In this document: positions 1 through 64,000 of the stretch, piece by piece
Position numbering within the stretch: position 1 is the stretch's first letter
How the letters are laid out: each line of letters begins with the position of its first letter
Assembly (NCBI GenBank): GCA_039025835.1
Contig: JBCCNM010000002.1
Span: forward strand, 116-64,115
Reading direction: 5' to 3'
Length of the DNA stretch: 64,000 nucleotides
Source of the DNA: Pseudomonadota bacterium
GTDB taxonomy: Bacteria; Pseudomonadota; Gammaproteobacteria; Steroidobacterales; Woeseiaceae
Program-made: the position numbers and the translations under genes
The notes under the pieces: generated by a model
Databases searched by the model: none
The model's input: the letters and a program-made list of their open reading frames with translations, nothing else
Told to the model about the DNA's origin: nothing

Positions 1-189
1 ACGCTACACGCCGCGTGTTTTACGACGATGTACGCGCACATCGACCCTTCCCTGCTAGTGGTACTGCTGCCCTTTGCGCTGCTGGTCGCTGCGTCTCGCA
101 TCATCCTCGGCCTGCATTATCCGAGTGACGTCATCGTTGGCGGGAGCATCGGCCTCGCTCTGGCCAGTGTGGGTATCGCTTTCCTCTAG
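1..189 (+). CDS. PAP2-family lipid phosphatase, C-terminal fragment (5' end outside window)
   Basis: Frame 1 is open from base 1 to TAG 187-189. Translation ...AASRIILGLHYPSDVIVGGSIGLALA... carries the PAP2 C3 motif SRxxxxxHxxxD plus a terminal hydrophobic helix. Confidence 0.7.
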   Translation, partial: TLHAACFTTMYAHIDPSLLVVLLPFALLVAASRIILGLHYPSDVIVGGSIGLALASVGIAFL

Positions 190-203
190 AGCAGGGCGGC
201 AGG

Positions 204-587
204 TTAAATAACCGCGGCGACAAAACGGTCGTAGATCACCGTGCCCCAGACGAGGCCACATATCATCAGCGCGATAGTCACAGCGGCAGAACCGAGATCC
301 TTGGCGCGTCCTGAGAGTTCATGAAGTTCCTCACCGAAGCGGTCAATTGCCGCCTCAATGGCAGAATTCAGGAGCTCGGTCAGAAGCACCAGAAGACAAA
401 CGCTGATTAACAGCGTCCTTTCCATCGGTGTGCGCCCCAGCCAAACCGCGATGGGCGCCATGATGACAGCGAGCGTCAACTCCTGTCGGAAAGCGGACTC
501 ATGACGCCAGGCGTGGGCGAACCCCTGCGCTGAATATTTCGCTGCGCGAATCACGCGCAGGAATCCGGTGTTGTCTGGCTTACCCAC
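204..587 (-). CDS. dgkA: diacylglycerol kinase
   Basis: 127-aa ORF of typical DgkA size, three hydrophobic helices. N-terminal amphipathic RVIRAAKYSAQGF and the ELLNSAIEAAIDR motif are typical of bacterial DgkA. Confidence 0.85.
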   Translation of the reverse strand: MGKPDNTGFLRVIRAAKYSAQGFAHAWRHESAFRQELTLAVIMAPIAVWLGRTPMERTLLISVCLLVLLTELLNSAIEAAIDRFGEELHELSGRAKDLGSAAVTIALMICGLVWGTVIYDRFVAAVI

Positions 588-668
588 TGCGGCAGCTCGG
601 AAATACGGTGGCTAGAAGGTGCCAGACTTTAGCGAAAAGTCGACGTCAGCGCGATGCTGCCGCGCTCG

Positions 669-1457
669 CTATGCCGCCGCCTGAACCGTACTCTCGGCCT
701 GAACCTGTTGGATGCGCAGTTTGCCGGAATGAACCTCCAGCATATCCAGATTGCCGTCGGCGCGCTCGGCGAGTGCTGTTCCGTGTTCGACCCAGTCACC
801 GTCGTTGGCGTACAGGCAATTACCGATCATTCGCACGCGGGGGCGATGAATGTGGCCGCAGACAATGCCATCAAATCCCCGCTCCCTCGCGTAATCAGCA
901 GCAACTGTCTCAAAGCGCCTAATGTACTCATTCGCGCTGGCCAGGTGCCGCTTCAGGCTGGCACAAATCGAAAAGGCATCTCGACCGAGCGACTGTCGGA
1001 GGCGATTGATGAGTACGTCGATCTCCATCAATAAACGATATGCCGTGGCGCCGAAAGACTGCAGATTCGTACCTTCACGAATTCGCCCGTCGAGAATATC
1101 GCCATGCGTAACGAGCATTCGCTTTCCGCCGGGTGTTATGTGCACTGCCTCAAGCACGATCGGAATACCCAGCAACCGCTGGCCGACAGCCCGGCGAAAT
1201 TCAAAGTCGTGGTTGCCTGGTATGTAGAGAATATCGGTGCCCTCGGCGGCCAGCTCGATCAAGCGATAGACAACACGCTGATGGGCCTCGGGGAAATTCG
1301 GGCGGGTTTTTATCCGTTCCAGATCGATGATGTCACCGACCAGGTAGATGCGCTCCGCACGGACCGTGTCCAGGCACGACAACAGGTCCGCAGCGCGGCA
1401 GGCCCTGGTACCGAGATGGACGTCTGAAATCCAGAGTGAACGGTAAGCGGGCATCAT
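669..1457 (-). CDS. LpxH/PlcP-like calcineurin-type metallophosphoesterase (UDP-2,3-diacylglucosamine diphosphatase family annotation; possibly a phosphate-stress phospholipase C)
   Basis: 262 aa with metallophosphoesterase motifs SDVHLG, GDIIDL, GNHDFE and GHIH. It lacks the GDLFxxWxGDD signature I remember for true LpxH. Confidence 0.65.
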   Translation of the reverse strand: MMPAYRSLWISDVHLGTRACRAADLLSCLDTVRAERIYLVGDIIDLERIKTRPNFPEAHQRVVYRLIELAAEGTDILYIPGNHDFEFRRAVGQRLLGIPIVLEAVHITPGGKRMLVTHGDILDGRIREGTNLQSFGATAYRLLMEIDVLINRLRQSLGRDAFSICASLKRHLASANEYIRRFETVAADYARERGFDGIVCGHIHRPRVRMIGNCLYANDGDWVEHGTALAERADGNLDMLEVHSGKLRIQQVQAESTVQAAA

Positions 1458-1513
1458 GGCATGTCCTGTCTGTCATCGTTTAGCCGAGCGTAGGGCCGTC
1501 GATTGACAGGACT

Positions 1514-1542
1514 TTGAATATTCAGTGACGGTTTTGTGTCAG
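1514..1542 (-). promoter_or_regulatory. candidate Pho box (PhoB site) upstream of the LpxH/PlcP-like gene
   Basis: Minus strand reads CTGACAC-AAAA-CCGTCAC-TGAA-TATTCAA. These are 7-nt repeats with 4-nt A/T spacers (11-bp period) resembling CTGTCAT-N4-CTGTCAT. The site ends about 57 nt upstream of the start codon at 1457. Confidence 0.3.
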
Positions 1543-1597
1543 GACTTGCCTGACTGCGCAGGTCACTTTTTCGCGCAGCAACGCGCTGTGCGGCAGC

Positions 1598-2812
1598 CTA
1601 GCTGCCTGTAGGGGCTGCCTCGGTGGTCTCGTCGTTTGGCCCTGCCAGACCGCTTTCGCTGTCGCTCAGCAGTGTCTGGCCGCCCAGAACGATACCCGGC
1701 AGCAGGAAGAACACACTGAAAATGTATGCGAACGCATAGCCGCGGTTTTCTTCCGTCTTCATTCCCAGCCACAGGGCGGCACGCACGGGCAAATCCTTCA
1801 GAATCGGCACAAGGGAAAACAACAGGACACCGAACACGTTGTAGAACAGGTGCACAAGCGCGATTTGCAGCGCAAAGACACCGAACTCGCCAGAGACCGA
1901 CGTTGCGGCCAGCAGCGCGGTAATGCAGGTACCGATATTCGCGCCCATCGTGAACGGGAACACTTCCCTGACCGTTAAAACGCCAGAACCTGCCAGCGGT
2001 ACAATCAGGCTGGTGGTGGTCGAGGACGACTGCACAAGTACGGTGATGACGGTGCCCGACGCGATACCGCGAACCGGTCCACCGCCAATAGCGCTTTGCA
2101 CGATGTTGCGCGCACGCCCCGTCATTACGGCTCTCAGCGACTTGCCGAGCAACAATACCGATGACATGACCATCGCAATACCGATCGCAATCACCAGCAG
2201 TGCCCCAACGGTGGTTGGCAGGAATTCAAGCGCACTGACCAGGTATTTGGCGACCGGTTTGGTGACGGCTCCGAGCACGTTGAAGCTACTGACGGATGCA
2301 TCCGGTCCGGACGCAAAAATCTGCGCTGCCGCCCCGCCAAGTTTTTCCAGCGGGCTGAACAGGATTTCGATCGGAAGAAATATCAGGATGCAGAAGAAGT
2401 TAAAAAAGTCGTGGACTGTTGCCGCCTGGAAGGAGTTTCGAAACGCTAAACGCTCACTGAAATTGCCGAGGCTGACAATGGTGTTGGTGATCGTTGTGCC
2501 CATGTTGGCACCCATGATCATCGGTACGGCGATGCTGACGGGGACACCACCGGCTACGAGGCCGACGATCACGGACGTTACGGTGCTGGACGACTGCACG
2601 AGCGCGGTGGCCAGCGTGCCGAGGATGACGCCGACAACGGGGTTGCTGGCAAATTCGAAGATGCGCGTTGCGCCGTCGGCGCCACCGGATATCCACTTGA
2701 ATCCGGCGCCGATCACGCTGACGCCAACCAGCAGCAGGTAAACCAGCAGGATTACCGTCAGCCAGGTCGCAGGCCCGCCGGCACCGCGTTGCGGTTGGTG
2801 AAAATCGGTCAT
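1598..2812 (-). CDS. Na+/phosphate cotransporter family protein (NptA-type)
   Basis: 404-aa polytopic membrane protein with the duplicated Na/Pi-cotransporter repeat (..ALVQSSSTVTSVIV.. and ..VLVQSSSTTTSLIVPL..). Confidence 0.8.
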   Translation of the reverse strand: MTDFHQPQRGAGGPATWLTVILLVYLLLVGVSVIGAGFKWISGGADGATRIFEFASNPVVGVILGTLATALVQSSSTVTSVIVGLVAGGVPVSIAVPMIMGANMGTTITNTIVSLGNFSERLAFRNSFQAATVHDFFNFFCILIFLPIEILFSPLEKLGGAAAQIFASGPDASVSSFNVLGAVTKPVAKYLVSALEFLPTTVGALLVIAIGIAMVMSSVLLLGKSLRAVMTGRARNIVQSAIGGGPVRGIASGTVITVLVQSSSTTTSLIVPLAGSGVLTVREVFPFTMGANIGTCITALLAATSVSGEFGVFALQIALVHLFYNVFGVLLFSLVPILKDLPVRAALWLGMKTEENRGYAFAYIFSVFFLLPGIVLGGQTLLSDSESGLAGPNDETTEAAPTGS

Positions 2813-3014
2813 TCGAATTTGACTCCAGGGTCAGAAAAGGACGCGCGGGGCCAGGCGGGAATCACGACCCGGCAGCCCGGCGCGGCACACGGTAGCCCGC
2901 AGCGAATCCACGTGCAACCGGTACCGGGTCGTGTGCCATAATTCGCCGGCGCAGCGGGCCTCGGGCCAACGATTCGCCCTGCGTCCCCGGCCCGTGCCAT
3001 CATTGAGCACCGCT

Positions 3015-4160
3015 ATGTTCAGCCTGTTCCTGCTAGCCTTGTCTCGATACCTGTCCCTGCTCGTCATGGCGGTGGCCGCGGTATTCGATCGACGCCGACG
3101 GATAAGCGGACGGTTGCTCGTCTTTGTGCTGACACCGTTGTTCATCATTGCCCAGCTGCTGACGTGGGTGTTCTGGCTGCTGGACGAGGTGTTTTTCTCA
3201 CGCTATCGCGATGTAGAGATTCGGGAGCCGCTGTTTGTGATCGGCCCTCCGCGCACGGGTACCACCTTCATGCACAAGGTCCTCGCTGCCGACGAACAGA
3301 CCACAACCTTTCGTCTTTGGGAGTGCCTGTTCGGGGTCACAATCTGCGGGCGCAAACTGTGCCGCGGACTCGTATGGCTCGACCGGCGATGTGGTCGCGC
3401 GGTCTCCAAGCTGGGGGCACGCTGTCTGCAGGGACTGCAGTCGTCGATGGACGAGGTGCATCCTCTTGGGCTCGCCGAGCCGGAGGAGGACTTCCTGCTG
3501 TTCCTGCCGTTGGCGTGCTGTTTCCTGATCTCGGTGCCATTTCCGGAAGCTCGCTGGCTGTTTGCTTTTTCACGATTCGATACGAGTGTGTCACCACGCG
3601 ATCGCAAGCTGTACCTGCGCTGGTATCGGCGCTGTATCCAGAAGCACCTGCACATGAACGCGCCGGACGCGCGATTCCTGTCCAAGAACGCATCGTTTGC
3701 TGGCACGGTGAACAGCCTGCTGGGCGAGTTTCCGGACGCCCGCATCATCAGCACCTGGCGTGACCCGATGGAATCCGTTCCATCCCAATTGAGCTCGCTT
3801 CGACCCGCGCTGGGCGCACTGGGGTTTTCACGTTACGACGAGACATTCAAAACAGCGCTGGTTGACCAGATGGTGTTCTACTACACCCACCTCGGCACCG
3901 CGGAGCGACTACAGCAGCAGCGCATCGCCCGCATCGATACGCTGGCCATGCGCGAGCACCTCGAGCGAAGCGTCCGAGAAGCGTTTTTCAAGCTTGATCT
4001 CGACGTGTCGGACAGCCTCGCTCAAGAACTTGAACAACGCGCGGAAGCGTCCCGACGGCACAGCTCGGCCCACGCCTACTCGCTGGACGAATTCGGGCTC
4101 GACGAGGAACTGCTAAGATCGCGTTTTGATCTCGACCCCCCCGAGTCGAAACCCGGGTAA
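3015..4160 (+). CDS. membrane-anchored PAPS-dependent sulfotransferase
   Basis: Track ORF is 2931-4160. ATG 3015 starts two hydrophobic helices (MFSLFLLALSRYLSLLVMAVAAVF.., LLVFVLTPLFIIAQLLTWVFWLL). A 5'-PSB loop GPPRTGTTFMHKVL and a 3'-PB-like RFLSKNASF follow. Confidence 0.65.
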   Translation: MFSLFLLALSRYLSLLVMAVAAVFDRRRRISGRLLVFVLTPLFIIAQLLTWVFWLLDEVFFSRYRDVEIREPLFVIGPPRTGTTFMHKVLAADEQTTTFRLWECLFGVTICGRKLCRGLVWLDRRCGRAVSKLGARCLQGLQSSMDEVHPLGLAEPEEDFLLFLPLACCFLISVPFPEARWLFAFSRFDTSVSPRDRKLYLRWYRRCIQKHLHMNAPDARFLSKNASFAGTVNSLLGEFPDARIISTWRDPMESVPSQLSSLRPALGALGFSRYDETFKTALVDQMVFYYTHLGTAERLQQQRIARIDTLAMREHLERSVREAFFKLDLDVSDSLAQELEQRAEASRRHSSAHAYSLDEFGLDEELLRSRFDLDPPESKPG

Positions 4161-4162
4161 CC

Positions 4163-5317
4163 ATGCGATCCATTGCGGCAAAACAGGCGGCGTCGATCGA
4201 CGAATTCATGCGTCTGCCGGACGACGAACCGACCGGGCGCGTCGGGCGCGTCGTTATCGTGTCGGACTCGGTGCCGGAACGAAACGGTGTCGGCGCCTAT
4301 TACCAGGACCTGACCGATCAACTCGCCGAACAGTGTGACCAGGTGGGTTTTCTGTGTCCGGACGGCCGTCGCAAGCTGCTAAAAATCCCGCTACCCGGCG
4401 ACCCGACCCAGAAAATCTGGTTCCCGTCGTACCGTGAATATTCCGACACGATGCGCCGCATGCAGCCGGAGTGCATCATCGCCGCGACACCCGGACCGTT
4501 CGGCCTGCTGGGTGCGTATTTCGCGCGACGCCTGAGTATTCCGCTGGTCGTTGGCTTCCATACGCACTTCTCCGGTGTCACGGACCAGTACAGCAATGCG
4601 TTTCTCAGGACGTTCAGCCGCTTCTATTTCAATGTCGCCGACTGGGTCATGTTTCGCTACGGCGATCTCGTGCTGGGCAACTCGGAGGCCATGGTGGAAC
4701 TGGCGCTGTCGCTTGGCGCGAAACGTGCCGAGGTTATGGGCACCCTGCTACCTGTGACCTCGCTGAACAAACCGACGACACCCTTGCGGGACACGGTATC
4801 GCACGTCCTGTTTGCCGGCCGACTGGCACCGGAGAAACGCGTGCAGTGGATCATCGATGCCGCAGAAGCCCGGCCGGACGTAACCTTCACGCTGGCCGGA
4901 GATGGTCCACTGGGCGACGACGTTGCCGCTGCCGCGGCACGTCTGCCGAATCTGAACTGGCTGGGCTGGGTAGGCCGTAGTGAGCTGCTGGACGCGATGG
5001 ACGTCGCCGACCTGCTCGTACTGCCGTCCGTGGTGGAATCGTTTGGCACCGTCGCACTCGAAGCGATGGCGCGACAGCGACTGGTCTTGGTGACGCCGAC
5101 CTGCGGTATCGTGGAATGGCCGGATCTTGTCAGCCAGCTGTTCGTTCTCGGCGACGGCGAGACCGTCGCCGATGCGATCCGGCGCATTGCTGCGCTGTCG
5201 GTTGAGCAGCGGCAGCAGACTGCACGGAATGCGTCCACGGCGGCCCGGGCGCTGAATGCCAACAGCATCCGGCACTGGCTCAGCCTGCTGGAAACAGACG
5301 ACGCTGATGCCGACTAG
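4163..5317 (+). CDS. GT4 (glycosyl transferase group 1) family glycosyltransferase
   Basis: 384 aa, starts 2 nt after the sulfotransferase stop. N-terminal VVIVSDSVPERNGVGAYY and C-terminal ..LVLPSVVESFGTVALEAMA.. (E-x7-E) are typical of GT4 retaining enzymes. Confidence 0.75.
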   Translation: MRSIAAKQAASIDEFMRLPDDEPTGRVGRVVIVSDSVPERNGVGAYYQDLTDQLAEQCDQVGFLCPDGRRKLLKIPLPGDPTQKIWFPSYREYSDTMRRMQPECIIAATPGPFGLLGAYFARRLSIPLVVGFHTHFSGVTDQYSNAFLRTFSRFYFNVADWVMFRYGDLVLGNSEAMVELALSLGAKRAEVMGTLLPVTSLNKPTTPLRDTVSHVLFAGRLAPEKRVQWIIDAAEARPDVTFTLAGDGPLGDDVAAAAARLPNLNWLGWVGRSELLDAMDVADLLVLPSVVESFGTVALEAMARQRLVLVTPTCGIVEWPDLVSQLFVLGDGETVADAIRRIAALSVEQRQQTARNASTAARALNANSIRHWLSLLETDDADAD

Positions 5318-6020
5318 AACGCGGCAGCGCCTCCTCGTCGTGTCCATTCACGACGTCATGCCGGAAACCCTGCCGCAGACACGGACCCTGTTCGACAAAT
5401 TGCGGGCGGCCGGACTCGACCGCGTCACGCTGCTGGTCGTACCGGGCCGGTCGTGGGGCGATGACTCGCTTTCGGCACTGAAGCAGCTCGTGGACGACGG
5501 GGCGATTCTCGCCGGCCACGGTTGGAACCACCGTGTCGATGCGATCCGCGGCTGGCGGCATCAACTGCACAGCCGACTGATTTCCCGCGACGTCGCGGAA
5601 CACCTCGCACTCGACGCGGCCGGTATTCGCGACCTCGTAGCGCGTTGTCACGCCTGGTTTGTCGAGCACGAGCTGCCGGTCTCGGATCTTTACGTACCGC
5701 CGGCCTGGGCGATGGGCGCCATCAGCAGCACGGAGCTCGCGGCTTCACCGTTTCGCTTGTTCGAAACCTTCGGCGGTGTCCTGGACACCGCGGACGGTCG
5801 CTTCCGGCGTTCCGCGATGGTGGGCTTCGAGGCAGACAACCTGCTTCGCGTGGTGTCCTGTGCGGTGTGGAACCGGCTGAACCTGTCGGTCGCAGGTTTC
5901 GACTCACCCGTGCGCGTAGCCATCCACCCAAACGACCTGTCGCTCGGTATGGCGAAGTCACTCGAGCGGCTGATCGATCGCGGCGGGCGATCGCTTACCT
6001 ATGGATTGCTGGCGGCCTAA
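5307..6020 (+). CDS. DUF2334 / polysaccharide-deacetylase-like protein
   Basis: Track ORF is 5256-6020. The internal ATG at 5307 overlaps the GT4 stop by 11 nt. LLVVSIHDVMPETL..VTLLVVPG..LAGHGWNH.. resembles DUF2334 predicted deacetylases (from memory). Confidence 0.5.
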   Translation: MPTRTRQRLLVVSIHDVMPETLPQTRTLFDKLRAAGLDRVTLLVVPGRSWGDDSLSALKQLVDDGAILAGHGWNHRVDAIRGWRHQLHSRLISRDVAEHLALDAAGIRDLVARCHAWFVEHELPVSDLYVPPAWAMGAISSTELAASPFRLFETFGGVLDTADGRFRRSAMVGFEADNLLRVVSCAVWNRLNLSVAGFDSPVRVAIHPNDLSLGMAKSLERLIDRGGRSLTYGLLAA

Positions 6021-7627
6021 TCCGGACGTTCCCGCCAGTAGGCGTCGAGTCGCGCTTCGGCCTGATCACCGAACAGGACGCGACAGAGCTCCAGCAGACC
6101 CGGGTCGTCGCGCAGCACGTTCTCACGCACAACAAGGCTGATCTTCGAGCGTCGACGCAGAAAGTCATCGAGCCGGGTGATCATTTCTTTCTCCGCCGTG
6201 TGCTCGATTTCACAGCGCAGGTATTCCGCCTCATCGACGAGGCGCTCCGCCATGCGCGGATCGCGGCGGATCGCGTCCAGCATGCCGAACGCGTCGGCAC
6301 CGTAGCGACGCCAGAAGCGCTTCGAGAGTTTTTCCATGGAGCGTTCATCGGCCATTGCGTCCAGATTCATCGCGGCGGCGTCGGCGAAGAATCGCGCCCG
6401 CGTCACCGCGTCAGGTTCGCCATACCAGTCGTCAGCATCGTTCAATTCCAGGCCGAGTTCAGCCACCAACTCCGCGACCTCCTCGCCGACATTGACGCAG
6501 TCGGTAATCTTGCCACCGAAAATGCTGATCTGGGCGCGATTCCGGTCAACTTCGATCGCGTGCTTGCGCGACAGGCTGATCCAGTCCGCATCACTGCCGC
6601 CGCCGCTGACGGCCAGCGGCCGCACGCCGCAGCGTTCGGCAATGATGTCGTCGCGCGTCAGTGGAACTTTGAGATCGAGCAGTTCATTGGCGTTAGCGAG
6701 CACAAATTCACGATCCGCTTCTGTCACGGAAGGTAGTGGGTCGTCGACGCGGGTATCGGTGGTGCCGATACAGGTTTTTGGCCCCATCGGCATGACAAAA
6801 AACAGCCGGCCGTCGCTGGCGAAAAACGCGAGGATGCGGCGCTCATTCATCATCCGATCCACGACGAGATGAATGCCTTTCGACAGGACGTGGCGGTGCT
6901 CGGTGGTGACATCACTCTCGGCGTTAACGTCATCAACCCAGGGACCGCAGGCATTCACCAGCACACGCGCCCTGATCGCCAGTGACTCGCCACTCTCCAG
7001 GTCGCTGGCGTCGATCTGCCAGTCGTTCCCCTCACGACGAAACGCCGTGGCTTCGACATAGTTGGCGGCTGCGGCGCCGCGATCGAGTGCGTTGCGGACG
7101 AAATTCCAGACGAAGCGGGAATCGTTGTCGTGCAGGTAACAGTCGGAATACTCCACACCCCCGACCGCATCTCGCACGTCGATCAGGGGCTCTCGTCGCT
7201 TGAGCGCTGCACGGGACAAGTAGGCCGGCGCGCGCGTGTGAAAACGACCGAACGCCCAGTACAGCAAAGCCCCCAGGTAGATTACGAAGGCCGGCTTGCG
7301 GAAATCGCGCTCGACGGTTGTCAGGAAGCGGATCTCCCGTACCGTGGACGGGTAGCTCTCGTTCAGGTTGTTTCGACTGCCGCAAAGATCCCAGACCAAA
7401 CCGGCCTCACCGGACTCAAGATACTTGATGCCGCCCCAGGCGAGGTTGGAAGACTGCGAACTGGTGGCACCGCCAAAGTCACCGCGGTCGATCAGGGCAA
7501 CGTTCAGGCCTCGAGCCGCAAGAACCGATGCCGACACCGCGCCGTTGATGCCTGCTCCGACGATGCAGACATCGAATGCGCCGGAGCGCAACCGCTCGAG
7601 CTGGGTATCGCGGCGCACGTCAGACAA
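6017..7627 (-). CDS. FAD-dependent glycerol-3-phosphate dehydrogenase/oxidase-like protein
   Basis: 536 aa with N-terminal dinucleotide fold FDVCIVGAGINGAVSASVLAARG. GATSSQSSNLAWGGIKYLE and the C-terminal alpha-helical GlpD-type domain are also present. Confidence 0.75.
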   Translation of the reverse strand: MSDVRRDTQLERLRSGAFDVCIVGAGINGAVSASVLAARGLNVALIDRGDFGGATSSQSSNLAWGGIKYLESGEAGLVWDLCGSRNNLNESYPSTVREIRFLTTVERDFRKPAFVIYLGALLYWAFGRFHTRAPAYLSRAALKRREPLIDVRDAVGGVEYSDCYLHDNDSRFVWNFVRNALDRGAAAANYVEATAFRREGNDWQIDASDLESGESLAIRARVLVNACGPWVDDVNAESDVTTEHRHVLSKGIHLVVDRMMNERRILAFFASDGRLFFVMPMGPKTCIGTTDTRVDDPLPSVTEADREFVLANANELLDLKVPLTRDDIIAERCGVRPLAVSGGGSDADWISLSRKHAIEVDRNRAQISIFGGKITDCVNVGEEVAELVAELGLELNDADDWYGEPDAVTRARFFADAAAMNLDAMADERSMEKLSKRFWRRYGADAFGMLDAIRRDPRMAERLVDEAEYLRCEIEHTAEKEMITRLDDFLRRRSKISLVVRENVLRDDPGLLELCRVLFGDQAEARLDAYWRERPD

Positions 7628-8105
7628 TATACGGTTTGACCGAGTTAATCAGGACGTCGGCATCGCAGGGCTTTTCGAGACAACCAGTGACGGGAATGTC
7701 GCCAAGCTCCTGGCGAACGACATGCTCTTCGTCGACACTGAGAACGATGATGTTTGCGCCTGGCATAAGCGACAGCGTCTCCACGATGGTTTCGGGTCCG
7801 GACATGCCGGGCATAGACATGTCCTGCAAGATAACGCCGATCGTGGCTCCATGCATCTGCACCTGATTGAGGGCATCGAGGCCGTTGTTCGCCTGCAGGA
7901 CATTGAGACCGGCGTTCTCCAAAATCTCGACAATAAGGCCCCGGACGAGGTCGTGGTCATCTACCACGAGCACGGACTTGGGTCGTGCCTGAGAGTTCGG
8001 TCCGGTAATAGGCAGGTCTCCGACGGCCAGGTTGGGTGCAACTGCTTTGCTCGGACGCCTAGATTCTGGCACAGAGCCCTTGGCAGTAAAAGCGCCTCGG
8101 GACAA
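7620..8105 (-). CDS. single-domain response regulator (CheY-like receiver); start uncertain
   Basis: Receiver motifs VLVVDDHDLV ... ILQDMSMPGMSG ... PVTGCLEKP. The roughly 45-aa N-terminal extension is unsupported. The stop overlaps the GlpD-like start by 8 nt. Confidence 0.75.
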   Translation of the reverse strand: MSRGAFTAKGSVPESRRPSKAVAPNLAVGDLPITGPNSQARPKSVLVVDDHDLVRGLIVEILENAGLNVLQANNGLDALNQVQMHGATIGVILQDMSMPGMSGPETIVETLSLMPGANIIVLSVDEEHVVRQELGDIPVTGCLEKPCDADVLINSVKPYIV

Positions 8106-8124
8106 TCAGCCACAGTTTAACGCC

Positions 8125-8138
8125 TTGATTTAAATCAA
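8125..8138. promoter_or_regulatory. perfect FNR/CRP-family box TTGAT-N4-ATCAA
   Basis: TTGATTTAAATCAA lies in the AT-rich divergent region between the two response-regulator genes. TATTAT at 8159-8164 puts the box near -41.5 of a plus-strand promoter. Confidence 0.55.
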
Positions 8139-8224
8139 AATCAGGCAGAGTCTAATGGTATTATCGCGGGCGCGGCGGTGAACAACGCTACAGACGCGAA
8201 GACCGGGACATTCAGGGTGACAGT

Positions 8225-8596
8225 GTGAGCGGACTAGCACGAATAATGGTTGTCGACGATGACGACATGGTGGCCTCGGTGGTGTCTTTGATGCTGACCG
8301 AACTTGGCTACGAGTCCGAAGTTATCAACAGCCCGAATGTGGCACTCGAGCGTTTTCGCACCGCGGCCAGCGAATTTGACCTTGTGCTCACCGACCTGAC
8401 CATGCCGGAGATGAACGGCGTGGAACTTGCCAAGCACCTCAAGAGCACACGCGACGACATCGTTGTCGCCGTCATGACCGGATTCGGCGGCGCCGCAGAA
8501 AGCAGCACTGACAGCGACACCGTCGACCGTTTTTTGACCAAACCGCTGCTGCTCGACGACTTGTCGAAGGCGTTGAGCGAACTGCTGGCAAAGTGA
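8225..8596 (+). CDS. single-domain response regulator (CheY-like receiver)
   Basis: 123 aa with IMVVDDDD, LVLTDLTMPEMNG and FLTKP receiver motifs. GTG start. Confidence 0.8.
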   Translation: MSGLARIMVVDDDDMVASVVSLMLTELGYESEVINSPNVALERFRTAASEFDLVLTDLTMPEMNGVELAKHLKSTRDDIVVAVMTGFGGAAESSTDSDTVDRFLTKPLLLDDLSKALSELLAK

Positions 8597-8618
8597 CGGT
8601 TTCGGTGCCGGGACTCGC

Positions 8619-9386
8619 ATGAATCGCGACCTCGTTCTCGCCCTGTTCTTGATACTCGTCGTTGCCGCAGCCGGCTGGTGGCTGTTCTCACCCTCCGAAT
8701 CGCCACCAGCGCCAAAGATCGCAGCGCCGGCCGAAAACAGTGAACCCGAGCGCCCCGCTGAACCGGTATACCGCGTGCCAAGCATGCAGGGGCCGCGTGA
8801 GCTCGTCGATCTGCCGTCGCTCGACGACAGCGACGCTTACTTCCGGCTCGAATTGCGCAACCTCTTCGGGACGACGCTCGATCGTCTGCTGATTGAGTCG
8901 GGGGGCATCGAACGCTTCGTTGCGACGATCGACAATCTGCCACGCAAAACCGTCGCTGACAGCATTCGTCCGCTACGGCCGGTAGCCGGCGCTCTGCGCG
9001 TCGTCGATGGCGAAATCACCGCTGCAAACGCTGAACGCTACGCCCCGTATGTGGCCCTTTTCACCGCAAGCGATATCGACGAACTCGTCGGTGCCTACCA
9101 GCGTTTTTACCCGCTGATGCAGGAGGCGTATCAGCGGCTCGGCTACCCGGACGGCTACTTCAACGATCGTGTCATCGTCGTTATTGATCATCTGCTGCAG
9201 ACGCCGGCAATCGACGAACCGCTGGCGGTCACACAGCCGCATGTGCTGTATGAATTCACCGATCCGTCACTTCAGTCGCTGTCAGCCGGTCAGAAAATCC
9301 TGCTGCGTATTGGTCCTGAGCACCGGAATGCAGTGCAACAGCGGCTGCGCGAACTGCGCAGCCGCCTGACCCGACTCGACGGCTAA
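8619..9386 (+). CDS. conserved membrane-anchored hypothetical protein (DUF3014-like)
   Basis: 255 aa with an N-terminal TM helix (LVLALFLILVVAAAGWWLF). The family assignment is from memory only. Confidence 0.4.
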   Translation: MNRDLVLALFLILVVAAAGWWLFSPSESPPAPKIAAPAENSEPERPAEPVYRVPSMQGPRELVDLPSLDDSDAYFRLELRNLFGTTLDRLLIESGGIERFVATIDNLPRKTVADSIRPLRPVAGALRVVDGEITAANAERYAPYVALFTASDIDELVGAYQRFYPLMQEAYQRLGYPDGYFNDRVIVVIDHLLQTPAIDEPLAVTQPHVLYEFTDPSLQSLSAGQKILLRIGPEHRNAVQQRLRELRSRLTRLDG

Positions 9387-10477
9387 GCGGCCGCGGCTGC
9401 CGCCCACGCAGCCAGCACCTCGGCTTCCTTGTCGGCCGGTATACCGCTGCGCAGAGTCGCCTGGCGCTCTTCGGGCAATCCCTTGAACCAGTCGAGGGTG
9501 GCGCGAACCGTGTCCTCGACGGGGCGGATCGTCAATCCCGCCTCCAGCGACTTGTCCGCGGACCAGGACAGAGAACCGGCCATCGGATTGTCGCTGCCGG
9601 CCCACATCTGAATCTGCCGCCACGGCATCAACTCGTGCTGCGCGAGGAATTCCGCCGGCACCCATTCGAGCTCGGTGCTCTGGTCGGTCACCGCCACGCA
9701 GGCATCGAGCACGTCGCCCATCGGCAGCGGCGGGCAAATCACGTTGTAACTGTCGGTCAGCCGGGCTTCGAGGCAATGCACCATGAACGCCGCGAGGTCG
9801 CGGACGTCGATGTACTGCGTCAGATCACCAGGCTTGCCCGGCGCGAGCATCCGCCCACCTCGGTCCGCGCGCAACGGCCAGTAGGTAAAGCGATCCGTCG
9901 GGTCGCGTGGGCCGACGATCAGCCCCGGTCGAATCTGCGTCACGCGACCGGGCATCGCTTCTTCGGCCGCACGTTCGCAGTACGCCTTCAGCGCGCAGTA
10001 GTGAGTGCCCACGTCCTCCGTGGTCGGATCGTCGAGCACGGCGCGCGGGGTTTCTTCGGTTCGAAATTGAGGCCCTTCCAGCCAGCCGTCGTACTGGCAG
10101 ATGGTCGAGACGAACAGGTACTGCTCCGCCTGGTCGGCCATCAACTGGCTGGAAGCTCCGACGATGCGCGGCACATAACCGGACGTGTCGATCACCGCGT
10201 CAAAATTGCGCCCTCGCAGAACGGACAGTCCGTCATCGACGGTCGGATCGCGGTCGCCCACGAGTTTTTCCAATTCCGGAAAAAGGTCGTTGTTGCTGCG
10301 CCCGCGATTGAACAGCGTCACGTCATGGCCGCGGTCCAGCGCGTACTGCACGGTGTGCGGACCGAGAAACCCGGTGCCACCGAGAAACAGAATTTTCAAT
10401 GATTTGGCATGCGCCGTGAGCGGCAGCGCGCCCGCGGCTGCGGCGGCGCCGAGAAAGGCTCGACGATTGATCTGCAT
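9383..10477 (-). CDS. NAD-dependent epimerase/dehydratase family protein with Tat signal
   Basis: Track ORF extends to 10675. The internal ATG at 10477 gives MQINRRAFLGAAAAAGALPLTAHA (twin-arginine signal). A Rossmann ILFLGGTGFLGPH follows. Confidence 0.7.
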   Translation of the reverse strand: MQINRRAFLGAAAAAGALPLTAHAKSLKILFLGGTGFLGPHTVQYALDRGHDVTLFNRGRSNNDLFPELEKLVGDRDPTVDDGLSVLRGRNFDAVIDTSGYVPRIVGASSQLMADQAEQYLFVSTICQYDGWLEGPQFRTEETPRAVLDDPTTEDVGTHYCALKAYCERAAEEAMPGRVTQIRPGLIVGPRDPTDRFTYWPLRADRGGRMLAPGKPGDLTQYIDVRDLAAFMVHCLEARLTDSYNVICPPLPMGDVLDACVAVTDQSTELEWVPAEFLAQHELMPWRQIQMWAGSDNPMAGSLSWSADKSLEAGLTIRPVEDTVRATLDWFKGLPEERQATLRSGIPADKEAEVLAAWAAAAAA

Positions 10478-10535
10478 AGTGATCTCCCCCTGTACGCTGC
10501 AGTGAGAGCGAGTATGCCGACAAAAGTTCCTGCCG

Positions 10536-11357
10536 TCAGTCCGGCTGGCACGCCGGGCACTGGTAAAACTGACGGCCACCGACATCGATGCGTCGAATTT
10601 CTTCACCGCACGCGTAGCAGGCCTCCCGATCACGGGTGAACACGTAATGACGGTACTTCGCATAGCGAAGGCCACGCGCTTTTAGACGCTTGGCCAGCGT
10701 CGCGGTGACGGTAACACCACGCGTGCGGTAGGCGCGACGACAGATTTTCAGCGTGTCACGCGCTAGTCGCCCAAGTTGCCTGCGGTCAAGGTCAGCAGGA
10801 CGCTTTGCCGGCGACACGCGCGCCGACCACAGAATCTCGGAGCGCAGGTAATTGCCTATCCCCGCCAGGAATTTCTGGTCGAGGTACAGAGCGCCAAGAG
10901 AGCGGCGCCGGAAGCGGTCGCTCGACAGACGCTCGACAATGCTGTCGCTGCTCAGGCTGTCGTCGAGCACGTCCGGACCGACATTACGCAGGAACGGGTG
11001 CAAGTACAGTTCGGATTCGTGCATCAGCGAGACGTCGGTGGCGCTGTACAAGCGGGCCGTGTGCGTCGGTGTGTCGAAGGCCACGCGCAGAGAGCGTGTC
11101 GTGCGCGGCAGTTTCGGCAACTTGCTCGTGTACCAGCGGCCATACAGTTGATTGTGGCTGTAGAGCACGAGTCCGTTGTCGAATCGAGTCAGCATGGCCT
11201 TGCCGCGCGTGTCGATAGCCGTGATCCGTGCACCGTCGAGTTCCTCACTCCGGTTGCGCAGTGCCGGGATCGTAAACTCGATCCGCTGCAGCGGCTGGTC
11301 AACCAGAATCTTTGCAATTTTGTCGGCCGCCAGACGTATCTCAGGACCTTCCGGCAT
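10536..11357 (-). CDS. nei: endonuclease VIII (Fpg/Nei family DNA glycosylase)
   Basis: The internal ATG gives the N-terminus MPEGPEIR, the Nei catalytic Pro2/Glu3 signature. H2TH region and C-terminal zinc finger CYACGEE...YQCPACQ are present. Confidence 0.85.
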
Positions 11358-11556
11358 TTCGCTCTCCACGGCAGCGCTTGGAACAGTAGCGAACGTTTTC
11401 CCAGTCGCGCGCCCATTTTTTTCGCCACGTAAACGGACGCTGGCAAGTCGCGCAGATCTTTTCCGGCAGGTGTGGCTTCTTGTGCATGCACAGAAGTTTG
11501 GCGGGCAGGCGGGCTCGAGGCTACGATGCAGGTGTAACAAGTCGTTTCCTGGATCG

Positions 11557-12549
11557 ATGACGCGAATTGCAATCATTGGTGCCGGCCTGGCCGGACTCGT
11601 TCTCGGCCGTCAACTCAGTGCACATCACGAGGTGACGTTGTTCGAAAAAGCCCGCGGTGTCGGTGGCCGCATGGCAACGCGCTATGCCGGAGAATTCCGC
11701 TTTGATCACGGCGCGCAATTCTTCACCGCCCGCAGCCGTCGGTTTCGTGATTTCCTGGCGCCTTTTATCGCTGAGGGTAGCGTCGCGCCCTGGTCAGCGC
11801 GGTTTGCCGAGCACACGCGCGCCGACATCACGGCGGCGCGTCAGTGGGGCGACGAGCACCCGCACTTCGTCGGCGTGCCAGGCATGAACGCTCTGCCAAA
11901 ACGACTCGCAGATGATCTCGATATTCGGCTACAAACCCGCATTGTTGCAGCGACACCGTCCGCTGCTGGCTGGCAACTCGTTGACGAGCATGCCGCCGAA
12001 CACGACGTTGACTGGCTGATCGTGACGGTACCCGGGCCGCAGGCCGCAGAGCTGCTGGCCGAGCCGATGCCGGACGCTGCCCGACAGGCGTCGACTGGAA
12101 TGAAGGCTTGCTACGCTGTGATGCTCGGCTTCGATGAACCCCAAACGACCGGTTTCGACGCCAGTCGCGTTCTCGATGCCGACATCAGCTGGATGTCCGT
12201 CAACAGTTCAAAACCGGGGCGCGACATTCCGTTCACGATGGTCGTGCACGCCACCAACGCCTGGGCCGATGCCAATCTTGGTCTGCCGCTGGCCGACGCG
12301 AAGCGGCACCTGTTGTCGGAGTTTGAGGCGGTTAGCGGGATAGACCCCGGTGTTGCAGTGCACAGCGACATCCATCGCTGGCGGTATGCCAATACCGGCA
12401 AACAGGACAGTTCGGGTTACGTATTGGATGTTGAACAGCGACTCGGGCTGTGCGGCGACTGGCTGATTCGCGGCCGGGTGGAAGCCGCGTTTCAGAGCGC
12501 GATGCGCCTCGCGGATCGTTTAGGCGACGTCCTCGTCAGCGATCGTTGA
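11557..12549 (+). CDS. NAD(P)/FAD-dependent oxidoreductase (renalase/amine-oxidase-like)
   Basis: ATG 11557 gives MTRIAIIGAGLAGLVLGRQL...FEKARGVGGRMATR, a dinucleotide-binding fold. The upstream part of the track ORF is antisense to nei. Confidence 0.7.
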   Translation: MTRIAIIGAGLAGLVLGRQLSAHHEVTLFEKARGVGGRMATRYAGEFRFDHGAQFFTARSRRFRDFLAPFIAEGSVAPWSARFAEHTRADITAARQWGDEHPHFVGVPGMNALPKRLADDLDIRLQTRIVAATPSAAGWQLVDEHAAEHDVDWLIVTVPGPQAAELLAEPMPDAARQASTGMKACYAVMLGFDEPQTTGFDASRVLDADISWMSVNSSKPGRDIPFTMVVHATNAWADANLGLPLADAKRHLLSEFEAVSGIDPGVAVHSDIHRWRYANTGKQDSSGYVLDVEQRLGLCGDWLIRGRVEAAFQSAMRLADRLGDVLVSDR

Positions 12550-14472
12550 GACGGCCTGCAGCAGCCGTTCGTGCAGAGTTTTCGCATTGTAGGGTTTGCG
12601 CACGATGGTGACGACGTTTGCCGGCCGCGAACTTTGCAGTTCGTCTTCATCGATCATGCCCGACGCGATCACAACTGGCAGTCCGGGTCGCAGCTCCGCC
12701 ACGCGTCGGGCGAGTTCGATACCGGTCATGTCCGGCATCATGTAGTCGAACACGGCGACGTCAATGGCGTGATTCGCATCGCTGATGTAATCGATCGCAT
12801 CGAGGGCATTGTTGAGACTGTAGACGGCGCAGCCGTATTCGCCCAGCAGCAGCGATATTGAATCGGTGATGGCGAGTTCATCGTCTACGAGGAGTACGCC
12901 GATGGCACCGGCGGGCGTTGCGCTTACGGGCTTCACCGGCTCGTCAACGACCAACGAATCGAGATCGGCCTCGGCGCGTGGCAGCAGCACCCGGACGCGG
13001 GTGCCTTTGCGTAACTGACTGTCGATGAGCAGACCGCCACGAGCATACGATACGGCGCTGTGCACTATGGAGAGTCCGAGACCGGTGCCGCGGCCAGGAT
13101 CTTTGGTGGTGAAAAACGGATCCAAAAGCCGGTCGAGATTTTCAGGCGGAATCCCGGTCCCGGTGTCAGTGACGGTGAGCTGCACGTAGACGCTGGGATG
13201 CAGCCGCCCGGTGAGTGTCTGCAACGGTTCGTCCATGCGCGTTTCGGAAAGGGTGATGAACAGTTCTCCCCCCTGCTCCTCCATCGCGTGCATCGCGTTG
13301 GTGCAAAGATTGGTGACGACCTGCTGCATCTGGGTCGCGTCGGCGATCACTTGCGAACAGGATTCGTCGATATCAACACGAATGCGAATATTCGACGGGA
13401 AGGAGCTGCGAATCAGCTGGATGGAGTCGCGCAAAACGGTCTGTAGCGCCAGCGAACGAACGTCCACGTCACTGGCTCGACTGAAGGACAGGATACGTTC
13501 AACCAGTGACTTTGCGCGGGAACTACCCATCTCGATTCGGGACAGGTAACGCCGCACTTTTTCCGGTTCGTCTGAATGACTGCGAGCCAGTCCCGTGTAG
13601 CCGGAAATGGCCTGCAGGATGTTGTTGAAGTCGTGCGCGATGCCGCTGGCCAGGGTACCGATCGATTCCAGTTTTTGTGTTTGATTCAGTGACTTCTCGA
13701 CCACCCGGCGCCGATCCAGCATATCGTTGAAGTGCTGGCCGAGGACACCGAACTCGTCGTTGCTGGCGATCGTGACGCGTGCATCGAGGTCACCGTCTGA
13801 CACGCGCTGCGTGGCGTCAATGAGCTTGTCGATTCGGCGGGTTACGACGATGTGAAACAGCACACCGAGACACAGAGCCAGGAACGCAGTGCCGAGAGTC
13901 AGCGCGAGGGTCTGTAACCGCACCTGTTCCAGTGCAACCGTCTTTGCCGGGCGCAGGTCTTTCTCGTACCACAGAATCCCGCGACCGGTGTTGCCGAGGG
14001 TATTGGTCGCGTCCACAAGCTGGACCGTATACGCCGCCACGAGAAAGTCGGCACTGTCAGACACGACCACGTCACTGATGCCCGAACTGTTCATGACAGC
14101 CCGCATCTGGCGACGCAGTCCATCCAGTTCCGTACCAGTGCCGCGCAGCACGGTGTGCAACGGTCGGCCGACATCCTCACGTCGCAGTGACGCGATGACA
14201 CTGCCATCCTCCAGAGCCAGACTCGCGTTCAAAATGTGCCGTTCCGTGCCCAAAGAGACGATGTTCTCCTGCACCCAGCTCATTTCGCCGTAACGGTAGC
14301 CGTGCTCGACCTGCGACTGTACGCGTTCAAGCTGAGTACGCTTGTCGCTTATGGCGTCTGCAACCACGCGCTGCACCGCTGCGTCACCGAAAATCGAGTA
14401 GGTCAGCCAGGCCAGCAACCCCGCGAAGAGGATCAGCGTTATCGGAAACAGGTTCCTGACAGTATGGCGCAT
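12520..14472 (-). CDS. hybrid sensor histidine kinase/response regulator
   Basis: 650 aa: TM, periplasmic region, TM, HAMP, HisKA (GIAHDFNNIL), HATPase (DTGTGI, GTGLGLSIV), then a C-terminal receiver (VLLVDDE...VFDYMMPDMTG...RKP). Confidence 0.85.
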   Translation of the reverse strand: MRHTVRNLFPITLILFAGLLAWLTYSIFGDAAVQRVVADAISDKRTQLERVQSQVEHGYRYGEMSWVQENIVSLGTERHILNASLALEDGSVIASLRREDVGRPLHTVLRGTGTELDGLRRQMRAVMNSSGISDVVVSDSADFLVAAYTVQLVDATNTLGNTGRGILWYEKDLRPAKTVALEQVRLQTLALTLGTAFLALCLGVLFHIVVTRRIDKLIDATQRVSDGDLDARVTIASNDEFGVLGQHFNDMLDRRRVVEKSLNQTQKLESIGTLASGIAHDFNNILQAISGYTGLARSHSDEPEKVRRYLSRIEMGSSRAKSLVERILSFSRASDVDVRSLALQTVLRDSIQLIRSSFPSNIRIRVDIDESCSQVIADATQMQQVVTNLCTNAMHAMEEQGGELFITLSETRMDEPLQTLTGRLHPSVYVQLTVTDTGTGIPPENLDRLLDPFFTTKDPGRGTGLGLSIVHSAVSYARGGLLIDSQLRKGTRVRVLLPRAEADLDSLVVDEPVKPVSATPAGAIGVLLVDDELAITDSISLLLGEYGCAVYSLNNALDAIDYISDANHAIDVAVFDYMMPDMTGIELARRVAELRPGLPVVIASGMIDEDELQSSRPANVVTIVRKPYNAKTLHERLLQAVSTIADEDVA

Positions 14473-15488
14473 CAGGGAACGCTCGGCGGCGTCAGCGCAC
14501 TGATCACAGCATCCGACATCAGCAGTGACGCATCGAGATCACTATCGAGAATACCGACATCAATCATCAGAGCATTCAGCGCCCGTATCCTCTCCCGCAG
14601 TTGTCCCTGTTCGGCCGACAGGTAAGCAGCGTTCATCGGGTGGTCGAAAAACGTGAGCTGTTGCAGGGCCTGGTTGATCTCAACCGGTGAGACTCCGCGT
14701 CGGTCTGACATCCACTCAGCAGACTGAGCCGGATTTTGTTCAAGCTGCTCCAGCGCCGCAAACCAGCCCTCGGCAAGAATCATGAGCTTGTCTTGATGGT
14801 GATGCAGTACATGCGGAGTCACGGCCAGCACATCGATGATTTCACCGGGAATTTCACGCGAGGAAAACAGTTCGACCATACCGCGGGCCTTGAGGCGTTC
14901 CAGCACCGGACTGAAGGTTACCACCGCATCGACACGCCCTCGTTCGATCATCATTTCCTGCTCGTCGATCTCCACGGAGACGATGTCAACGTCGTCGAGA
15001 CGCATGCCGTTTGTTTCAAGACCGCGTGCCAGCATCAATGCGCCGAGCGCCGTGCTCTCTGCCGCAACGCGCTTGCCGGTCAGCGCACGCATGTTGGCAA
15101 TTTCGGGACTGGCGACGATCGCGTCGCCGCCGTTTGAAGAGTCGAGTATCATCACAACAACAATGTCGACACCGGTCTGGCGCATGGCCAGCACCTCATC
15201 AAGCGTCAGCGCAGCTGCATCGATCGTGCCATTGGCAAACGAGCGCATGACCTGTGTCGATGAGGAAAATTCCAGCACGCGTGCATCGGACTCAGCGAGA
15301 GTGCCTGCCTTCTGCGCGAGAAAGAACGGTTCGAAGCCGAGCCAGACGTTGGTCCCGAGCGTGATCGGGTGCCCGTCATTGTGATCACGTGACAACAGGT
15401 CGATTGTGGTGCCGGGGATACGGGACACGACGAATGCAACCGCAATCAGTACAAGTGCGTACAGCAGCAGGTTTCGATTCGTAGGCAT
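14472..15488 (-). CDS. periplasmic solute-binding protein (NMT1/THI5, nitrate/sulfonate/bicarbonate ABC-type fold)
   Basis: 338 aa with an N-terminal signal anchor and SsuA/NMT1-like architecture. Its stop overlaps the kinase start by 1 nt. Confidence 0.6.
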   Translation of the reverse strand: MPTNRNLLLYALVLIAVAFVVSRIPGTTIDLLSRDHNDGHPITLGTNVWLGFEPFFLAQKAGTLAESDARVLEFSSSTQVMRSFANGTIDAAALTLDEVLAMRQTGVDIVVVMILDSSNGGDAIVASPEIANMRALTGKRVAAESTALGALMLARGLETNGMRLDDVDIVSVEIDEQEMMIERGRVDAVVTFSPVLERLKARGMVELFSSREIPGEIIDVLAVTPHVLHHHQDKLMILAEGWFAALEQLEQNPAQSAEWMSDRRGVSPVEINQALQQLTFFDHPMNAAYLSAEQGQLRERIRALNALMIDVGILDSDLDASLLMSDAVISALTPPSVP

Positions 15489-15585
15489 TGGCAGATTCCG
15501 TGATGATGAGTCGCTCGCGGCTTATGCGCTATTCTAGCGAATTGAGCGATCATGCGCTGAGCGGGCGAATGCGACGAGGACACAC

Positions 15586-15870
15586 ATGGAACTGATGCAG
15601 GATCTCATCACGGGTGGACGTATCGTGGATATCGTGCTGGTGGTGATGGGAATTGAACTTGTCGTCTCTGCGATTATCGCCAGACGGCGCGGTATTCCGC
15701 TCGATATCCCGGGTCTGGCATTCAATATTGGCGCCGGAGCCAGTCTCGCGCTCGCGCTGCGCGCCAGCCTGACCGGTGACGGCTGGCAGTGGATTGCCGT
15801 GTGGCTCATCAGTTCGCTCGTCTTCCACGTGCTCGATATCAGCAGGCGCTGGCAGCAATCCCGACGCTAG
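15586..15870 (+). CDS. small hypothetical membrane protein
   Basis: 94 aa with 3 hydrophobic segments. It ends 10 nt before the TauE-like start. No recognisable family. Confidence 0.4.
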   Translation: MELMQDLITGGRIVDIVLVVMGIELVVSAIIARRRGIPLDIPGLAFNIGAGASLALALRASLTGDGWQWIAVWLISSLVFHVLDISRRWQQSRR

Positions 15871-15880
15871 CGAGTCTCTG

Positions 15881-16759
15881 ATGGATATTTTCCAGTACTG
15901 GTTCATGTTTCCGGTGGCCATCGGTGTGGCGACCTGCGCGATGCTCAGCGGCATTGGCGGTGCGGCGCTGTTCACGCCGATTTTCGTGCTGCTGTTCCCG
16001 CTGCTCGGCCCGGACTACGTGTTGTCCTCCACCGTAGCCGCGATCGCTGCGGCGTTGATCACCCAGACCTTCGGCTTTTTGTCAGGTTTCATCGGTTACC
16101 AGCGCCGCGGCCTGATCGACTACGGGCTTGCCCGTCGGATGCACGTGATCTCGGTACCTGTGGCCATGGTTGGTGCACTGATTGCGACTTCCATCAACGA
16201 TGCGTTCCTGCTGGCCGGCTATGCGCTGCTGGTGCTGGTCCTTGGGGCCGGTCTCGTGCGTCAGGGCGAACCTTCAGCGGGTCAAACGGATGTACCGCAG
16301 GAGCTCCGATTCGTTGTCGATCGCGCCGGCAAGGAACATCGCTTTGTCGACCCGGGGCGAACGACACGCGGGACGCTGCTGACGATGGCCGGTGCGTTTC
16401 TGACCGGCCTGGTGTCGGTCGGCATCGGTGAGGTGACGATCTCACAGCTCACACGACGCGGTGTGCCGATCGCCGTTGCGGCCGCCACGTCCGTGCTCGT
16501 CGTCATCGTGACCGTAGCTACCGCATCAACGACTCTGGCGGTGCAGCTCATTCGCGAAGGCGGTCTGTCTGCGATTCCCTGGAACCTGCTGCTCTGGGAT
16601 ATTCCCGGCGTGCTGATCGGTGGTCAGATCGGGCCACGTCTGCAGGGCAGGATTCGGCAGATCACGATGCAGAGAGCAATCGGCGCTCTGTTTTTCCTGC
16701 TGTCGATCGCGATGGCGTATGTCGCCTGGCTGCGTTTCCAGGGCGGTTCGCTGCATTGA
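15881..16759 (+). CDS. TauE/SafE (DUF81) family anion exporter
   Basis: The internal ATG gives MDIFQYWFMFPVAIGVATCAMLSGIGGAALFTPIF. It is a polytopic protein with the duplicated TauE-type repeat. Confidence 0.7.
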   Translation: MDIFQYWFMFPVAIGVATCAMLSGIGGAALFTPIFVLLFPLLGPDYVLSSTVAAIAAALITQTFGFLSGFIGYQRRGLIDYGLARRMHVISVPVAMVGALIATSINDAFLLAGYALLVLVLGAGLVRQGEPSAGQTDVPQELRFVVDRAGKEHRFVDPGRTTRGTLLTMAGAFLTGLVSVGIGEVTISQLTRRGVPIAVAAATSVLVVIVTVATASTTLAVQLIREGGLSAIPWNLLLWDIPGVLIGGQIGPRLQGRIRQITMQRAIGALFFLLSIAMAYVAWLRFQGGSLH

Positions 16760-16760
16760 C

Positions 16761-17492
16761 TCAGGCGGCGGTCGCGCGCCCAACCATCCTGCGGCGCTGC
16801 AACGTAATGCGGGCCTGATGGTAGAGCAACAAGGCGACACCCAGAACAGTTGGCGTCGCCCAGAGAATCGGATTAAAGGCGTACTGCGGCAGCAGGTTTA
16901 CAGCGCCGAAAGCGAGAAACGCCGTGTAAACCGAAATGCCCGCTCCGACCAATCCCCGCGTGTGTTGAATCAGCCACTCATTCGGGGGAGGCGTCGATCG
17001 CAGGATAAAGTGTGTATTCAAGACCGGTGCAATAAGCCCGATCGACGAGATACCGATCATTAGCGGTTCGCCGATTACGAATCCCTGTGCGGCGCAGTGG
17101 ACTGCCGCGACAAACGTAGCGCATTGCAAAAACAGGTTCAGGGGTGTTCGGTTGGCGTGGTGAGTGCGTTTGTTGCGAATGCACAGCAATCCATACCAGG
17201 CCAGCATGATGGTCAGTATCGCCAGGTACATCATCATCCAGCCAAACACGCCGCGGATTCGGTCAACATCCTCCCAGAACGGATGAGTCTGTAGAGGTGC
17301 GACCAGCGTGCACAGACTTATGCCGATGGCCAATCCACCGGTCAGGAGCATGCTGCTCACAAAGGTTTTTCCCCAGAGACGATGGTTGCGCCCGCCCTTT
17401 TTGCCGACGATAGGTACCCACACGCACAGCAAGCCCGCCGCACCAGTGACAATATGTGCGTAAATCAAGAACTTGAACAGGTAAACAGCCAT
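16761..17492 (-). CDS. hypothetical polytopic membrane protein
   Basis: ATG 17492 is preceded by GAGAGGGAGAA (SD). About 6 TM helices. Family not recognised. Divergent from crtI. Confidence 0.5.
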   Translation of the reverse strand: MAVYLFKFLIYAHIVTGAAGLLCVWVPIVGKKGGRNHRLWGKTFVSSMLLTGGLAIGISLCTLVAPLQTHPFWEDVDRIRGVFGWMMMYLAILTIMLAWYGLLCIRNKRTHHANRTPLNLFLQCATFVAAVHCAAQGFVIGEPLMIGISSIGLIAPVLNTHFILRSTPPPNEWLIQHTRGLVGAGISVYTAFLAFGAVNLLPQYAFNPILWATPTVLGVALLLYHQARITLQRRRMVGRATAA

Positions 17493-17585
17493 GTTCTCCC
17501 TCTCAAAGCCAAGGCCACCCATCGCCTACGTTGCACAGTATAATATGCAGCGGCGCTGCGCCCGCAGCATAAGGACAAATACGGT

Positions 17586-19130
17586 ATGGAAAAGCCAGCA
17601 ACGGCGGTCGTAATTGGCAGTGGGTTTGGCGGTCTCGCGGCTGCTGTCCGGCTCGCCGCACGAGGCGTCAAGGTCACTGTTTGCGAGCGACTGGACGCCC
17701 CTGGCGGACGAGCCTACGTTTATCGCCAGGACGGCTATACCTTTGACGCCGGCCCCACGATCGTCACTGCACCGTTTCTTCTCGAGGAACTGTGGGAACT
17801 GTGCGGTAAACGCCTGTCCGACGATATCGATCTGCGCGAGCTGAACCCGTACTACACGATCCGCTTCGATGACGGCAGCCACTTCGACTACAGCGGTGAT
17901 CACGAAGCGATGAAGCGGGAAGTCGCCAAATTCAACCCGGACGATGTCAATGGTTACGAGCGCTTCCTGGAGGCCAGCGCATTGCTGTACAGGGTGGGTT
18001 TCGACAAGTTGCTGCACGTGTCGTTTGGCTCCTTCGCTCGCATGTTGAAGGTCCTGCCAGACCTGATACGCGCGCAATTCTATCGCTCCGTGCACAGTCT
18101 CGTGGCCAGCTACATAAAACATCCGAAACTCAGGCGCGTATTCAGTTTTCACCCGCTGCTGGTCGGCGGCAATCCGTTCAGCACGACCGCCGTTTATGCG
18201 TTGATCGCACAGCTTGAACGCAAGCACGGTGTGCATTTCGCGATGGGTGGTACAGGCGCTCTTATCAACGGCCTCGTCGGGCTGATCGAGTCCCAGGGTG
18301 GCACAATCCGGTACAACGCCTCGGTCAGTCAAATCGTCGTGGAAGGAACTCGCGCGGTCGGTGTAAAACTGGAGTCAGGCGAACAGCTTGACGCTGATAT
18401 CGTTGTATCCAATGCGGATTCGGCTACGACCTACAAACATCTGCTGGCGGATTTTCCCCGACGTCGCTGGACGGACAGAAAGCTGGAGCGTGCACGCTAC
18501 TCCATGAGCCTGTTCGTTTGGTATTTCGGAACCGATCGTCGCTACGATGACGTGCCACATCACATGATGCTTCTCGGTGAACGATACGAAGCCCTGCTAA
18601 CGGATATTTTTAAGCGTAAGCACCTGGCTGAAGACTTTAGCCTGTATCTTCACCGCCCCACAGCAACGGATACGTCTCTGGCACCGGAAGGTTGCGATGC
18701 GTTCTACGTACTGTCGCCGGTGCCGCATCTGGACAGCGGTGACGACTGGAATCAGATCGCAGATCAATACCGGCAAAAGGTCCAGGAGGCTCTCCAAGAC
18801 ACCGTTCTACCGGAGCTCGAACAGCACATCGCAGCCTCGCACATGCTAACACCGCTGGATTTTCGGGAACGTTTGTTTTCGGTCAAGGGTGCTGCATTCG
18901 GCCTGGAACCTGTCCTGACCCAAACGGCCTGGTTTCGACCGCACAATCAGAGTGAGGAAGTTGATGGCCTTTACATCGTCGGTGCCGGTACGCATCCGGG
19001 TGCCGGTCTTCCTGGCGTAATCTCTTCGGCCAAAGTCCTGGACGATGTTATCCCGGGGCTTAGCGGACAGAGCCAGCCAAGTCCTGCGCAATGCTCTCCG
19101 CAGCAAGTCGACCCGACAGGGCTGTCATAG
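17586..19130 (+). CDS. crtI: phytoene desaturase
   Basis: 514 aa. N-terminal AVVIGSGFGGLAAAVRLAARG, ..FDAGPTIVTAP.. and C-terminal LYIVGAGTHPGAGLPGVISSAK are hallmark CrtI motifs. Confidence 0.92.
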   Translation: MEKPATAVVIGSGFGGLAAAVRLAARGVKVTVCERLDAPGGRAYVYRQDGYTFDAGPTIVTAPFLLEELWELCGKRLSDDIDLRELNPYYTIRFDDGSHFDYSGDHEAMKREVAKFNPDDVNGYERFLEASALLYRVGFDKLLHVSFGSFARMLKVLPDLIRAQFYRSVHSLVASYIKHPKLRRVFSFHPLLVGGNPFSTTAVYALIAQLERKHGVHFAMGGTGALINGLVGLIESQGGTIRYNASVSQIVVEGTRAVGVKLESGEQLDADIVVSNADSATTYKHLLADFPRRRWTDRKLERARYSMSLFVWYFGTDRRYDDVPHHMMLLGERYEALLTDIFKRKHLAEDFSLYLHRPTATDTSLAPEGCDAFYVLSPVPHLDSGDDWNQIADQYRQKVQEALQDTVLPELEQHIAASHMLTPLDFRERLFSVKGAAFGLEPVLTQTAWFRPHNQSEEVDGLYIVGAGTHPGAGLPGVISSAKVLDDVIPGLSGQSQPSPAQCSPQQVDPTGLS

Positions 19131-20556
19131 GGACGCCCGGCCCCGGATGAACCGTACCACCGGCGAAATACAAACCGGGCTGCTTTGAACGACTGCCACC
19201 GCGCCGAAAAGAGCCGGCCCACCCATGTGTGGGCCAACCGTAAATCGCGCCCTCACTGCCTGGAAACCTGACGGCGAAATCCTGAGGTGCAGTCAGCGTA
19301 GCCTCGGCGGTATCGATATGTAGTCCATGACGATTCAGCAGACCAAACACACGGTCCTCAAAAACGCTGATCTCATCGTTCGACAGTCGCCTTGGGGGTG
19401 CATTCATCAAAACAAAAAGGCGCTCTGTACTTTCATCCCCGCGTTGCGGGCCGATGTCGCTGCCGGTCATCGGTCGATCTTGTGCACACACATAAAGTGT
19501 CGGTTCGTCACAGACCTGCTGCTGATCAAAGATCGCTGCAAACTCCGCACGATAGTCCCCTCCGAAAAACACAGTGTGATACTGCAGCGGAAAACCGCTG
19601 GCTCGCGCGCTTAGACTCCAGGTCAACGCGGACAGCGAACGCGCCTCCTTTCTGCGATCCGGTACAGCACGCGTCAATGCGTCGCCGAGCAAGCCCGCTG
19701 ACAAGGCATTGATATCTCCATTGAAGACCACCGCTGCAGCATCTATCGACTCACCGCTTTCCAGCAATACGCCCTGCACTTTTCCGCGCCTGAGACGTAT
19801 TTCATCGACGCGTTCACCCAATCGGACGCTGACACCACGCTCCGCCGCGAGTTTCGCGAGCGCGTCGGCGAATCGCTGCATGCCACCTTTAACCGCCCAA
19901 ACCCCCGCTTGCTCAGCATGGGCGATCAGCATCAGGGTCGCTGGTGATGCCATCGGCGACGAACCACAGTAAGTCGCGTAGCGGGCGAAAAGCTGGCGCA
20001 ACCTGGGGTCCGTAAAGACTCTCCCAAGTTCATCCCACAAGGAAACAAAGGGCTTTGTCTCGAGCAGTCGCCGTGGATGCCGCAGGCCAACGTTGACAGT
20101 CAAGCCAGCCAGTGTTGGCCTTTGCGTCTGCATGAAACCTGCGTCAAGCGTATCGAATACCCGTGCAGTTTTGTCTGTAAACTTCCGGTACGCCTGCGCG
20201 TCAGATTGACCGGCAAAATCGCGAATCGCCTCGATGGAACGATCCACATCAGCAAACAAATCAAGAGAGCTGCCGTCCAGCCAGCTGTGGCGAGCGAGAC
20301 AGTCCGCCTGCTGAAGATCGACAATGTCATCCAGCGTGGTACCCAGCTTGTCCATCAAGGCGTCGAACACCCAGCGCATGGTAAAAACGGTAGGCCCGGA
20401 GTCCACGCCGCCGCTGGACGTCGCCACCTCCCTCATCTTTCCGCCGGGCTGGTCATGCTGCTCGATCAATGACACATCGAAACCGCGCGAGACGAGTTCA
20501 AGTGAGGCCGTTAGTCCGCCGATCCCCGCGCCCACGACAACGACGTTGTTCTTCAT
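19060..20556 (-). CDS. crtD: 1-hydroxycarotenoid 3,4-desaturase (methoxyneurosporene dehydrogenase)
   Basis: 498 aa CrtI-family flavoprotein. VVVVGAGIGGLTASLEL, FARYATYCGSSP and YFAGGTVHPGPGVPMTALSG match the CrtD branch. PGC context supports the call. Confidence 0.8.
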   Translation of the reverse strand: MKNNVVVVGAGIGGLTASLELVSRGFDVSLIEQHDQPGGKMREVATSSGGVDSGPTVFTMRWVFDALMDKLGTTLDDIVDLQQADCLARHSWLDGSSLDLFADVDRSIEAIRDFAGQSDAQAYRKFTDKTARVFDTLDAGFMQTQRPTLAGLTVNVGLRHPRRLLETKPFVSLWDELGRVFTDPRLRQLFARYATYCGSSPMASPATLMLIAHAEQAGVWAVKGGMQRFADALAKLAAERGVSVRLGERVDEIRLRRGKVQGVLLESGESIDAAAVVFNGDINALSAGLLGDALTRAVPDRRKEARSLSALTWSLSARASGFPLQYHTVFFGGDYRAEFAAIFDQQQVCDEPTLYVCAQDRPMTGSDIGPQRGDESTERLFVLMNAPPRRLSNDEISVFEDRVFGLLNRHGLHIDTAEATLTAPQDFAVRFPGSEGAIYGWPTHGWAGSFRRGGSRSKQPGLYFAGGTVHPGPGVPMTALSGRLAAESIAQDLAGSVR

Positions 20557-21980
20557 GCGCTAAGGCGCACCGCTTCAACGCGACGTAGCCGACAGATTAT
20601 CTGCTCGGCCGGTCTCGTCGTCAGCCGTGAAACGGGTCGCACTAACCCGGGAGACTCCACATCGACGTCATAGCGCCGCAGCAGTGAGGCAAGAATCAGG
20701 CCTGCCTCGATCGTTGCAAATGCCGCGCCCACGCAGACCCTGGGTCCGGAACCGAATGACATCAAAACACCTTTGTCGTCCGCTCGATCGAATCGATCCG
20801 GATCAAAACACGCTGCGTTGCGCCACAGTAGCTCGCTGCGATGGGAGGTCCACGGCGAAATCATGATCATCGCACCGCGCTTGACCTGCAGATCGCCAAC
20901 GCGTGTCGATTCTGCCGCCACGCGCGGAATAAAGGTGATCGGCGGATAAAGCCGTAACGCCTCGCGAAACACGTTTCTTACCAACGGCAATTGCTTGACG
21001 TGTCGAAACTCGATCGGGCCGTCACCGACAGCCCCGGCGATCTCATCTCGCAGTCGTCGAACCATTTCGGGATGCTGGGCGAGAATAAAAAATGCCCAGG
21101 TCAAAGCGCTGGCCGTTGTCTCATGCCCGGCGAGGAAAAACACGCCAAGCTGATCGATGAGTTCCTCGCGCGTGAAGCCTTTGCCCGTGGACTCGTCGCG
21201 AGCCTGAATGACGGCTGAGACAATATCGTCATGCGCATCCGGATTTTCCAATCGCGGATCAACCAGGTCACCGATGTGACGACGAATACGTTCACAGGCC
21301 AGGAGCACACGATCCGGTTGCTTCACGTCTGCCCACGGTTTACCGAATATCAGCTGACCGACATTCACACTCGCGACGCTGCGCTCAAAGTCAGCAAAGG
21401 CATCAAACACTTCTCTCGCCGTTTCCTCGGCCAGCGGGACCGAGAACACCGTTCGACAGATCACATCGGCGGTCAATTCGCTCATGGCGAAATCCAGCGA
21501 GAACGCCTCACCGGACGCGGCCCGTGCGTCCAGTTTTTTTATGTAGTGATTCACGGCATCGGACATGGAGCTAAAGGCCGCACCGATGCGCATGTGCGAG
21601 AACGCAGGGTCTATCATCGCCCTTTGGCGTCGCCACTTCTCTCCGCTGGACACGAAAATCGAATCGCCAACCAGTGGCGCAAGCGCACCCACCATCAGGT
21701 CGTTCTTGGGAAAGACATCCAGCGGATCTGTTGCGAGCTGTTTGGCGAGCTCGGGGTCATTGACCAGCTTTATTGATCGTCGCGAATAGCCGAGTGTCGT
21801 GAACGGTTTGCTGTAGGCCTCAGCCGGAACCAGACTCAGCAGGTCCCCGTCACCCTGACGCATTACCCGCAGCAACGACCGCAACGGTGTCAGTGGTTTT
21901 GGTGCCGGCGGTCGAAACAGTCCCTCGCTGCCTCGCACTGACGTTTCGTTTTGATCTCCCACACAACGTATTATAAGCAA
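20553..21980 (-). CDS. cytochrome P450
   Basis: I-helix FFLAGHETTASAL, EALRLYPP (ExxR) and the heme-thiolate loop FGSGPRVCVGAAFA are present. The stop overlaps the crtD ATG (ATGA). The TTG start is uncertain. Confidence 0.9.
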   Translation of the reverse strand: MLIIRCVGDQNETSVRGSEGLFRPPAPKPLTPLRSLLRVMRQGDGDLLSLVPAEAYSKPFTTLGYSRRSIKLVNDPELAKQLATDPLDVFPKNDLMVGALAPLVGDSIFVSSGEKWRRQRAMIDPAFSHMRIGAAFSSMSDAVNHYIKKLDARAASGEAFSLDFAMSELTADVICRTVFSVPLAEETAREVFDAFADFERSVASVNVGQLIFGKPWADVKQPDRVLLACERIRRHIGDLVDPRLENPDAHDDIVSAVIQARDESTGKGFTREELIDQLGVFFLAGHETTASALTWAFFILAQHPEMVRRLRDEIAGAVGDGPIEFRHVKQLPLVRNVFREALRLYPPITFIPRVAAESTRVGDLQVKRGAMIMISPWTSHRSELLWRNAACFDPDRFDRADDKGVLMSFGSGPRVCVGAAFATIEAGLILASLLRRYDVDVESPGLVRPVSRLTTRPAEQIICRLRRVEAVRLSA

Positions 21981-21992
21981 TGACGAGAGTGT

Positions 21993-23153
21993 TTGGCCTG
22001 CATCCAGGGGACAGATATCAAGAGTGTTTTGCTGACGTCAGGCCGTCTTCCGGTCAGTCTCGAATTGGCACGAGCGTTTCATGCAGCCGGCTGGCGAATC
22101 GTGGTCGCCGACCCGTGGCCCATGCATCTCTGCCGCATGTCAAGCTGCGTCGCGGTGACAGTCGACTTACCGGCACCACAGGACAATCCTGAGCACTTTG
22201 CCGCGACCCTCGAAAAACGATGCGTCGACCATGACATCGATTTGGTGGTACCGGTATCCGAAGAAACGCCCTACGTCGCCGCGCTGCGCGAACGCGCCGT
22301 TCCGGTGTTCACATCAGCGCCGGACACGGTGCTGACACTGCATGACAAACTGGGCTTTATCCGTCGCGCCGCACAGGCCGAACTTTCGGTCCCCGCGACG
22401 GTGAGAGCAGACCACGATAGCAAGACCATTCGCCAGACCGCTTTCGTCAGAAAACCGCGCTTTTCCTGTTCCGGCCGCGACGTCAGCTTTCATGCTGCCG
22501 GCAGCGACGTCCAGGAGGACTCGGCTTTCATTGTCCAGCAGCGCATCGAAGGAGACGCCATCAATGTGTTCGGCATCGCAGTAGACGGAGTGCTGCGGCT
22601 GTCGTCGGCTTATCGGGGCCGACTCGTCGACGGCAGTGTGGCCATCGCGTTTGAGCGTGAAGAACAGGCGGATGCCTGCACGTCGTGGGCGTCTCGTTTT
22701 GTGGCAGCAACGGGCTACACCGGCCTGATTGCCTTCGATTTTATCGTCGACGATGACGGTATTGCCTGGCCGCTGGAATGCAATCCACGCGCCACCAGCG
22801 GTATTCATTTCCTGAACCCGGCAGCGATTGTCGCCGCGATCACCAACGATGAGCTGCCGATTGACCACGTCAAGCCCGTCACCCGCATGGCAGAAAAGTG
22901 GTCGTGCTTTACCCGCTATCTCGCCTCTCTGGGCACACGCGACGCCACGCGACAGGCCTGGCAGGTGCTCACCGGATTCAGCGATGTGAGCTGGCAACGC
23001 GATGATCCCTGGCCTTTTCTCGCCATGCCGTTCAACAGCTGGCGCATACTTCTGAAAAGCCGACAAAAAAACCACACTTTTGCGAGCGCGGCCGTCGCCG
23101 ATATCGAGTGGCGTCCCACCGAACGGGCCGGAGGTATGTGTGACGATCGTTGA
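21993..23153 (+). CDS. ATP-grasp domain protein
   Basis: 386 aa with a pre-ATP-grasp Rossmann-like N-terminus (VLLTSGRLPVSLELARAFHAAGWRIVVAD). The C-terminal half ..IAFDFIVDDDGIAWPLECNPRATSGIH.. is typical of ATP-grasp ligases. TTG start uncertain. Confidence 0.7.
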   Translation: MACIQGTDIKSVLLTSGRLPVSLELARAFHAAGWRIVVADPWPMHLCRMSSCVAVTVDLPAPQDNPEHFAATLEKRCVDHDIDLVVPVSEETPYVAALRERAVPVFTSAPDTVLTLHDKLGFIRRAAQAELSVPATVRADHDSKTIRQTAFVRKPRFSCSGRDVSFHAAGSDVQEDSAFIVQQRIEGDAINVFGIAVDGVLRLSSAYRGRLVDGSVAIAFEREEQADACTSWASRFVAATGYTGLIAFDFIVDDDGIAWPLECNPRATSGIHFLNPAAIVAAITNDELPIDHVKPVTRMAEKWSCFTRYLASLGTRDATRQAWQVLTGFSDVSWQRDDPWPFLAMPFNSWRILLKSRQKNHTFASAAVADIEWRPTERAGGMCDDR

Positions 23154-24153
23154 TGAGCGCGGACCGCTGCAGATTCGACGAAGCCAAACCCTCGAAGCGG
23201 CGTTCGCTGACTTGCTGTCGCGTACGCGTTTCGGCACGCACAAGCTGACCTATCGGCGACGTCGTGTGTCCGAGTCTCTGACGCGTCTGTCCAATACCCA
23301 CTATTTCAGTCTGTACGACGGAGACCATCTTGTCGGTGGATACGCCTTGACGCCGACCGACATCATCAGGGATACGGCAACACACAAGGCGCTTTATCGT
23401 CACGCACTGTTTGTCGATGACCGCTACCAGCAGCGGGGGTTGGGACACTGGCTGGTCAATGCCGCGCTGGACGCGGCAACAGACAACATTGAGTTCAGCT
23501 TTGGCAGCATTGAACTTGGCAATCGACGCTCGTCGGCTGTCGTCGACAAAGGTTCAGCCTGCACAATCGGTCACCTGCGATCCGAGCTGATTTACCGACA
23601 GTGGACGCGACGTTCTGCGTTGGTCGCATTCAACCCGGAGGAAGCACTCATCCGCGCGGCGGTAGACGACAGTGAATCAGACTGCACTTACCGTTTTGCA
23701 AGCCGTCGTGATGCGCCCTACTACGGTGTGCTGCTCGACGGACAGCTCGCTGCCGGCGCGAGTGCACGTCTCAACAGCCTGGACCTTCGATCGCCGGGGC
23801 CCGGTATCGGCCGGGCCTATGCATCACTGGTCCGATTTTTGCCAGCAGCGAGACGCCGTTTCGACCCCGCCGACTTCCGCTTCGTCAGCCTGTCCGATGT
23901 CGTCGTGGCTGCAAACAGCGGCAACGCCTGGAATGCGCTTGTCAGTCACATCCTGTATGAGTTTGGCGCGCACATGGCCGGCGTCACCCTCGATCCACGA
24001 CGCATTGCCTACCAGCGCCTGTGCGATCTCGGACTGCTGGGACGATTCGCTCGTGCTACGCGTGAAGAGTTTAAGTTGGTGGCGAGGCCACATTCGTCTG
24101 CCGCGCCCTCGCTCGACTCTGCCATCAGTGGACTCGTCCCGCTGGACATGTAG
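23140..24153 (+). CDS. GNAT-like N-acyltransferase domain protein with an uncharacterised C-terminal domain
   Basis: GTG 23140 is preceded by GGAGGT and overlaps the ATP-grasp stop by 14 nt. HALFVDDRYQQRGLGHWLVNAAL matches GNAT motif A (Q/RxxGxG/A). The remaining roughly 200 aa are not recognisable. Confidence 0.55.
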   Translation: MTIVDERGPLQIRRSQTLEAAFADLLSRTRFGTHKLTYRRRRVSESLTRLSNTHYFSLYDGDHLVGGYALTPTDIIRDTATHKALYRHALFVDDRYQQRGLGHWLVNAALDAATDNIEFSFGSIELGNRRSSAVVDKGSACTIGHLRSELIYRQWTRRSALVAFNPEEALIRAAVDDSESDCTYRFASRRDAPYYGVLLDGQLAAGASARLNSLDLRSPGPGIGRAYASLVRFLPAARRRFDPADFRFVSLSDVVVAANSGNAWNALVSHILYEFGAHMAGVTLDPRRIAYQRLCDLGLLGRFARATREEFKLVARPHSSAAPSLDSAISGLVPLDM

Positions 24154-24212
24154 GCCGCGACGCTGGCAACGTCTTACACTTACGCGGCGAATGCTGTTTC
24201 AGGATACCGGCT

Positions 24213-25094
24213 TTGACAAAGACACTTACGCCCGCAGTGAATGCTGAGCGAAAGCTTATCCAGTCGGATGGCCACGACATCAGTTACTACGTCGCCGGAA
24301 CGGGTGACCCGGTCTTGCTGGTCCACAGCATCAACGCAGCGGCCTCGGTTTTCGAAGTAAAACCTGTGTTCGAGGCGCTCGCGGCGGACTACCAGGTGTA
24401 CGCCCCGGATCTGCCGGGCTTCGGTTTTTCGGATCGCTCTGATCGCCGATACAGCATCGATCTGTATACCCAGGCCATCAGCGACATGCTTGAGACGATC
24501 GGCGGCGATAAACCAGTGCACGTACTCGGCTTGTCGCTTTCATCGGAGTTCGTTGCTCGCCAGGCAAGTCGCAGTCCGGAACGTATTCGCAGCCTTGCGC
24601 TGGTCTCACCGACCGGTTTTGATCGGGGTGCCAACCGACTACGAAGCGATGAGGGAGTCACTCGGGAAAACACCATCGCCGCAGGACTGACAGGCATCCC
24701 TGGCCTCCGATCCGGCCTGTTCGGGCTACTGGTTCGACCGGGTTCCGTGCGCTATTTCCTGAAACGCACATTCGGCTCAAACACCGTCGATGAAGCCCTT
24801 ACTCGCTACTGCATCCTGACAGCTGCCCAGCCCGGCGCAATGTATGCACCCCTGGCATTTATCTCCGGCCGACTGTTTTCCCGCGATATCCGGACCGTCT
24901 ACGAATCGCTGCAGATGCCGGTGTGGCTCGGCCACGGCATTCGCGGCGATTTCCAGGACTATTCGGAAACTGCCTGGACCGAGACGCGTCCCAACTGGAC
25001 AGTCCGGGAATTCAACACGGGCGCGATCCCCTACTTCGAAGACCCGAGTCGCTTCTTGACGGAATATCGGCGATTCCTCGCCGGAGTCGACTAG
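24213..25094 (+). CDS. alpha/beta-fold hydrolase
   Basis: 293 aa. TTG start with AGGA 7 nt upstream. PVLLVHSINAAA oxyanion region, nucleophile elbow HVLGLSLSSEF (GxSxS variant) and a C-terminal His region are present. Confidence 0.75.
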   Translation: MTKTLTPAVNAERKLIQSDGHDISYYVAGTGDPVLLVHSINAAASVFEVKPVFEALAADYQVYAPDLPGFGFSDRSDRRYSIDLYTQAISDMLETIGGDKPVHVLGLSLSSEFVARQASRSPERIRSLALVSPTGFDRGANRLRSDEGVTRENTIAAGLTGIPGLRSGLFGLLVRPGSVRYFLKRTFGSNTVDEALTRYCILTAAQPGAMYAPLAFISGRLFSRDIRTVYESLQMPVWLGHGIRGDFQDYSETAWTETRPNWTVREFNTGAIPYFEDPSRFLTEYRRFLAGVD

Positions 25095-25352
25095 CGTCAG
25101 GACGCATTGCAGCGTCGATCCAGCCGGACCGCAGCAACACACGAGAGATCGATTTGTCGCTGAAATTTGCGGACTTTTCTCAAATTTCGCCGAAATTCGC
25201 GGCAAGAAAGGCAGGAATAGCGTGTTTTTTCCACGTCAACCTAGAAAAGCCGGCAAACAGGTCTATGCTTGTCCACCGAGGCCCGACGGATGGTATCAAT
25301 GGTGATCCGGTCGTCAGGACGCTGACCTGATTGTCCGGTACGCAACGAAAAT

Positions 25353-25383
25353 GCGCGTCGCGACCGTTGCAGCCGCGACGCGC
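25353..25383 (-). terminator. intrinsic-terminator-like hairpin (distal copy) downstream of the puf operon
   Basis: Perfect 10-bp GC stem GCGCGTCGCG/CGCGACGCGC with an 11-nt loop. On the minus strand it is followed by ATTTTCGTT. Confidence 0.6.
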
Positions 25384-25569
25384 AATGCTAACTGTCCGGT
25401 TCAGGGTTTCGCGAGGGATGGATACGCTGTATTCGCGCCGGTTCTGCTTAAGAAGCGAGGTGAGACCGCAGTGGGCGGTCGGGCAACGAGCTTCTTGCAC
25501 ATAACCGAGATCCGTCTCCAGACAGTTCGCGGGGTTCGTTCTGTCGCACTCTCCGTTGGTTGAGAGAAG

Positions 25570-25600
25570 GCGCGTCGCGACCATTGCGGCCGCGACGCGC
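25570..25600 (-). terminator. GC-rich stem-loop (proximal copy), weak terminator or RNA-stabilising/processing hairpin
   Basis: Same perfect 10-bp stem. On the minus strand it is followed by CTTCTCTCAACC, which is pyrimidine-rich but not a U-tract. Confidence 0.45.
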
Positions 25601-25617
25601 AAAGCTAACCGTCCAGG

Positions 25618-25959
25618 TCAGGGTTTCGCGAGGGATGGATACGCTGTGTTCGCGTCGGCGTTGCCTGTCGGCGTTTGTGTGTCTTCAAAAGAGGACACAC
25701 AAGCGGCCGATGAGACGTCACCGAAATCCGTTCCCAGACGGTTCGCGGGGTTCAAACGAAGCTCTGTCGAACAATCCGAAGACACCGCACAAGGCGGCTT
25801 GACTCCGGTCTGTTCTTCATCGACTTCCGTCCATGTCATGTCGGTCTTCGAATCTGAATCCACAACGGGACTGGCGTGACCCGTTGTGTAGACCGCGACC
25901 GCTGACAGACAGATTCCCGTCATCAGCGTCGCAACCAGTTTCAGATCCCTGTCGTTCAT
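25618..25959 (-). CDS. hypothetical 113-aa protein with N-terminal hydrophobic anchor, coupled to pufM (coding status uncertain)
   Basis: The ATG lies 4 nt after the pufM stop. N-terminus is MNDRDLKLVATLMTGICLSAVAVYTTG. There is no CxxCH heme motif, so it is not PufC. The 3' half lies inside repeat unit 2. Confidence 0.35.
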   Translation of the reverse strand: MNDRDLKLVATLMTGICLSAVAVYTTGHASPVVDSDSKTDMTWTEVDEEQTGVKPPCAVSSDCSTELRLNPANRLGTDFGDVSSAACVSSFEDTQTPTGNADANTAYPSLAKP

Positions 25960-25963
25960 CGGG

Positions 25964-26899
25964 CTACGGTGCCGCCGAGTAGTACGGCACCATGTTGTGT
26001 TCCTGCGCCCACAGGAACCAGTTATCCACCACAGTGCCGGTCAGCAGGATGCCGATCCCGCCGGTGATCCCGGTCAGGAAAGCGAACCACCACGCCCAGC
26101 GGTGAATCGATTCATACGTGGCATTGAAGCCCATCGTCCATCGCCAGAACAAAGCGCCACGTTCTGCAGCAGTACCGCGATCAACGATCTGATCGATTTC
26201 TCGATGAGAACCGTAATTACCGGAGGCGACAATCGTTGCGCCGTGCATGGCGAATAAGACCACGGAACCCAACAGGAAGAAGATGGACAACATGTGGAAC
26301 GGGTTGTACATCAGGTTGCCGTATCGCAGTGAGAATAACTGTGTCCAGTCGAGGTGCGGGAAGATCCCATAAGGCACAGCCTCACTCCAGGTTCCCAGCA
26401 TGATCGGACGAATGAGACCCAGCACCAGGAACAGCCAGATTGCGCCGGCAAACCCCCATGCGACGTGTGTGCCCATGCCCAACTGAACTGCTCGCCGATA
26501 CATTCTGACCCACCAGGCAAGCACTGCAATCAGCAAACACATGCCGGTCAAAATGAACCAGCCGCCTTCAGCCAACGGTGGAAAGCCCAGACCGTATTCA
26601 GCGGCGGGCGGATCCAGCGACAACCAGAACAGCTGACGAACGAACTGAACAGGGTCCCAGTCCACGGACGCCCACATGTTCAGCCCGACAATCTCAAACG
26701 CTGCAATACCGAACAGCAAGGAAACCAATCCCGATACACCAAGATATCCAGGACCGACCTGCGCTTCACCGAATATGCCGAGAAGCCGGGAGATGCGTGC
26801 GCCGCCGCGTTCGAAAATATTGCCCGGAGGATGGGGCACACCCATGTCGGGAGCGCCGTGCACCTGCACGCGGTTAAAGATGTTTTGGTAAGTAGCCAT
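25964..26899 (-). CDS. pufM: photosynthetic reaction centre M subunit
   Basis: 311 aa. [21 protein letters not shown].. N-terminus and ..[23 protein letters not shown].. match PufM throughout. Confidence 0.97.
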
Positions 26900-26908
26900 A
26901 GCGCTCCC

Positions 26909-27736
26909 CTAACTCCATATTCCGAGGTTCAGCCACCAGTCGTACCAGGACTCCCAGCTGCCTTCCCAATACGGACCGCTGATGACGATGCAGAGCGCGC
27001 TCCACAAACCGGCATTGACGGCCAGGAACAGGCCAAGTCGATGGATACCGAGCGAACCGATCGAATACTGAATCGTGTCGCGAAAGTAGCTGTTCTCGTG
27101 ATAGGCCGTTTTGACCGTATCGCCCTTCTTGTGCGGGTTGGTTGCTGACAGAATCGCGCCGCCGTGCATACCCAGGGCCAAAGTCGTCGTGAACAGGAAG
27201 GTCACAGCGACGATATGGGCCGGGTTGTACAGAAAGTTGACGTAGGCATAACCGGTGTTTACGACCCAGTCGAGATGACTCGTAATCCCGTAAGGGAAAC
27301 CGTAACCCCAGGCACCCATCAGGACAGGACGAATAACATTCAAGGTCACATACGCTGCAACGGCTGCCGCAAAAGCAATCGGAACGTGGTAGTTCATCCC
27401 GAGCTTCTTGCTGATCTCTGCCTGCCGCATGACCCAGGATGTAAAGGCCCCGACCGCACAAATCGTGATCAGCTGCCACAGACCGCCTTTAGCGATCGGG
27501 GCGAACTGCAGACCGTAAGTAATATCGGGCGGTGGTAAATGGATCGCCCACAGGTTCCATGTGGGACCTGTCGCGATGCCGTAGAAAATGAAAAACGTAC
27601 CCAGCAGAGTAAAAAAGATGGTTGTTACACCAAAAAACCCGACGTAGAACGGCCCGACCCAGAAGTCGAACAGATCACCGCCGAATAGCGTGCCACCTCG
27701 TACCCGGTACTTCTCCTCAAAGCTCAACATAGACAT
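26909..27736 (-). CDS. pufL: photosynthetic reaction centre L subunit
   Basis: 275 aa. [35 protein letters not shown] and ..[28 protein letters not shown].. match PufL. Confidence 0.97.
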
Positions 27737-27794
27737 GGTGATACCCCTGTGCGCAGAAAGTCAGCTCCACCGCCACCGGTAACCACACCGGCGT

Positions 27795-27820
27795 CCCGTT
27801 GTATCCGCCGACAACGGCGG
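27795..27820 (-). promoter_or_regulatory. pufA-pufL intercistronic stem-loop(s)
   Basis: CCGCCG-ACAA-CGGCGG (27805-27820), or the alternative CCGTTGT..ACAACGG pairing. It sits in the 104-nt gap between pufA and pufL. Confidence 0.5.
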
Positions 27821-27840
27821 AGCTTACTACTGCAGTCAAC

Positions 27841-28038
27841 TCAATCTTGAGCGACCAATATTTCTTCGTCTCTGGCTTGCTGAACCTCAGCCGCAGCATA
27901 CGGTTCGCCAGAAAGCCAGCTGCCGTAACGCGGCGTGCTGAGCTGTACGAAGTGATTCACCAGCACCATGAAAAAGGCAAACGCAAGTACGCCCACCAAT
28001 CCACGGCGTGGATCAACCATTAGCCAAATTCTCCACAT
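27841..28038 (-). CDS. pufA: light-harvesting 1 (B870/B880) alpha polypeptide
   Basis: 65 aa. MWRIWLMVDPRR... followed by a TM helix with the BChl-ligand His in ..MVLVNHFVQLST.. Position between pufB and pufL. Confidence 0.9.
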   Translation of the reverse strand: MWRIWLMVDPRRGLVGVLAFAFFMVLVNHFVQLSTPRYGSWLSGEPYAAAEVQQARDEEILVAQD

Positions 28039-28083
28039 GACTAGTACTCCTTCTCGTTAGTTACGATGACAGGTTAACCAGGT

Positions 28084-28230
28084 TCAGAACCACGGACGCC
28101 ATGCCCATATCAGGATATGAGCGACGATCGTCACGGCTACAAAACCCAGGGTCCCCTGCATGAAGTACTTGTGGAACTCTTTGGCCTCCCTTGATGTTAG
28201 ACCTGAAGCAGATCTGTTTTCGTCAGACAT
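28084..28230 (-). CDS. pufB: light-harvesting 1 beta polypeptide
   Basis: The internal ATG at 28230 is preceded by GAGGAG. The 48-aa product is MSDENRSASGLTSREAKEFHKYFMQGTLGFVAVTIVAHILIWAWRPWF, with the canonical beta-chain EAKEFH and AHxLxWxWRPW motifs. Confidence 0.93.
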   Translation of the reverse strand: MSDENRSASGLTSREAKEFHKYFMQGTLGFVAVTIVAHILIWAWRPWF

Positions 28231-28334
28231 TTTTTTACTCCTCAACACAAGTCGACATGGTTGGGTGTGACCGCGACAACCCTCGCGGCAGGGGTTTTGT
28301 GCCAGCGGCATGCACCACTGTCACAGAACTCGGT

Positions 28335-28559
28335 TTACGCAGAAAAAACAGTTCCCGTAATTGCGGTGGACATCTTCTCGGCTTCACGAAGCACGGATCG
28401 ATAGCCTGTTGACGGTGCCGACCAGGGGCGCCATCGCCACCCGGACAGACGAGCCACAATGGCGACAGGCAGCAATACCGAGAAACAAACCAGCCAGATA
28501 AACCGGCAGGACCAGACTTCGTCTTTGCGAAGCCCTCTCGTGAGTGTGTCTCTGTCCAT
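28335..28559 (-). CDS. pufQ: PufQ-like small membrane protein
   Basis: 74-aa ORF. ATG 28559 is preceded by AGGAGGA. It sits between bchZ and pufB exactly like Rhodobacter pufQ. Architecture matches: basic N-terminus, one TM helix, C-terminal ..REAEKMSTAITGTVFSA. Similarity is judged from memory. Confidence 0.5.
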   Translation of the reverse strand: MDRDTLTRGLRKDEVWSCRFIWLVCFSVLLPVAIVARLSGWRWRPWSAPSTGYRSVLREAEKMSTAITGTVFSA

Positions 28560-28606
28560 ATGTCTTCCTCCTGCGTGCGCGTCCGGCAACCCGAACGCAT
28601 TTATTT

Positions 28607-30049
28607 TTATGCGGCAACTCGATCGCGACTCACAGCTTCCAGGCATTCGCGCGTCACTTCGTCGAGCCCCTTGTTTCGGGCAAGGTTTTCAGCGGCATCT
28701 CGCAGCTGCTTGGTCGCCGAAATTCGAATCAACACCGGTTTGGTCGCGACCAGGTCCTCCAGCGCCTGCTGCGCTTCGGCCTGCCAGTGCAGTTCCTGCG
28801 CTGCCGGTGTCGCCTCGCCCTTATCCATTTGCGTGCCGAGCGGCAGAATGTTGAACAAGGCATCGAACAGCGCATTGCAAAACTCCTGCATGACATACGT
28901 GGCACCGGCATATCCCATGAACGGAGTTCCGGTATGTCGCCGGATGACGGCACCCGGGAACGAGGCCGGGATGTACACACCGTGTGCACCGTTTTCGGCG
29001 AGATACATGCGCTCGTTGTAACTGCCAAACACAACCAGCGGATTGCTCTCTTTCAGCGCTTCGCGCACGGCCGCGTTATCGGTCTTGGCTCCCGCTCGCC
29101 GCTCAAACGTCATCGCGCAGGGCATGCCAAGGTCGTTTTCGAGGTAATTGCGAAGTCCGCGCGTGTAGGTCTCATTTGCGACGATCGCTACGCTGGCCGT
29201 GCCAAAGAAATCCTGTGTGACCGAGCGCCAAAGATCCCAAAGCGGCTTGATCGTTGTGTGTTTCTCGCGCTCGATGAACGGCTCGGGATCCAGCCCGAGA
29301 ATATCGCCGAGTTCGCGCAGGAATTTTGTGGTGCTGTGCAGACCGATCGGCGCCTGCAGATATGGTCTTTCCAGTCCCTCGCAGAGATCACGACCGAACT
29401 CGCGGTACATGCAGACATTGGCTTCTGCATTGGCGAGCTGTGGCACATCCCGCAACGAACTGCCCAGCGGGAATGTCAGGTTGACCTCGGCGCCGATGCC
29501 TTCGACCAGGCGACGGATTTCGGCCAGATCAGACGGCATGTTGAACATGCCGTAGCTTGGACCGATGATGTTAACGCGCGGCTTCTCGCCGTCTTTGCGC
29601 GGTTTCAGGGGTGGCACAATGCCTTTCTTGGGCCCCCACTCTTTCCACAACCAGAACATGGCGCGATCCGCCGACTGCCACTGGTCCTCGTCAATCGTGC
29701 GTGGCAGGAAGCGCTTTATCTTGGTGCCTTCCGGGGTCACACCACCGCCAATCATTTCGGCTATGGAACCGGTGACAACCACACTCGGCTTTTTCGGATC
29801 GAGTGTGCCGTGCGCCCGTTTCATCGCGCCTTCCGTTCCGTGCTGCCCGAGCTCTTCCTCACCGAGCCCGGTGACCACGATGGGTAACTCATGTGGCGGC
29901 AGTCCGTCGGTGTAATGCAAAACCGACGTCACCGGCAGGTTTTCGCAGCCGACCGGGCCATCGATAATGGTCTGCAAACCCTTCACCGCAGCAAATACGT
30001 AAACGCTGCCCCAGTAGCCGCCGGCACGATCGTGATCAAGCACGAGCAC
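28607..30049 (-). CDS. bchZ: chlorophyllide a reductase subunit Z
   Basis: GTG 30049 is preceded by GGAGG and gives [40 protein letters not shown], the canonical BchZ N-terminus. It overlaps bchY by 14 nt. The track ORF extends to 30112. Confidence 0.93.
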
Positions 30050-31469
30050 GGGACACCTCCGCAGCGGGTGGCAGGTTTTCCCAGACACCGGCGTTCTCGC
30101 CTTCCCCGACATCCTCGAAAAAAGCCTTCATGGTGTCGAAGCGATGTTTCTGCGCGATGGCACCGTTGATAACCTGGGCCAGCGATCCCGGGCCAGGAAC
30201 GCCCATCAGCGGCCTCGCCGATATCAGGTTGGTGAAGTACAGCGACGGTATCGCCTTCTCTTTCGCCGCCTGCACAACCGGCGTAGTGCCGATAGCGAGG
30301 TCTGGCTCGAATTCCTTCATCGCCGCGAGATCGTCCTCGAGCGACGCCCGGTAATTGACAATCACGCCTTTCGACTCGAGCCATTCGCGATCATCATCCG
30401 ACCATGGTGTTCGCGGGCAGGCGGTGCCGACGTAGCGCAGGTCAGCGCCGCTTTCGACGAGCATGCGCGCTACCAGCAGTTCACTGCCTTCATAACCGGA
30501 CATCGTGATGCGACCCTTGATCGTCGCGCCGGCGGTGACCGCCTCGATCATTGGAATAAACCGCTTTACGGCGGCATCAATTTTGCTCTTCTTGATGTTG
30601 TAGGCATCGCCGATCGCTTCCAGCCAGGCACGTGTGCCGTGCTGCCCGACAGGTGCTGATCCGACCACTGTCCGACCCGCCGCCTGAAAGGCACGAACGC
30701 TTGCGGTGTAGAAGGGATGAATGGCCGCCACAACCTGGCTTTCCAGTGCCGAATACAGCTCCCGCCATTCGCGAGTCGGCACCACCGGCCCTGCAGCGAG
30801 GCCCAACGGCTCAAGCAGCTGGCCGATGCTGACCGGGTCTGCCGGGAACATTTCGCCGAGTAGTGTGACGGTCGGCAAGCCCTTGCGATCGGCGGGCGCC
30901 TTTACCGGTCCGGCGGCGATTTCCTCTCGCGCATAGTTGAGCATCGCACCGGCAAGGATGTCCTTGGCTTCTGCATGCGTGGGAACACCGAAGCCGGGGA
31001 CATCAATACCCACAATACGCACGCCATCGATTTGTTTCGGCAACATCTGCAGCGGTACACCGCTGGCAGTCGGCACGCAGAGATTGGTCACGACAATCGC
31101 GTCGTAGTGTTCAGGATCTGCCATTTCATGAACGGCATCACGAATATCTTCGTAGAGCTTTCCGGTGACCAGCGTCTCCGAATTGAATGGCACATAACCG
31201 ACCGTGCGGCGGGCTCCGTAGAAATGCGACGTGAAGGTCAGGCCATAAACGCAACAGGCCGAACCCGACAGGATGGTTCCTGTTCGGCGCATGCGCAGTC
31301 CGACCCGCAGCGAGCCAAATGCGGGACACATGCTTTGCGGCTGGTCATGCGGACCTACGGGATAGTCTTTTGCATACCGATCCAGCACGCCGGCCTTGCC
31401 GGCACGCTTGGCGGCTTTCGCCAACTCATTGTTGGCGTGGCACCCCGATTGTTGTTTTCCTTCGTTCAT
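30036..31469 (-). CDS. bchY: chlorophyllide a reductase subunit Y
   Basis: 477 aa. ..[45 protein letters not shown].. is typical of BchY. Confidence 0.95.
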
Positions 31470-31513
31470 CCCTGTCCTGGCGTTTCTTGTTGCTCTCTGA
31501 GGGACGACCTGCT

Positions 31514-32530
31514 CTACGCGTCGTCGTATATCACTTCCAAGGACGGCCTTGGTTTGTAGTTTTTGCCGGCCATGTCGGCGGCGGTTGCCGGAATCAACTC
31601 ACCGGCCGCGTCTTCTTCATCGCTGTCGAACAGGGCGAGCAGTCCCTCCTGCTCCAGCGGTGTTGGTAACAGCGGCGGCGCCTCGGCGACGCCCTCACCG
31701 AGTTGCTCAAACAAGGACGCCCACTCGCTCCCCGGACGTCCGATAATTTCGTAGTTGGCGCTTTTCTTGCGAATATCGTCGTCGGCAGGAATCGCAGACA
31801 GCACGGGTATACCAACCGACTTCGCAAAGGCCTGCGCTTCCCCGGTGCCGTCGTCTTTATTGATCACCATTCCTGCGACGCCAACATTGCCGCCGAGCTT
31901 GCGGAAGTACTGCACAGCCGAACAGACGTTATTGGCAACGTACAGGGACTGAAGATCGTTGGAGCCCACAACGATGACTTTCTGGCACATGTCACGAGCA
32001 ATCGGCAGACCGAAACCACCGCAGACCACGTCACCCAGGAAATCAAGCAAGACGTAGTCGAAATCCCAGTCGTGAAAACCGAGTTTTTCGAGCAGCTCAA
32101 AACCGTGGATGATGCCGCGGCCGCCGCAGCCACGGCCGACTTCGGGACCGCCGAGCTCCATCGCGTAGACGCCGTCACGCTTGAAGCAGACGTCGCCAAT
32201 TTCAACTTCTTCGCCGGAGGCCTTTTTCTTTGATGAGGTTTCGATGATGGTCGGACAGCTGCGACCGCCGAACAGCAGCGACGTGGTGTCACTTTTGGGA
32301 TCGCAACCGATCAGCAGCACTTTCTTGCCCAGCTGCGCCATCATGTAGGACAGGTTGGACAGCGTGAAACTTTTGCCTATGCCTCCCTTGCCGTATATCG
32401 CAATGACCTGGGTTTCCTTGGCTGGCTCGCCGGATGGCACCGGATCCGGTTCCACAGCGGCCTCATTTCGAAGGCGGTCCCGCATTTGGATCTGGGGATC
32501 AATGCGATGTTCTTGGGCCTTGTTTTGCAT
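31514..32530 (-). CDS. bchX: chlorophyllide a reductase iron protein subunit X
   Basis: 338 aa NifH/BchL-like protein. [42 protein letters not shown] and its position upstream of bchYZ support the call. Confidence 0.95.
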   Translation of the reverse strand: MQNKAQEHRIDPQIQMRDRLRNEAAVEPDPVPSGEPAKETQVIAIYGKGGIGKSFTLSNLSYMMAQLGKKVLLIGCDPKSDTTSLLFGGRSCPTIIETSSKKKASGEEVEIGDVCFKRDGVYAMELGGPEVGRGCGGRGIIHGFELLEKLGFHDWDFDYVLLDFLGDVVCGGFGLPIARDMCQKVIVVGSNDLQSLYVANNVCSAVQYFRKLGGNVGVAGMVINKDDGTGEAQAFAKSVGIPVLSAIPADDDIRKKSANYEIIGRPGSEWASLFEQLGEGVAEAPPLLPTPLEQEGLLALFDSDEEDAAGELIPATAADMAGKNYKPRPSLEVIYDDA

Positions 32531-33508
32531 TCAGTTCCTCCAGTCCAGGATCATTTTCAGACACGCTGCATCCGTGAATGCCGTGTTGTAGGCTTGCTGC
32601 GCGTCTGATGCCCGGACGCGGTGCGTTATCAAACCGTCCAGCGACAGCGCACCGCTCTCGACCAGCGACTTGACGCTGCTCAAATCCGAGCGTCGCCACT
32701 CCGCGGCGATGCGGAAACTGGCTTCGCGCATGAACGCAGGTGGAAAACGAAACGACACCGGTGCGGCATAAAAACCGGCAAGGACGATCTCGCCCCGCTT
32801 GTCCAGATGCGGCATCACCTTGTCGATCACGTCGGCATCGCCACTGGCGTCGATGATTCGCCTGTAGTCATGACGCCGTTCGTTATCGGGGCTCAACACC
32901 CGGTAGCCGTCGGCACCGTCATGGCGTGCCGGGTTGGTCTCCCAGACGGTCGGCGCCATGCCGCCGAGTGCAATAGTCAGGCGTGCCAGCAATCGGCCGA
33001 CAACGCCATGCCCGACGACAAGATCGGGCAAACCCAGCTCGCCGTTGACACACAATGCGTGGTGCGCCGTCGCTGCGAGGGCCATCAGGATGGCCTTCTC
33101 CTGAAGCTCATCACCGACCGGGATCAGTTTGTCCTCGCTGACCACCATGTTGGAGGCCGCTCCACCGAACAGGCCACGGATCTCGCCGTAACAGGATGCG
33201 CCGGATACGAACACGCGGTCGCCAACCTTGAAATTCGTGTTCTCTCCAACTTCGGACACCCGTCCGACGGTTTCGTAGCCTGGAATCAAGGGGTAGCCCA
33301 AGCCGGGAAACGGCGGCATCTGGCCGCTGTACAACAGCTTTTCCGTGCCTGTGCTGATACCGCTCCACTCGGCATCGATGAGCACCTCGCCGTCGCCGGG
33401 AGGTCGCATCGCGAGTGTCCGAACAGACACGGCCTGCGGCTCATCGAAAACGACCGCAGTCACCGGAACTTCGGGAGTTTTCGCACGAATGACAGGTTGG
33501 CTTACCAT
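32531..33508 (-). CDS. bchC: 3-hydroxyethyl bacteriochlorophyllide a dehydrogenase
   Basis: Zn-ADH-fold protein with ..EWSGISTGTEKLLYSGQMPPFPGLGYPLIPGYE.. typical of BchC. The alternative GTG start at 33463 fits the Rhodobacter N-terminus better. Confidence 0.9.
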   Translation of the reverse strand: MVSQPVIRAKTPEVPVTAVVFDEPQAVSVRTLAMRPPGDGEVLIDAEWSGISTGTEKLLYSGQMPPFPGLGYPLIPGYETVGRVSEVGENTNFKVGDRVFVSGASCYGEIRGLFGGAASNMVVSEDKLIPVGDELQEKAILMALAATAHHALCVNGELGLPDLVVGHGVVGRLLARLTIALGGMAPTVWETNPARHDGADGYRVLSPDNERRHDYRRIIDASGDADVIDKVMPHLDKRGEIVLAGFYAAPVSFRFPPAFMREASFRIAAEWRRSDLSSVKSLVESGALSLDGLITHRVRASDAQQAYNTAFTDAACLKMILDWRN

Positions 33509-33513
33509 TTGAG

Positions 33514-33557
33514 TGTCAGTTTACTCTGACGCTCTTTATTGTCAACTAATCCTTACA
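33514..33557. promoter_or_regulatory. paired PpsR/CrtJ-type sites upstream of bchC
   Basis: TGTcagtttactctgACG (33514-33531, one mismatch), then 8 bp, then TGTcaactaatccttACA (33540-33557, perfect TGT-N12-ACA). Both lie in the crtF-bchC gap. Confidence 0.55.
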
Positions 33558-33567
33558 ATCCGGACAG

Positions 33568-34668
33568 TTAATTCGATGCTGAAAACACACTGGTGATCAG
33601 GGGAACCGGCGTCCTGTGGCGTTTCACCTTGGAAAATCCAGCCTTTTTCAGCAGTCCCGCGAGCTCTTTTCGGGTCCTTGGCCGGCCACTGCCCATGGCG
33701 AGCAGGTAAACCTGGAAATAAACGTCATTCAGACGCCCCGCTGCGTCATCGGCAGCGATCGGCTCCGCCAGCAACAACTGTCCGCCCGGTGCCAGCGCAT
33801 CACGGGCACGCTTGAGGATTTCCAGGGCCTTGTCGTCGTTGTGGTCGTGTACGATGCGGACCACGCTGGCGACGTCGTAGCTGCCGGGAATAGCGTCCGT
33901 AGAGGCGTCGAGTCCGACCACATCAATGCGTCGCTCCAGCCCGCTGGCCCGAAGAGCACTGCGGGCGATGTCCGCCACTGCCGGCAGGTCAGCCACGGTG
34001 ATCGCAAGATGCGGCCAGCGAGCGGCAACCGCTCGCGCAAATGCCCCGGAACCTCCACCAACATCCACGAGACTGCGGCAACGCTGGAAGGAAAATGCCG
34101 ACAACACCTGCTCGGCAACCATCGTCTGTGACTCGGCCATCAGGGCGGTGTAATCGCTGACCTCCTCGTCGCTCAAGGCGTCATCGCGGGTGGCATAAGA
34201 CCACAAGCTCGCCAGCGACGGCTCCGTCTCGCCACGAAAAAACGCCAGCGGATGTTCGAGGTCCCGGTAAAACACCTCGTGGTGCCGGACGAAGGCCAGC
34301 ACCGATGCATTGCCAAGCATGGATGCACCCAGCAAGCCGAGCGCGTAGCGGTCGCGACGGCGACGCGACAACAGGTCCAGTGAGCTGGCTGCTGCCAGCA
34401 AGTGACGCAGTCGACCCTCTTCAACCTTGCACTCGTCGGCGAGCTCAGCCACCGATACCGGCCCTGACGACAAGCGCTCGAACAGGCCGAGTTTTACGCA
34501 GGTCAGCAGCACCTGGGTATGAATGAAGCCGCCAAACAGTCCGAACATGCGCACCGAGTATCGACGCGCAAACCATTGTCCTATAATGCTTTTTTCAGCC
34601 CTCTGGCGGAAACCGGGGCTGCTGAGAAGGCGGTTGTGCCAGTTTCGGAACAGGTCAAACATAGCCAC
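33568..34668 (-). CDS. crtF: demethylspheroidene/hydroxycarotenoid O-methyltransferase
   Basis: 366 aa class-I SAM O-methyltransferase with a dimerisation domain. LVDVGGGSGAFARAVAARWPHL is present. Position between crtE and bchC. Confidence 0.85.
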   Translation of the reverse strand: MAMFDLFRNWHNRLLSSPGFRQRAEKSIIGQWFARRYSVRMFGLFGGFIHTQVLLTCVKLGLFERLSSGPVSVAELADECKVEEGRLRHLLAAASSLDLLSRRRRDRYALGLLGASMLGNASVLAFVRHHEVFYRDLEHPLAFFRGETEPSLASLWSYATRDDALSDEEVSDYTALMAESQTMVAEQVLSAFSFQRCRSLVDVGGGSGAFARAVAARWPHLAITVADLPAVADIARSALRASGLERRIDVVGLDASTDAIPGSYDVASVVRIVHDHNDDKALEILKRARDALAPGGQLLLAEPIAADDAAGRLNDVYFQVYLLAMGSGRPRTRKELAGLLKKAGFSKVKRHRTPVPLITSVFSASN

Positions 34669-34700
34669 CTATCCGTGGCGCACGAGGAACTGGCCGGGCC

Positions 34701-35579
34701 TCAGGCCGCGTCCCTGGCCTTTAATGCCTGGCTGGAAAAACGACTCGCCTCCTTGGCGATCAGACCCAGCAGACGGGGCCTGCCTGGGCAGGCCGGTACC
34801 GTGTCGAGAATGCATTCAATCATCTGCTCAAGACGACCGGATGCACCGTCTGCACCCCACTCGTCCACGGCGTTGGTGCGCTCAAGCACCTGGTCCTGCC
34901 CAACCGGTTTGCCAATTGATTCCACACTGCCGAAATGATCGAGCAGGTCATCGGCAACCTGGTAAGCACCACCAATGGCCTCGCCGAGGGTTCGCCACGG
35001 TTCATGCGGTGCGCCGGCAGCTGCGGCACCCGCCATCGTGGCGGCAGCAAACAACACACCGGTCTTGCCACGCTGGTATTCCTTGAAACTGCGCGTCGGC
35101 TCACACTCCCATGCCTGACCGGCAACTATGCCGTCCGGTGCGCCAACGGCACTGCTGACAATTCCCATCAAGGTCGCCACACGACGAGGCGCATGCAGAC
35201 CGCGCGAGGCCAGCACCTGGAATGCCTGCACGATCAGCGCGTCACCACACAGCAGGGCCAGCGGCTCACCAAACGCCACATGTACAGCCGGTTTACCCCG
35301 GCGCGTATCCGCATTGTCGAAGCACGGCATATCATCGTGGACGAGTGACGCACAGTGCAGGAGCTCGATACTTGCAAGCGCCGCATTAACAACGTCAGAG
35401 TCCGCCGTTTCGTAAGCGTTAGCGACCGCCAGACACAAGCGCGGGCGAATGCGATGGCCACCCGGGAAGACGGCGTATTGCATGGCCTCGGCGAGACCGC
35501 CGGGGCACGCACTGCCACGCGTTGCGGCCAACGCTTCCTCGAGAGCCGAATTGATTCGGGCATCAATCGCCATGCGCAT
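34701..35579 (-). CDS. crtE: geranylgeranyl diphosphate synthase
   Basis: 292 aa polyprenyl synthase. First Asp-rich motif LVHDDMPCFDNADTRRGKP, second YQVADDLLD. PGC context. Confidence 0.9.
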   Translation of the reverse strand: MRMAIDARINSALEEALAATRGSACPGGLAEAMQYAVFPGGHRIRPRLCLAVANAYETADSDVVNAALASIELLHCASLVHDDMPCFDNADTRRGKPAVHVAFGEPLALLCGDALIVQAFQVLASRGLHAPRRVATLMGIVSSAVGAPDGIVAGQAWECEPTRSFKEYQRGKTGVLFAAATMAGAAAAGAPHEPWRTLGEAIGGAYQVADDLLDHFGSVESIGKPVGQDQVLERTNAVDEWGADGASGRLEQMIECILDTVPACPGRPRLLGLIAKEASRFSSQALKARDAA

Positions 35580-35619
35580 CCTTCATCCGAATGTGTAAAT
35601 TCAGATTGTCACTTTTTAA

Positions 35620-35702
35620 TGTAATTTACAATAGACAGTGGCAACCTGTCAGTCAATTTGGACACAGATCCCAGGCTGACCAACTGTGAAACGTTTTGCA
35701 CA
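35620..35702. promoter_or_regulatory. cluster of three perfect PpsR/CrtJ palindromes (TGT-N12-ACA) in the crtE/crtC divergent promoter region
   Basis: TGTaatttacaatagACA 35620-35637; TGTcagtcaatttggACA 35647-35664; TGTgaaacgttttgcACA 35685-35702. The last overlaps the putative crtC GTG. Confidence 0.65.
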
Positions 35703-36630
35703 AGGAGCGTCAGAACGTGCGGCGCCGCGATTCGACGTCGACGTGCCGGAAAACGGCTACCGATGGTGGTACGTCGACGGGGTGTCGAGCGACGGACGTC
35801 ATGGCATTGTGATCATTGCGTTTGTCGGCAGTGTTTTTTCGCCGTACTACTTCAGGGCCCGGCAGGGAACCCGAATTGCGCCCGAGGAACACTGTGCAAT
35901 CAATGTCGCGCTGTACGACAAGCGCGTCGGTCGCTGGTGCATGACCGAGCACAGCGCCGCCTCGCTCGACCGCGGTGCCGACTCTTTTGCCGTTGCGAAA
36001 AGTCATCTTCGCTGGGACGGTGATGCGCTGCACGTTACGATCCACGAACGCTCCGTGCCCTGGCTGCGGCGAGTCTCCGGAGAAGTCATTCTCCGCCCCA
36101 GGACGGTCAACCATCGCTGCTTCACTCCCGACAGCAATGCCCGTCATGTCTGGCAACCGATCGCACCTGTTGCTGACATTGAGGTGTCCATGTCGTCGCC
36201 TGCCTGGCAATGGTCTGGCAGCGGTTACTTCGACACCAATGGCGGCAGCGAGCCGCTGGAAGCCGGGTTCCGTCGATGGAGCTGGAGTCGCGGTGCAAGC
36301 GACACAGACTGCAGGATCGTCTACGCCGTCGAGCAGCGTGACGGAAAGCAGCGTTTCACGTCTCTGCGTTTTGACGATGCCGGTGGCGTCAAGGAAGAGG
36401 AATTACCACCACGCATCGATCTTGAACACGGGCTCTGGCGCGTCACGCGGCACGCCTACGCTGACCGCTGGCCGAACGCCGTTAACGATCTGGAAGACAC
36501 GCCGTTTTATACGCGCTCACTGATCGATTACGGCGAGCGGCACGACATGCATGAATTCCTTGACCTGGATCGGTTTCAATCGAACTGGGTGCGGCTGCTG
36601 CTGCCGTTTCGAATGCCTCGACGACGCTGA
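35686..36630 (+). CDS. crtC: acyclic carotenoid 1,2-hydratase (hydroxyneurosporene synthase)
   Basis: 314 aa. ..RFDVDVPENGYRWWYVDGVSSDGRHGIVIIAFVGSVFSPYYF.. is the conserved CrtC N-terminal block. GTG start uncertain. Confidence 0.88.
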   Translation: MKRFAQGASERAAPRFDVDVPENGYRWWYVDGVSSDGRHGIVIIAFVGSVFSPYYFRARQGTRIAPEEHCAINVALYDKRVGRWCMTEHSAASLDRGADSFAVAKSHLRWDGDALHVTIHERSVPWLRRVSGEVILRPRTVNHRCFTPDSNARHVWQPIAPVADIEVSMSSPAWQWSGSGYFDTNGGSEPLEAGFRRWSWSRGASDTDCRIVYAVEQRDGKQRFTSLRFDDAGGVKEEELPPRIDLEHGLWRVTRHAYADRWPNAVNDLEDTPFYTRSLIDYGERHDMHEFLDLDRFQSNWVRLLLPFRMPRRR

Positions 36631-36672
36631 GCTGCCGCGGACGACCAGCAACTCACCCGGGCCGACCGCCGA

Positions 36673-36801
36673 CTAGTCGTCGCCTTCCCCGTTTGACCTG
36701 TTGTCTTCGTCGATTTCCCGATTGACGCTGTAGAGCTGCCAAAGCAGAAACACCAACAGCGGACCGCTAAAGGCGACAGCCTTGAGAAAGCCGATCTCCA
36801 T
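36673..36801 (-). CDS. unannotated 42-aa single-TM ORF translationally coupled to crtB
   Basis: Below the track's size cut-off. TGAcATG junction with crtB, AGGA 6 nt upstream. Product is MEIGFLKAVAFSGPLLVFLLWQLYSVNREIDEDNRSNGEGDD. G/C at about three quarters of third positions, by my hand count. Confidence 0.4.
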   Translation of the reverse strand: MEIGFLKAVAFSGPLLVFLLWQLYSVNREIDEDNRSNGEGDD

Positions 36802-36802
36802 G

Positions 36803-37747
36803 TCAGGTCCTGGCTACCGCATCAAGCAGAAAGACCGTTTCCTTCAGAGGCGGCGCATGATCGTGCTGATAGCGCCGAAAGGCGTTTCGAGTAGCCGACG
36901 CTAGCAGAGCCGCTTTGCGACGTTTACCCACATAAGCACGCATCGTCACTGAGTCGTAGGCATTCTGTTCGACCTTGCGACCGATCTCGGCATAGATCGC
37001 ACGCGCCGCGAAGATACCGGGGCGAACACTGACCGGCAGCTTGCTGATACCCCATTCGGAACGTCGATAGTGACGATCAGCAATACCCAGCAATTCGGAC
37101 AAGGTACGAGTTACGGGCAGGCACGGCACCGGTCTGGCGGTCCAGCGAGCAATGTCCAGTCGATTCTCGTCCAGCAGTTCGCGCGGCAGATACAGGCGGC
37201 CGTTGCGCGCATCTTCACCCACGTCGCGCGCAATGTTAGTGATCTGCATCGCGACGCCAAGATCGCAGGCACGGCTGATCGTGTCGGTTTTGCGCACGCC
37301 CATCAGCAACGCCATCATGATGCCCACGGTGCCGGCCACGCGGGTGCAATAGGCATACAGGTCGGACAAGGTGTGATACTCGCGCCCCTCGACGTCCCAC
37401 TCGAACCCCTCGATCAGGGCTGCAGGCAGTTCATACGGTATCCGGTAGTCGTGCACGACCTCAGTGAACGCGCGATCGACCGGTGAGTCGATCGGCTCTC
37501 CACGATAGATACGTTCAAGACGATCTCGAATCTCGGCAAGCCCCTGCGCCGGAACCTCCGCAAGATCCACGGCATCGTCAGCCTCCCGGCAAAAAGCGTA
37601 CAGCGCTGTGATCGGTTCGCAATAATCATCCGGTAGCAACAGCGACGCCGCGTAAAACGAATGCGAGCCATGTTTGAGTATGCGTCGGCAGTCCGATCGG
37701 TCCGCATCTCTGGCGAGCACAGATTTCAGACTTTTTACGTAGCTCAT
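36803..37747 (-). CDS. crtB: phytoene synthase
   Basis: Squalene/phytoene synthase motifs ..ALYAFCREADDAVD.., ..GTVGIMMALLMG.. and ..ITNIARDVGEDARNGRLYLP... ATG 37747 (GGGGGAA SD) is preferred over the track start at 37795. Confidence 0.9.
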   Translation of the reverse strand: MSYVKSLKSVLARDADRSDCRRILKHGSHSFYAASLLLPDDYCEPITALYAFCREADDAVDLAEVPAQGLAEIRDRLERIYRGEPIDSPVDRAFTEVVHDYRIPYELPAALIEGFEWDVEGREYHTLSDLYAYCTRVAGTVGIMMALLMGVRKTDTISRACDLGVAMQITNIARDVGEDARNGRLYLPRELLDENRLDIARWTARPVPCLPVTRTLSELLGIADRHYRRSEWGISKLPVSVRPGIFAARAIYAEIGRKVEQNAYDSVTMRAYVGKRRKAALLASATRNAFRRYQHDHAPPLKETVFLLDAVART

Positions 37748-37969
37748 GATTCCCCCGTTTGTTGGTCTTCGGAGTGTTTTTGAGGCGGTTTGCATGCACC
37801 TGTTTGCGCCGCGATAGTCGCAAGCGATTCGCTGACACTCTTATCAGGCAAACAACGGACATCAACAATGCGACCAATCGAATGCCCCGCACGTGGCCCG
37901 GCGCAGCCGATGTCACCGTCGGCGACTGTCATTGGCAACCACCCCGCGATAGCCGACCCTGCATGACAC

Positions 37970-38881
37970 TCATGCTGTGCCTCGCGCGTTTTGACGGATG
38001 AGTCCGGCGATAATCTCCGGAGACTCCTCGTGAGCGAGGTGCCCGAGACCGTCGAGTCGATGGATGACCAGCGACGGCATGACGCGCTGAATCTTGTCCG
38101 CCTCCTGCGGACTGATCGCCTTGTCTTCGGTGCCGACCAGCAGAGTCAGTGGCGACTCGAGTTCGGGCAATCGCTTAACCAGCGGCTGCAAATCCCACGA
38201 CGCCATCATTTCGAGCACGGCCGCGAGATGCGGTTCCGCCTGGAACAATCGCTGGTAGAACGACAGCCCGTCAGCATCCAGTGTTGAACCGGTGCCCTTC
38301 AGCACACGCAGAACCGCCTTCGGATCCTTGGCACGGCGTGCCAGCAATCTCGGCATCAGCCGCGTCGTGGCAAAAAACTGTGCCATCGGCGAGAAAAGGC
38401 TTTGCATCGCGCCGCCAAATGGCAAGAGTGCCGCGTTGATTCCACACAGCGTCGCAGCGTTGACGCCGCGATTCAGAGTCAGGTCCAGCGCGATTGCCGC
38501 ACCCGCTGAGTGGCCAACGATATGCGCAGGCTCGATATCCAGTGTGTCCAACAGATCGGCAAGCGCCGAGGACAGGCTGGAAAGCGTCATCGAGCTGGAC
38601 GGCAGGCGTTCGGTGAAGGCGTGGCCCGGCAGATCCACCGCGATAACGTCAAAGTGTTCAGCCAGTGGCGGAATCAGGTCACGCCAGGTGTGGGTCGACG
38701 CGGCCGTGCCGTGGATCAGCAGCATGACGGGACCTTGCCCCGTGCGCTGCACGTGCCAGCGGCAGCCAGACGACATCACAAACCGACTGCTCATCCGATG
38801 CGGCCAGTCTGCCGGCAGGAACGGTGCGTCAGACGGTTCGTCCGCATGTTCATGATGCGCAGAAAAGACCAGCGTCATCAT
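37970..38881 (-). CDS. bchO: magnesium chelatase accessory protein (alpha/beta hydrolase)
   Basis: 303 aa alpha/beta hydrolase (VMLLIHGTAAS, GHSAGAAIAL) immediately downstream of bchI-bchD. It overlaps bchD by 4 nt. Confidence 0.8.
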   Translation of the reverse strand: MMTLVFSAHHEHADEPSDAPFLPADWPHRMSSRFVMSSGCRWHVQRTGQGPVMLLIHGTAASTHTWRDLIPPLAEHFDVIAVDLPGHAFTERLPSSSMTLSSLSSALADLLDTLDIEPAHIVGHSAGAAIALDLTLNRGVNAATLCGINAALLPFGGAMQSLFSPMAQFFATTRLMPRLLARRAKDPKAVLRVLKGTGSTLDADGLSFYQRLFQAEPHLAAVLEMMASWDLQPLVKRLPELESPLTLLVGTEDKAISPQEADKIQRVMPSLVIHRLDGLGHLAHEESPEIIAGLIRQNARGTA

Positions 38882-40602
38882 GCCGCAATCGCTCGCTGAA
38901 CCGTTCGCGAAATTCGCCCGGCATCGGCCTGCGGCAGCGCGATATACGTTGCACCCATCTCGTCTGCCAGGCTACGCGCCCTCGGTTTGGGTCGGCGTGA
39001 GGTGTCGACCAGCAGTGACTCGATACCGTCGATCCGGAACAGCCGCGCCGATGCACGTGCGTCGTGTTCCGCCTGTTCGGCGCCGGGCGAGCCGTCACGC
39101 GCGATATTGGCGCGACCGTCTGTCATGAGTACAACAGCGGGTACGCGCCCGAGTCGTTTGAGGCTGAGCGCCATATGTCGCGCCGCATCCAGTCCAGCCG
39201 CCAGCGGCGTTCCACCGCCACCCGGCAACGCGCTCAGCGATTTTTTGACGCGCGCCAGTGCGCGGGTCGGTTCCAGCAGCACCTCCGCACCGTCCTTGCG
39301 AAACGCGATCAGCGCAACCTGGTCACGACGCACGTAGCAATCGTTCAGCAACAGTTCGATCGCGCCCTTGACCTCCGCCAGCCGCTGCGCAGCCTGCGAA
39401 CCCGACGCGTCAACGACAAAGATGGTGGTCGTCTCGACCCGGTCTTCGTATCGATTGATGTGCAGGTCTTCCGGACGCAGTCGCAGTCTGTGAATGTCGG
39501 AGTCCCCGCGACGGACGGCTTGCCAAGGTGCCGCGGCTTTCAAAGTCGCGAGAATACTGAGACGCGCTCCACGAGGACGTTGTTCCGCGATCACACCGAT
39601 CGGCCGTCCGCGCAAACGACTCTTCGAACTCGGGCCACCACGTCCACCGCTGGCTTTACTCGCGCCGCTGGCCGACAGCGCCAGCTGCTCCAGCAGCTTG
39701 TCCGGGAGTGTTGCGAGGACTGCGTCCACAAGCACATCCTCTGGCATTTCGCGCGTGCCGGTGTTTTCTGCAGTGTCCGCTTCCTGCTCGTCCTGCGGCG
39801 TATCGACGGGCGGCTCCTGCGGTGGCTGCGGCAGTCGCGTCGCTCGCTGAGGCAGGACCAGTCGCACCGCCAGCTCAGCCTGTTCATCACTCACCGAACG
39901 TCGACCGCTGAGAGCAGCGGCCGTGCGCGCTGCCGCGAGCATGAAGAGCTCGGCACGCAGTGATGAGACGCCAAACGCGGCCGCGGTCTGGCTGAACTGC
40001 TCGATCAGTGAGTCTCGTACACGCACAGACCCGAGTCGACCCGCAGCGCGCTGGACGTCGCTGATTCGCCATTGCTCAAGCTCGGACATATCGGGTGACT
40101 GCTGCAACTGCACGCGAAACGCCAGTCGCTCGGCAAGACCGTCGGGCAAACACTCGTCGGGTTCCAGGCCTTCGTCGAGTGCGATCACGCTGAAGCGCGT
40201 GTCGCATTCACGACGGCTGCCGTCGCGCTCCACACGCAGGCGGCCCGAATCCATGACCTCCGAAATTACTGACGCGGTCAGTGCGCGCAAACGCTCGGCC
40301 ATCGCCAGAAGGACCACGCCGCCATTAGCAGACTCGAGTACACCGGTCGCATAAACCGGGCGGCCAGCCGCGATCGTTGCCGCAAAATCGAGACCGCCGA
40401 GCAATCGATCATCAGCGATACTCACCGGTAGCTTGAGCCAGGGCCGGTTTACATCCAGCAGCCCCCGGTAGCCGTCGAGCCAGCAGTCGCGCCAGGGACC
40501 GGGTAAGCCGTTGAGAATCACGCCACCGAGCGCCGCGGGATTCGCTGCCAGTAGCAGCGCGGCTGCGGCAGCATCATCCTGCGGCAGCGCACGCGCAATC
40601 AT
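38878..40602 (-). CDS. bchD: magnesium chelatase subunit D
   Basis: 574 aa: degenerate AAA+ N-terminal domain, acidic/Pro-rich linker (PQPPQEPPVDTPQDEQEAD), C-terminal vWA domain (TTIFVVDASGS). Confidence 0.93.
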   Translation of the reverse strand: MIARALPQDDAAAAALLLAANPAALGGVILNGLPGPWRDCWLDGYRGLLDVNRPWLKLPVSIADDRLLGGLDFAATIAAGRPVYATGVLESANGGVVLLAMAERLRALTASVISEVMDSGRLRVERDGSRRECDTRFSVIALDEGLEPDECLPDGLAERLAFRVQLQQSPDMSELEQWRISDVQRAAGRLGSVRVRDSLIEQFSQTAAAFGVSSLRAELFMLAAARTAAALSGRRSVSDEQAELAVRLVLPQRATRLPQPPQEPPVDTPQDEQEADTAENTGTREMPEDVLVDAVLATLPDKLLEQLALSASGASKASGGRGGPSSKSRLRGRPIGVIAEQRPRGARLSILATLKAAAPWQAVRRGDSDIHRLRLRPEDLHINRYEDRVETTTIFVVDASGSQAAQRLAEVKGAIELLLNDCYVRRDQVALIAFRKDGAEVLLEPTRALARVKKSLSALPGGGGTPLAAGLDAARHMALSLKRLGRVPAVVLMTDGRANIARDGSPGAEQAEHDARASARLFRIDGIESLLVDTSRRPKPRARSLADEMGATYIALPQADAGRISRTVQRAIAA

Positions 40603-41603
40603 TCGGTCAGCACCTCGTCGAGGACTCGATCGACACGAACACCGGCGCTGGACTCATCCAGCGGATTGCGCCGCAGGCGATGCCCCAGTGCTGATGGCGC
40701 CGAGCGGCGCAGATGGTCCATGGTCACGTCGCTGGTGCCGTCGAGAGCGGCAAGCGCACGCGACGCACGCAGCAGCGTCAGTTCGCCACGCGAGCCGTCC
40801 GTTTCCAGCGCAATGCAGATTTCTGCCACCTTGGCGAGAATCGCGTCCGACACAACGATGTCATCGATAATCTCTCGGGCAGCGACAATTCGCCGCCGCA
40901 GGGCCCCGTCCTTGCGCGACCATTTTTTACCAAAGCCCTTGCGATCGGACTCGTAGCTGTCGCGTCGCTTGATCACTTCCACGCGTTGTTTGATGTCGAC
41001 CGGCGTACGCACATCCACTGTCAGTCCAAATCGATCGAGTAGCTGCGGCCGCAGTTCACCTTCCTCGGGATTGCCACTGCCGACGAGGACGAAGCGCGAC
41101 GGATGTCGAACGCTCAAACCCTCACGCTCCACGACGTTTTCACCAGACGCCGCGACGTCCAGCAACAGGTCGACGATGTGGTCTTCCAGCAGGTTGACTT
41201 CATCGATGTACAGAAAGCCGCGGTTGGCACGTGCCAGCAATCCGGGCTCGAAGGCTTTCTCACCGTGCACGAGGGCCTTCTCGATATCCAGCGCACCCAC
41301 GACGCGGTCCTCTGTTACGCCCAACGGCAAGTCCACCACCGGGACGGGTACCAGTCGATCGAGACGCTTGCCATTAACAGCAACGTCGGCGAGTTCTTCA
41401 CAGGCCTCCAGTTCACGATTGTAAGGATCGTCGCGAACCGCACGCATCTTTGGCAACAGGCTTGCCAGCGCACGAATCGCCGTCGACTTGCCGGTGCCAC
41501 GATCACCAAACAGCAAGACGCCGCCGACACTCTGATCGACCGCTGCGATCATCAGTGCCTGCTTCATATCGTCCTGACCGACGATGGCAGAAAAAGGAAA
41601 CAT
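40599..41603 (-). CDS. bchI: magnesium chelatase ATPase subunit I
   Basis: 334 aa. FPFSAIVGQDDMKQALMIAAVDQSVGGVLLFGDRGTGKST (Walker A) and FLYIDEVNLLEDH (Walker B). Confidence 0.96.
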   Translation of the reverse strand: MFPFSAIVGQDDMKQALMIAAVDQSVGGVLLFGDRGTGKSTAIRALASLLPKMRAVRDDPYNRELEACEELADVAVNGKRLDRLVPVPVVDLPLGVTEDRVVGALDIEKALVHGEKAFEPGLLARANRGFLYIDEVNLLEDHIVDLLLDVAASGENVVEREGLSVRHPSRFVLVGSGNPEEGELRPQLLDRFGLTVDVRTPVDIKQRVEVIKRRDSYESDRKGFGKKWSRKDGALRRRIVAAREIIDDIVVSDAILAKVAEICIALETDGSRGELTLLRASRALAALDGTSDVTMDHLRRSAPSALGHRLRRNPLDESSAGVRVDRVLDEVLTE

Positions 41604-41612
41604 CAGAAAACG

Positions 41613-42392
41613 TTATTGGGCGGCCGGACCGCCTCCTCCCCTGAAACGCATTGCGGGTCGCCACAACACGTCGTCTTTCACCCGCGCGACCAGGAACCAA
41701 TGCTCGAGCAACGCCAGCGCGAGCAACGTTGCGAGCAACGTGTAGCCAGTTCGCAGAGCGACGTTGTCGCCTGCCTGAACGGCAATTACAGCGAGAACCG
41801 CCAGCCCAGCTGTTGATAAGACGATGGACACCGGCCACAAGCCGTTGGAGGACGAGCGCCCGACAAAACTCTTCAGGTATTTCAGATGATCCGGCCAGAA
41901 TTCCTCGTGCAGGTTTCGTACACCGAGAAAAATATTCAACTTCGCACTCCAGCGCATAAGCCAGAGAATTGCGAATGTCAGAAGGCCAACCTTGTTCGGC
42001 GCATTCCAGGTTATCGCAGCAACAACTGCGACCGTCGAGACGACAGCGATCTCATGATAGAAGCAGGCTTTGACGCCGAGTATGAATCGCTGCCAGTTAC
42101 TGGAATCCGGTGGACAGGCCTCCGGTCTGGGGCCGTTGATAAACCCGAACAAATAAGACACCTCGTGCCATCCCCAGATCGCCAGCGCACCGAAGAATGC
42201 CAGATACGCACCTCCCGTGGTGAGCGAATATCGGCTGTCGAGGATGGCGTAGATGCCGAGCACGGCCACCAAGCTCGCGCCCAGCAACGTCGCCACGAAC
42301 GACTGTCGCGGCAATCCTGCCCGGTAGATGATCACTACGGTGCTCAGCCACCAGGCAAAAATCGCGAAGCCGATTGGCAGAAGGTAATCCAC
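41613..42392 (-). CDS. puhE: photosynthetic complex assembly protein PuhE (DUF3623)
   Basis: 259-aa polytopic membrane protein directly downstream of acsF. Trp-rich helices (WWLSTVVIIY.., WGWHEVSYLFG..) are typical of PuhE. Confidence 0.8.
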   Translation of the reverse strand: MDYLLPIGFAIFAWWLSTVVIIYRAGLPRQSFVATLLGASLVAVLGIYAILDSRYSLTTGGAYLAFFGALAIWGWHEVSYLFGFINGPRPEACPPDSSNWQRFILGVKACFYHEIAVVSTVAVVAAITWNAPNKVGLLTFAILWLMRWSAKLNIFLGVRNLHEEFWPDHLKYLKSFVGRSSSNGLWPVSIVLSTAGLAVLAVIAVQAGDNVALRTGYTLLATLLALALLEHWFLVARVKDDVLWRPAMRFRGGGGPAAQ

Positions 42393-42394
42393 AA

Positions 42395-43459
42395 TTACCA
42401 GATCGGCGCCAGTCGAACGTTTCTCGGCAGCTCGTGCCTGACGACAGGCAACAGGTACAGTCGGGCAAACACCAACGCACCCCTGGCATTCAGACCAACT
42501 CGACGGATCGCGCCGACGAGTCCACCGCGCTGTTTTGCAGCTTCAAGGCGCGTATTGATCTCAACCAGCGTGTCCATGCCATCCCAAAACCTCGCGTCAT
42601 CGAGATTCAGTGATACCGGGAAGATCTGCTGGCTGATTTCCGACGTGAGACGGATGACCTGCTTGTCATAGTCAGTCGGATCGAAGCCCAGCGCCTCATT
42701 CATGGCCGGCCGGGTGTGATCTCGCACGTACATGGTCGCAAATACCGCAAGCAGGAAGAACCGGATCCACAACACGTTATGGCCTTTCAACAGATGCGGG
42801 TTCGCCTTGAGTATCAGGGCGAACACTTCACCGTGGCGGAACTCGTCGTTACACCAGTCCTGAAACCAGCGGAAGATCGGATGGAATCGTCTTTCCGGGT
42901 AGCGCTCGAGGTGTCGATAAATCGTGATGTATCTCGCGTAGCCGATCTTTTCGGACAGATAGGTCGCGTAGAAGATGTATTTCGGCTTGAAGTAGGTGTA
43001 CTTCTTTGCCTTGCGCAGGAAACCAAGATTGACCGGCACGCCAAAGTCCTTCAGGGACTGGTTGATAAAACCGGCGTGTCGAGACTCATCGCGCGCCATG
43101 AATCCCATGACCTCACGAATATCCTCGTTTTCAACTGCCTTCTTGATGTCTGCATACAGCACGTGACCGGAATATTCCGACGTCGCCGACGACACCAGAA
43201 AGTCGATGAACTCTTTGTGCAGCTCCGGTGACAAGTTTTGAATCTCGCTCTCGAATGTCTCATCACGTTTAAAGTGGCTCTGGTTGGTATCGTCACGAAA
43301 TTCGCTCATGAGGTCTTCCCACTCGCCACGAATCGGTGCCATATCGAGCCTGTCCATGGCCTCGAAATCTGTCGTGTAGAAGCGGGGCGTCAACATCGTT
43401 TCCGTGCGCGCCTGGGTCGTTGAATCGTTATCGCGCGTGTTTGTTGCGGTCTCCGTCAT
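42395..43459 (-). CDS. acsF: aerobic Mg-protoporphyrin IX monomethyl ester oxidative cyclase
   Basis: 354 aa di-iron protein with two ExxH motifs (DESRHAGF, DEFRHGEVF). The conserved TPRFYTTDF N-terminal block is present. Confidence 0.95.
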   Translation of the reverse strand: MTETATNTRDNDSTTQARTETMLTPRFYTTDFEAMDRLDMAPIRGEWEDLMSEFRDDTNQSHFKRDETFESEIQNLSPELHKEFIDFLVSSATSEYSGHVLYADIKKAVENEDIREVMGFMARDESRHAGFINQSLKDFGVPVNLGFLRKAKKYTYFKPKYIFYATYLSEKIGYARYITIYRHLERYPERRFHPIFRWFQDWCNDEFRHGEVFALILKANPHLLKGHNVLWIRFFLLAVFATMYVRDHTRPAMNEALGFDPTDYDKQVIRLTSEISQQIFPVSLNLDDARFWDGMDTLVEINTRLEAAKQRGGLVGAIRRVGLNARGALVFARLYLLPVVRHELPRNVRLAPIW

Positions 43460-44661
43460 GGCGATCGCTCCTCCGATGACAGCGCGATTGTGGCCACGCC
43501 AGAGTCCCTCGCATCAGACACATCGGCACCAACATTAGCCGGTGACAGAAAACGGGCGAAATCCTCCACGCTGTTTTGCCCGAATGCGATCAGGTCAATC
43601 TCAGTGTCGGTTGCCGGGTCCTCGAGTACCAGTCGACCGTCCTGCGTTTCGTGCAGCGCGAACGGCTGTTCGGCACCGATGCCGGACAAGCGACGCAGGC
43701 GGACCAGTCCGCGCAGTGTTCCACGTACAAAGTTGCCGTCGCCTTGCTCCAGCCACGCGATCTGCGCACCGGTTGCCGCGTCGACAACCTCGACCGCCCC
43801 GTTTTCACGATCCTCGAAAAACAGGTCGACGGTTGTGGATGCCTCAGCCGACAAACCGCCACCGAAAGCGGCGTTTTTTTCCTGCATCAGCCAGGCACCG
43901 CCGAGCGTGAATATCGTCAGACCAGCAGCGAGCGCTAGAGGCACACCGTTAAGCTCCCAGAATCCGACATCCCGCTTCGGTGGCTCATCGGATCTTCGGC
44001 TGGGTGCGGCTTTCCCGGCTGCCATCGCATCCTGCCAGTCATCGGTCATCAGCCTGGCAAGATCAGTGGCCACAGCTGCGGCGTCCGGTATGCCGCGAAG
44101 CACTGGCTTCACACGAAAGATACTCAGCGGCTTCACGTGAGGAAACAACAGAACATACAGCAGAGGATTGGCGGACTCCGGCAGCAATGCAATTTCCCCG
44201 CTGCCGTCGCGACGAATCCTTACATCGGCAGATTCGATCAACGGGAACGGGAAACTCATCGTCACCGGCAACGCAACGCCACACTGCATGACCACGCGGT
44301 GCGTGGTTATCGAATACGTCGTTGTTCGCGCCAGCAGAAAGGCGAATACCCAAATAATGCCCATGGCAAATGCCGCCATGATGACGTAGCCCAACACGTC
44401 AGAAGCGCTGGACGCTACTGACCCTCCGCCCCGGAACTGAATAGCAAACAGTATGCCGATCAGCACCGAGAAATAGATCGCCAGAAGACGGAAGTGGAAG
44501 GTCCCTTGTAACAGGCCCTGTAACGACGGCTTGCCCTGCCAGACTATGCGTTCACCGCGAGGCAGCGCCTCGGGCAATTCTTCCGGCAGTTCAGGCAACT
44601 CCTCTGTCGACTCGGGGACAAGAACCTGATCCCCGCTCCAGGTATCTTGTGGTTGTTTCAA
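43456..44661 (-). CDS. PuhB-PuhC fusion protein (RC-LH1 assembly factors)
   Basis: Single uninterrupted 401-aa frame. Residues about 1-215 are PuhB-like (GERIVWQGKPS.., two TM helices, ITTHRVVMQCG.. bPH-type domain). Residues about 240-401 are PuhC-like (TM helix, then DLFFEDRENGAVEVVDAATG...FVRGTLRGLVRLRRL...LVLEDPATDTEIDLIAFGQNSVEDFARFL). Confidence 0.75.
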   Translation of the reverse strand: MKQPQDTWSGDQVLVPESTEELPELPEELPEALPRGERIVWQGKPSLQGLLQGTFHFRLLAIYFSVLIGILFAIQFRGGGSVASSASDVLGYVIMAAFAMGIIWVFAFLLARTTTYSITTHRVVMQCGVALPVTMSFPFPLIESADVRIRRDGSGEIALLPESANPLLYVLLFPHVKPLSIFRVKPVLRGIPDAAAVATDLARLMTDDWQDAMAAGKAAPSRRSDEPPKRDVGFWELNGVPLALAAGLTIFTLGGAWLMQEKNAAFGGGLSAEASTTVDLFFEDRENGAVEVVDAATGAQIAWLEQGDGNFVRGTLRGLVRLRRLSGIGAEQPFALHETQDGRLVLEDPATDTEIDLIAFGQNSVEDFARFLSPANVGADVSDARDSGVATIALSSEERSP

Positions 44662-45416
44662 AATAAGGGCTCCTTCCGTTCGCTGTCAGCAAACATCAGT
44701 CCGCCACCGAAGTAGCCGACCAGCTTGTCCTCTTCCAGCATCGTGATCTGGTTGGGGCTAGCCAGCGTTGGCACGTTGCCGAACTGGTGCGAGTAGAGGG
44801 CATTGACACGAATCTTGCTTGCGCCCTTGTCGATTTCCGCGAAGCCGAAGGGTACGAGTCGGCTGCCGTGGGACGTATCAAGCTCAAGGAAGTAGATCTG
44901 TGGCTCGGCCAGGTCGATCCAGATGTCCGATACCTTGCCAACTTCCTTGTCATCGGCACCGACGACAGCCATACCGCGTGGGTCGATGTCCTTCTCGTCC
45001 ACGTGGAAACCGTCAGCCACTCGCAATGGCACGATGCGCGGTTCGCCTTCGAGCGTCTTTTCGAAGATGTCCGGTCGCTCGGTCCAGGCACCGGGTCCCA
45101 TACCGGACATCATCGGGTCACCTGTCGGGTTGAGCGGTGATCCCGGGTTTCGCTCAGCGGGCACGCCATGAAAGTTTTTCGCCGGGCCTTCGTTACGCGG
45201 CACCTGGACACTACGTCCGTCATCGGTGTAGTAGGTCTTCGGCTCGGGCATTGCGGGAAAGCCCTGTACCGTGATGTTGTTGGATCGGTCAGACACGAGA
45301 GGGTAACCCTCGCGCTTCATCTCTCGCTGCAGGTAGTACACGAGGCCGATAAAAAACACCCAGAACAGGGTAAACAGGATTTCAACAAGATCTATATTTG
45401 CCATTCCGCTGGACAT
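44658..45416 (-). CDS. puhA: photosynthetic reaction centre H subunit
   Basis: 252 aa. N-terminal TM helix then YYLQREMKREGYPLV, and a PRC-barrel C-terminal domain. Confidence 0.95.
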   Translation of the reverse strand: MSSGMANIDLVEILFTLFWVFFIGLVYYLQREMKREGYPLVSDRSNNITVQGFPAMPEPKTYYTDDGRSVQVPRNEGPAKNFHGVPAERNPGSPLNPTGDPMMSGMGPGAWTERPDIFEKTLEGEPRIVPLRVADGFHVDEKDIDPRGMAVVGADDKEVGKVSDIWIDLAEPQIYFLELDTSHGSRLVPFGFAEIDKGASKIRVNALYSHQFGNVPTLASPNQITMLEEDKLVGYFGGGLMFADSERKEPLF

Positions 45417-45437
45417 GACGGTCCTCCGGTTCTTCTC

Positions 45438-46871
45438 TCAACTAGGAAATTCGGCCAGGCCGAATCGGGGTTTCTCCTTGTGATCAGACTGATGCGTAAA
45501 TGCAGCTATCGGTCCGATCACAACGAGCGTCGCAAACAACAACATGACTTCGACGTGGTACACGAAGGTGTACCCGATCGAGGGTCCGGCGAACGCCGAA
45601 CCGAGCACGCCACTGCTCGCAAGTTCTGAAATCAGGTCACGCAGGACACCACCGACGGCGATCGCCACGCCGGTTGCTGTCGCCTGAACGGCGCCCCAGG
45701 CGCCCAGTGCGATTCCGCTGTTGCTGCCGCTGGCCAGCGCCATCGCGGCCGTCAAAGTGCCGACGGCAAACAGTCCGCCACCCAGGCCGATCAGCACCAC
45801 ACCGAAGGCAAACAGCGCCTTGATCTTAAACGCACTGACCACAGCGACGATGGCAAACGCAAAGACGCCGACAAGTGCACCATAGCCGGCAAGTCGGTTT
45901 GCGTTGGTGCCGCGCCCAAGGAAGTAGCCGGCAAACAGAAAAGCGATCAACATGCCGCCGGCGAACAATGCGGTGAGCCCGGTTGTCGCCGCGACCGACA
46001 TCCCCAGTATCTCGCCGCCAAAGGGCTCGAGCAGGATGTCCTGCATCGCGAATCCGGACGTGCCAAGTGCCACCGCCAGCAGCAGACGCGATGTACCCGG
46101 CGTGCTGCGCAGCTCGCTCAGCGACTCTCGGAAACCGGGGTTTGACACTGGTTCCAGCGACTTGAAGAGGTCACGCGGCTCCTGCTTCCAGAGGGCAATC
46201 ACGTTCAACACCAGCGTGATAACCGCGGCGCTCTGAATTACGCGAATCAAGCGACCCGGGGTGTAGTCCTGCAGCAGCCAACCGAACAGCAGCGCGCTGA
46301 AAAACATGCCGACCAGCAGCGTGACAAACAGCAGCGCGACGACGCGCGGCCGGTTTTCGGGTTTCGCCAGATCAGACGCCAGTGCCAGTCCGGCCGTCTG
46401 CGTCATATGCAGCCCGGCTCCGACCAGCAGGAATGCCGCACCGGCACCGAGCTGGCCCAACCACACAGGCCCAACGCCGGTTCCGGAGAGCACCAGCATC
46501 GCAAAAGGCATGATGGCGAGGCCGGCATACTGCAGGCAGGTGCCGGTCCAGATAAACGGTATGCGGCGCACGCCGAAGGCAGACTGGTGCACGTCCGATC
46601 GATGGCCAATCAATGCACGTGCTGGCGCGAACACGACCGGCAGCGCCACCATCAATGCCACGAACCAGGCCGGTATGTTCAGCTCGACGATCATCACGCG
46701 ATTCAGCGTGCCGGTGATCAACACGATGGCCATACCGACCGACATCTGGAACAGGGACAGGCGCAGAATGCGCGACAGCGGCATCTCGTCGCTGCCAACA
46801 TCGGCGAACGGCAACAGCTTCGGAATCAACGCCCGAATGCGATCGTCAGCCTTTGCGCGCGCCTCGGTCAC
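45438..46871 (-). CDS. lhaA: LH1 assembly protein, PucC/BCD-family MFS
   Basis: 477 aa, 12-TM PucC family (..RILRLSLFQMSVGMAIVL..). Canonical position between bchM and puhA. Confidence 0.88.
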   Translation of the reverse strand: MTEARAKADDRIRALIPKLLPFADVGSDEMPLSRILRLSLFQMSVGMAIVLITGTLNRVMIVELNIPAWFVALMVALPVVFAPARALIGHRSDVHQSAFGVRRIPFIWTGTCLQYAGLAIMPFAMLVLSGTGVGPVWLGQLGAGAAFLLVGAGLHMTQTAGLALASDLAKPENRPRVVALLFVTLLVGMFFSALLFGWLLQDYTPGRLIRVIQSAAVITLVLNVIALWKQEPRDLFKSLEPVSNPGFRESLSELRSTPGTSRLLLAVALGTSGFAMQDILLEPFGGEILGMSVAATTGLTALFAGGMLIAFLFAGYFLGRGTNANRLAGYGALVGVFAFAIVAVVSAFKIKALFAFGVVLIGLGGGLFAVGTLTAAMALASGSNSGIALGAWGAVQATATGVAIAVGGVLRDLISELASSGVLGSAFAGPSIGYTFVYHVEVMLLFATLVVIGPIAAFTHQSDHKEKPRFGLAEFPS

Positions 46872-47574
46872 CTGTGAATCAACTCCAGTGCGTGAGAAAT
46901 GTAAAAGCCGCTTTTGATGCGTTCGCTTCGTCCGATTACCCAGCCCTCGTCAGCCAGAGACGCATCCAGATGGTCCATCAGGCGTCCGATGCGTACCGGT
47001 TCAATCGCCGGTGCCCGGTTGCTGCTGCTCCTCGCCAGTTGGCGACCGACGAAGTGCATCATCGCCAGCGACACGGTCCATGGGGCCGCCGTGAAATGCA
47101 CCGAACTGCGTGCGCGGCCGGCAAATTCAGCAACGACTTTGTGCACGTCGACAGCCGCGTAATGGATCAGTGAGTCCATCGCCACAATGTGGTCGACCTT
47201 GGCGGGCGCATCAGCGAGCATGTCACCCACGCGAAAGTCGATTTCACCGCTGAACTCTTCCTCCGCGGCACGCTCCCGCGCGACATTGACCAGGTTTGAG
47301 GCCACATCGATCGCGATCACGCTAGCCCCGCGGCGGGCAGCATCGACCGCCAGGGCGCCGGTGCCACAACCGGCGTCCAGTAAGGTTTTGCCAGTCAGAT
47401 CAGCGGGCAGCCAGTCCAGCAACGTGCTGCGCATGTCGTCCCGGCCGGCTCGCACCGTGGCACGCACGCGACTGACTGGCGCATTTGACGTCAACGCCTG
47501 CCAAGCAGCGGCGGCCGTCTGGTCAAAGTAGGTCGTGAGCTGATCACGGCGTTGCAGGTAACTGGATGGTCTCA

Positions 47575-47575
<1 letters not shown>
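46868..47575 (-). CDS. bchM: Mg-protoporphyrin IX O-methyltransferase
   Basis: 235 aa. SAM motif LLDAGCGTGALAVDAARRGA and the conserved YFDQTAAAAW N-terminus. Confidence 0.93.
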
Positions 47576-55456
<7,881 letters not shown>

Positions 55457-55503
55457 GCTGACAACCGGCGCTGTCAGGTTGGATTACCCCGATGCCAGTA
55501 TAG

Positions 55504-55537
55504 TGTCAATTTAAATGGACGTAAATATTTCTTGACA
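55504..55537. promoter_or_regulatory. degenerate overlapping PpsR-type half-perfect sites in the bchF/ppaA divergent region
   Basis: TGTcaatttaaatggACG (55504-55521) overlaps CGTaaatatttcttgACA (55520-55537). TTGACA at 55531-55536 could be a plus-strand -35. Confidence 0.35.
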
Positions 55538-55663
55538 TTCGCTCAACCGAGGGCCAATTTAGGCTGCGATGCGTGGCAGTTTGTCCACGATTCACGAACC
55601 CGACCGGGGATTCCGGGGAAGTTGGGGTACGATGGCCACTCACCCTATGGCGGCCACCCGACC

Positions 55664-56560
55664 ATGAACCAGAAAAGCTCCAGCCGCGTTCCGGACGAAC
55701 GCACGCAGGAAAGCTTCACCGACGACGACGGCCAGCACACGGCGTTTCCCGAGATCGAACAGGGCGACGACATCGGCCGGCAAATGTTGTCGAGGCTGGG
55801 CCGGATCATCGAAGGGGACATCATCCCGCGTCTTATGCTGGCATTCGATTCACCACGCACGGCAAGTCTTGATCCCAAGACAGTTGAACGTCTGCGAGAC
55901 AGCGTTGACGAATTCGTCCACCTGCTGATTGCACACGACGCATCCGTGGCGACTCGATATATCGGTATGCTGCGCGCTGATGGCACCCCTTTGTCCGCGC
56001 TTTACCTCGACCTGCTGGCACCTGCTGCCCGCCGTCTCGGCAAACTCTGGGAAGACGACGAGTGCTCGTTCACCGATGTCACCGTCGGCGTCTGCCGTAT
56101 GCACCAGGTGCTGCTGGAATTCAGCCGCTGCTTTGATGCAACGACCGGCGGTGACGATCCCGGCAGAAGAACGCTGATCATTCCGGTACCGGGCGAACAA
56201 CACACCTTCGGTATTTTCATGGTCATCGAGTTTCTTCGCCGGGCCGGCTGGAACTGTTTTAGCGGGACACCGGGCAATGCGAGCGAGTTCCAGGAAATCA
56301 TTGATTCGCAGGCATTCGATGTGATCGGCCTTTCGATCAGCGCGGAGCGCAATATCGACACTGCACAGGACCTCGTCAACAAGGTGCGCGACAGTCAACG
56401 GAATGCGGACACGACGATCGTTATTGGCGGTCGCCTGGCCAATGAAAATCCGGACCTCGCGGACACGATCGGAGCCGATGCGACAGCGTCAAGCGGGGAG
56501 GATGCCGTCGCTCAGTTCAATCGCCTTTTCCAGGAAACGAAGCAGATCCAAAGGACCTGA
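55664..56560 (+). CDS. ppaA: cobalamin-binding photosynthesis antirepressor PpaA/AerR
   Basis: ATG 55664 gives a 298-aa protein. B12-binding Rossmann part ..LIIPVPGEQHTFGIFMVIEFLRRAGWNCF...FDVIGLSIS...IVIGG.. Located directly upstream of ppsR. The upstream 184 codons of the track ORF are antisense to bchF. Confidence 0.85.
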   Translation: MNQKSSSRVPDERTQESFTDDDGQHTAFPEIEQGDDIGRQMLSRLGRIIEGDIIPRLMLAFDSPRTASLDPKTVERLRDSVDEFVHLLIAHDASVATRYIGMLRADGTPLSALYLDLLAPAARRLGKLWEDDECSFTDVTVGVCRMHQVLLEFSRCFDATTGGDDPGRRTLIIPVPGEQHTFGIFMVIEFLRRAGWNCFSGTPGNASEFQEIIDSQAFDVIGLSISAERNIDTAQDLVNKVRDSQRNADTTIVIGGRLANENPDLADTIGADATASSGEDAVAQFNRLFQETKQIQRT

Positions 56561-56617
56561 CAACCCGGACACCACTAGCCACGTGTTACGAGTTGTTTAC
56601 AATCAGCGGATGCTTGC

Positions 56618-58018
56618 GTGCCACCGTTTCAGACCCCGAAACTGTTAATGGAATCCCTGACGTCCGAACTGTCCTCGACGCTCATCGCCGAGGCGTCAGA
56701 CATCAGTTTGCTTATCGACGCCGAAGGCATCGTCCAGGATGTTGCACTCGGTGGCAAAGAACCGCATCTCGAACTGGCCCTGACCTGGGTTGGTACACCC
56801 TGGATCGACACGGTCACAATCGAAAGCAAGAATAAAATCAGAGACTTAATGACCGCCAAGGGCAATGGCAGCGGATCCAGATGGCGTCAGGTCAACCATA
56901 TGACCGACGGTGACGTTGACCTGCCGGTCATGTACAAGACCATCCCGGCCAACGACGACCTGATCCTCGCGGTCGGTCGCGACCTGAGCCAGATTTCGAC
57001 GCTGCAGCAACGCCTGCTGGACGTGCAGCAATCACTCGAGCGCGACTACTCACGACTGCACCAGGCCGAGATTCGCTATCGCATGCTGTTCTCGATGACT
57101 TCGGAGGCGATTCTCTTTGTTGACGCCGACAGCCGCAAGATTGTCGAAGCCAATCCGGCGGCCGGCAAGTTGCTCGACAAACCGACCAACAAGCTGATCA
57201 ATCGCAGCTTCCCGCGCGGTTTCAGCGATAACAGCAACGACGCTGTTGAGGAACTCCTGATCCGCGTTCGCGCGGCTGGTCGCGCTGAAGCCATCATTGT
57301 GCGCTCGGCAACCGACCACCAGTCCTTTAGCCTGAATGCGTCGCTGGTACGCAGGGAAGATGGTCAGTTTTTCCTGATCCGGCTACGCGCGTCGGAAGAC
57401 AGCAGCCGCGACGACAGCATGCAGCGCATGATCGATATCGTGCAGCGCTCACCGGACGCCTTCGTCATTACCGATCCAGACGGCCGCATCAAGGTCGCCA
57501 ACAGAGCCTTCCTCGACCTCTGCTCTATCGCAACGGAGCTGCAGATCGTTAACCAGCCGGTTGACCGCTGGCTCGGTCGCCCGGGCGTCGATGCGAACCT
57601 GCTGATTCGCAACCTTCGAAATCGACCCGAGGTCCGCCATTTCACGACCACCGTATACCCGGACTTCGGCGACCCGATTGATGTTGAACTGTCAGCCGTG
57701 TCAGCTCTGGAAAGTGATGAACCCTGTTTTGGCTTTGTCATTCGACGACACATCAGCCCGTCGCGATCGGGCACGGAGACCGAGAACGAGCTGCCCCACT
57801 CCCTGCAGGAAATGACCGAGCTGGTGGGTCGCGTTCCGCTGAAAGACCTGGTTCGTGAAACCACCGACATCATCGAACGCATGTGCATCGAAGCTGCACT
57901 GAAAATGACCGACGACAGTCGCGCATCCGCCGCCGAAATGCTCGGGCTCAGTCGCCAGAGCCTGTACGTCAAACTCCGCCGATACGGTATCGGCGAGGTC
58001 GACGACGACGGTAAATAG
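56618..58018 (+). CDS. ppsR: photosynthesis gene repressor PpsR/CrtJ
   Basis: 466 aa with multiple PAS domains and a C-terminal Fis-type HTH (..ASAAEMLGLSRQSLYVKLRRYGI..). Alternative ATG at 56648. Confidence 0.92.
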   Translation: MPPFQTPKLLMESLTSELSSTLIAEASDISLLIDAEGIVQDVALGGKEPHLELALTWVGTPWIDTVTIESKNKIRDLMTAKGNGSGSRWRQVNHMTDGDVDLPVMYKTIPANDDLILAVGRDLSQISTLQQRLLDVQQSLERDYSRLHQAEIRYRMLFSMTSEAILFVDADSRKIVEANPAAGKLLDKPTNKLINRSFPRGFSDNSNDAVEELLIRVRAAGRAEAIIVRSATDHQSFSLNASLVRREDGQFFLIRLRASEDSSRDDSMQRMIDIVQRSPDAFVITDPDGRIKVANRAFLDLCSIATELQIVNQPVDRWLGRPGVDANLLIRNLRNRPEVRHFTTTVYPDFGDPIDVELSAVSALESDEPCFGFVIRRHISPSRSGTETENELPHSLQEMTELVGRVPLKDLVRETTDIIERMCIEAALKMTDDSRASAAEMLGLSRQSLYVKLRRYGIGEVDDDGK

Positions 58019-58126
58019 CCCGCCGCCTGTCGTCGAAAAAGGCGCTCCCTGAAATAAGGTTTCGCGCGACAGTAACGCGGAATTTGCCCTGCCGGCCGAT
58101 TTTCGGAAAACCCAAGCTGATTTGAG

Positions 58127-58144
58127 TGTCATTTTTAATTGACG
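58127..58144. promoter_or_regulatory. imperfect PpsR-type site upstream of bchG
   Basis: TGTcatttttaattgACG (one mismatch to TGT-N12-ACA), about 32 nt upstream of the bchG ATG. Confidence 0.25.
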
Positions 58145-58175
58145 CTTATGGGTGTCAAGGTTTATTGTCATCCGT

Positions 58176-59087
58176 ATGGGGCGTGCGACTGCCAATGCGA
58201 TCGCAGCCGATCGTCCAAACTGGACGGCGTTTTTGGAGCTGCTGAAACCGATCACCTGGTTTCCACCTATGTGGGCGTTCGGTTGCGGCGTCGTGTCGTC
58301 CGGAGAATCTCTTGTTGATCGATGGCCGTTCGCCCTCGCCGGCGTGCTGCTCGCCGGGCCCCTCGTCTGCGGTACCAGCCAGGTTGTCAATGACTGGTTC
58401 GACCGACGCGTCGACGCTATCAATGAACCACAGCGCCCTATTCCGTCTGGCCGCGCGCCCGGCAAGACCGCTTTTTACTTCGCTCTCGCCTGGACCGCCC
58501 TGTCCGTGCTGGTCGCTGCGTCGCTCGGTGTGTGGATCCTGGCAGCTGCCGTTGTAGGTCTGGCACTGGCATGGGCCTACAGCGCTCCGCCGTTCCGCTT
58601 GAAGCAAAACGGCTGGTTGGGCAATGCGGCCGTCGGCCTCTGCTATGAGGGTCTGCCGTGGTTTACCGCCGCAGCCGTCATGCTCGGTGGGTTGCCCGGC
58701 ACGCCGATCATTCTGCTCGCTTTGCTCTACAGCATCGGTGCTCACGGCATCATGACGCTGAACGACTTCAAAGCCATTGAAGGCGACAAGGTCATGGGGG
58801 TTCGAACACTGCCTGTGCAGCTTGGCGTCGATCGCGCGGCTCGCCTGACCTGTGTGGTCATGGCGCTGCCGCAGCTCATTGTCACGATCTACCTGTTGCA
58901 GCTGGGAGACAGACTGGCCGCCGGAATCGTCGGAGGGCTGTTGATTACGCAACTGATCCTGATGGTGCGCTTCGTGCGTAATCCGATCAAACGCGCCGTC
59001 TGGTTCAGCGGCTTCGGCGTGATGCTGTTTGTCCTCGGCATGCTGGCCAGCGCCTTCGCCGTTCGCGGACTCGGTCTCGCGGTATGA
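58176..59087 (+). CDS. bchG: bacteriochlorophyll a synthase
   Basis: UbiA prenyltransferase. ..NDWFDRRVDAINEPQRPIPSG.. and ..DFKAIEGD.. are the two Asp-rich motifs. ATG 58176 is preferred over GTG 58152. Confidence 0.93.
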   Translation: MGRATANAIAADRPNWTAFLELLKPITWFPPMWAFGCGVVSSGESLVDRWPFALAGVLLAGPLVCGTSQVVNDWFDRRVDAINEPQRPIPSGRAPGKTAFYFALAWTALSVLVAASLGVWILAAAVVGLALAWAYSAPPFRLKQNGWLGNAAVGLCYEGLPWFTAAAVMLGGLPGTPIILLALLYSIGAHGIMTLNDFKAIEGDKVMGVRTLPVQLGVDRAARLTCVVMALPQLIVTIYLLQLGDRLAAGIVGGLLITQLILMVRFVRNPIKRAVWFSGFGVMLFVLGMLASAFAVRGLGLAV

Positions 59088-60409
59088 TCACAACCCCCAT
59101 CAGCTGGCTGGGTATCGCACGACTGGGACTCGTGCAAACGTCGCTCGGCGCGGTCGTGGTTTTAACGACATCCACCCTGAACCGGATCATGGTCGTCGAG
59201 CTCGGACTCGCTGCCGTTGTACCGGGTGTGCTCGTGGCAATGCACTATTTCGTGCAGATTTCGCGGCCGCGTTTCGGTCACGGCTCTGACCAGGGCAGTC
59301 GACGAACGCCGTGGATCATTGGCGGCATGCTGATTCTCGCATTGGGTGGCGTGCTCGCTGCAACCTCCACAGCAGTCATGGCGCAATCGACAAGCGCCGG
59401 GCTCGCTTTGGCAGTTGTCGCATTCCTTATGATCGGCGCCGGTGTTGGCGCAAGCGGCACCTGCTTGCTCGTGTTGCTCGCCTCCACGGTCGACCAGAAA
59501 CGGCGCGCCGCGGCAGCGAGCATCACGTGGATCATGATGATCACCGGCTTTGCGGTGACGGCCGGTGTTATCGGATCGTTCCTCGATCCGTTTTCCTACA
59601 CGCGACTGATCACTATCGCGGCGATTGTCGGACTCACCGCCGTCACTGTTACGGTACTGGCGTTGTACGGGCTGGAAGCCCGCTACGCGCGTGCTGTCGA
59701 GATCAACAACGACGACGCATCGCCGACCCGATTCCGTGAGGCTCTGGCGGAGGTGCTGGCGGAAAGCCATACCCGACGATTCGCCCTCTTTGTGTTTATC
59801 TCGATGCTGGCGTACAGCGCGCAGGATCTTGTGCTTGAACCCTTCGCCGGTGCCGTGTTCGGCATGACGCCAGGGCAATCCACACAGCTCGGCGGTACAC
59901 AGCACGCCGGTGTCCTGCTCGGGATGCTGATGGTGGCATTCATCGGCTATCGATTCAGCGGCATGAGGAATGGCGTTATGCGCTTCTGCATGCTGGCCGG
60001 CTGCCTGAGCTCCAGTCTGTTCCTCGTGTTGCTGGGGGTATCCGGTTACGTCAGCTCGGAGTGGCCACTGCACGGCACGGTGCTGGCACTGGGTATCGCC
60101 AATGGCACCTTCGCCGTCGCTGCGATCGGCGCAATGATGGGTCTTGTCTCCCGAGGCCGCGAAAAACGCGACGGTGTTCGCATGGGCGTCTGGGGCGCTG
60201 CACAGGCGATTGCATTCGGCAGCGGAGGCATCGCCGGCACGCTCGCCGTAGACCTTGTCCGTTTTGCGAGCAACTCGTCGCTGCACGCCTACAGCCTGGT
60301 CTTCGTGTTGCAGGCCATCCTTTTTGCGGTAGCGGCGTCACTGGCTGCCGAGATCACCCAACGATCCGCGACTGTGTCTGCGGACGGAGAACTCAAACAT
60401 GTCTTCTGA
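59084..60409 (+). CDS. PucC/LhaA-family MFS protein (Bch2 / ORF428 type)
   Basis: 441 aa, 12 TM (..RLGLVQTSLGAVVVL..). Canonical position between bchG and bchP. Start overlaps the bchG stop by 4 nt. Confidence 0.85.
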   Translation: MITTPISWLGIARLGLVQTSLGAVVVLTTSTLNRIMVVELGLAAVVPGVLVAMHYFVQISRPRFGHGSDQGSRRTPWIIGGMLILALGGVLAATSTAVMAQSTSAGLALAVVAFLMIGAGVGASGTCLLVLLASTVDQKRRAAAASITWIMMITGFAVTAGVIGSFLDPFSYTRLITIAAIVGLTAVTVTVLALYGLEARYARAVEINNDDASPTRFREALAEVLAESHTRRFALFVFISMLAYSAQDLVLEPFAGAVFGMTPGQSTQLGGTQHAGVLLGMLMVAFIGYRFSGMRNGVMRFCMLAGCLSSSLFLVLLGVSGYVSSEWPLHGTVLALGIANGTFAVAAIGAMMGLVSRGREKRDGVRMGVWGAAQAIAFGSGGIAGTLAVDLVRFASNSSLHAYSLVFVLQAILFAVAASLAAEITQRSATVSADGELKHVF

Positions 60410-61577
60410 TTACGACGTCATCATAGTCGGTGGCGGCCCTGCAGGCGCAACAGCGGCTGAAGATCTCGCCAGGGCCGGTCGTGATGTGCTCATGATCGAA
60501 CGCGGCGGTCGCATCAAACCGTGTGGCGGCGCGATACCGCCGATCCTGATGCGCGAGTTTGACGTGCCGGAATCCCGCCTCGAGTGCAAGGTGAGCGGGG
60601 CACGTATGATCGCGCCATCCGATACCGCCGTGGACATGGATATCGGCGGTTTCGTTGGCATGGTCGACCGCAAGACCTTCGATCCCTGGCTGCGGGAACG
60701 CGCGGAAGATGCCGGTGCCACCTGCGTTCGCGCCAAGTTTCGTTCGCTGGAGCAACGCGCCGATGGATGCGTTGACGTGCATTACGTCGATCGCGATGGC
60801 GCCGACATGACGTCAACAGCGCGTCTGGTCATCGGTGCTGACGGCGCCGGGTCGCGAGTGCGTGAGCACGCGTTCGCGCAGCAGGAAAAAATGAAACACG
60901 TGTTCGCCTACCACGAAATTGTCGAGTCACCGGAACAGGAAACCGAGTTTTTTGATCCGCAGCGCTGCGACGTCTACTACCAGGGACGCATCTCGCCGGA
61001 CTTTTACGGCTGGGTGTTTCCGCACGGCAAATGCACCAGCGTAGGCGTGGGTTCGGCGATGAAGGGCTTTTCACTTCGAGCTGCCGTAAAGCAGATGCGT
61101 GATGAGACGGGCCTGGACGACTCAAAGATTGTCCGACGTGAGGGTGCTCCGCTGCCACTGAAGCCCCTGAAGCGCTGGGACAACGGCAAGAACGTGGTGC
61201 TGGTCGGTGACGCCGCGGGCTGTGTCGCACCTTCGTCCGGCGAAGGGATTTACTACGCGATGAGTTGCGGACGCATGGCCGCCAATGCGGCGGTCGAATT
61301 TCTCGCCAGCGGCGATGCCCGCGTCCTCAAGCAGGTGCGGCGCGAGTTTATGAAAGCCCACCGGACGGTATTTTTCATTCTCGGCGTCATGCAGTACTGG
61401 TGGTACAGCAGCGACAAGCGACGTGAAAAATTCGTCGATATCTGTCGCGACCCGGATGTCCAGAAGCTGACCTGGGACGCATACATGAACAAACAGCTCG
61501 TGCGCGCCAAACCGGCCGCGCACGTGCGCATATTTTTCAAGGACCTGGCCCATCTTGTCGGCCTGCATCCGTCATGA
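60399..61577 (+). CDS. bchP: geranylgeranyl diphosphate/bacteriochlorophyllide reductase
   Basis: 392 aa. YDVIIVGGGPAGATAAEDLARAG, ..KPCGGAIP.. and ..VLVGDAAGCVAPSSGEGIYYAM... Confidence 0.95.
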   Translation: MSSDYDVIIVGGGPAGATAAEDLARAGRDVLMIERGGRIKPCGGAIPPILMREFDVPESRLECKVSGARMIAPSDTAVDMDIGGFVGMVDRKTFDPWLRERAEDAGATCVRAKFRSLEQRADGCVDVHYVDRDGADMTSTARLVIGADGAGSRVREHAFAQQEKMKHVFAYHEIVESPEQETEFFDPQRCDVYYQGRISPDFYGWVFPHGKCTSVGVGSAMKGFSLRAAVKQMRDETGLDDSKIVRREGAPLPLKPLKRWDNGKNVVLVGDAAGCVAPSSGEGIYYAMSCGRMAANAAVEFLASGDARVLKQVRREFMKAHRTVFFILGVMQYWWYSSDKRREKFVDICRDPDVQKLTWDAYMNKQLVRAKPAAHVRIFFKDLAHLVGLHPS

Positions 61578-61598
61578 GTTAAACCGGCAATTCAACAG

Positions 61599-63110
61599 AT
61601 GTTGCAACACACAGGGGATAGAGTCGTGTCTTCGTCACAAACAAAAAAAATCGGCATAAGCGGACTGGCAGCCTACGTTCCGCCCTATCGCGTCATGCTG
61701 GAAGACTGGTGCGAATGGACCGAAAGTCACTGGCCCAAAATCCGGGAGGTTGTTGGCCGGAGTTTCCGGGTACGCGGGCCCGACCACAGTGTTTACACGA
61801 TGGCGGCCACCGCTGTTCTGCGGTTGATTGAACAATACGACATCGATCCACAAACTGTCGGCTTCCTGGGTCTGGGCACCGAATCGAGCTCCGACAACTC
61901 CGCCGGAGCCGTGATCATCAAAGGCATGGTCGACGAGGCGCTGAAGCAACGCGGCAATGCGCCGCTATCGCGCAGTTGTGAGGTTCCCGAATTCAAGCAC
62001 GCCTGCCTCGGCGGGGTTTATGCGATGAAGGGCGCGCTTCGCTATCTCGCGACCGACGGTGAGGGACGACTCGCTATCGTCGTTTGCGCTGACATAGCGG
62101 AATACGCTCGCGGCAGCAGTGGCGAACCCACACAGGGCGCCGGTGCCGTCGCCATGCTGGTCGAGGAAAACCCCAAGATTGCCAGTGTCGACCTCGCGAA
62201 CAGCGGCTCCGCATCGGACTACCGCATCATGGACTTCCGTAAACCGATGTTGCGATTCTGTGGCCAGGATCGCAGTGAGACACACCAGATCCAGGACTTC
62301 CCGGTATTCAACGGCAAGTACTCGACGACCTGTTACATCGACGAAACGCTGCATGCATTGCGCGACATGTATCGCAAGCGGTCGGTGGAAGCCATTGATC
62401 ACATGCGCTCATTGAAAACGATCTTTATGCACCGCCCCTACCGGCGTATGCCGGAGACCGGCTGGGCTATCGCCTACCTGTTTGCACTGGCCAACGGCAA
62501 AACCGGTGATCTGACCGAACTGGCCGGCTACTGTGAGCCGGCCGGAGTCGAACTGGACGCGCTGGTCGAGGAAATGAACGGCGACCCGGATGTTGCGGGC
62601 TTTGCCAGTGAAGCGAATTTGAACAACGATGCCTATCCACTGACCATGGCGACGATGCAGGCCTTCCGCAAATCCCCGGTTTACCAGCAGGAAGTGATCG
62701 ACAAACTGTCGCTGGGTGCCGATACCATTCGCGATCTTGGCAACCTGTACACCGCCGCGATGCCTGCCTGGCTGGCAGCAGGTCTCGAGACCGCCCTCGA
62801 GGACGATCTGGACCTCGACGGTGAGGAATTATTAACACTGGGTTATGGCAGCGGCGACGCCGCTGAAGTGATCCCGTTCTACGTTGAAGATGGCTGGCGT
62901 GAAGCGTCGTCACGCATCCAGTTTAGAAAAGCGCTGTCAACAACGGTAGATCTGACCTACGAGCAATACTGCGCGATGCACGACGGCCGCACAGCACCGG
63001 ATCTGCATCGTGTGGCGACCGACGAGTTTGTCATCAACGATGTGGGCACGCGTGAAGAACGCCATTTTCAGGACATCGGCATCGAGTATTACCGCTACGT
63101 CGCAAGCTAG
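61599..63110 (+). CDS. hydroxymethylglutaryl-CoA synthase family protein
   Basis: 503 aa. Catalytic-triad contexts GLGTESSSD (Glu), FKHACLGGVYAM (Cys) and FMHRPYRRM (His). GGEPTQGAGAVAMLV is identical to the MvaS block I recall. GNLYTAAM and GYGSGDAAEV are also present. Confidence 0.8.
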   Translation: MLQHTGDRVVSSSQTKKIGISGLAAYVPPYRVMLEDWCEWTESHWPKIREVVGRSFRVRGPDHSVYTMAATAVLRLIEQYDIDPQTVGFLGLGTESSSDNSAGAVIIKGMVDEALKQRGNAPLSRSCEVPEFKHACLGGVYAMKGALRYLATDGEGRLAIVVCADIAEYARGSSGEPTQGAGAVAMLVEENPKIASVDLANSGSASDYRIMDFRKPMLRFCGQDRSETHQIQDFPVFNGKYSTTCYIDETLHALRDMYRKRSVEAIDHMRSLKTIFMHRPYRRMPETGWAIAYLFALANGKTGDLTELAGYCEPAGVELDALVEEMNGDPDVAGFASEANLNNDAYPLTMATMQAFRKSPVYQQEVIDKLSLGADTIRDLGNLYTAAMPAWLAAGLETALEDDLDLDGEELLTLGYGSGDAAEVIPFYVEDGWREASSRIQFRKALSTTVDLTYEQYCAMHDGRTAPDLHRVATDEFVINDVGTREERHFQDIGIEYYRYVAS

Positions 63111-63131
63111 CTTGGCCGGGCGAGCCGCAGG

Positions 63132-63554
63132 CTAGAAGCCGGCGACGATCGCCAACAGCGCGATCCCGGTGGCCAGAATCACGAGCGTCAGCAAAACATT
63201 GATGCCGTGCAGCCGACCGAAGTCCTGTTGTCGGTCTTCGTCGCGAGCACGGTTGATGGCCGGCACCATCGCCAGCGAAATCGCCTCCAGAACAACCATG
63301 AGCGCCGTACCTGACAGCAGCCAGCTGACTTCTCGCTGACCTACGACCAGCGCCACGACGGCAACCAGCATCACGCCGCCGCACACCAGGCCAAAGATAA
63401 AGAATCGCGGGAACAAGCCACGCAGGAAACGACCGGCCAGATCCGCAGGCAAACGAGTGAAGGTCATCGGTGCAACCACGGCCGAATGAAACAGGATAGC
63501 TCCGATCCAGCTTCCGCAAGCAATGTTGAATAGCGGTAATACGATAGTTTCCAC
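63132..63554 (-). CDS. DUF4149-like small membrane protein
   Basis: 140 aa, 4 TM helices, GTG start. Family call is from memory (TMEM205-like). Confidence 0.45.
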   Translation of the reverse strand: METIVLPLFNIACGSWIGAILFHSAVVAPMTFTRLPADLAGRFLRGLFPRFFIFGLVCGGVMLVAVVALVVGQREVSWLLSGTALMVVLEAISLAMVPAINRARDEDRQQDFGRLHGINVLLTLVILATGIALLAIVAGF

Positions 63555-63561
63555 GGCGATA

Positions 63562-63594
63562 TGTCTATATAGTGTCTAGGAAACGTATTACACC
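63562..63594. promoter_or_regulatory. 11-bp-periodic direct repeats (candidate operator) in the DUF4149/MerR divergent region
   Basis: TGTCTA occurs at 63562 and 63573. On the minus strand, TTCCTAGACAC-TATATAGACAT (preceded by a weaker GTGTAATACGT) approximates the nAnnTnnACAn tandem repeats described for CarH-type operators. Confidence 0.3.
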
Positions 63595-63646
63595 TTGTCG
63601 ACTTATCCAGCGTCAACGCTGACCTGATCGCGAATGGAGCCGTGAT

Positions 63647-64000
63647 TTGAGCGCCCGACCCGAAAAAAAGAAACACCGCTACGGCATTGGCACCGTGGCG
63701 AGAATGACTGGCCTGACGGATCACACCATCCGCGTATGGGAGCGTCGCTACGCGGCGGTCGTCGCCGAGCGCGCCGACAACGGACGCCGTCAGTATTCGG
63801 AGCAGGACGTTGAAAAACTGGGCCTGTTGAAGCGACTCACCGACGAGGGCGTGTCTATCAGCCAAATCGCTTCGCTGAGCATCGAGGAACTGCGCTCGCG
63901 CACGCAGAGCCTGCGGGAGATGCACGAGCCACAGCTGCCGAAACGCCTCGACGTCGCCATCCTTGGCGATTTTCTGCCGACACAGTTGGCAGAGTATCGC
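63647..64000 (+). CDS. MerR-family transcriptional regulator, N-terminal part (3' end outside window)
   Basis: Frame is open from the stop at 63620-63622 to the window end. TTG 63647 has GGAG 7 nt upstream. HTH is ..YGIGTVARMTGLTDHTIRVWERRYAAV...RQYSEQDVEKLGLLKRL.. Confidence 0.65.
   Translation, partial: MSARPEKKKHRYGIGTVARMTGLTDHTIRVWERRYAAVVAERADNGRRQYSEQDVEKLGLLKRLTDEGVSISQIASLSIEELRSRTQSLREMHEPQLPKRLDVAILGDFLPTQLAEYR

Follow-up and report, generated by a model that had tools for sequence, protein, structure and literature searches.

A conserved sulfotransferase–GT4–DUF2334 gene trio from a gammaproteobacterium of the Woeseiaceae, a candidate module for a sulfated aminoglycolipid

Genes at the locus

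The window analysed here, a whole stretch of 64,000 nucleotides, carries near its start three genes of the forward strand that we call the trio. A gene for an Stf-like PAPS sulfotransferase (ST; 3015..4160, 381 aa from an ATG start) is followed by one for a GT4 glycosyltransferase (4163..5317, 384 aa) and one for a DUF2334 protein (5307..6020, 237 aa), whose ATG at 5307 agrees with the N-termini of its homologues. The compact packing described in the initial annotation agrees with the ORF coordinates: two nucleotides (4161-4162) lie between ST and GT4, and the GT4 and DUF2334 genes overlap by 11 nt.

Lipid and phosphate genes surround the trio, as described in the initial annotation. A PAP2 phosphatase gene (1..189, forward strand) is truncated by the contig start, so that only the portion coding for its C-terminus remains; its 5′ part was found on a neighbouring contig together with a second, lipid-type GT4, and in one relative a phosphatidylserine decarboxylase gene lies 3′ of that second GT4. 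Three genes of the reverse strand come next, encoding a DgkA diacylglycerol kinase (204..587; PF01219, E 3.8e-34), a calcineurin-like metallophosphoesterase (669..1457; PF00149, PF12850) and a Na/Pi cotransporter (1598..2812; PF02690) that is divergent from the trio. The metallophosphoesterase is an LpxH paralogue, scoring 45.8 bits against the LpxH model, whereas the true LpxH of the genome, on another contig (C80), scores 324.6 bits. The intergenic region between the divergent Na/Pi and ST genes (2813..3014) is, from its sequence, the presumed promoter region. It gave no match to an E. coli-type Pho box with up to three mismatches, and neither a sigma-70 consensus nor a terminator was found between 2700 and 6300. 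On the other side, a convergent gene for a GlpD-like FAD oxidoreductase (6017..7627, reverse strand; DAO and DAO_C domains) overlaps the end of the trio by 4 nt; its product reaches 250 bits against the NCBIfam GlpD model, for which the cut-off is 360.

The three proteins

The ST matches Sulfotransfer_3 (PF13469) with an E-value of 1.1e-15 and a score of 59 bits, the cut-off being 27, and its profile retrieved Stf1 (2zq5, E 2e-20) and Stf9 (2z6v, E 3.8e-14) from the PDB. Its AF2 model (pLDDT 86.6) aligned with Stf9 at Z 30.6 and with Stf1 at Z 29.0 in VIA-align. The PAPS motifs read earlier as PRTGTT and RFLSKNASF are real, as their core residues are invariant in an alignment of 27 ST members: P78, P79, R80, G82, T83 and T84 in the first (GPPRTGTT), and L222, S223, K224, N225, S227 and F228 in the second (LSKNxSF). 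The catalytic domain is preceded by a hydrophobic N-terminal helical hairpin (residues ~2-22 and ~30-60), which superposes on helices at the N-terminus of Stf9 and Stf1 in their solved structures. Both helices had been taken for transmembrane segments. This is partly borne out: the second has TM-grade hydrophobicity in 27/27 members, the first in 15 of the 27; the loop between them is rich in Arg and fits a simple in-out-in hairpin poorly. From its sequence, the ST is likely to insert in the membrane. Supply of PAPS is accounted for, because the genome encodes an APS kinase (PF01583, 234 bits, contig C68).

The second gene encodes a GT-B protein of the retaining GT4 family (PF13692, PF00534, PF13439 and PF13579) without any TM segment. 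For all 30 family members examined, the best NCBIfam model was NF053787 (best E 6.7e-18), which describes GpgS, the enzyme reported to make GlcNAc-PG and GlcN-PG together with GpgD in Pseudomonas aeruginosa (Khan, Palmer and Guan, 2025; PMC12713373). The lead of GpgS is narrow, with TuaC close behind and BshA and MshA also among the matches, and the GT4 of the window scores 44.5 bits against an equivalog cut-off of 480. In a quick tree, the trio GT4s form a clade of their own apart from GpgS (support 99), and GpgS is not recovered as a resolved sister of this clade. A putative donor and acceptor are assigned to this enzyme by analogy.

The third protein matches DUF2334 (PF10096, E 3.2e-9), and GpgD (NF053788) is the only NCBIfam match of its family, in 29 members out of 29, although the protein of the window scores 59.9 bits against an equivalog cut-off of 280. 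No significant sequence match was obtained with its profile in the PDB. The initial annotation had pointed to Foldseek for this domain, and this comparison, made with an AF2 model of pLDDT 92.3 that lacks TM segments, did retrieve the CE4 deacetylase fold: esterases and deacetylases of the CE4 type head the matches (E-values of 1.8e-7 or weaker, TM 0.5-0.6), and the deacetylase domain of NDST1, ArnD and peptidoglycan/chitin deacetylases are also matched. Across seven trio-type and five GpgD sequences, the presumed active-site residues H15, D16, H71, G72, H75, E98, R203, H207, P208 and D210 are invariant, so that trio DUF2334 proteins and GpgD have in common the motifs HD, HGxxH, E98 and RxxxHPxD. 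We predict that the DUF2334 protein is a metal-dependent de-N-acetylase of the CE4 fold and a paralogue of GpgD.

Distribution and gene neighbourhood

In the species-representative genome set, 360 relatives were confirmed, and 80 loci were retrieved. Six of these are truncated by contig ends, leaving 74 in which all three genes are visible, and the order ST-GT4-DUF2334 and the strand are identical in all 74. Co-occurrence of the trio across genomes, proposed earlier as a check, is thus borne out, and the conserved arrangement far exceeds chance. The identities of relatives to the three proteins of the window also co-vary (Spearman 0.77-0.86). No fourth conserved gene was found beside the trio in the 80 loci; the commonest neighbour occurs in ten of them and the flanks are otherwise unrelated. 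The idea that the three genes act as a single, self-contained unit is supported.

The lipid and phosphate neighbourhood of the window is lineage-specific and lies outside this conserved unit. Over the 80 loci, a metallophosphoesterase gene was observed beside the trio in 2, dgkA in 3, the Na/Pi gene in 7 and the GlpD-like gene in 2. In one relative (L004), an alkaline phosphatase gene was detected by Pfam, and a Na/Pi gene, detected by tblastn, lies between it and the ST gene. Embedding of the trio in an EPS or LPS locus in relatives, which had been named as an observation that would count against a lipid role, was not seen: none of the 81 ORFs flanking 14 diverse loci encodes a polymerase, flippase, export protein or initiating transferase of such pathways.

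According to record titles, the hosts span several phyla. They include Woeseiaceae, Wenzhouxiangellaceae, Saccharospirillum, Teredinibacter, Gynuella, Halioxenophilus, Pseudohongiellaceae and Cellvibrionaceae, as well as Ardenticatenaceae, Planctomycetaceae, Hydrogenedentota and Gemmatimonadota, and many come from marine or saline samples. Cultured, non-pathogenic carriers include Saccharospirillum salsuginis KCTC 22169, Wenzhouxiangella limi C33, Teredinibacter sp. ISS155 and Halioxenophilus sp. WMMB6. The trio is an accessory trait with a patchy distribution, mostly in marine or saline bacteria. Hundreds of genomes carry it, and literature searches retrieved no publication describing it.

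The ST itself is frequently joined to other domains. Of the 150 highest-ranking ST relatives, 16 representatives exceed 500 aa, and every one of these is a fusion (10 ST-GT4, 1 GT4-ST, 3 VTT/DedA-ST and 2 GtrA-ST), and the GT4 domains of the 10 ST-GT4 fusion clusters are of the trio type (360-494 bits). One genome locus carries a GtrA-like gene, then ST-GT4 as a single ORF, then DUF2334; in a metagenome locus, GT4 and DUF2334 are followed, with an overlap of 4 nt, by a VTT-domain gene. The GtrA and DedA families are mostly known from the translocation of polyprenyl-phosphate sugars or carriers. No flippase-type gene is conserved across the 80 trio loci.

Discussion

The family assignments, folds, conserved catalytic residues, three-gene linkage, fusions and genomic APS kinase observed here lead us to propose, with moderate confidence, that the trio is a module that adds GlcNAc to a membrane glycerolipid, removes the N-acetyl group and then sulfates the product, yielding a sulfated aminoglycolipid. 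We infer the following scheme for the sugar donor, the lipid acceptor, the sequence of reactions and the site of sulfation. The GT4 would move GlcNAc from UDP-GlcNAc to phosphatidylglycerol, as GpgS does, or to diacylglycerol. An acetylated sugar is expected, since DUF2334 is strictly linked to the other genes (74/74) and keeps its deacetylase residues, and the kinship with GpgD makes GlcNAc converted to GlcN the most likely sugar; the DUF2334 enzyme would strip the N-acetyl group to give a glucosaminyl lipid. Finally, the ST, presumably anchored on the cytoplasmic side of the membrane through its hydrophobic N-terminus, would sulfate the headgroup at the expense of PAPS, placing the sulfate either on a hydroxyl or, by analogy with heparan-sulfate NDST, on the freed amine, which would give a sulfamate. 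The lipid genes found around the trio in this lineage (the second lipid-type GT4, PAP2, dgkA and the LpxH paralogue, with phosphatidylserine decarboxylase in one relative) agree with this reading.

A sulfated membrane glycolipid had already been preferred to a surface polysaccharide in the initial annotation, and our data favour the same choice, because EPS/LPS genes do not flank the 14 diverse loci and the ST is fused to GT4, GtrA and DedA/VTT domains. The envelope-glycan alternative, in which the amino sugar would be added, deacetylated and sulfated on a polyprenyl-phosphate carrier before being flipped and handed on to LPS, capsule/EPS, peptidoglycan or a glycoprotein, seems unlikely to us. 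It could draw on the similarity of the DUF2334 model to peptidoglycan/chitin deacetylases and to ArnD, a deformylase of an undecaprenyl-phosphate-linked sugar, on the GtrA-like and DedA/VTT domains fused or adjacent to some STs, and on the scores of TuaC and other polymer GT4 models, which almost equal those of GpgS. However, no Wzx/Wzy, initiating phosphoglycosyl transferase, GT-C, export gene or further glycosyltransferase is conserved in the 80 loci, such genes are missing from the flanks of the 14 diverse loci as well, and the hosts of the trio belong to phyla whose envelopes differ greatly. Moreover, GpgD, the only DUF2334 enzyme known to be characterised, works on a glycerophospholipid (PMC12713373).

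This last point also speaks against a soluble product, as the nearest relative of the trio deacetylase works on a membrane lipid. The GT4 could put GlcNAc on a small acceptor ahead of the deacetylase, as in routes of the bacillithiol/mycothiol type, giving a sulfated glucosamine-containing osmolyte or a low-molecular-weight thiol-type compound. The presence of BshA and MshA among the GT4 matches, the lack of TM segments in GT4 and DUF2334 and the marine or saline origin of many carriers are consistent with such a product, but the conservation of a hydrophobic N-terminal helix in every one of the 27 ST members and the fusion of ST to integral-membrane VTT and GtrA domains make it quite improbable. 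A phosphate-starvation pathway was suggested by the local context: the trio adjoins the LpxH-paralogous esterase, dgkA, PAP2, the Na/Pi gene and the second lipid-type GT4, a relative carries alkaline phosphatase and Na/Pi genes, and PlcP genes are described as often lying beside glycolipid glycosyltransferases (PMC4796936). The GT4 would then add a neutral hexose to diacylglycerol released by a PlcP-like esterase and the ST would sulfate it, with DUF2334 as an accessory. We regard this as highly improbable, given the invariable linkage of a DUF2334 gene with conserved deacetylase residues, the rarity of the esterase and Na/Pi genes at other loci and the lack of a Pho-box-like site in the intergenic region. 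The PlcP-linked glycolipid model of the initial annotation gives way to the gpgS-gpgD phosphatidylglycerol pathway, a nearer model than PlcP/Agt glucosyl-diacylglycerol synthesis, DUF2334 being a relative of GpgD.

If the sulfated aminoglycolipid is real, it would establish a new class among the charged membrane lipids of bacteria, with a permanently charged headgroup, phosphorus-free on diacylglycerol and doubly anionic if N-sulfated on phosphatidylglycerol. It would also give the large Stf-like sulfotransferase family a physiological substrate and bear on the membrane charge and phosphorus economy of marine bacteria. In our literature searches, neither a membrane lipid with a sulfated amino sugar nor a bacterial N-sulfotransferase of lipids was found described.

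Comparison with known systems

In PlcP-Agt systems, a lipid-type GT4 gene lies beside a phosphoesterase gene (PMC4796936), and the lineage studied here has another GT4 and an esterase paralogous to LpxH nearby. However, Agt makes a neutral or acidic hexosyl-diacylglycerol without a deacetylase or sulfotransferase, and such a neighbourhood is not retained beside the trio across loci.

The ST has the gathering score, PAPS motifs and fold of Stf1/Stf9-like Sulfotransfer_3 proteins. The fold of mycobacterial Stf1 and Stf9 is matched over its whole length, N-terminal helices included, and the PAPS-binding motifs are common to both, although identity is just 17-21%. The family is large, with 787 protein clusters retrieved by the ST profile at E <= 1e-30, and one relative is annotated at its source as a lipid-sulfating, Stf3-type menaquinone sulfotransferase. 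Stf3 is the sulfotransferase of the sulfated menaquinone S881 and, to our knowledge, the only Stf-like sulfotransferase with a known substrate; nor do we know of mycobacterial stf genes in GT4-deacetylase operons.

The set of activities predicted for the trio resembles the tailoring of Nod factors, where a glycosyltransferase, the CE4-type deacetylase NodB and the PAPS sulfotransferase NodH act on one GlcNAc-based, lipid-bearing molecule. Nod factors are built by a GT2 chitin-oligomer synthase and the acyltransferase NodA, and their sulfate is O-linked; equivalents of NodA and NodC are not present at the trio.

In heparan-sulfate NDST1, a CE4-like domain deacetylates GlcNAc and a PAPS sulfotransferase domain acts on the freed amine. 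The trio models match the corresponding NDST1 domains (8ccy), the deacetylase with an E-value of 6.8e-5 and the ST with Z 13.0. NDST1 is a Golgi protein in which both domains are fused and whose substrate is a polysaccharide, whereas the trio consists of separate genes, and its ST is no nearer to the N-sulfotransferase domain (NDST1 and 1nst, Z 12.8-13.0) than to the O-sulfotransferases 3-OST and TPST (Z 12.3-13.6). We can only tentatively suggest that the trio is a split, lipid-acting counterpart of NDST, in which the deacetylase would expose the amine and the ST would N-sulfonate it to an N-sulfoglucosaminyl glycerolipid, some lineages adding a translocator of the GtrA or DedA type. Such a lipid would bear a sulfamate and be permanently anionic, and it would be free of phosphorus if built on diacylglycerol.

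The closest parallel is the gpgSDF operon, reported to be functional already in E. coli (PMC12713373). In both systems, the GT4 gene lies directly 5′ of a DUF2334/COG3233 deacetylase gene, and the two enzymes are soluble and predicted to be cytoplasmic. The trio deacetylase is 24-28% identical to GpgD and the trio GT4 22-26% to GpgS. The same account names hexSDF of Clostridioides difficile, which makes aminohexosyl-hexosyl-diradylglycerol, as an analogue of gpgSDF; as described, it has the same synthase-deacetylase-flippase logic, with an amino sugar on a glycolipid, and unlike the trio it lacks a sulfotransferase. The two cassette types could be told apart in a sample of 301 genomes of the class screened for DUF2334 matches. 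A strong group comprises nine matches above the GpgD cut-off and one just below, with true GpgD genes at 293-366 bits, and all five loci retrieved from it are GT4-DUF2334-LPG_synthase_TM, that is gpgSDF. A weak group of 13 matches includes the genome of the window, itself a trio carrier, and all nine loci retrieved are ST-GT4-DUF2334 trios. At most one DUF2334 match was present per sampled genome, and therefore none of the 301 has both cassettes. The gpgF flippase (LPG_synthase_TM, PF03706) is present in all five gpgSDF loci, while the trio is without it and the genome of the window (96.7% complete) has no PF03706 match. Conversely, gpgSDF lacks a sulfotransferase, for which the trio has a gene in first position. 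As the trio proteins score far below both the GpgS and GpgD equivalog cut-offs, we interpret the trio as a sister cassette with a sulfotransferase in the place of the flippase, which, if true, would represent a second, sulfated branch of the gpgSD chemistry that was itself worked out in 2025.

Organization and conservation of the module

The three genes lie on the forward strand of the window and encode a sulfotransferase of the Sulfotransfer_3 family (3015-4160; 381 aa, Pfam E 1.1e-15), a GT4 glycosyltransferase (4163-5317; 384 aa, matched by four Pfam GT4 domain models) and a DUF2334 protein (5307-6020; 237 aa, Pfam E 3.2e-9). The tight packing of the initial annotation was borne out, with a spacing of 2 nt between the sulfotransferase and GT4 genes and an overlap of 11 nt between the GT4 and DUF2334 genes. 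A promoter and terminator scan of positions 2700-6300 found no site, the interior of the trio included, which fits a single transcript. The convergent gene for a GlpD-like oxidoreductase (6017-7627) shares its last 4 nt (6017-6020) with the 3' end of the DUF2334 gene, and there is therefore no space for a terminator between them.

The sulfotransferase belongs to a large family (404 matches in our search). With an alignment of 27 sulfotransferase sequences, one genome of each species was scanned; this confirmed 360 relatives, and we retained 80 loci. All three genes were found by tblastn with the window proteins in 74 of them, the remaining six ending at a contig edge right after the sulfotransferase or the GT4. 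The co-occurrence analysis that had been proposed for this trio gave a uniform picture, since the order sulfotransferase-GT4-DUF2334 on one strand is kept in every one of the 74 complete loci. Sequence identity to the window counterparts co-varies among the three proteins (Spearman 0.77-0.86). When all flanking ORFs of the 80 loci were clustered, no further gene proved to be conserved, and the most frequent remaining cluster occurs in 10 loci. The flanking genes are unrelated housekeeping genes (Pfam, 81 ORFs from 14 diverse loci); no polysaccharide, LPS or export gene was found among them, nor the EPS/LPS locus that the initial annotation had considered for relatives. The trio is a conserved, self-contained module.

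Judged by their labels, most hosts are Gammaproteobacteria of marine or saline origin (Woeseiaceae, Wenzhouxiangellaceae, Saccharospirillum, Teredinibacter, Gynuella, Halioxenophilus, Pseudohongiellaceae, Haliea, Cellvibrionaceae), and others are named Ardenticatenaceae, Planctomycetaceae, Hydrogenedentota and Gemmatimonadota; because the labels are those of MAGs, some may reflect binning errors. The sulfotransferase occurs in 21 of 151 sampled genomes of the window's own family, in 9 of 37 genomes of its genus and in 8 of 9 of another genus of that family. This uneven presence indicates an accessory, patchily distributed trait. In one genome (G207, locus L114, around 3800-5400), the trio-type GT4 gene is frameshifted, the DUF2334 gene is truncated with an internal TAG, and no sulfotransferase gene lies upstream; the pair resembles the remains of a module in decay.

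A cassette paralogous to gpgSD

In Pseudomonas aeruginosa, according to Khan, Palmer and Guan (PMC12713373), the GT4 enzyme GpgS adds GlcNAc to phosphatidylglycerol, GpgD (COG3233) deacetylates the resulting GlcNAc-phosphatidylglycerol, and the third gene of gpgSDF encodes a predicted flippase, GpgF. The same text bases the roles of GpgS and GpgD on lipidomics of transposon mutants, gpgD complementation and gpgSDF expression in Escherichia coli. GpgD is the sole NCBIfam match of the window DUF2334 protein (E 2.5e-16, full length) and of all 29 family members, and GpgS is the best NCBIfam model for the GT4 in 30 of 30 members (best E 6.7e-18), with the TuaC and BshA models close behind. The scores are nevertheless far below the model cut-offs, at 59.9 bits against 280 for GpgD and 44.5 against 480 for GpgS. 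GpgD and the trio deacetylase are 24-28% identical; they share H15 D16, H71 G72 x x H75 and E98, as well as V-x-P-A-W (130-134), R203 and H207 P208 x D210.

Among 301 sampled genomes of the window's class, including the unpublished genome G296, matches to the GpgD model are bimodal: nine are over the cut-off, one is just under it and 13 are weak. All five strong matches retrieved belong to GT4-DUF2334-LPG_synthase_TM clusters, i.e. true gpgSDF, whereas the first nine weak matches retrieved are all sulfotransferase-GT4-DUF2334 trios. The window's own genome, the G207 remnant and one unrelated match bring the weak matches accounted for to 12 of 13. No genome of this sample has more than one DUF2334 match, and hence none carries both the trio and gpgSDF. 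In a quick IQ-TREE tree, three clades emerge, namely the GT4s of the trio, GpgS and a second GT4 found in this lineage (support 99, 98 and 99), whose branching order the tree does not resolve, and two other GT4s of the window's genome sit on very long branches. Taken with the low model scores and the low identity, the separate GT4 clades identify the GT4-DUF2334 pair, at the level of sequence, as a cassette paralogous to gpgSD and not its orthologue.

Structure comparison agrees with a deacetylase. The AF2 model of the DUF2334 protein (pLDDT 92.3) has a CE4/NodB deacetylase fold, and the Foldseek search suggested by the initial annotation placed acetylxylan, chitin and peptidoglycan deacetylases on top (E ~1e-7 to 1e-6), with, further down, human NDST1 by its deacetylase domain (rank 38) and ArnD, a lipid-linked deformylase (rank 41). 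A DUF2334 profile gave nothing significant against PDB sequences; the GT4 profile gave only generic GT4 and glycogen-synthase matches, which are uninformative on the acceptor. GlcNAc is the probable sugar, given that the deacetylase is present and conserved, and by analogy with gpgSD.

The sulfotransferase and its fusions

The PAPS-binding motifs recognized at the outset are invariant across the sulfotransferase family, in the form GPPRTGTT and, after a beta-strand, LSKNxSF. Among solved structures, Mycobacterium avium Stf9 and M. tuberculosis Stf1 come closest, whether compared by sequence profile (E 3.8e-14 and 2e-20, respectively), by Foldseek (E ~1e-10 to 1e-11) and by VIA-align (Z 30.6 over 350 residues and Z 29.0 over 336 residues). 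The remaining sulfotransferases, N- and O-specific, tie at Z ~12-13.6, among them the N-sulfotransferase domain of NDST1, heparan 3-O-sulfotransferases and tyrosylprotein sulfotransferases; the fold therefore does not tell which atom is sulfated. One relative is annotated at source as an Stf3-type menaquinone sulfotransferase, stf3 being listed among four M. tuberculosis sulfotransferases in PMC3141025, and a search of the ESM Atlas returned 'sulfotransferase' clusters only. The window's genome encodes an APS kinase, so that PAPS can be made. Within the window's own family, however, this enzyme is present in 18 of 21 sulfotransferase-positive genomes against 126 of 151 overall, and its co-occurrence does not discriminate. 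In this tally, which includes the unpublished genome G325, the 100% complete genome G422 is the sole high-quality sulfotransferase-positive genome without an APS kinase match, and its sulfotransferase reading frame (contig C51, 17416-18564) contains one internal TAG. Both G207 and G422 are consistent with interdependence, as anecdotes with n=1 each.

Two N-terminal transmembrane helices had been ascribed to the sulfotransferase. The second is of transmembrane-grade hydrophobicity in all 27 sequences, but the first in only 15 of 27. Two points call for caution: in the superposition on the Stf9 and Stf1 structures both coincide with N-terminal helices, and the loop between them is rich in arginine (DRRRRISGR), a poor fit to a simple hairpin with a periplasmic loop. 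The protein is likely membrane-associated.

Searching the sulfotransferase profile against 1.84 billion representative proteins yielded 7318 relatives at E <= 1e-3, of which 787 reach E <= 1e-30. Among the best 150, 16 exceed 500 aa and all 16 are fusions. In ten, the sulfotransferase is followed by a GT4 half that scores 360-494 bits against the trio-GT4 profile, compared with 40-57 bits for GpgS; in one a different GT4 precedes the sulfotransferase, in three a VTT/DedA domain does so and in two a GtrA domain. Proteins of the GtrA and DedA/VTT types are small, integral to the membrane and implicated in the translocation of lipid-linked sugars, of polyprenyl phosphates or of phospholipids. The GtrA domain has four transmembrane helices; added to the two helices of the sulfotransferase, these would place its catalytic domain in the cytoplasm, the compartment of PAPS.

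Genomic loci show related arrangements. In locus L104 (genome G199), a GtrA-like gene is followed by a single sulfotransferase-GT4 ORF and then by DUF2334 with an 11-nt overlap; of all the loci searched for VTT and GtrA genes, only this one has a GtrA gene beside the trio. In the metagenomic locus L117, a cut GT4 gene and DUF2334 precede a VTT-domain gene (4-nt overlap), which holds the position of gpgF in gpgSDF. On the short contig L116, a VTT-sulfotransferase fusion (852-2807) lies downstream of a GT4 too diverged to match that of the window, and no DUF2334 was found within the contig, which may represent a variant module without deacetylase. The L116 protein and P0139, P0146 and P0166 are VTT/DedA-sulfotransferase fusions of ~620-650 aa. 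We consider the fusions the strongest computational evidence that the sulfotransferase and GT4 would act in one pathway, at the membrane and on a lipid.

Lipid and phosphate genes around the trio

The neighbours reported initially are all present, namely a PAP2 fragment (1-189), dgkA (204-587), a metallophosphoesterase gene (669-1457), a divergent Na/Pi cotransporter gene (1598-2812) and the convergent GlpD-like gene. The contig break at the window start (1-189) hides further lipid genes. Contig C176 (locus L110) adjoins it, as judged from its match to what lies upstream of dgkA in the two relatives closest to the window, and carries the 5' part of PAP2 and the second GT4, which is matched best by the models for GpgS (72.9 bits) and for the monoglucosyl-DAG synthase N-terminus. 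This enzyme may be the Agt-like glycolipid synthase of the lineage. Beyond it, the close relative L001 (285-2879) has a phosphatidylserine decarboxylase gene, unlike C176, which has peptidase M14 and GGDEF genes. The metallophosphoesterase is an LpxH paralogue (45.8 bits against the LpxH model, versus 324.6 for the true LpxH on contig C80) and could be a PlcP-like enzyme; glycolipid glycosyltransferases often adjoin PlcP genes (PMC4796936).

These surroundings are a lipid-metabolism neighbourhood specific to the lineage. Of the 80 loci, 2 have the esterase adjacent to the trio, 3 have dgkA there, 2 the GlpD-like gene and 7 the Na/Pi transporter. An E. coli Pho box consensus (<=3 mismatches) gave three matches in the window against 4.5 expected by chance, none of them near the trio, and an intergenic alignment of eight loci with a divergent Na/Pi gene gave no motif shared with the window. 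The suggested link to phosphorus stress is thus possible for the window's clade, but it is not a property of the module, given how rarely these neighbours adjoin the trio (2-7 of 80) and the absence of an E. coli-type Pho box near the trio. In five Woeseiaceae-type loci (L004, L006, L018, L029 and L038; alignment A5), the space separating the sulfotransferase gene from the divergent Na/Pi gene contains a shared ~25-bp element, GTAAC-N9-GTTAC(A/G)G, which may be the operator of some regulator; neither the window nor the two relatives closest to it have the element.

Downstream, synteny is kept in the three closest relatives (L001-L003) over 7620-10675, with genes for a stand-alone response regulator (7620-8105), a DUF3014 protein (8619-9386) and a 430-aa epimerase-like protein (9383-10675). 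The latter is 84-87% identical in L001 and L002 and, where only part of it was matched, 73% identical in L003; apart from the Na/Pi gene, no other neighbour reaches such values.

Proposed pathway and relation to known systems

We propose that the GT4 would transfer GlcNAc to a common membrane glycerolipid, phosphatidylglycerol or diacylglycerol, that the DUF2334 protein would take off the acetyl group and that the sulfotransferase would sulfate the headgroup with PAPS. We give this sulfated aminoglycolipid somewhat better than an even chance. Service in a lipid-carrier or envelope-glycan pathway would also accommodate the GtrA and VTT/DedA partners and a deacetylase whose model also matches ArnD; with no polysaccharide, LPS or export gene in the flanks of 14 diverse loci, we regard it as unlikely. 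A soluble metabolite would suit a GT4 for which BshA is among the closest models, and we hold it to be less probable still, the fusions pointing to the membrane. The neutral sulfated glycosyl-diacylglycerol of the initial annotation shares one of the acceptors considered here and draws on the lipid genes nearby; a deacetylase is encoded in every complete locus, and we judge such a product improbable.

Within the sulfated aminoglycolipid reading, N- and O-sulfation appear about equally probable. The strict co-inheritance of deacetylase and sulfotransferase fits a sulfation that needs a free amine and is no proof of it. In the literature within reach, which excludes subscription journals and with them most species descriptions that give polar-lipid profiles, we found no description of the trio or its predicted lipid, no function of DUF2334 beyond GpgD and no sulfated glucosaminyl lipid in bacteria. 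Known systems offer precedents that diverge on the final step: NDST couples deacetylation with subsequent N-sulfation, whereas Nod-factor tailoring combines the deacetylase NodB with an O-sulfotransferase. We regard the trio as a sister of the aminolipid cassette gpgSDF, one that includes a sulfotransferase.

Follow-up and report, generated by a model that had tools for sequence, protein, structure and literature searches.

As far as the crtEBICDF(A) genes are concerned, carotenoid biosynthesis in purple-type phototrophs is generally taken to be essentially worked out, and carotenoid amides or amino-conjugates have, to our knowledge, not been described in bacteria. The nearest described logic is that of staphyloxanthin and the C30 carotenoic-acid pathway (CrtP, AldH, CrtQ, CrtO), in which a terminal methyl group is oxidised to an acid, conjugated to a polar group and acylated with a fatty acid by an FAD oxidase, an aldehyde dehydrogenase, a glycosyltransferase and a membrane acyltransferase. 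Neither ATP-grasp nor P450 genes figure in a 2023 review of the carotenoid genes of purple bacteria, according to which nothing is known of the genes for the oxidised (rhodopinal type), glycosylated and fatty-acid-esterified carotenoids of purple bacteria (PMC10604819); for gemmatoxanthin, too, the enzymes that introduce its aldehyde and carboxyl groups have yet to be found (PMC8342508). In the literature that we searched, no paper describes a P450/ATP-grasp module or links an ATP-grasp enzyme to crt genes.

The window analysed here (the whole 64,000-nucleotide stretch) carries a complete photosynthesis gene cluster (PGC) of an uncultured Woeseiaceae-like gammaproteobacterium, in which 25 neighbouring ORFs match bch, crt, puf or puh equivalog models. 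Three plus-strand genes within it encode a predicted ATP-grasp ligase (21993–23153, 386 aa; ATP-grasp_3, PF02655, 32.9 bits vs. 23.2), a two-lobed GNAT protein (23140–24153, 337 aa; Acetyltransf_1, PF00583, 35.2 bits vs. 20.7) and an α/β-fold protein (24213–25094, 293 aa; Abhydrolase_1, 58.3 bits vs. 25.8). Upstream lie crtI (phytoene desaturase, 17586–19130, plus strand; TIGR02734, 624 bits), crtD (1-hydroxycarotenoid 3,4-desaturase, 19060–20556, minus strand; NF045637, 645 bits vs. a cut-off of 580) and a cytochrome P450 gene, and downstream pufM, pufL and bchZ. The original prediction had these three genes, with these domains, between P450-crtD and pufM and outside the canonical PGC gene set; positions, domains and location are all upheld, and none of the three proteins reaches a bch, crt, puf or puh equivalog model. 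They are more than chance ORFs, since their GC3 (0.66–0.67) is the same as that of the neighbouring genes and full-length orthologs (30–73% identity) are kept in equivalent position in other contigs.

The P450 gene (20553–21980, minus strand; Pfam p450, 237.7 bits) is transcribed divergently from the ATP-grasp gene and lies directly upstream of crtD on the same strand, the crtD start overlapping its 3′ end by 4 nt; translation of the P450 may begin at a TTG (21980) or further in. The haem motif FGSGPRVCVG and the I-helix motif AGHETT are intact. Its best solved-structure matches are the plant carotenoid hydroxylase CYP97A3/LUT5 (E = 1.2e-48, a lead of some ten orders of magnitude over the next different protein) and CYP97C1 (1.5e-31), and it is “CYP97-like” in the sense of E-value, the P450 nomenclature rule being at least 40% identity to CYP97 members. 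The best NCBIfam matches are terpenoid oxygenases (pentalenene oxygenase, 1.2e-46). Plant CYP97 enzymes act on β/ε-ring substrates, whereas the substrates of this bacterial P450 are likely acyclic because the cluster encodes crtC/D/F of the spirilloxanthin pathway; and P450s of the window type, unlike plant CYP97 enzymes, are always paired with an ATP-grasp gene.

This pairing emerged from a metagenome survey of 80 loci, 74 of which were counted for P450 linkage. A P450 ortholog is immediately adjacent to the ATP-grasp gene in 62 of the 74 and present anywhere in the locus in 64; in the remaining 10 the contig starts with the ATP-grasp gene, so that all 64 loci extending beyond that gene have a P450 ortholog (51–86% identity). 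The P450 is thus the invariant partner of the ATP-grasp gene. Among the 20 long loci (at least 6 kb on both sides), crt genes are found in 18 and bch or puf genes in 15, which bears out the expectation that the genes are co-inherited with pigment genes. However, it is the carotenoid genes, not the PGC itself, to which the pair is linked: 5 of the 20 long loci have no bch or puf gene, and in loci L082, L091 and L057 the pair stays with crtI/crtD/crtB/crtC with no bch or puf genes nearby. Synteny with crt is preserved over ATP-grasp identities of 36–68% in three different gene arrangements, and the arrangement is kept down to 36% identity and also in MAGs named Woeseiaceae and Paracraurococcus (Acetobacteraceae). 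Since no cultured carrier was identified, no known pigment can be matched to these genes, and gene adjacency suggests a shared pathway but does not prove it.

A third gene usually accompanies the pair: u253 (16761–17522, minus strand), which encodes a polytopic membrane protein of 253 aa, is labelled in 39 of the 74 survey loci and normally adjoins the P450. Its 46 distinct orthologs have about 6–7 hydrophobic segments and five invariant histidines (H23, H47, H80, H187 and H235). Family searches gave only sub-threshold matches to DUF2306 (9 of 10 members, best E = 2.9e-4) and a PDB search found no relative; the protein may partner the P450 and bind a metal or haem. Where the u253/P450/ATP-grasp triad lies outside a PGC, it is surrounded by unrelated housekeeping genes and therefore behaves as a self-contained unit. 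The original prediction left out both the adjacent divergent P450 and u253.

The ATP-grasp protein belongs to the ATP-grasp superfamily by Pfam score, predicted fold and residues. Its AF2 model (pLDDT 95.1) has the three-domain ATP-grasp fold, and the putative ATP/Mg-binding residues K119, K154, E262, N264 and R266 are invariant in 59 sequences including the window protein, within which the ECNPRxxSGxH motif and K119/K154 are conserved. Foldseek matches are PurK, PylC, L-amino-acid ligases and biotin carboxylase (TM 0.55–0.62, E ~1e-14 to 1e-16); because these are generic (TM ~0.6, many subfamilies), the substrate class cannot be read from the fold. The carboxylate-amine ligases PylC, BacD/YwfE and PurK have the three-domain fold and the E-x-N and Lys motifs in common with the window protein, which differs from them in an extra conserved C-terminal helical region (residues ~300–370 of the AF2 model). 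A PDB sequence search gave no match at E ≤ 0.01. The best sequence model, PRK06849 (an NCBIfam “hypothetical protein”), matches with 234.4 bits (E = 2.2e-69), below its equivalog cut-off of 406. Two homology searches returned 910 and 1681 homologs, with some 90%-identity clusters holding >200 member sequences, and these homologs also occur in MAGs named Gammaproteobacteria and Sinobacteraceae. Distant relatives sit in KAS III/oxidoreductase/MBL/F390-synthetase clusters, in contrast to the crt/P450 context of the window family, and the protein is a member of a large, uncharacterised, crt-linked family.

The GNAT gene is tied to the ATP-grasp gene by translational coupling, as had been proposed. 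At the junction (23130–23153, plus strand, read directly from the sequence) a GGAGGT at 23130–23135 precedes the in-frame GTG start (23140), and the stop codon of the ATP-grasp gene follows at 23151–23153, which gives a 14-nt overlap. The ORF list allows a start at 23080 or 23140 with the end at 24153, and a 100%-identical NCBI protein of 337 aa (P0121) has the same GTG start. The corresponding genes of relatives share 14 or 31 nt or are separated by 1–4 nt, and a natural ATP-grasp/GNAT-like fusion protein (P0293) exists. The GNAT-like gene lies immediately 3′ of the ATP-grasp gene in 15 of 15 survey loci that bear it, and it is confined to a single clade of the ATP-grasp tree (neighbour-joining, calculated without support values); it is a clade-specific add-on.

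The protein is a GNAT superfamily member by its Pfam domain and CoA-binding motif A, and the Acetyltransf_1 match spans only the N-terminal ~135 residues. This N-lobe is canonical, with the CoA-binding motif QQRGLGHW, in which G100 and G102 are nearly invariant in 35 family members. Motif A had been recognised in the original prediction, but the remainder, described there as an unrecognisable 200-aa C-terminal domain, is according to the predicted structure (AF2, pLDDT 85.8, pTM 0.85) a second, divergent GNAT-like lobe, and the whole fold resembles that of N-myristoyltransferase (NMT): the top 50 Foldseek matches are all NMT (E ~1e-12, TM ~0.6, 7–10% identity). In the model as in NMT, two GNAT lobes related by a pseudo-twofold make up a single chain of ~340 aa. 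The window protein differs in its low identity (the 7–10% above), in the classical GNAT motif A that its N-lobe retains, and in being bacterial and coupled or fused to an ATP-grasp ligase; Pfam NMT and NMT_C matched neither it nor 35 relatives. In NMT the C-terminal carboxylate reaches into the active site as catalytic base; in the window family, sequence conservation extends to the last 3 residues or so (P334-x-D-x). Out of 1.84 billion clusters, 381 belong to the family at E ≤ 1e-10, with lengths that are almost always 330–370 aa. These proteins define a new bacterial family of predicted NMT-fold acyltransferases.

Our favoured reading, to which we give a probability of roughly 45%, is that the P450/ATP-grasp pair, usually with u253, is a widespread, undescribed carotenoid-tailoring module to which a coupled GNAT was added in one Woeseiaceae-like clade. 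Taking the observed gene presence, folds, intact catalytic motifs, synteny, coupling and fusion together, we infer a carotenoid substrate, an order of steps and a chemistry as follows. The P450 would oxidise a C–H or methyl group of an acyclic, spirilloxanthin-series carotenoid to give a carboxyl handle or, less likely, a hydroxyl. The ATP-grasp ligase would activate a carboxylate as an acyl phosphate and couple the handle on the carotenoid to an amino compound. In this clade the N-lobe of the GNAT would then bind acyl-CoA and pass its acyl group on to the amine so attached, yielding a carotenoid that is more amphipathic or lipidated. By analogy, this logic would be the same as that of staphyloxanthin; the enzymes of that pathway are unrelated to P450, ATP-grasp or GNAT proteins, and it conjugates a sugar ester where the proposed module would use an amino compound. 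In its most specific form, the P450/ATP-grasp pair and its membrane partner would make a previously unknown class of bacterial carotenoid, an oxidised acyclic carotenoid ligated to an amino compound, which in the Woeseiaceae-like clade would be N-acylated by the NMT-like GNAT to a “lipo-amino carotenoid”. This is a doubtful proposition; if true, it would involve the first ATP-grasp enzyme in carotenoid biosynthesis and would be widespread among uncultured aerobic anoxygenic phototrophs of marine and fresh waters. The conserved, abundant and unannotated P450 and ATP-grasp (and membrane protein) set inside crt clusters provides concrete candidate genes for an undescribed pigment modification, which makes the question directly testable by heterologous expression, and it shows that the commonly accepted PGC complement leaves out genes in many environmental phototrophs.

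It is unlikely that the module acts instead on a non-carotenoid product (a quinone, an aminolipid of the membrane or an intermediate of bacteriochlorophyll synthesis, for example), which the P450 would hydroxylate and the ATP-grasp and GNAT proteins would furnish with an N-acyl amino-acid-type head group. Aminolipids are indeed made by GNAT-fold N-acyltransferases, the genes are inside PGCs in 15 of the 20 long loci, and the neighbouring α/β-fold protein weakly matches the ornithine-lipid acyltransferase OlsI (3e-5) and is coupled in relatives to a BciB-like gene (chlorophyll metabolism); but the pair that keeps its crt genes with no bch or puf genes nearby, and a P450 whose nearest solved relative is a carotenoid hydroxylase, argue against this.

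The original prediction itself, in which ATP-grasp, GNAT-like and α/β-hydrolase proteins carry out three steps of a single tailoring pathway that does without the P450 and decorates a photosynthetic-membrane pigment, quinone or lipid, now seems quite unlikely. All three genes run in one direction, no plus-strand terminator is predicted between them, and their order recurs in the closest relatives (L001–L006, L009, L010, L015 and L020). However, the conserved core is the ATP-grasp gene and its invariant partner, the P450, usually with u253, and the α/β-fold gene, claimed as part of the trio, is present in only 4 of the 15 survey loci that bear the GNAT-like gene (it is missing from the other 11 and from L007). 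In the window it follows the GNAT gene after a 59-nt gap and has its own AGGA/TTG start, and is thus not coupled to it. It is set apart by 55–108 nt and in relatives overlaps an FrhB/BciB-like gene by 4–8 nt instead, and in L022 it is inverted relative to the ATP-grasp/GNAT-like pair, yet still adjoins the FrhB-like gene.

The α/β-fold protein also appears from its sequence to have Ala in place of the canonical catalytic His. Ser108, in a G/A-L-S-L-S nucleophile elbow, is invariant and aligns to the CumD nucleophile, and D246 in HGxRGDF, a candidate for the catalytic acid, is likewise invariant, with a register against BchO that is off by 1–2 positions. The His position, beyond the final core strand, is Ala271, which hhalign against BchO, another PGC-encoded α/β-hydrolase fold protein (profile–profile probability 98.6), places opposite the GH histidine, and all 10 full-length orthologs have G-A-(I/L)-P there. 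The protein was rejected as a BchO (TIGR03056, 34.2 bits vs. a cut-off of 172.55), and the true BchO is elsewhere in the window (37970–38881, 291.4 bits). Because the canonical His appears to be missing and the gene is coupled to the BciB-like (FrhB-family) gene in relatives, the protein is probably outside the proposed chain and a separate unit from the ligase/acyltransferase core.

We judge it very unlikely that the ATP-grasp and NMT-like GNAT proteins modify a protein or peptide, for instance by RimK-like amino-acid addition and acylation at the N-terminus of a polypeptide of the reaction centre or antenna, or in making a RiPP-like product that involves the P450. The closest structures to the GNAT-like fold are protein N-myristoyltransferases, the P450 scores 3.6e-44 against the RiPP P450 ApyO (NCBIfam), and the genes abut the puf operon in this clade. 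In most lineages, however, the ATP-grasp gene is far from puf and has no GNAT-like partner, no conserved small precursor ORF was seen beside the pair, and the structural neighbours of the ATP-grasp protein include small-molecule ligases. Its identity as a graspetide maturase was rejected (TIGR04187, 13.4 bits, E = 0.034, vs. a cut-off of 350).

That the genes are hitch-hikers, retained by chance after an old insertion and functionally unconnected with photosynthesis or pigments, is highly improbable, for although no PpsR-type operator is present at the promoter and bch and puf genes are absent from 5 of the 20 long loci, crt synteny is held over 36–68% ATP-grasp identity in three arrangements, composition is like that of the neighbouring genes and the catalytic motifs are intact.

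Co-regulation with photosynthesis genes had been suggested as well; no PpsR/CrtJ-type TGT-N12-ACA site is present in the divergent region between the P450 and ATP-grasp genes, so this idea in its direct form is without support so far. Clusters of these sites do occur at the promoters of crtE/crtC and bchC. A strong intrinsic terminator-like hairpin (25352–25384, minus strand; 15 pairs and a T-run) ends the puf operon and forms the downstream boundary of the plus-strand genes.

The window carries a complete photosynthesis gene cluster (PGC; bchNBHLM, lhaA, puhA, an open reading frame (ORF) spanning puhB-puhC, acsF, puhE, bchIDO, crtB, crtC, crtE, crtF, bchCXYZ and pufLM), and after pufLM the gene order continues with the three genes studied here, a P450 gene, crtD, crtI and the gene for a 253-aa His-rich membrane protein (u253). 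Its nearest relatives are metagenome-assembled genome (MAG) contigs named Woeseiaceae or Pseudomonadota. The three plus-strand ORFs and the domains originally assigned to them were confirmed: an ATP-grasp gene at 21993–23153 (ATP-grasp_3, 32.9 bits; cut-off 23.2), a GNAT-like gene at 23140–24153 (the GNAT domain spans only the first ~135 residues) and an α/β-hydrolase-fold gene at 24213–25094 (Abhydrolase_1, 58.3 bits). Their GC3 values, 0.66–0.67, are those of the neighbouring genes. The features on which translational coupling of the first two genes had been proposed can all be read from the sequence: GGAGGT (23130–23135) is followed by ATGT and the GTG start at 23140, and the ATP-grasp stop codon lies at 23151–23153, an overlap of 14 nt; a 100%-identical database protein uses the same GTG. 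The α/β-fold gene begins after a 59-nt gap with its own AGGA/TTG start. The start of the divergent P450 gene (20553–21980, minus strand) is ambiguous (21861–21993); with the first possible TTG (21980) the P450 and ATP-grasp start codons are 12 bp apart, and P450 orthologs are annotated with lengths between 436 and 469 aa.

Which genes travel with the ATP-grasp gene was surveyed in 80 metagenomic loci fetched with an ATP-grasp profile, and so chosen by ATP-grasp similarity; 74 of these have an ATP-grasp ORF. Gene labels came from BLASTP comparison with the annotated proteins of the window, and homolog-bearing contigs were also inspected. A P450 ortholog (51–86% identity) is immediately adjacent to the ATP-grasp gene in 62 of the 74 loci and present somewhere in 64, and the ten loci that do not have one are contigs that start at the ATP-grasp gene. 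The u253 gene is found in 39/74. Where at least 6 kb is available on both sides (n = 20), crt genes are present in 18 loci and bch/puf genes in 15; the five non-PGC loci have unrelated housekeeping genes as flanks. The GNAT-like gene occurs in only 15/74 loci, always directly after the ATP-grasp gene and with the P450 gene divergent in all 12 whose contig reaches upstream, and the ATP-grasps that have this partner form one clade in a quick neighbour-joining tree (no support values). The α/β-fold gene is present in just four of these 15 loci; in relatives it lies 55–108 nt from the GNAT-like gene and overlaps a gene of the FrhB/FdhB family (BciB-like) by 4–8 nt, and in one locus (L022) the two are inverted together.

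After the survey the three genes were rejected as a single unit, and the original prediction was partly right: its tie to pigment (carotenoid) genes stands, and its three-gene module does not. The data support a conserved module of P450 and ATP-grasp, with or without u253, that is tied to carotenoid genes. The GNAT-like acyltransferase joins this module in one clade only, and the α/β-fold protein stands apart from it. We redefine the finding as an undescribed, widespread carotenoid-cluster module; no description of it was found in the literature searched in full text, which is not in itself proof of novelty. A GTDB scan with an 8-sequence GNAT-like alignment returned only three loci, and neither cluster look-ups nor a second homolog search gave a cultured carrier, the carriers having MAG names or no name.

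The P450 has intact haem-binding and I-helix motifs, its closest relative among solved structures is the carotenoid hydroxylase CYP97A3/LUT5 (1.2e-48), with other P450s far behind, and its top NCBIfam matches are terpenoid oxygenases. Just upstream of u253, one relative (L006:1175–2697) has a 413-aa ferredoxin-NAD+ reductase-like gene together with a conserved ORF of 94 aa, and these two could encode redox partners of the P450; L001–L005 also have a 94-aa ORF. The u253 protein (gene at 16761–17522, minus strand) has about 6–7 hydrophobic segments and five His residues that are invariant in 46 orthologs. It has sub-threshold DUF2306 matches only, and its identification as CrtA or another known carotenoid enzyme found no Pfam, NCBIfam or PDB support.

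A sequence search of the PDB gave no match for the ATP-grasp protein. Its excellent structural model (pLDDT 95.1) has PurK, PylC, L-amino-acid ligases and biotin carboxylase as neighbours (TM 0.55–0.62), and the protein has invariant Lys and E-x-N residues; the model confirms the predicted class, a carboxylate-amine ligase/carboxylase fold, within which fold matches do not discriminate substrate. An alphaproteobacterial homolog (38% identity) that has no crt context adjoins an aminotransferase gene. PLSDB plasmids hold only distant relatives (28–38% identity) in other contexts; two of these, on Pontibacillus (L094) and Shinella (L095) plasmids, share a recurring cluster of KAS III / ATP-grasp / NAD(P)-oxidoreductase / MBL-fold / F390-synthetase-like genes, to which Shinella adds a Rieske protein and a 366-aa GNAT that has no similarity to the GNAT-like partner.

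The GNAT-like protein gave a confident model (pLDDT 85.8, pTM 0.85) whose 50 best structural matches are without exception N-myristoyltransferases (NMTs), and because of these matches its C-terminal 200 aa, previously called unrecognisable, are now read as a second GNAT-like lobe. Pfam recognises only the N-lobe in this family, which has a conserved CoA motif and a C-terminus whose conservation stops just three residues short of the end. In an exhaustive profile search, 381 clusters scored E ≤ 1e-10, almost all of them 330–370 aa long. In one 751-aa database protein (P0293), an ATP-grasp (35% identity, E 3e-70) is fused to the GNAT-like protein. In some relatives (L006:10264–11604; L042) the GNAT-like and α/β-fold genes are separated by two additional genes, one for a small RimJ/RimL-like GNAT of 186 aa and one for a 240-aa CPBP/Rce1-like intramembrane protease.

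The α/β-fold protein is not BchO or a close paralog; the genuine BchO is encoded elsewhere in the window. It keeps Ser108, which aligns to a known nucleophile, and profile-profile alignment places Ala at the position of the catalytic His in 10/10 full-length orthologs, so by this alignment the catalytic His appears to have been replaced. The overlapping FrhB-like gene (405–416 aa) is present in L004, L005, L006, L015, L020 and L022; no trace of it is present in the whole window (best tblastn E 0.08), and it is also absent from the closest relatives, L001–L003. That it is BciB is something we infer, because there is no specific NCBIfam model.

From enzyme classes and gene context, the most likely mechanism is that the P450 would oxidise an acyclic carotenoid, the ATP-grasp enzyme would use ATP to ligate an amino compound at the position oxidised and, in this clade only, the NMT-like GNAT would N-acylate the product. 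The logic resembles that of the staphyloxanthin pathway, although the enzymes are unrelated. According to reviews, it is not known which genes give purple bacteria their oxidised, glycosylated or acylated carotenoids (PMC10604819; PMC8342508).

TGT-N12-ACA palindromes (PpsR/CrtJ-type) are enriched in the window (28 versus 11.8 expected) and cluster at promoters, with one upstream of bchC and three in the crtE/crtC divergent region (33540–33557; 35620–35702); the P450/ATP-grasp divergent region contains no such operator, and a sigma-70 scan found nothing. A strong terminator at 25352–25384 (minus strand) ends the puf operon. There pufC is a remnant, a 113-aa ORF after pufM (25618–25959, minus strand) that matches only PufC residues 296–338 (49% identity, E 6e-8), and a ~90-bp direct repeat (about 25340–25425 and 25570–25655) consists of the duplicated pufC 3' end and a GC-rich hairpin; in relatives pufC is intact (333–339 aa). 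A 401-aa ORF at 43456–44661 (minus strand) matches PuhB (residues 27–193) and PuhC (240–372); it represents a PuhB-PuhC fusion, or else ORF calling has run two genes together. The carotenoid end of the PGC (12520–16759) is flanked by genes for a 650-aa hybrid histidine kinase, an NMT1/SsuA-like periplasmic binding protein and an exporter of the TauE family, an order kept in L001–L004, L009 and L010.

Follow-up and report, generated by a model that had tools for sequence, protein, structure and literature searches.

The window analysed here, the whole of a 64-kb stretch of DNA, carries on its minus strand a puf operon in the order bchZ-pufB-pufA-pufL-pufM, met at its 3' end by a convergent hydrolase gene. 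An identical PufM protein is encoded on contig JBCCWW010000002.1 of assembly GCA_039192875.1. The original prediction placed an element at the 3' end of this operon; it is indeed found there, and also in related photosynthesis gene clusters. The region is organized as follows.

24213-25094, plus strand: alpha/beta-hydrolase gene (PF00561, PF12697), convergent to puf
25095-25344, no strand assigned: spacer from the distal terminator to the hydrolase stop, poorly conserved
25345-25539, minus strand: distal unit, non-coding, duplicated from the 3' segment of pufC and its terminator
25540-25569, minus strand: inter-unit linker, with a small hairpin CUCUC-N8-GAGAG at 25549-25566
25563-25756, minus strand: proximal unit, a decayed pufC 3' coding segment (D2, centre, D1), stop, 17-nt spacer and hairpin
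25618-25959, minus strand: ORF113, pufC remnant of 113 aa, beginning 4 nt past the pufM stop
25964-26899, minus strand: pufM, the last intact puf gene (PF00124, E 3.7e-100)

The pufC remnant and its duplicated 3' end

An 870-bp gap had been described in the place of pufC; this does not hold, the ORF at 25618-25959 (minus strand) being what is left of that gene. A functional pufC was defined by four CXXCH motifs, a length of ~330 aa and a match to Pfam PF02276 (CytoC_RC). With its 113 aa, no CXXCH heme motif and no Pfam match, ORF113 is therefore a remnant and not a working pufC. Its N-terminus is signal/TM-like, while its C-terminal 43 amino acids are homologous to the end of PufC (58% identity with the intact PufC of locus L004 over this length, BLASTP E 2e-14) and terminate at the original stop. 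Intact pufC genes occupy the same slot 3' of pufM in L004, L011, L013, L015, L016, L017 and L018. The decay here has removed ~660 nt and all heme sites. L004/L005 possess the tandem pair along with an intact pufC (333 aa, PF02276), which ends within the proximal unit.

Each unit comprises the last 43 pufC codons (the heme-4 segment), a 17-nt spacer and the predicted intrinsic terminator of pufC. The peptide order of this 3' module is YPANRLG...CxxCH...ADAITAYPSLAKP-stop, and the conserved blocks D2 and D1 originated, in that order, as the peptide motifs YPANRLG and ADAITAYPSLAKP-stop. A repeat search agrees with the proposed tandem duplication of 217 bp, with a GC hairpin closing each unit: a 95-nt block (25347-25441 and 25564-25658) displays 89% identity at a spacing of 217, and a 39-nt block (25499-25537 and 25715-25753) 85% identity at a spacing of 216. 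Against a 12-unit profile, nhmmer scores the proximal unit at 182 bits (E 1e-54) and the distal one at 190 bits (E 4e-57). The proximal unit has its stop codon at 25618-25620; the distal unit exhibits a 1-nt insertion, a heme motif decayed to CPTAH and a former stop at 25401-25403. The different reading frames noted earlier across the conserved blocks are real where minus-strand ORFs cover the 95-nt block, as the 1-nt insertion shifts the distal copy there; they are not real for the 39-nt block, in which one frame is common to both units, nor for the plus-strand ORFs, which keep the same relative frame over the 95-nt block. Of the central inverted repeats reported for the two units, the proximal one was recovered by the repeat search (25672-25705) and the distal one, AAGAAGC...GCTTCTT, is visible in the sequence. 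The linker hairpin takes in the U/C tail of the proximal terminator, an arrangement also found in L002 and L004 with different loops; the linker itself is 66% identical between the window and L002. Taken together, the alignments identify the units as derivatives of the pufC 3' end and its terminator, and place the duplication of the module before the decay of pufC.

The carriers form one clade of uncultured marine Pseudomonadota, one member of which is labelled Woeseiaceae. A 20-mer scan of 185,579 species genomes returned two matches, each with the tandem pair only, and a metagenome scan returned matches at pufC ends plus two chance hits. Loci L007 and L010 were rejected as carriers, their 20-mer matches lying in unrelated sequence. 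No further copy was found in the 64-kb window or in 237 kb of compared sequence, and viral contigs gave no match. The loci L008 and L017, with an apparent single unit, may be assembly collapses; L017 resembles a recombinant, and the contig of L009 breaks inside the repeat. To note, the tandem repeat seems to be a point of breakage or collapse in short-read assemblies. A literature search found neither an RNA element at the pufC 3' end nor puf clusters of Woeseiaceae described.

Conservation at the nucleotide level

Synonymous sites are saturated between the compared genomes, with an identity of 0.33-0.52 at 4-fold sites in pufM, pufL and the hydrolase gene. Despite this, the units remain 80-100% identical, the non-coding distal copy included: the distal unit of the window is 88-90% identical to those of L002 and L004, for which the 4-fold sites are at 0.42-0.51. 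Block D1 is 0.88-1.00 identical between compared genomes, and the distal centre 0.80-0.83 among the window, L002 and L004. The post-stop region and hairpin reach 0.94-0.98 among the two-unit lineages, and 0.60-0.77 in comparisons that involve one or both of the single-unit L015 and L011, in which the stems covary. Between the window and L002, identity falls to 0.38-0.52 in the flanking DNA and in the central part of the remnant ORF; the spacer at 25095-25344 is 52% identical with 69 gap columns, which is about the neutral level.

The same constraint is seen in the parental gene. Intact pufC genes display a synonymous third-position identity of 0.89 over their last 15 codons, compared with ~0.4-0.78 over the rest of the gene; against outgroup L013 the value is 0.20. 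In the outgroups L013/14 and L018/19 the peptide is kept but the nucleotides are not. L002/L003 have a disrupted proximal frame and have lost its stop codon, with D1 still conserved; the distal sense frame contains a stop in L009, and the variable columns of the distal unit fall on the three codon phases as 11/10/8, without codon periodicity. The claim that conservation operates on nucleotides or RNA thus stands, given the saturated 4-fold sites and the lack of periodicity in the distal unit, and the comparison indicates that present-day coding is not what constrains the units.

Could the units be neutral debris, pufC pseudogene fragments kept similar by recent duplication and loss or by gene conversion? 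They do come from pufC coding sequence, pufC is decayed here, gene conversion is possible in tandem repeats and L017 looks like a recombinant. This reading is nonetheless already contradicted by the sequence comparisons and has very little probability left: fixed proximal/distal differences recur in genomes with a 4-fold-site identity of no more than 0.42-0.51, the neighbouring DNA of the remnant and spacer has drifted down to 0.38-0.52, the distal centre holds its identity with no conversion partner, and helices are kept paired by compensatory changes (see below).

Predicted fold, strand and terminators

RNAalifold predicts a multi-helix fold of 48 pairs shared by 14 copies. The elements that matter below are, all on the minus strand:

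25734-25746: helix H1 5' strand, proximal (GCGAACCGUCUGG), pairing with 25604-25616 (RNAalifold)
25627-25654: helix H6 (CGCGA/UCGCG), proximal, closing the 18-nt C-rich loop ACACAGCGUAUCCAUCCC at 25632-25649
25604-25616: helix H1 3' strand, proximal (CUGGACGGUUAGC), immediately past the stop codon (RNAalifold)
25570-25600: proximal GC hairpin, the original pufC terminator (dG -27.5 kcal/mol)
25518-25530: helix H1 5' strand, distal (GCGAACUGUCUGG), pairing with 25387-25399
25410-25437: helix H6, distal, closing the loop AUACAGCGUAUCCAUCCC at 25415-25432
25387-25399: helix H1 3' strand, distal (CCGGACAGUUAGC), from RNAalifold and covariation
25352-25384: distal GC hairpin, 15 pairs of which 11 GC, the top terminator-like site in the region

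Covariance, which the original prediction proposed as a check, is found. Pair cells are paired at 94.8-95.4%, as compared to 30-38% in slid-alignment controls, and 13 pairs exhibit double changes, a result matched by 0 of 500 shuffles; the shuffle statistics overstate independence, because the copies represent ~8 independent lineages, several of them closely related. Helix H1 has 99-100% of its cells paired and compensatory double changes at two positions. Its proximal version is predicted with a pairing probability of 0.95, and single-sequence folds give 0.83-0.98 for H1. At column pair 17/148, CG is found in 7-8 copies and UA in 4; the C-G of the proximal unit becomes U-A in the distal unit in all four genomes in which both distal strands are available. 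The distal clade and L015 acquired these compensatory changes in H1 independently, and L016 displays a U·G intermediate.

Helix H6 and its loop never vary, and H6 is therefore without covariation support. The 18-nt C-rich loop (ACAGCGUAUCCAUCCC) is invariant, columns 104-131 are almost all invariant in the 14 copies, and the module contains 33 invariant nucleotides upstream of the hairpin. The predicted unpaired fraction of the loop is 87% in the proximal unit and 69% in the distal one. As for the strand, 95.4% of cells are paired on the sense strand vs. 85.1% on the antisense, with 70 G·U cells vs. 12 A·C cells, a comparison that is biased by the use of the sense strand for the structure prediction. 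Covariation supports the modelled fold, and the G·U asymmetry favours the puf-sense strand for it.

The module terminates in the GC hairpin. Exactly two sites of this pattern exist in the 64 kb (25353-25383 and 25570-25600), and none in 100 shuffles, in agreement with the two 10-bp GC stems, one per unit and 217 bp apart, that had been noticed first. The distal hairpin (dG -26.5 kcal/mol) is followed by the tail TTTTCGTTGC / AUUUUCGUU / UUUUCGUU, with 6 U. It had been likened to an intrinsic terminator on the minus strand, and its top score in the region and its tail TTTTCGTTGC agree with this. The proximal tail, CUUCUCUC, is weakly U-rich, with 4 U in its first 9 nt; the apex sequence of the terminator is GCUGCAACGG. 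U-rich tails are found in the puf direction only. The terminator stem covaries in L015 and L011, and outgroup L013 possesses a homologous terminator with the same UUUCUCUC tail. The distal hairpin is likely the final intrinsic terminator of the puf operon. An anti-terminator pairing of D1 GCCGACGCG with the 5' arm of the terminator was considered and rejected, because the stem changes of L015 are compensated inside the hairpin and not in D1. A sigma-70 promoter scan of 24500-28800 found none, and hence no sign of a promoter belonging to the distal unit itself.

Function and relation to known 3' RNAs

The explanation that we favour, and hold to be probable, is that of a structured, pufC-derived RNA domain at the 3' terminus of the puf transcript, which would act as terminator and stabilizer and would possibly be released as PcrX-like fragments. 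The retention of the units after pufC decayed points to an undescribed regulatory or stabilizing RNA. The RNA would consist of H1, a variable central hairpin, H6 with its C-rich loop and the terminator, H1 being a long-range pairing of the ANRLG codons with bases just past the stop codon. Its tandem duplication preceded the split of the window lineage from its pufC-intact relatives, pufC collapsing later in the lineage of the window, L002 and L003 with both modules retained. Decay would have been confined to the heme-coding centre of the proximal copy, which in the window has become a new perfect hairpin. Part of the puf transcripts would end at the proximal hairpin with its weak tail and the remainder at the distal one, and the folded domain or domains would form a nuclease-resistant puf mRNA 3' end, recognized in a sequence-specific manner. 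As the upstream mRNA decays, one or two stable 3' fragments would probably persist, similar to PcrX, with their loop exposed. This domain leaves part of the function unexplained, as a plain terminator and stabilizer would not need 33 invariant nucleotides.

The first alternative, possible but with the balance of probability somewhat against it, is a pair of trans-acting, 3'-derived sRNAs: fragments of ~190 nt ending at each hairpin, released by an endonuclease from the puf transcript and pairing through the loop ACAGCGUAUCCAUCCC with one or several mRNAs, in the style of PcrX. The element, on the sense strand at an mRNA 3' end, has its terminator in common with that mRNA, which fits the architecture of 3'-end-derived sRNAs (PMC9438474). 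It is conserved beyond coding needs, with a predicted accessible conserved stretch, the loop being invariant where synonymous sites are saturated, and it was retained and duplicated independently of pufC function. C-rich loops of the UCCC/CCUC type are typical seeds binding Shine-Dalgarno sequences, and the loop resembles these. No target came forward, however. On both strands of the 64-kb window the best match of the loop outside the element (12356-12405, minus strand) is unremarkable at -22.5 kcal/mol and does not lie at a gene start. A scan of the puf mRNAs of six genomes revealed no complementary target that is conserved. The recurrent match in the pufB leader, at about -70, is an 8-nt complementarity to a hairpin, and L015 and L016 have lost this complementarity; this leader was rejected as a target, its hairpin being conserved for its own reasons, also in outgroups without the element. 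Recurrent matches within the pufL/pufM coding sequences were likewise discarded, as they are not common to the window and L002. The translation-initiation regions of 19 genes of the window locus and of their counterparts in L002 (14) and L004 (12) gave no consistent signal. The lack of a detected internal promoter also counts against such sRNAs.

A purely cis-acting double terminator and 3' exonuclease barrier is unlikely to be the whole account. The hairpins would stop puf transcription ahead of the convergent hydrolase operon and shield the mRNA 3' end, the conservation upstream of them representing the site of a protein acting on puf mRNA. Strong hairpins (dG -26 to -27.5 kcal/mol) with U-rich tails in the puf direction, the convergent gene arrangement and the homologous terminator of L013 speak for it. 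According to the work of Belasco, Cohen and Klug, 3' and intercistronic stem-loops reportedly set the stability of puf mRNA segments in Rhodobacter capsulatus, and the GC-rich hairpins here similarly end the puf transcript, probably blocking 3'-5' decay as well as terminating. Those stem-loops are defined by structure only, whereas the window adds a ~130-nt fold and 33 invariant nucleotides upstream. Terminators and barriers need structure, not such invariant bases; a plain hairpin suffices in the outgroups, and the conservation of the whole module in the non-coding distal copy is left unexplained.

A bolder proposal, to be taken as tentative, is an RNA family of coding origin. The terminal 130 nt of pufC with their terminator would have become a structured RNA, trans-acting or recognized by a protein, that was duplicated into two paralogous 3'-derived sRNAs, outlived its host gene and regulates photosynthesis or other genes via the C-rich loop. 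If true, PcrX would have a non-homologous counterpart in gammaproteobacteria.

A DNA-level or coding element (a REP/MITE-like repeat, a site to which a protein binds on the DNA, or a small ORF on one or the other strand) is very improbable. The units share with REP/BIME short GC-rich palindromes in tandem in a convergent intergenic region, and their TCGCGA palindromes are possible protein-binding sites; unlike these repeats, they are confined in each genome to a single locus, which is invariably the 3' end of pufC/pufM, and have a coding origin. A dispersed repeat, whether REP/BIME or MITE-like, which had been raised as a point to check, was rejected, with two copies in the window, the puf locus alone in the genome and metagenome scans apart from the two chance hits, and no match in viral contigs. 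The antisense frame (MRVATVAAATR...) is open with an ATG start in all five distal units, and this ATG is absent from the proximal units and from L015, L011 and L016. On the basis of this frequent absence, of the phase counts and of the stop in L009, the idea that the distal unit holds a small protein-coding gene was rejected. Compensatory changes, like the G·U asymmetry, favour RNA. An Rfam 15 scan of 24000-29000 (E <= 10) returned chance miRNA and lncRNA matches only. Readings as SECIS, recoding element or riboswitch were dropped because nothing lies downstream to be regulated, because of this Rfam result and because L002/L003 lost the stop without loss of conservation.

Among known systems, PcrX is an RNA from the puf 3' end of Rhodobacter sphaeroides, thought to target pufX (PMC9438474). 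The window element resembles it as a candidate stable 3' fragment: it occupies the extreme 3' end of the operon, lies on the puf-sense strand and is closed by the operon terminator. It differs in that its host is of a gammaproteobacterial-type lineage with pufC and not pufX, that it overlaps and derives from the pufC coding end in two tandem copies, and that it has no complementarity found to its own puf mRNA and no Rfam match. Enterobacterial sRNAs overlapping coding 3' ends form the CpxQ, DapZ, SdhX, NarS and RaiZ class (PMC9438474). As in this class, conservation jumps at the end of the CDS, synonymous sites included, the terminator is common with the parental mRNA and the conserved stretch is predicted to be exposed. 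The module of the window is, however, larger (~190 nt), more structured and tandemly duplicated, and it outlives its parental gene, which is dead in one lineage.

The locus provides a comparative, sequence-level case in uncultured marine phototrophs, in which a folded module of ~190 nt is held by selection, twice over, across lineages saturated at silent sites. To our knowledge, nearly all that is known of how photosynthesis genes are controlled post-transcriptionally comes from Rhodobacter. It may therefore be asked whether RNA domains at the 3' end of puf operons constitute a general regulatory layer, how a coding segment is exapted into a non-coding RNA, and how reaction centres evolve after the loss of their tetraheme subunit.

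Units at the 3′ end of the puf operon

The locus, assigned to contig JBCCWW010000002.1 of MAG GCA_039192875.1, carries bchZ, pufB, pufA, pufL and pufM on its minus strand. An alpha/beta-hydrolase gene and, likewise on the plus strand, a GNAT and an ATP-grasp gene converge on these genes, and the repeats therefore lie within a convergent gap of 869 bp.

Features at the operon end
26909-27736, minus strand: pufL
25964-26899, minus strand: pufM
25618-25959, minus strand: pufC remnant ORF, starting 4 nt past the pufM stop, with a signal/TM-like N-terminus
24213-25094, plus strand: alpha/beta-hydrolase gene, converging on the puf genes

Repeat search recovered the tandem repeat of the original prediction as a 95-nt block (25347-25441 and 25564-25658, 89% identity, spacing 217) and a second block of 39 nt (25499-25537 and 25715-25753, 85% identity, spacing 216). 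The pattern of the predicted GC hairpin pair occurs exactly twice in the 64-kb window and in 0 of 100 shuffles. The distal hairpin, proposed to be a minus-strand terminator, is the top terminator-like site of the region (25384 to 25352, tail UUUUCGUU), the tail of the proximal hairpin (CUUCUCUC) being weaker. On either strand, the predicted folding of 25330-25965 is much stronger than that of shuffled sequence (z about -5.6), and no Rfam family matches the region.

The nature of the units emerges from fetched loci of close PufM relatives. L002 (PufM 96% identical) and L003 (89%) share both the gap and the tandem pair with the window. The pair, expected to be conserved in relatives, is also found in L004 (PufM 81%; identical in sequence to L005, from a MAG with the label uncultured Woeseiaceae), together with an intact 333-aa pufC (PF02276). 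Here, the proximal unit is the pufC end: its first block (D2) codes YPANRLGPDLGD, its centre the fourth heme site, CLTCHQG, and its last block (D1) ADAITAYPSLAKP, followed by the stop codon and, seventeen nt further, the GC hairpin. In L008, L017, L015, L011 and L016, pufC ends in a single-copy version of this module. In the window, the remnant ORF lacks any CXXCH motif and stops where the ancestral gene did; its final 43 residues are 58% identical to the PufC C-terminus (E 2e-14). The distal unit duplicates this pufC segment, with a 1-nt insertion and a heme motif decayed to CPTAH. The L004 pufC end, the remnant alignment and the distal copy therefore identify the “structured element” as the pufC 3′ coding end plus a terminator. 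In the gap of the original prediction, pufC is decayed rather than absent.

Compared to L004, the window pufC has lost about 660 nt, while L002 and L003 retain one CGSCH motif followed by a premature stop. The remnants of this lineage are 99-113 aa long (L002 6938-7237, L003 846-1145), and the tetraheme subunit is presumably missing from its reaction centres. As read from sequence comparison, duplication preceded the split of the pufC-less and pufC-intact lineages, and pufC decayed later. Because the first 28 codons of the remnant (TM/signal-like) share 68% nucleotide identity between window and L002, against 38% in the ORF middle, selection may still act on a small membrane peptide or on translational coupling to pufM.

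Three short contigs of one metagenome project are odd at the repeat: L009 (1-175) starts inside D2 of a distal-type unit, L017 (2286-2481) joins a proximal-type D2 to a distal-type post-stop region, yielding a C·A mismatch in helix H1, and L008 (1628-1823) consists of one clean unit. The tandem repeat was probably broken or collapsed during short-read assembly, leaving the copy number in these populations uncertain.

The genes converging on or neighbouring the puf operon (alpha/beta-hydrolase, GNAT, ATP-grasp, cytochrome P450 and two amine-oxidase/phytoene-desaturase-like genes) keep their order wherever the fetched sequence reaches (window about 17500-25094, L002 7763-15270, L004 4475-11985), and may serve pigment or lipid modification. 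In L008, L011, L017 and the outgroups L013 (7964-9244) and L014 (4061-5341), pufC faces a convergent bciB-like (FrhB_FdhB) gene, which overlaps the final 25 nt of pufC in the latter two; the window, L002, L004 and L015 lack it, and the hydrolase gene comes next directly. The spacer beside the hydrolase stop, elsewhere unconserved, harbors short TTTCGC/AAATTT-type motif repeats (window 25157-25193, L002 7681-7720), arranged as an inverted repeat (I5) in the window and a 20-nt direct repeat in L002/L003. Ahead of pufB (28084-28230), at a distance of roughly 70 nt, the leader carries a conserved hairpin, CCGCGAGGGUUUUCGCGG then ATGTCGACTTGTGTTGAGGAG (window about 28268-28302, minus strand). It is present in all relatives, outgroups included, its stem covaries in L018 (CCGUGA/UCACGG), and it probably represents a distinct 5′ element for regulation or stability of the puf mRNA.

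Constraint and fold of the module

In pufM, pufL and the hydrolase gene, identity between these genomes at 4-fold degenerate sites has fallen to 0.33-0.52, which is essentially saturation. The units lie far above this level, with D1 at 0.88-1.00 and the distal unit's private centre at 0.82-0.83 among window, L002 and L004. The post-stop region and hairpin reach 0.94-0.98 among two-unit lineages and 0.60-0.77 in comparisons that involve the single-unit L015 or L011, a low value because the stems of these two covary. Between window and L002, neutral-level stretches (remnant-ORF middle 0.38, proximal centre 0.52, spacer to the hydrolase gene 0.52) are surrounded by blocks 0.87-0.97 identical. Where pufC is intact, identity at synonymous third positions is 0.89 over the final 15 codons, as compared to about 0.4-0.78 in the rest of the gene (0.20 against L013). 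In the outgroups (L013/L014 and L018/L019), the peptide motifs survive and the nucleotide sequence does not, and protein constraint alone therefore gives no such pattern. The variable sites of the distal unit are spread over the codon phases (11/10/8), a stop interrupts its sense frame in L009, and the antisense ATG is absent from many copies. D1 is intact even in L002 and L003, whose proximal frame is disrupted and whose former stop codon has mutated. Conservation above neutral without a coding pattern therefore places the constraint on the nucleic acid itself, as had been proposed from the window.

RNAalifold was applied to 12 units (alignment A2), which cover only about 8 independent lineages.

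Helices of the predicted fold
H1, columns 11-23 with 142-154: coding-part GCGAACCGUCUGG pairs with CYGGACGGUUAGC directly 3′ of the stop
H3/H4: central hairpin
H6: CGCGA/UCGCG around an invariant 18-nt loop, UUACAGCGUAUCCAUCCC
Terminator helix: GC hairpin

Standard pairs fill 95.4% of pair cells on 12 copies and 94.8% on 14, with double changes in 13 pairs; none of 500 shuffles matches the fold values, and slid controls give 30-38%. H1 is paired in 99-100%: all four distal units with both strands present carry a C-G to U-A exchange, which occurs independently in L015, L016 showing the U·G intermediate. Covariation also occurs in the terminator stem of L015 and L011; H6, invariant in all copies, has no covariation support. 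Single-sequence folds give H1 a pairing probability of 0.83-0.98 and leave the invariant loop mostly unpaired. In the folding and covariance check suggested earlier, compensatory changes keep helices paired. On the structure derived from the sense strand, puf-sense is 95.4% paired vs 85.1% for antisense (70 G·U cells vs 12 A·C cells), and U-rich tails exist in the puf direction only.

A small hairpin, CUCUC-loop-GAGAG, directly follows the proximal terminator and is built with its U/C tail (window 25549-25566, minus strand). It is found in three lineages with a different loop in each (also L002 about 7346-7365, L004 about 4040-4062), and could adjust how much transcription continues into the distal unit.

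Putative function and relation to known RNAs

The dispersed-repeat reading, raised originally as a generic REP element, is rejected for the sequences scanned, in which copies occur at pufC ends only: an invariant 20-mer matched two of 185,579 species genomes, with the tandem pair alone in each; metagenome matches were at pufC ends, plus two unrelated chance ones; a 22-mer found no match in viral contigs, and an nhmmer profile no further copy in the window or in 237 kb of fetched sequence.

The analysis shows the origin, order of events, nucleotide-level selection, fold and strand of the module. In the proposed mechanism, the proximal hairpin would terminate part of the puf transcripts and the distal hairpin the rest. 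As a folded 3′ end of the puf mRNA, the module would resist nucleases and be specifically recognised; stable 3′ fragments of it might remain, as with PcrX, a product of RNase E cleavage in the puf 3′ UTR of R. sphaeroides (PMC9438474). The 33 invariant nucleotides, none of which a plain terminator would need, argue for sequence-specific recognition by RNA or protein. The terminator apex GCUGCAACGG (window 25370-25376 and 25577-25593 region), unaltered in L015 (about 8010-8020) despite the covaried stem below, may be a second short sequence specifically recognised. No conserved target was found in puf mRNAs, neighbouring start regions or the window, and an 8-nt stretch matching the pufB leader hairpin is lost in L015 and L016. 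We infer, with reasonable though not high confidence, a functional 3′-terminal RNA domain of the puf transcript; that this domain acts as a genuine trans-acting sRNA is rather doubtful.

In its working, the element would most closely resemble PcrX and the enterobacterial sRNAs overlapping coding-gene ends, a likeness that establishes no membership in any described family. It has no Rfam match, differs in host gene, is larger, more structured and duplicated, and derives from coding sequence since dead in one lineage. No earlier description was found in the literature. The evolutionary pattern of the element is clean and testable, its function putative.
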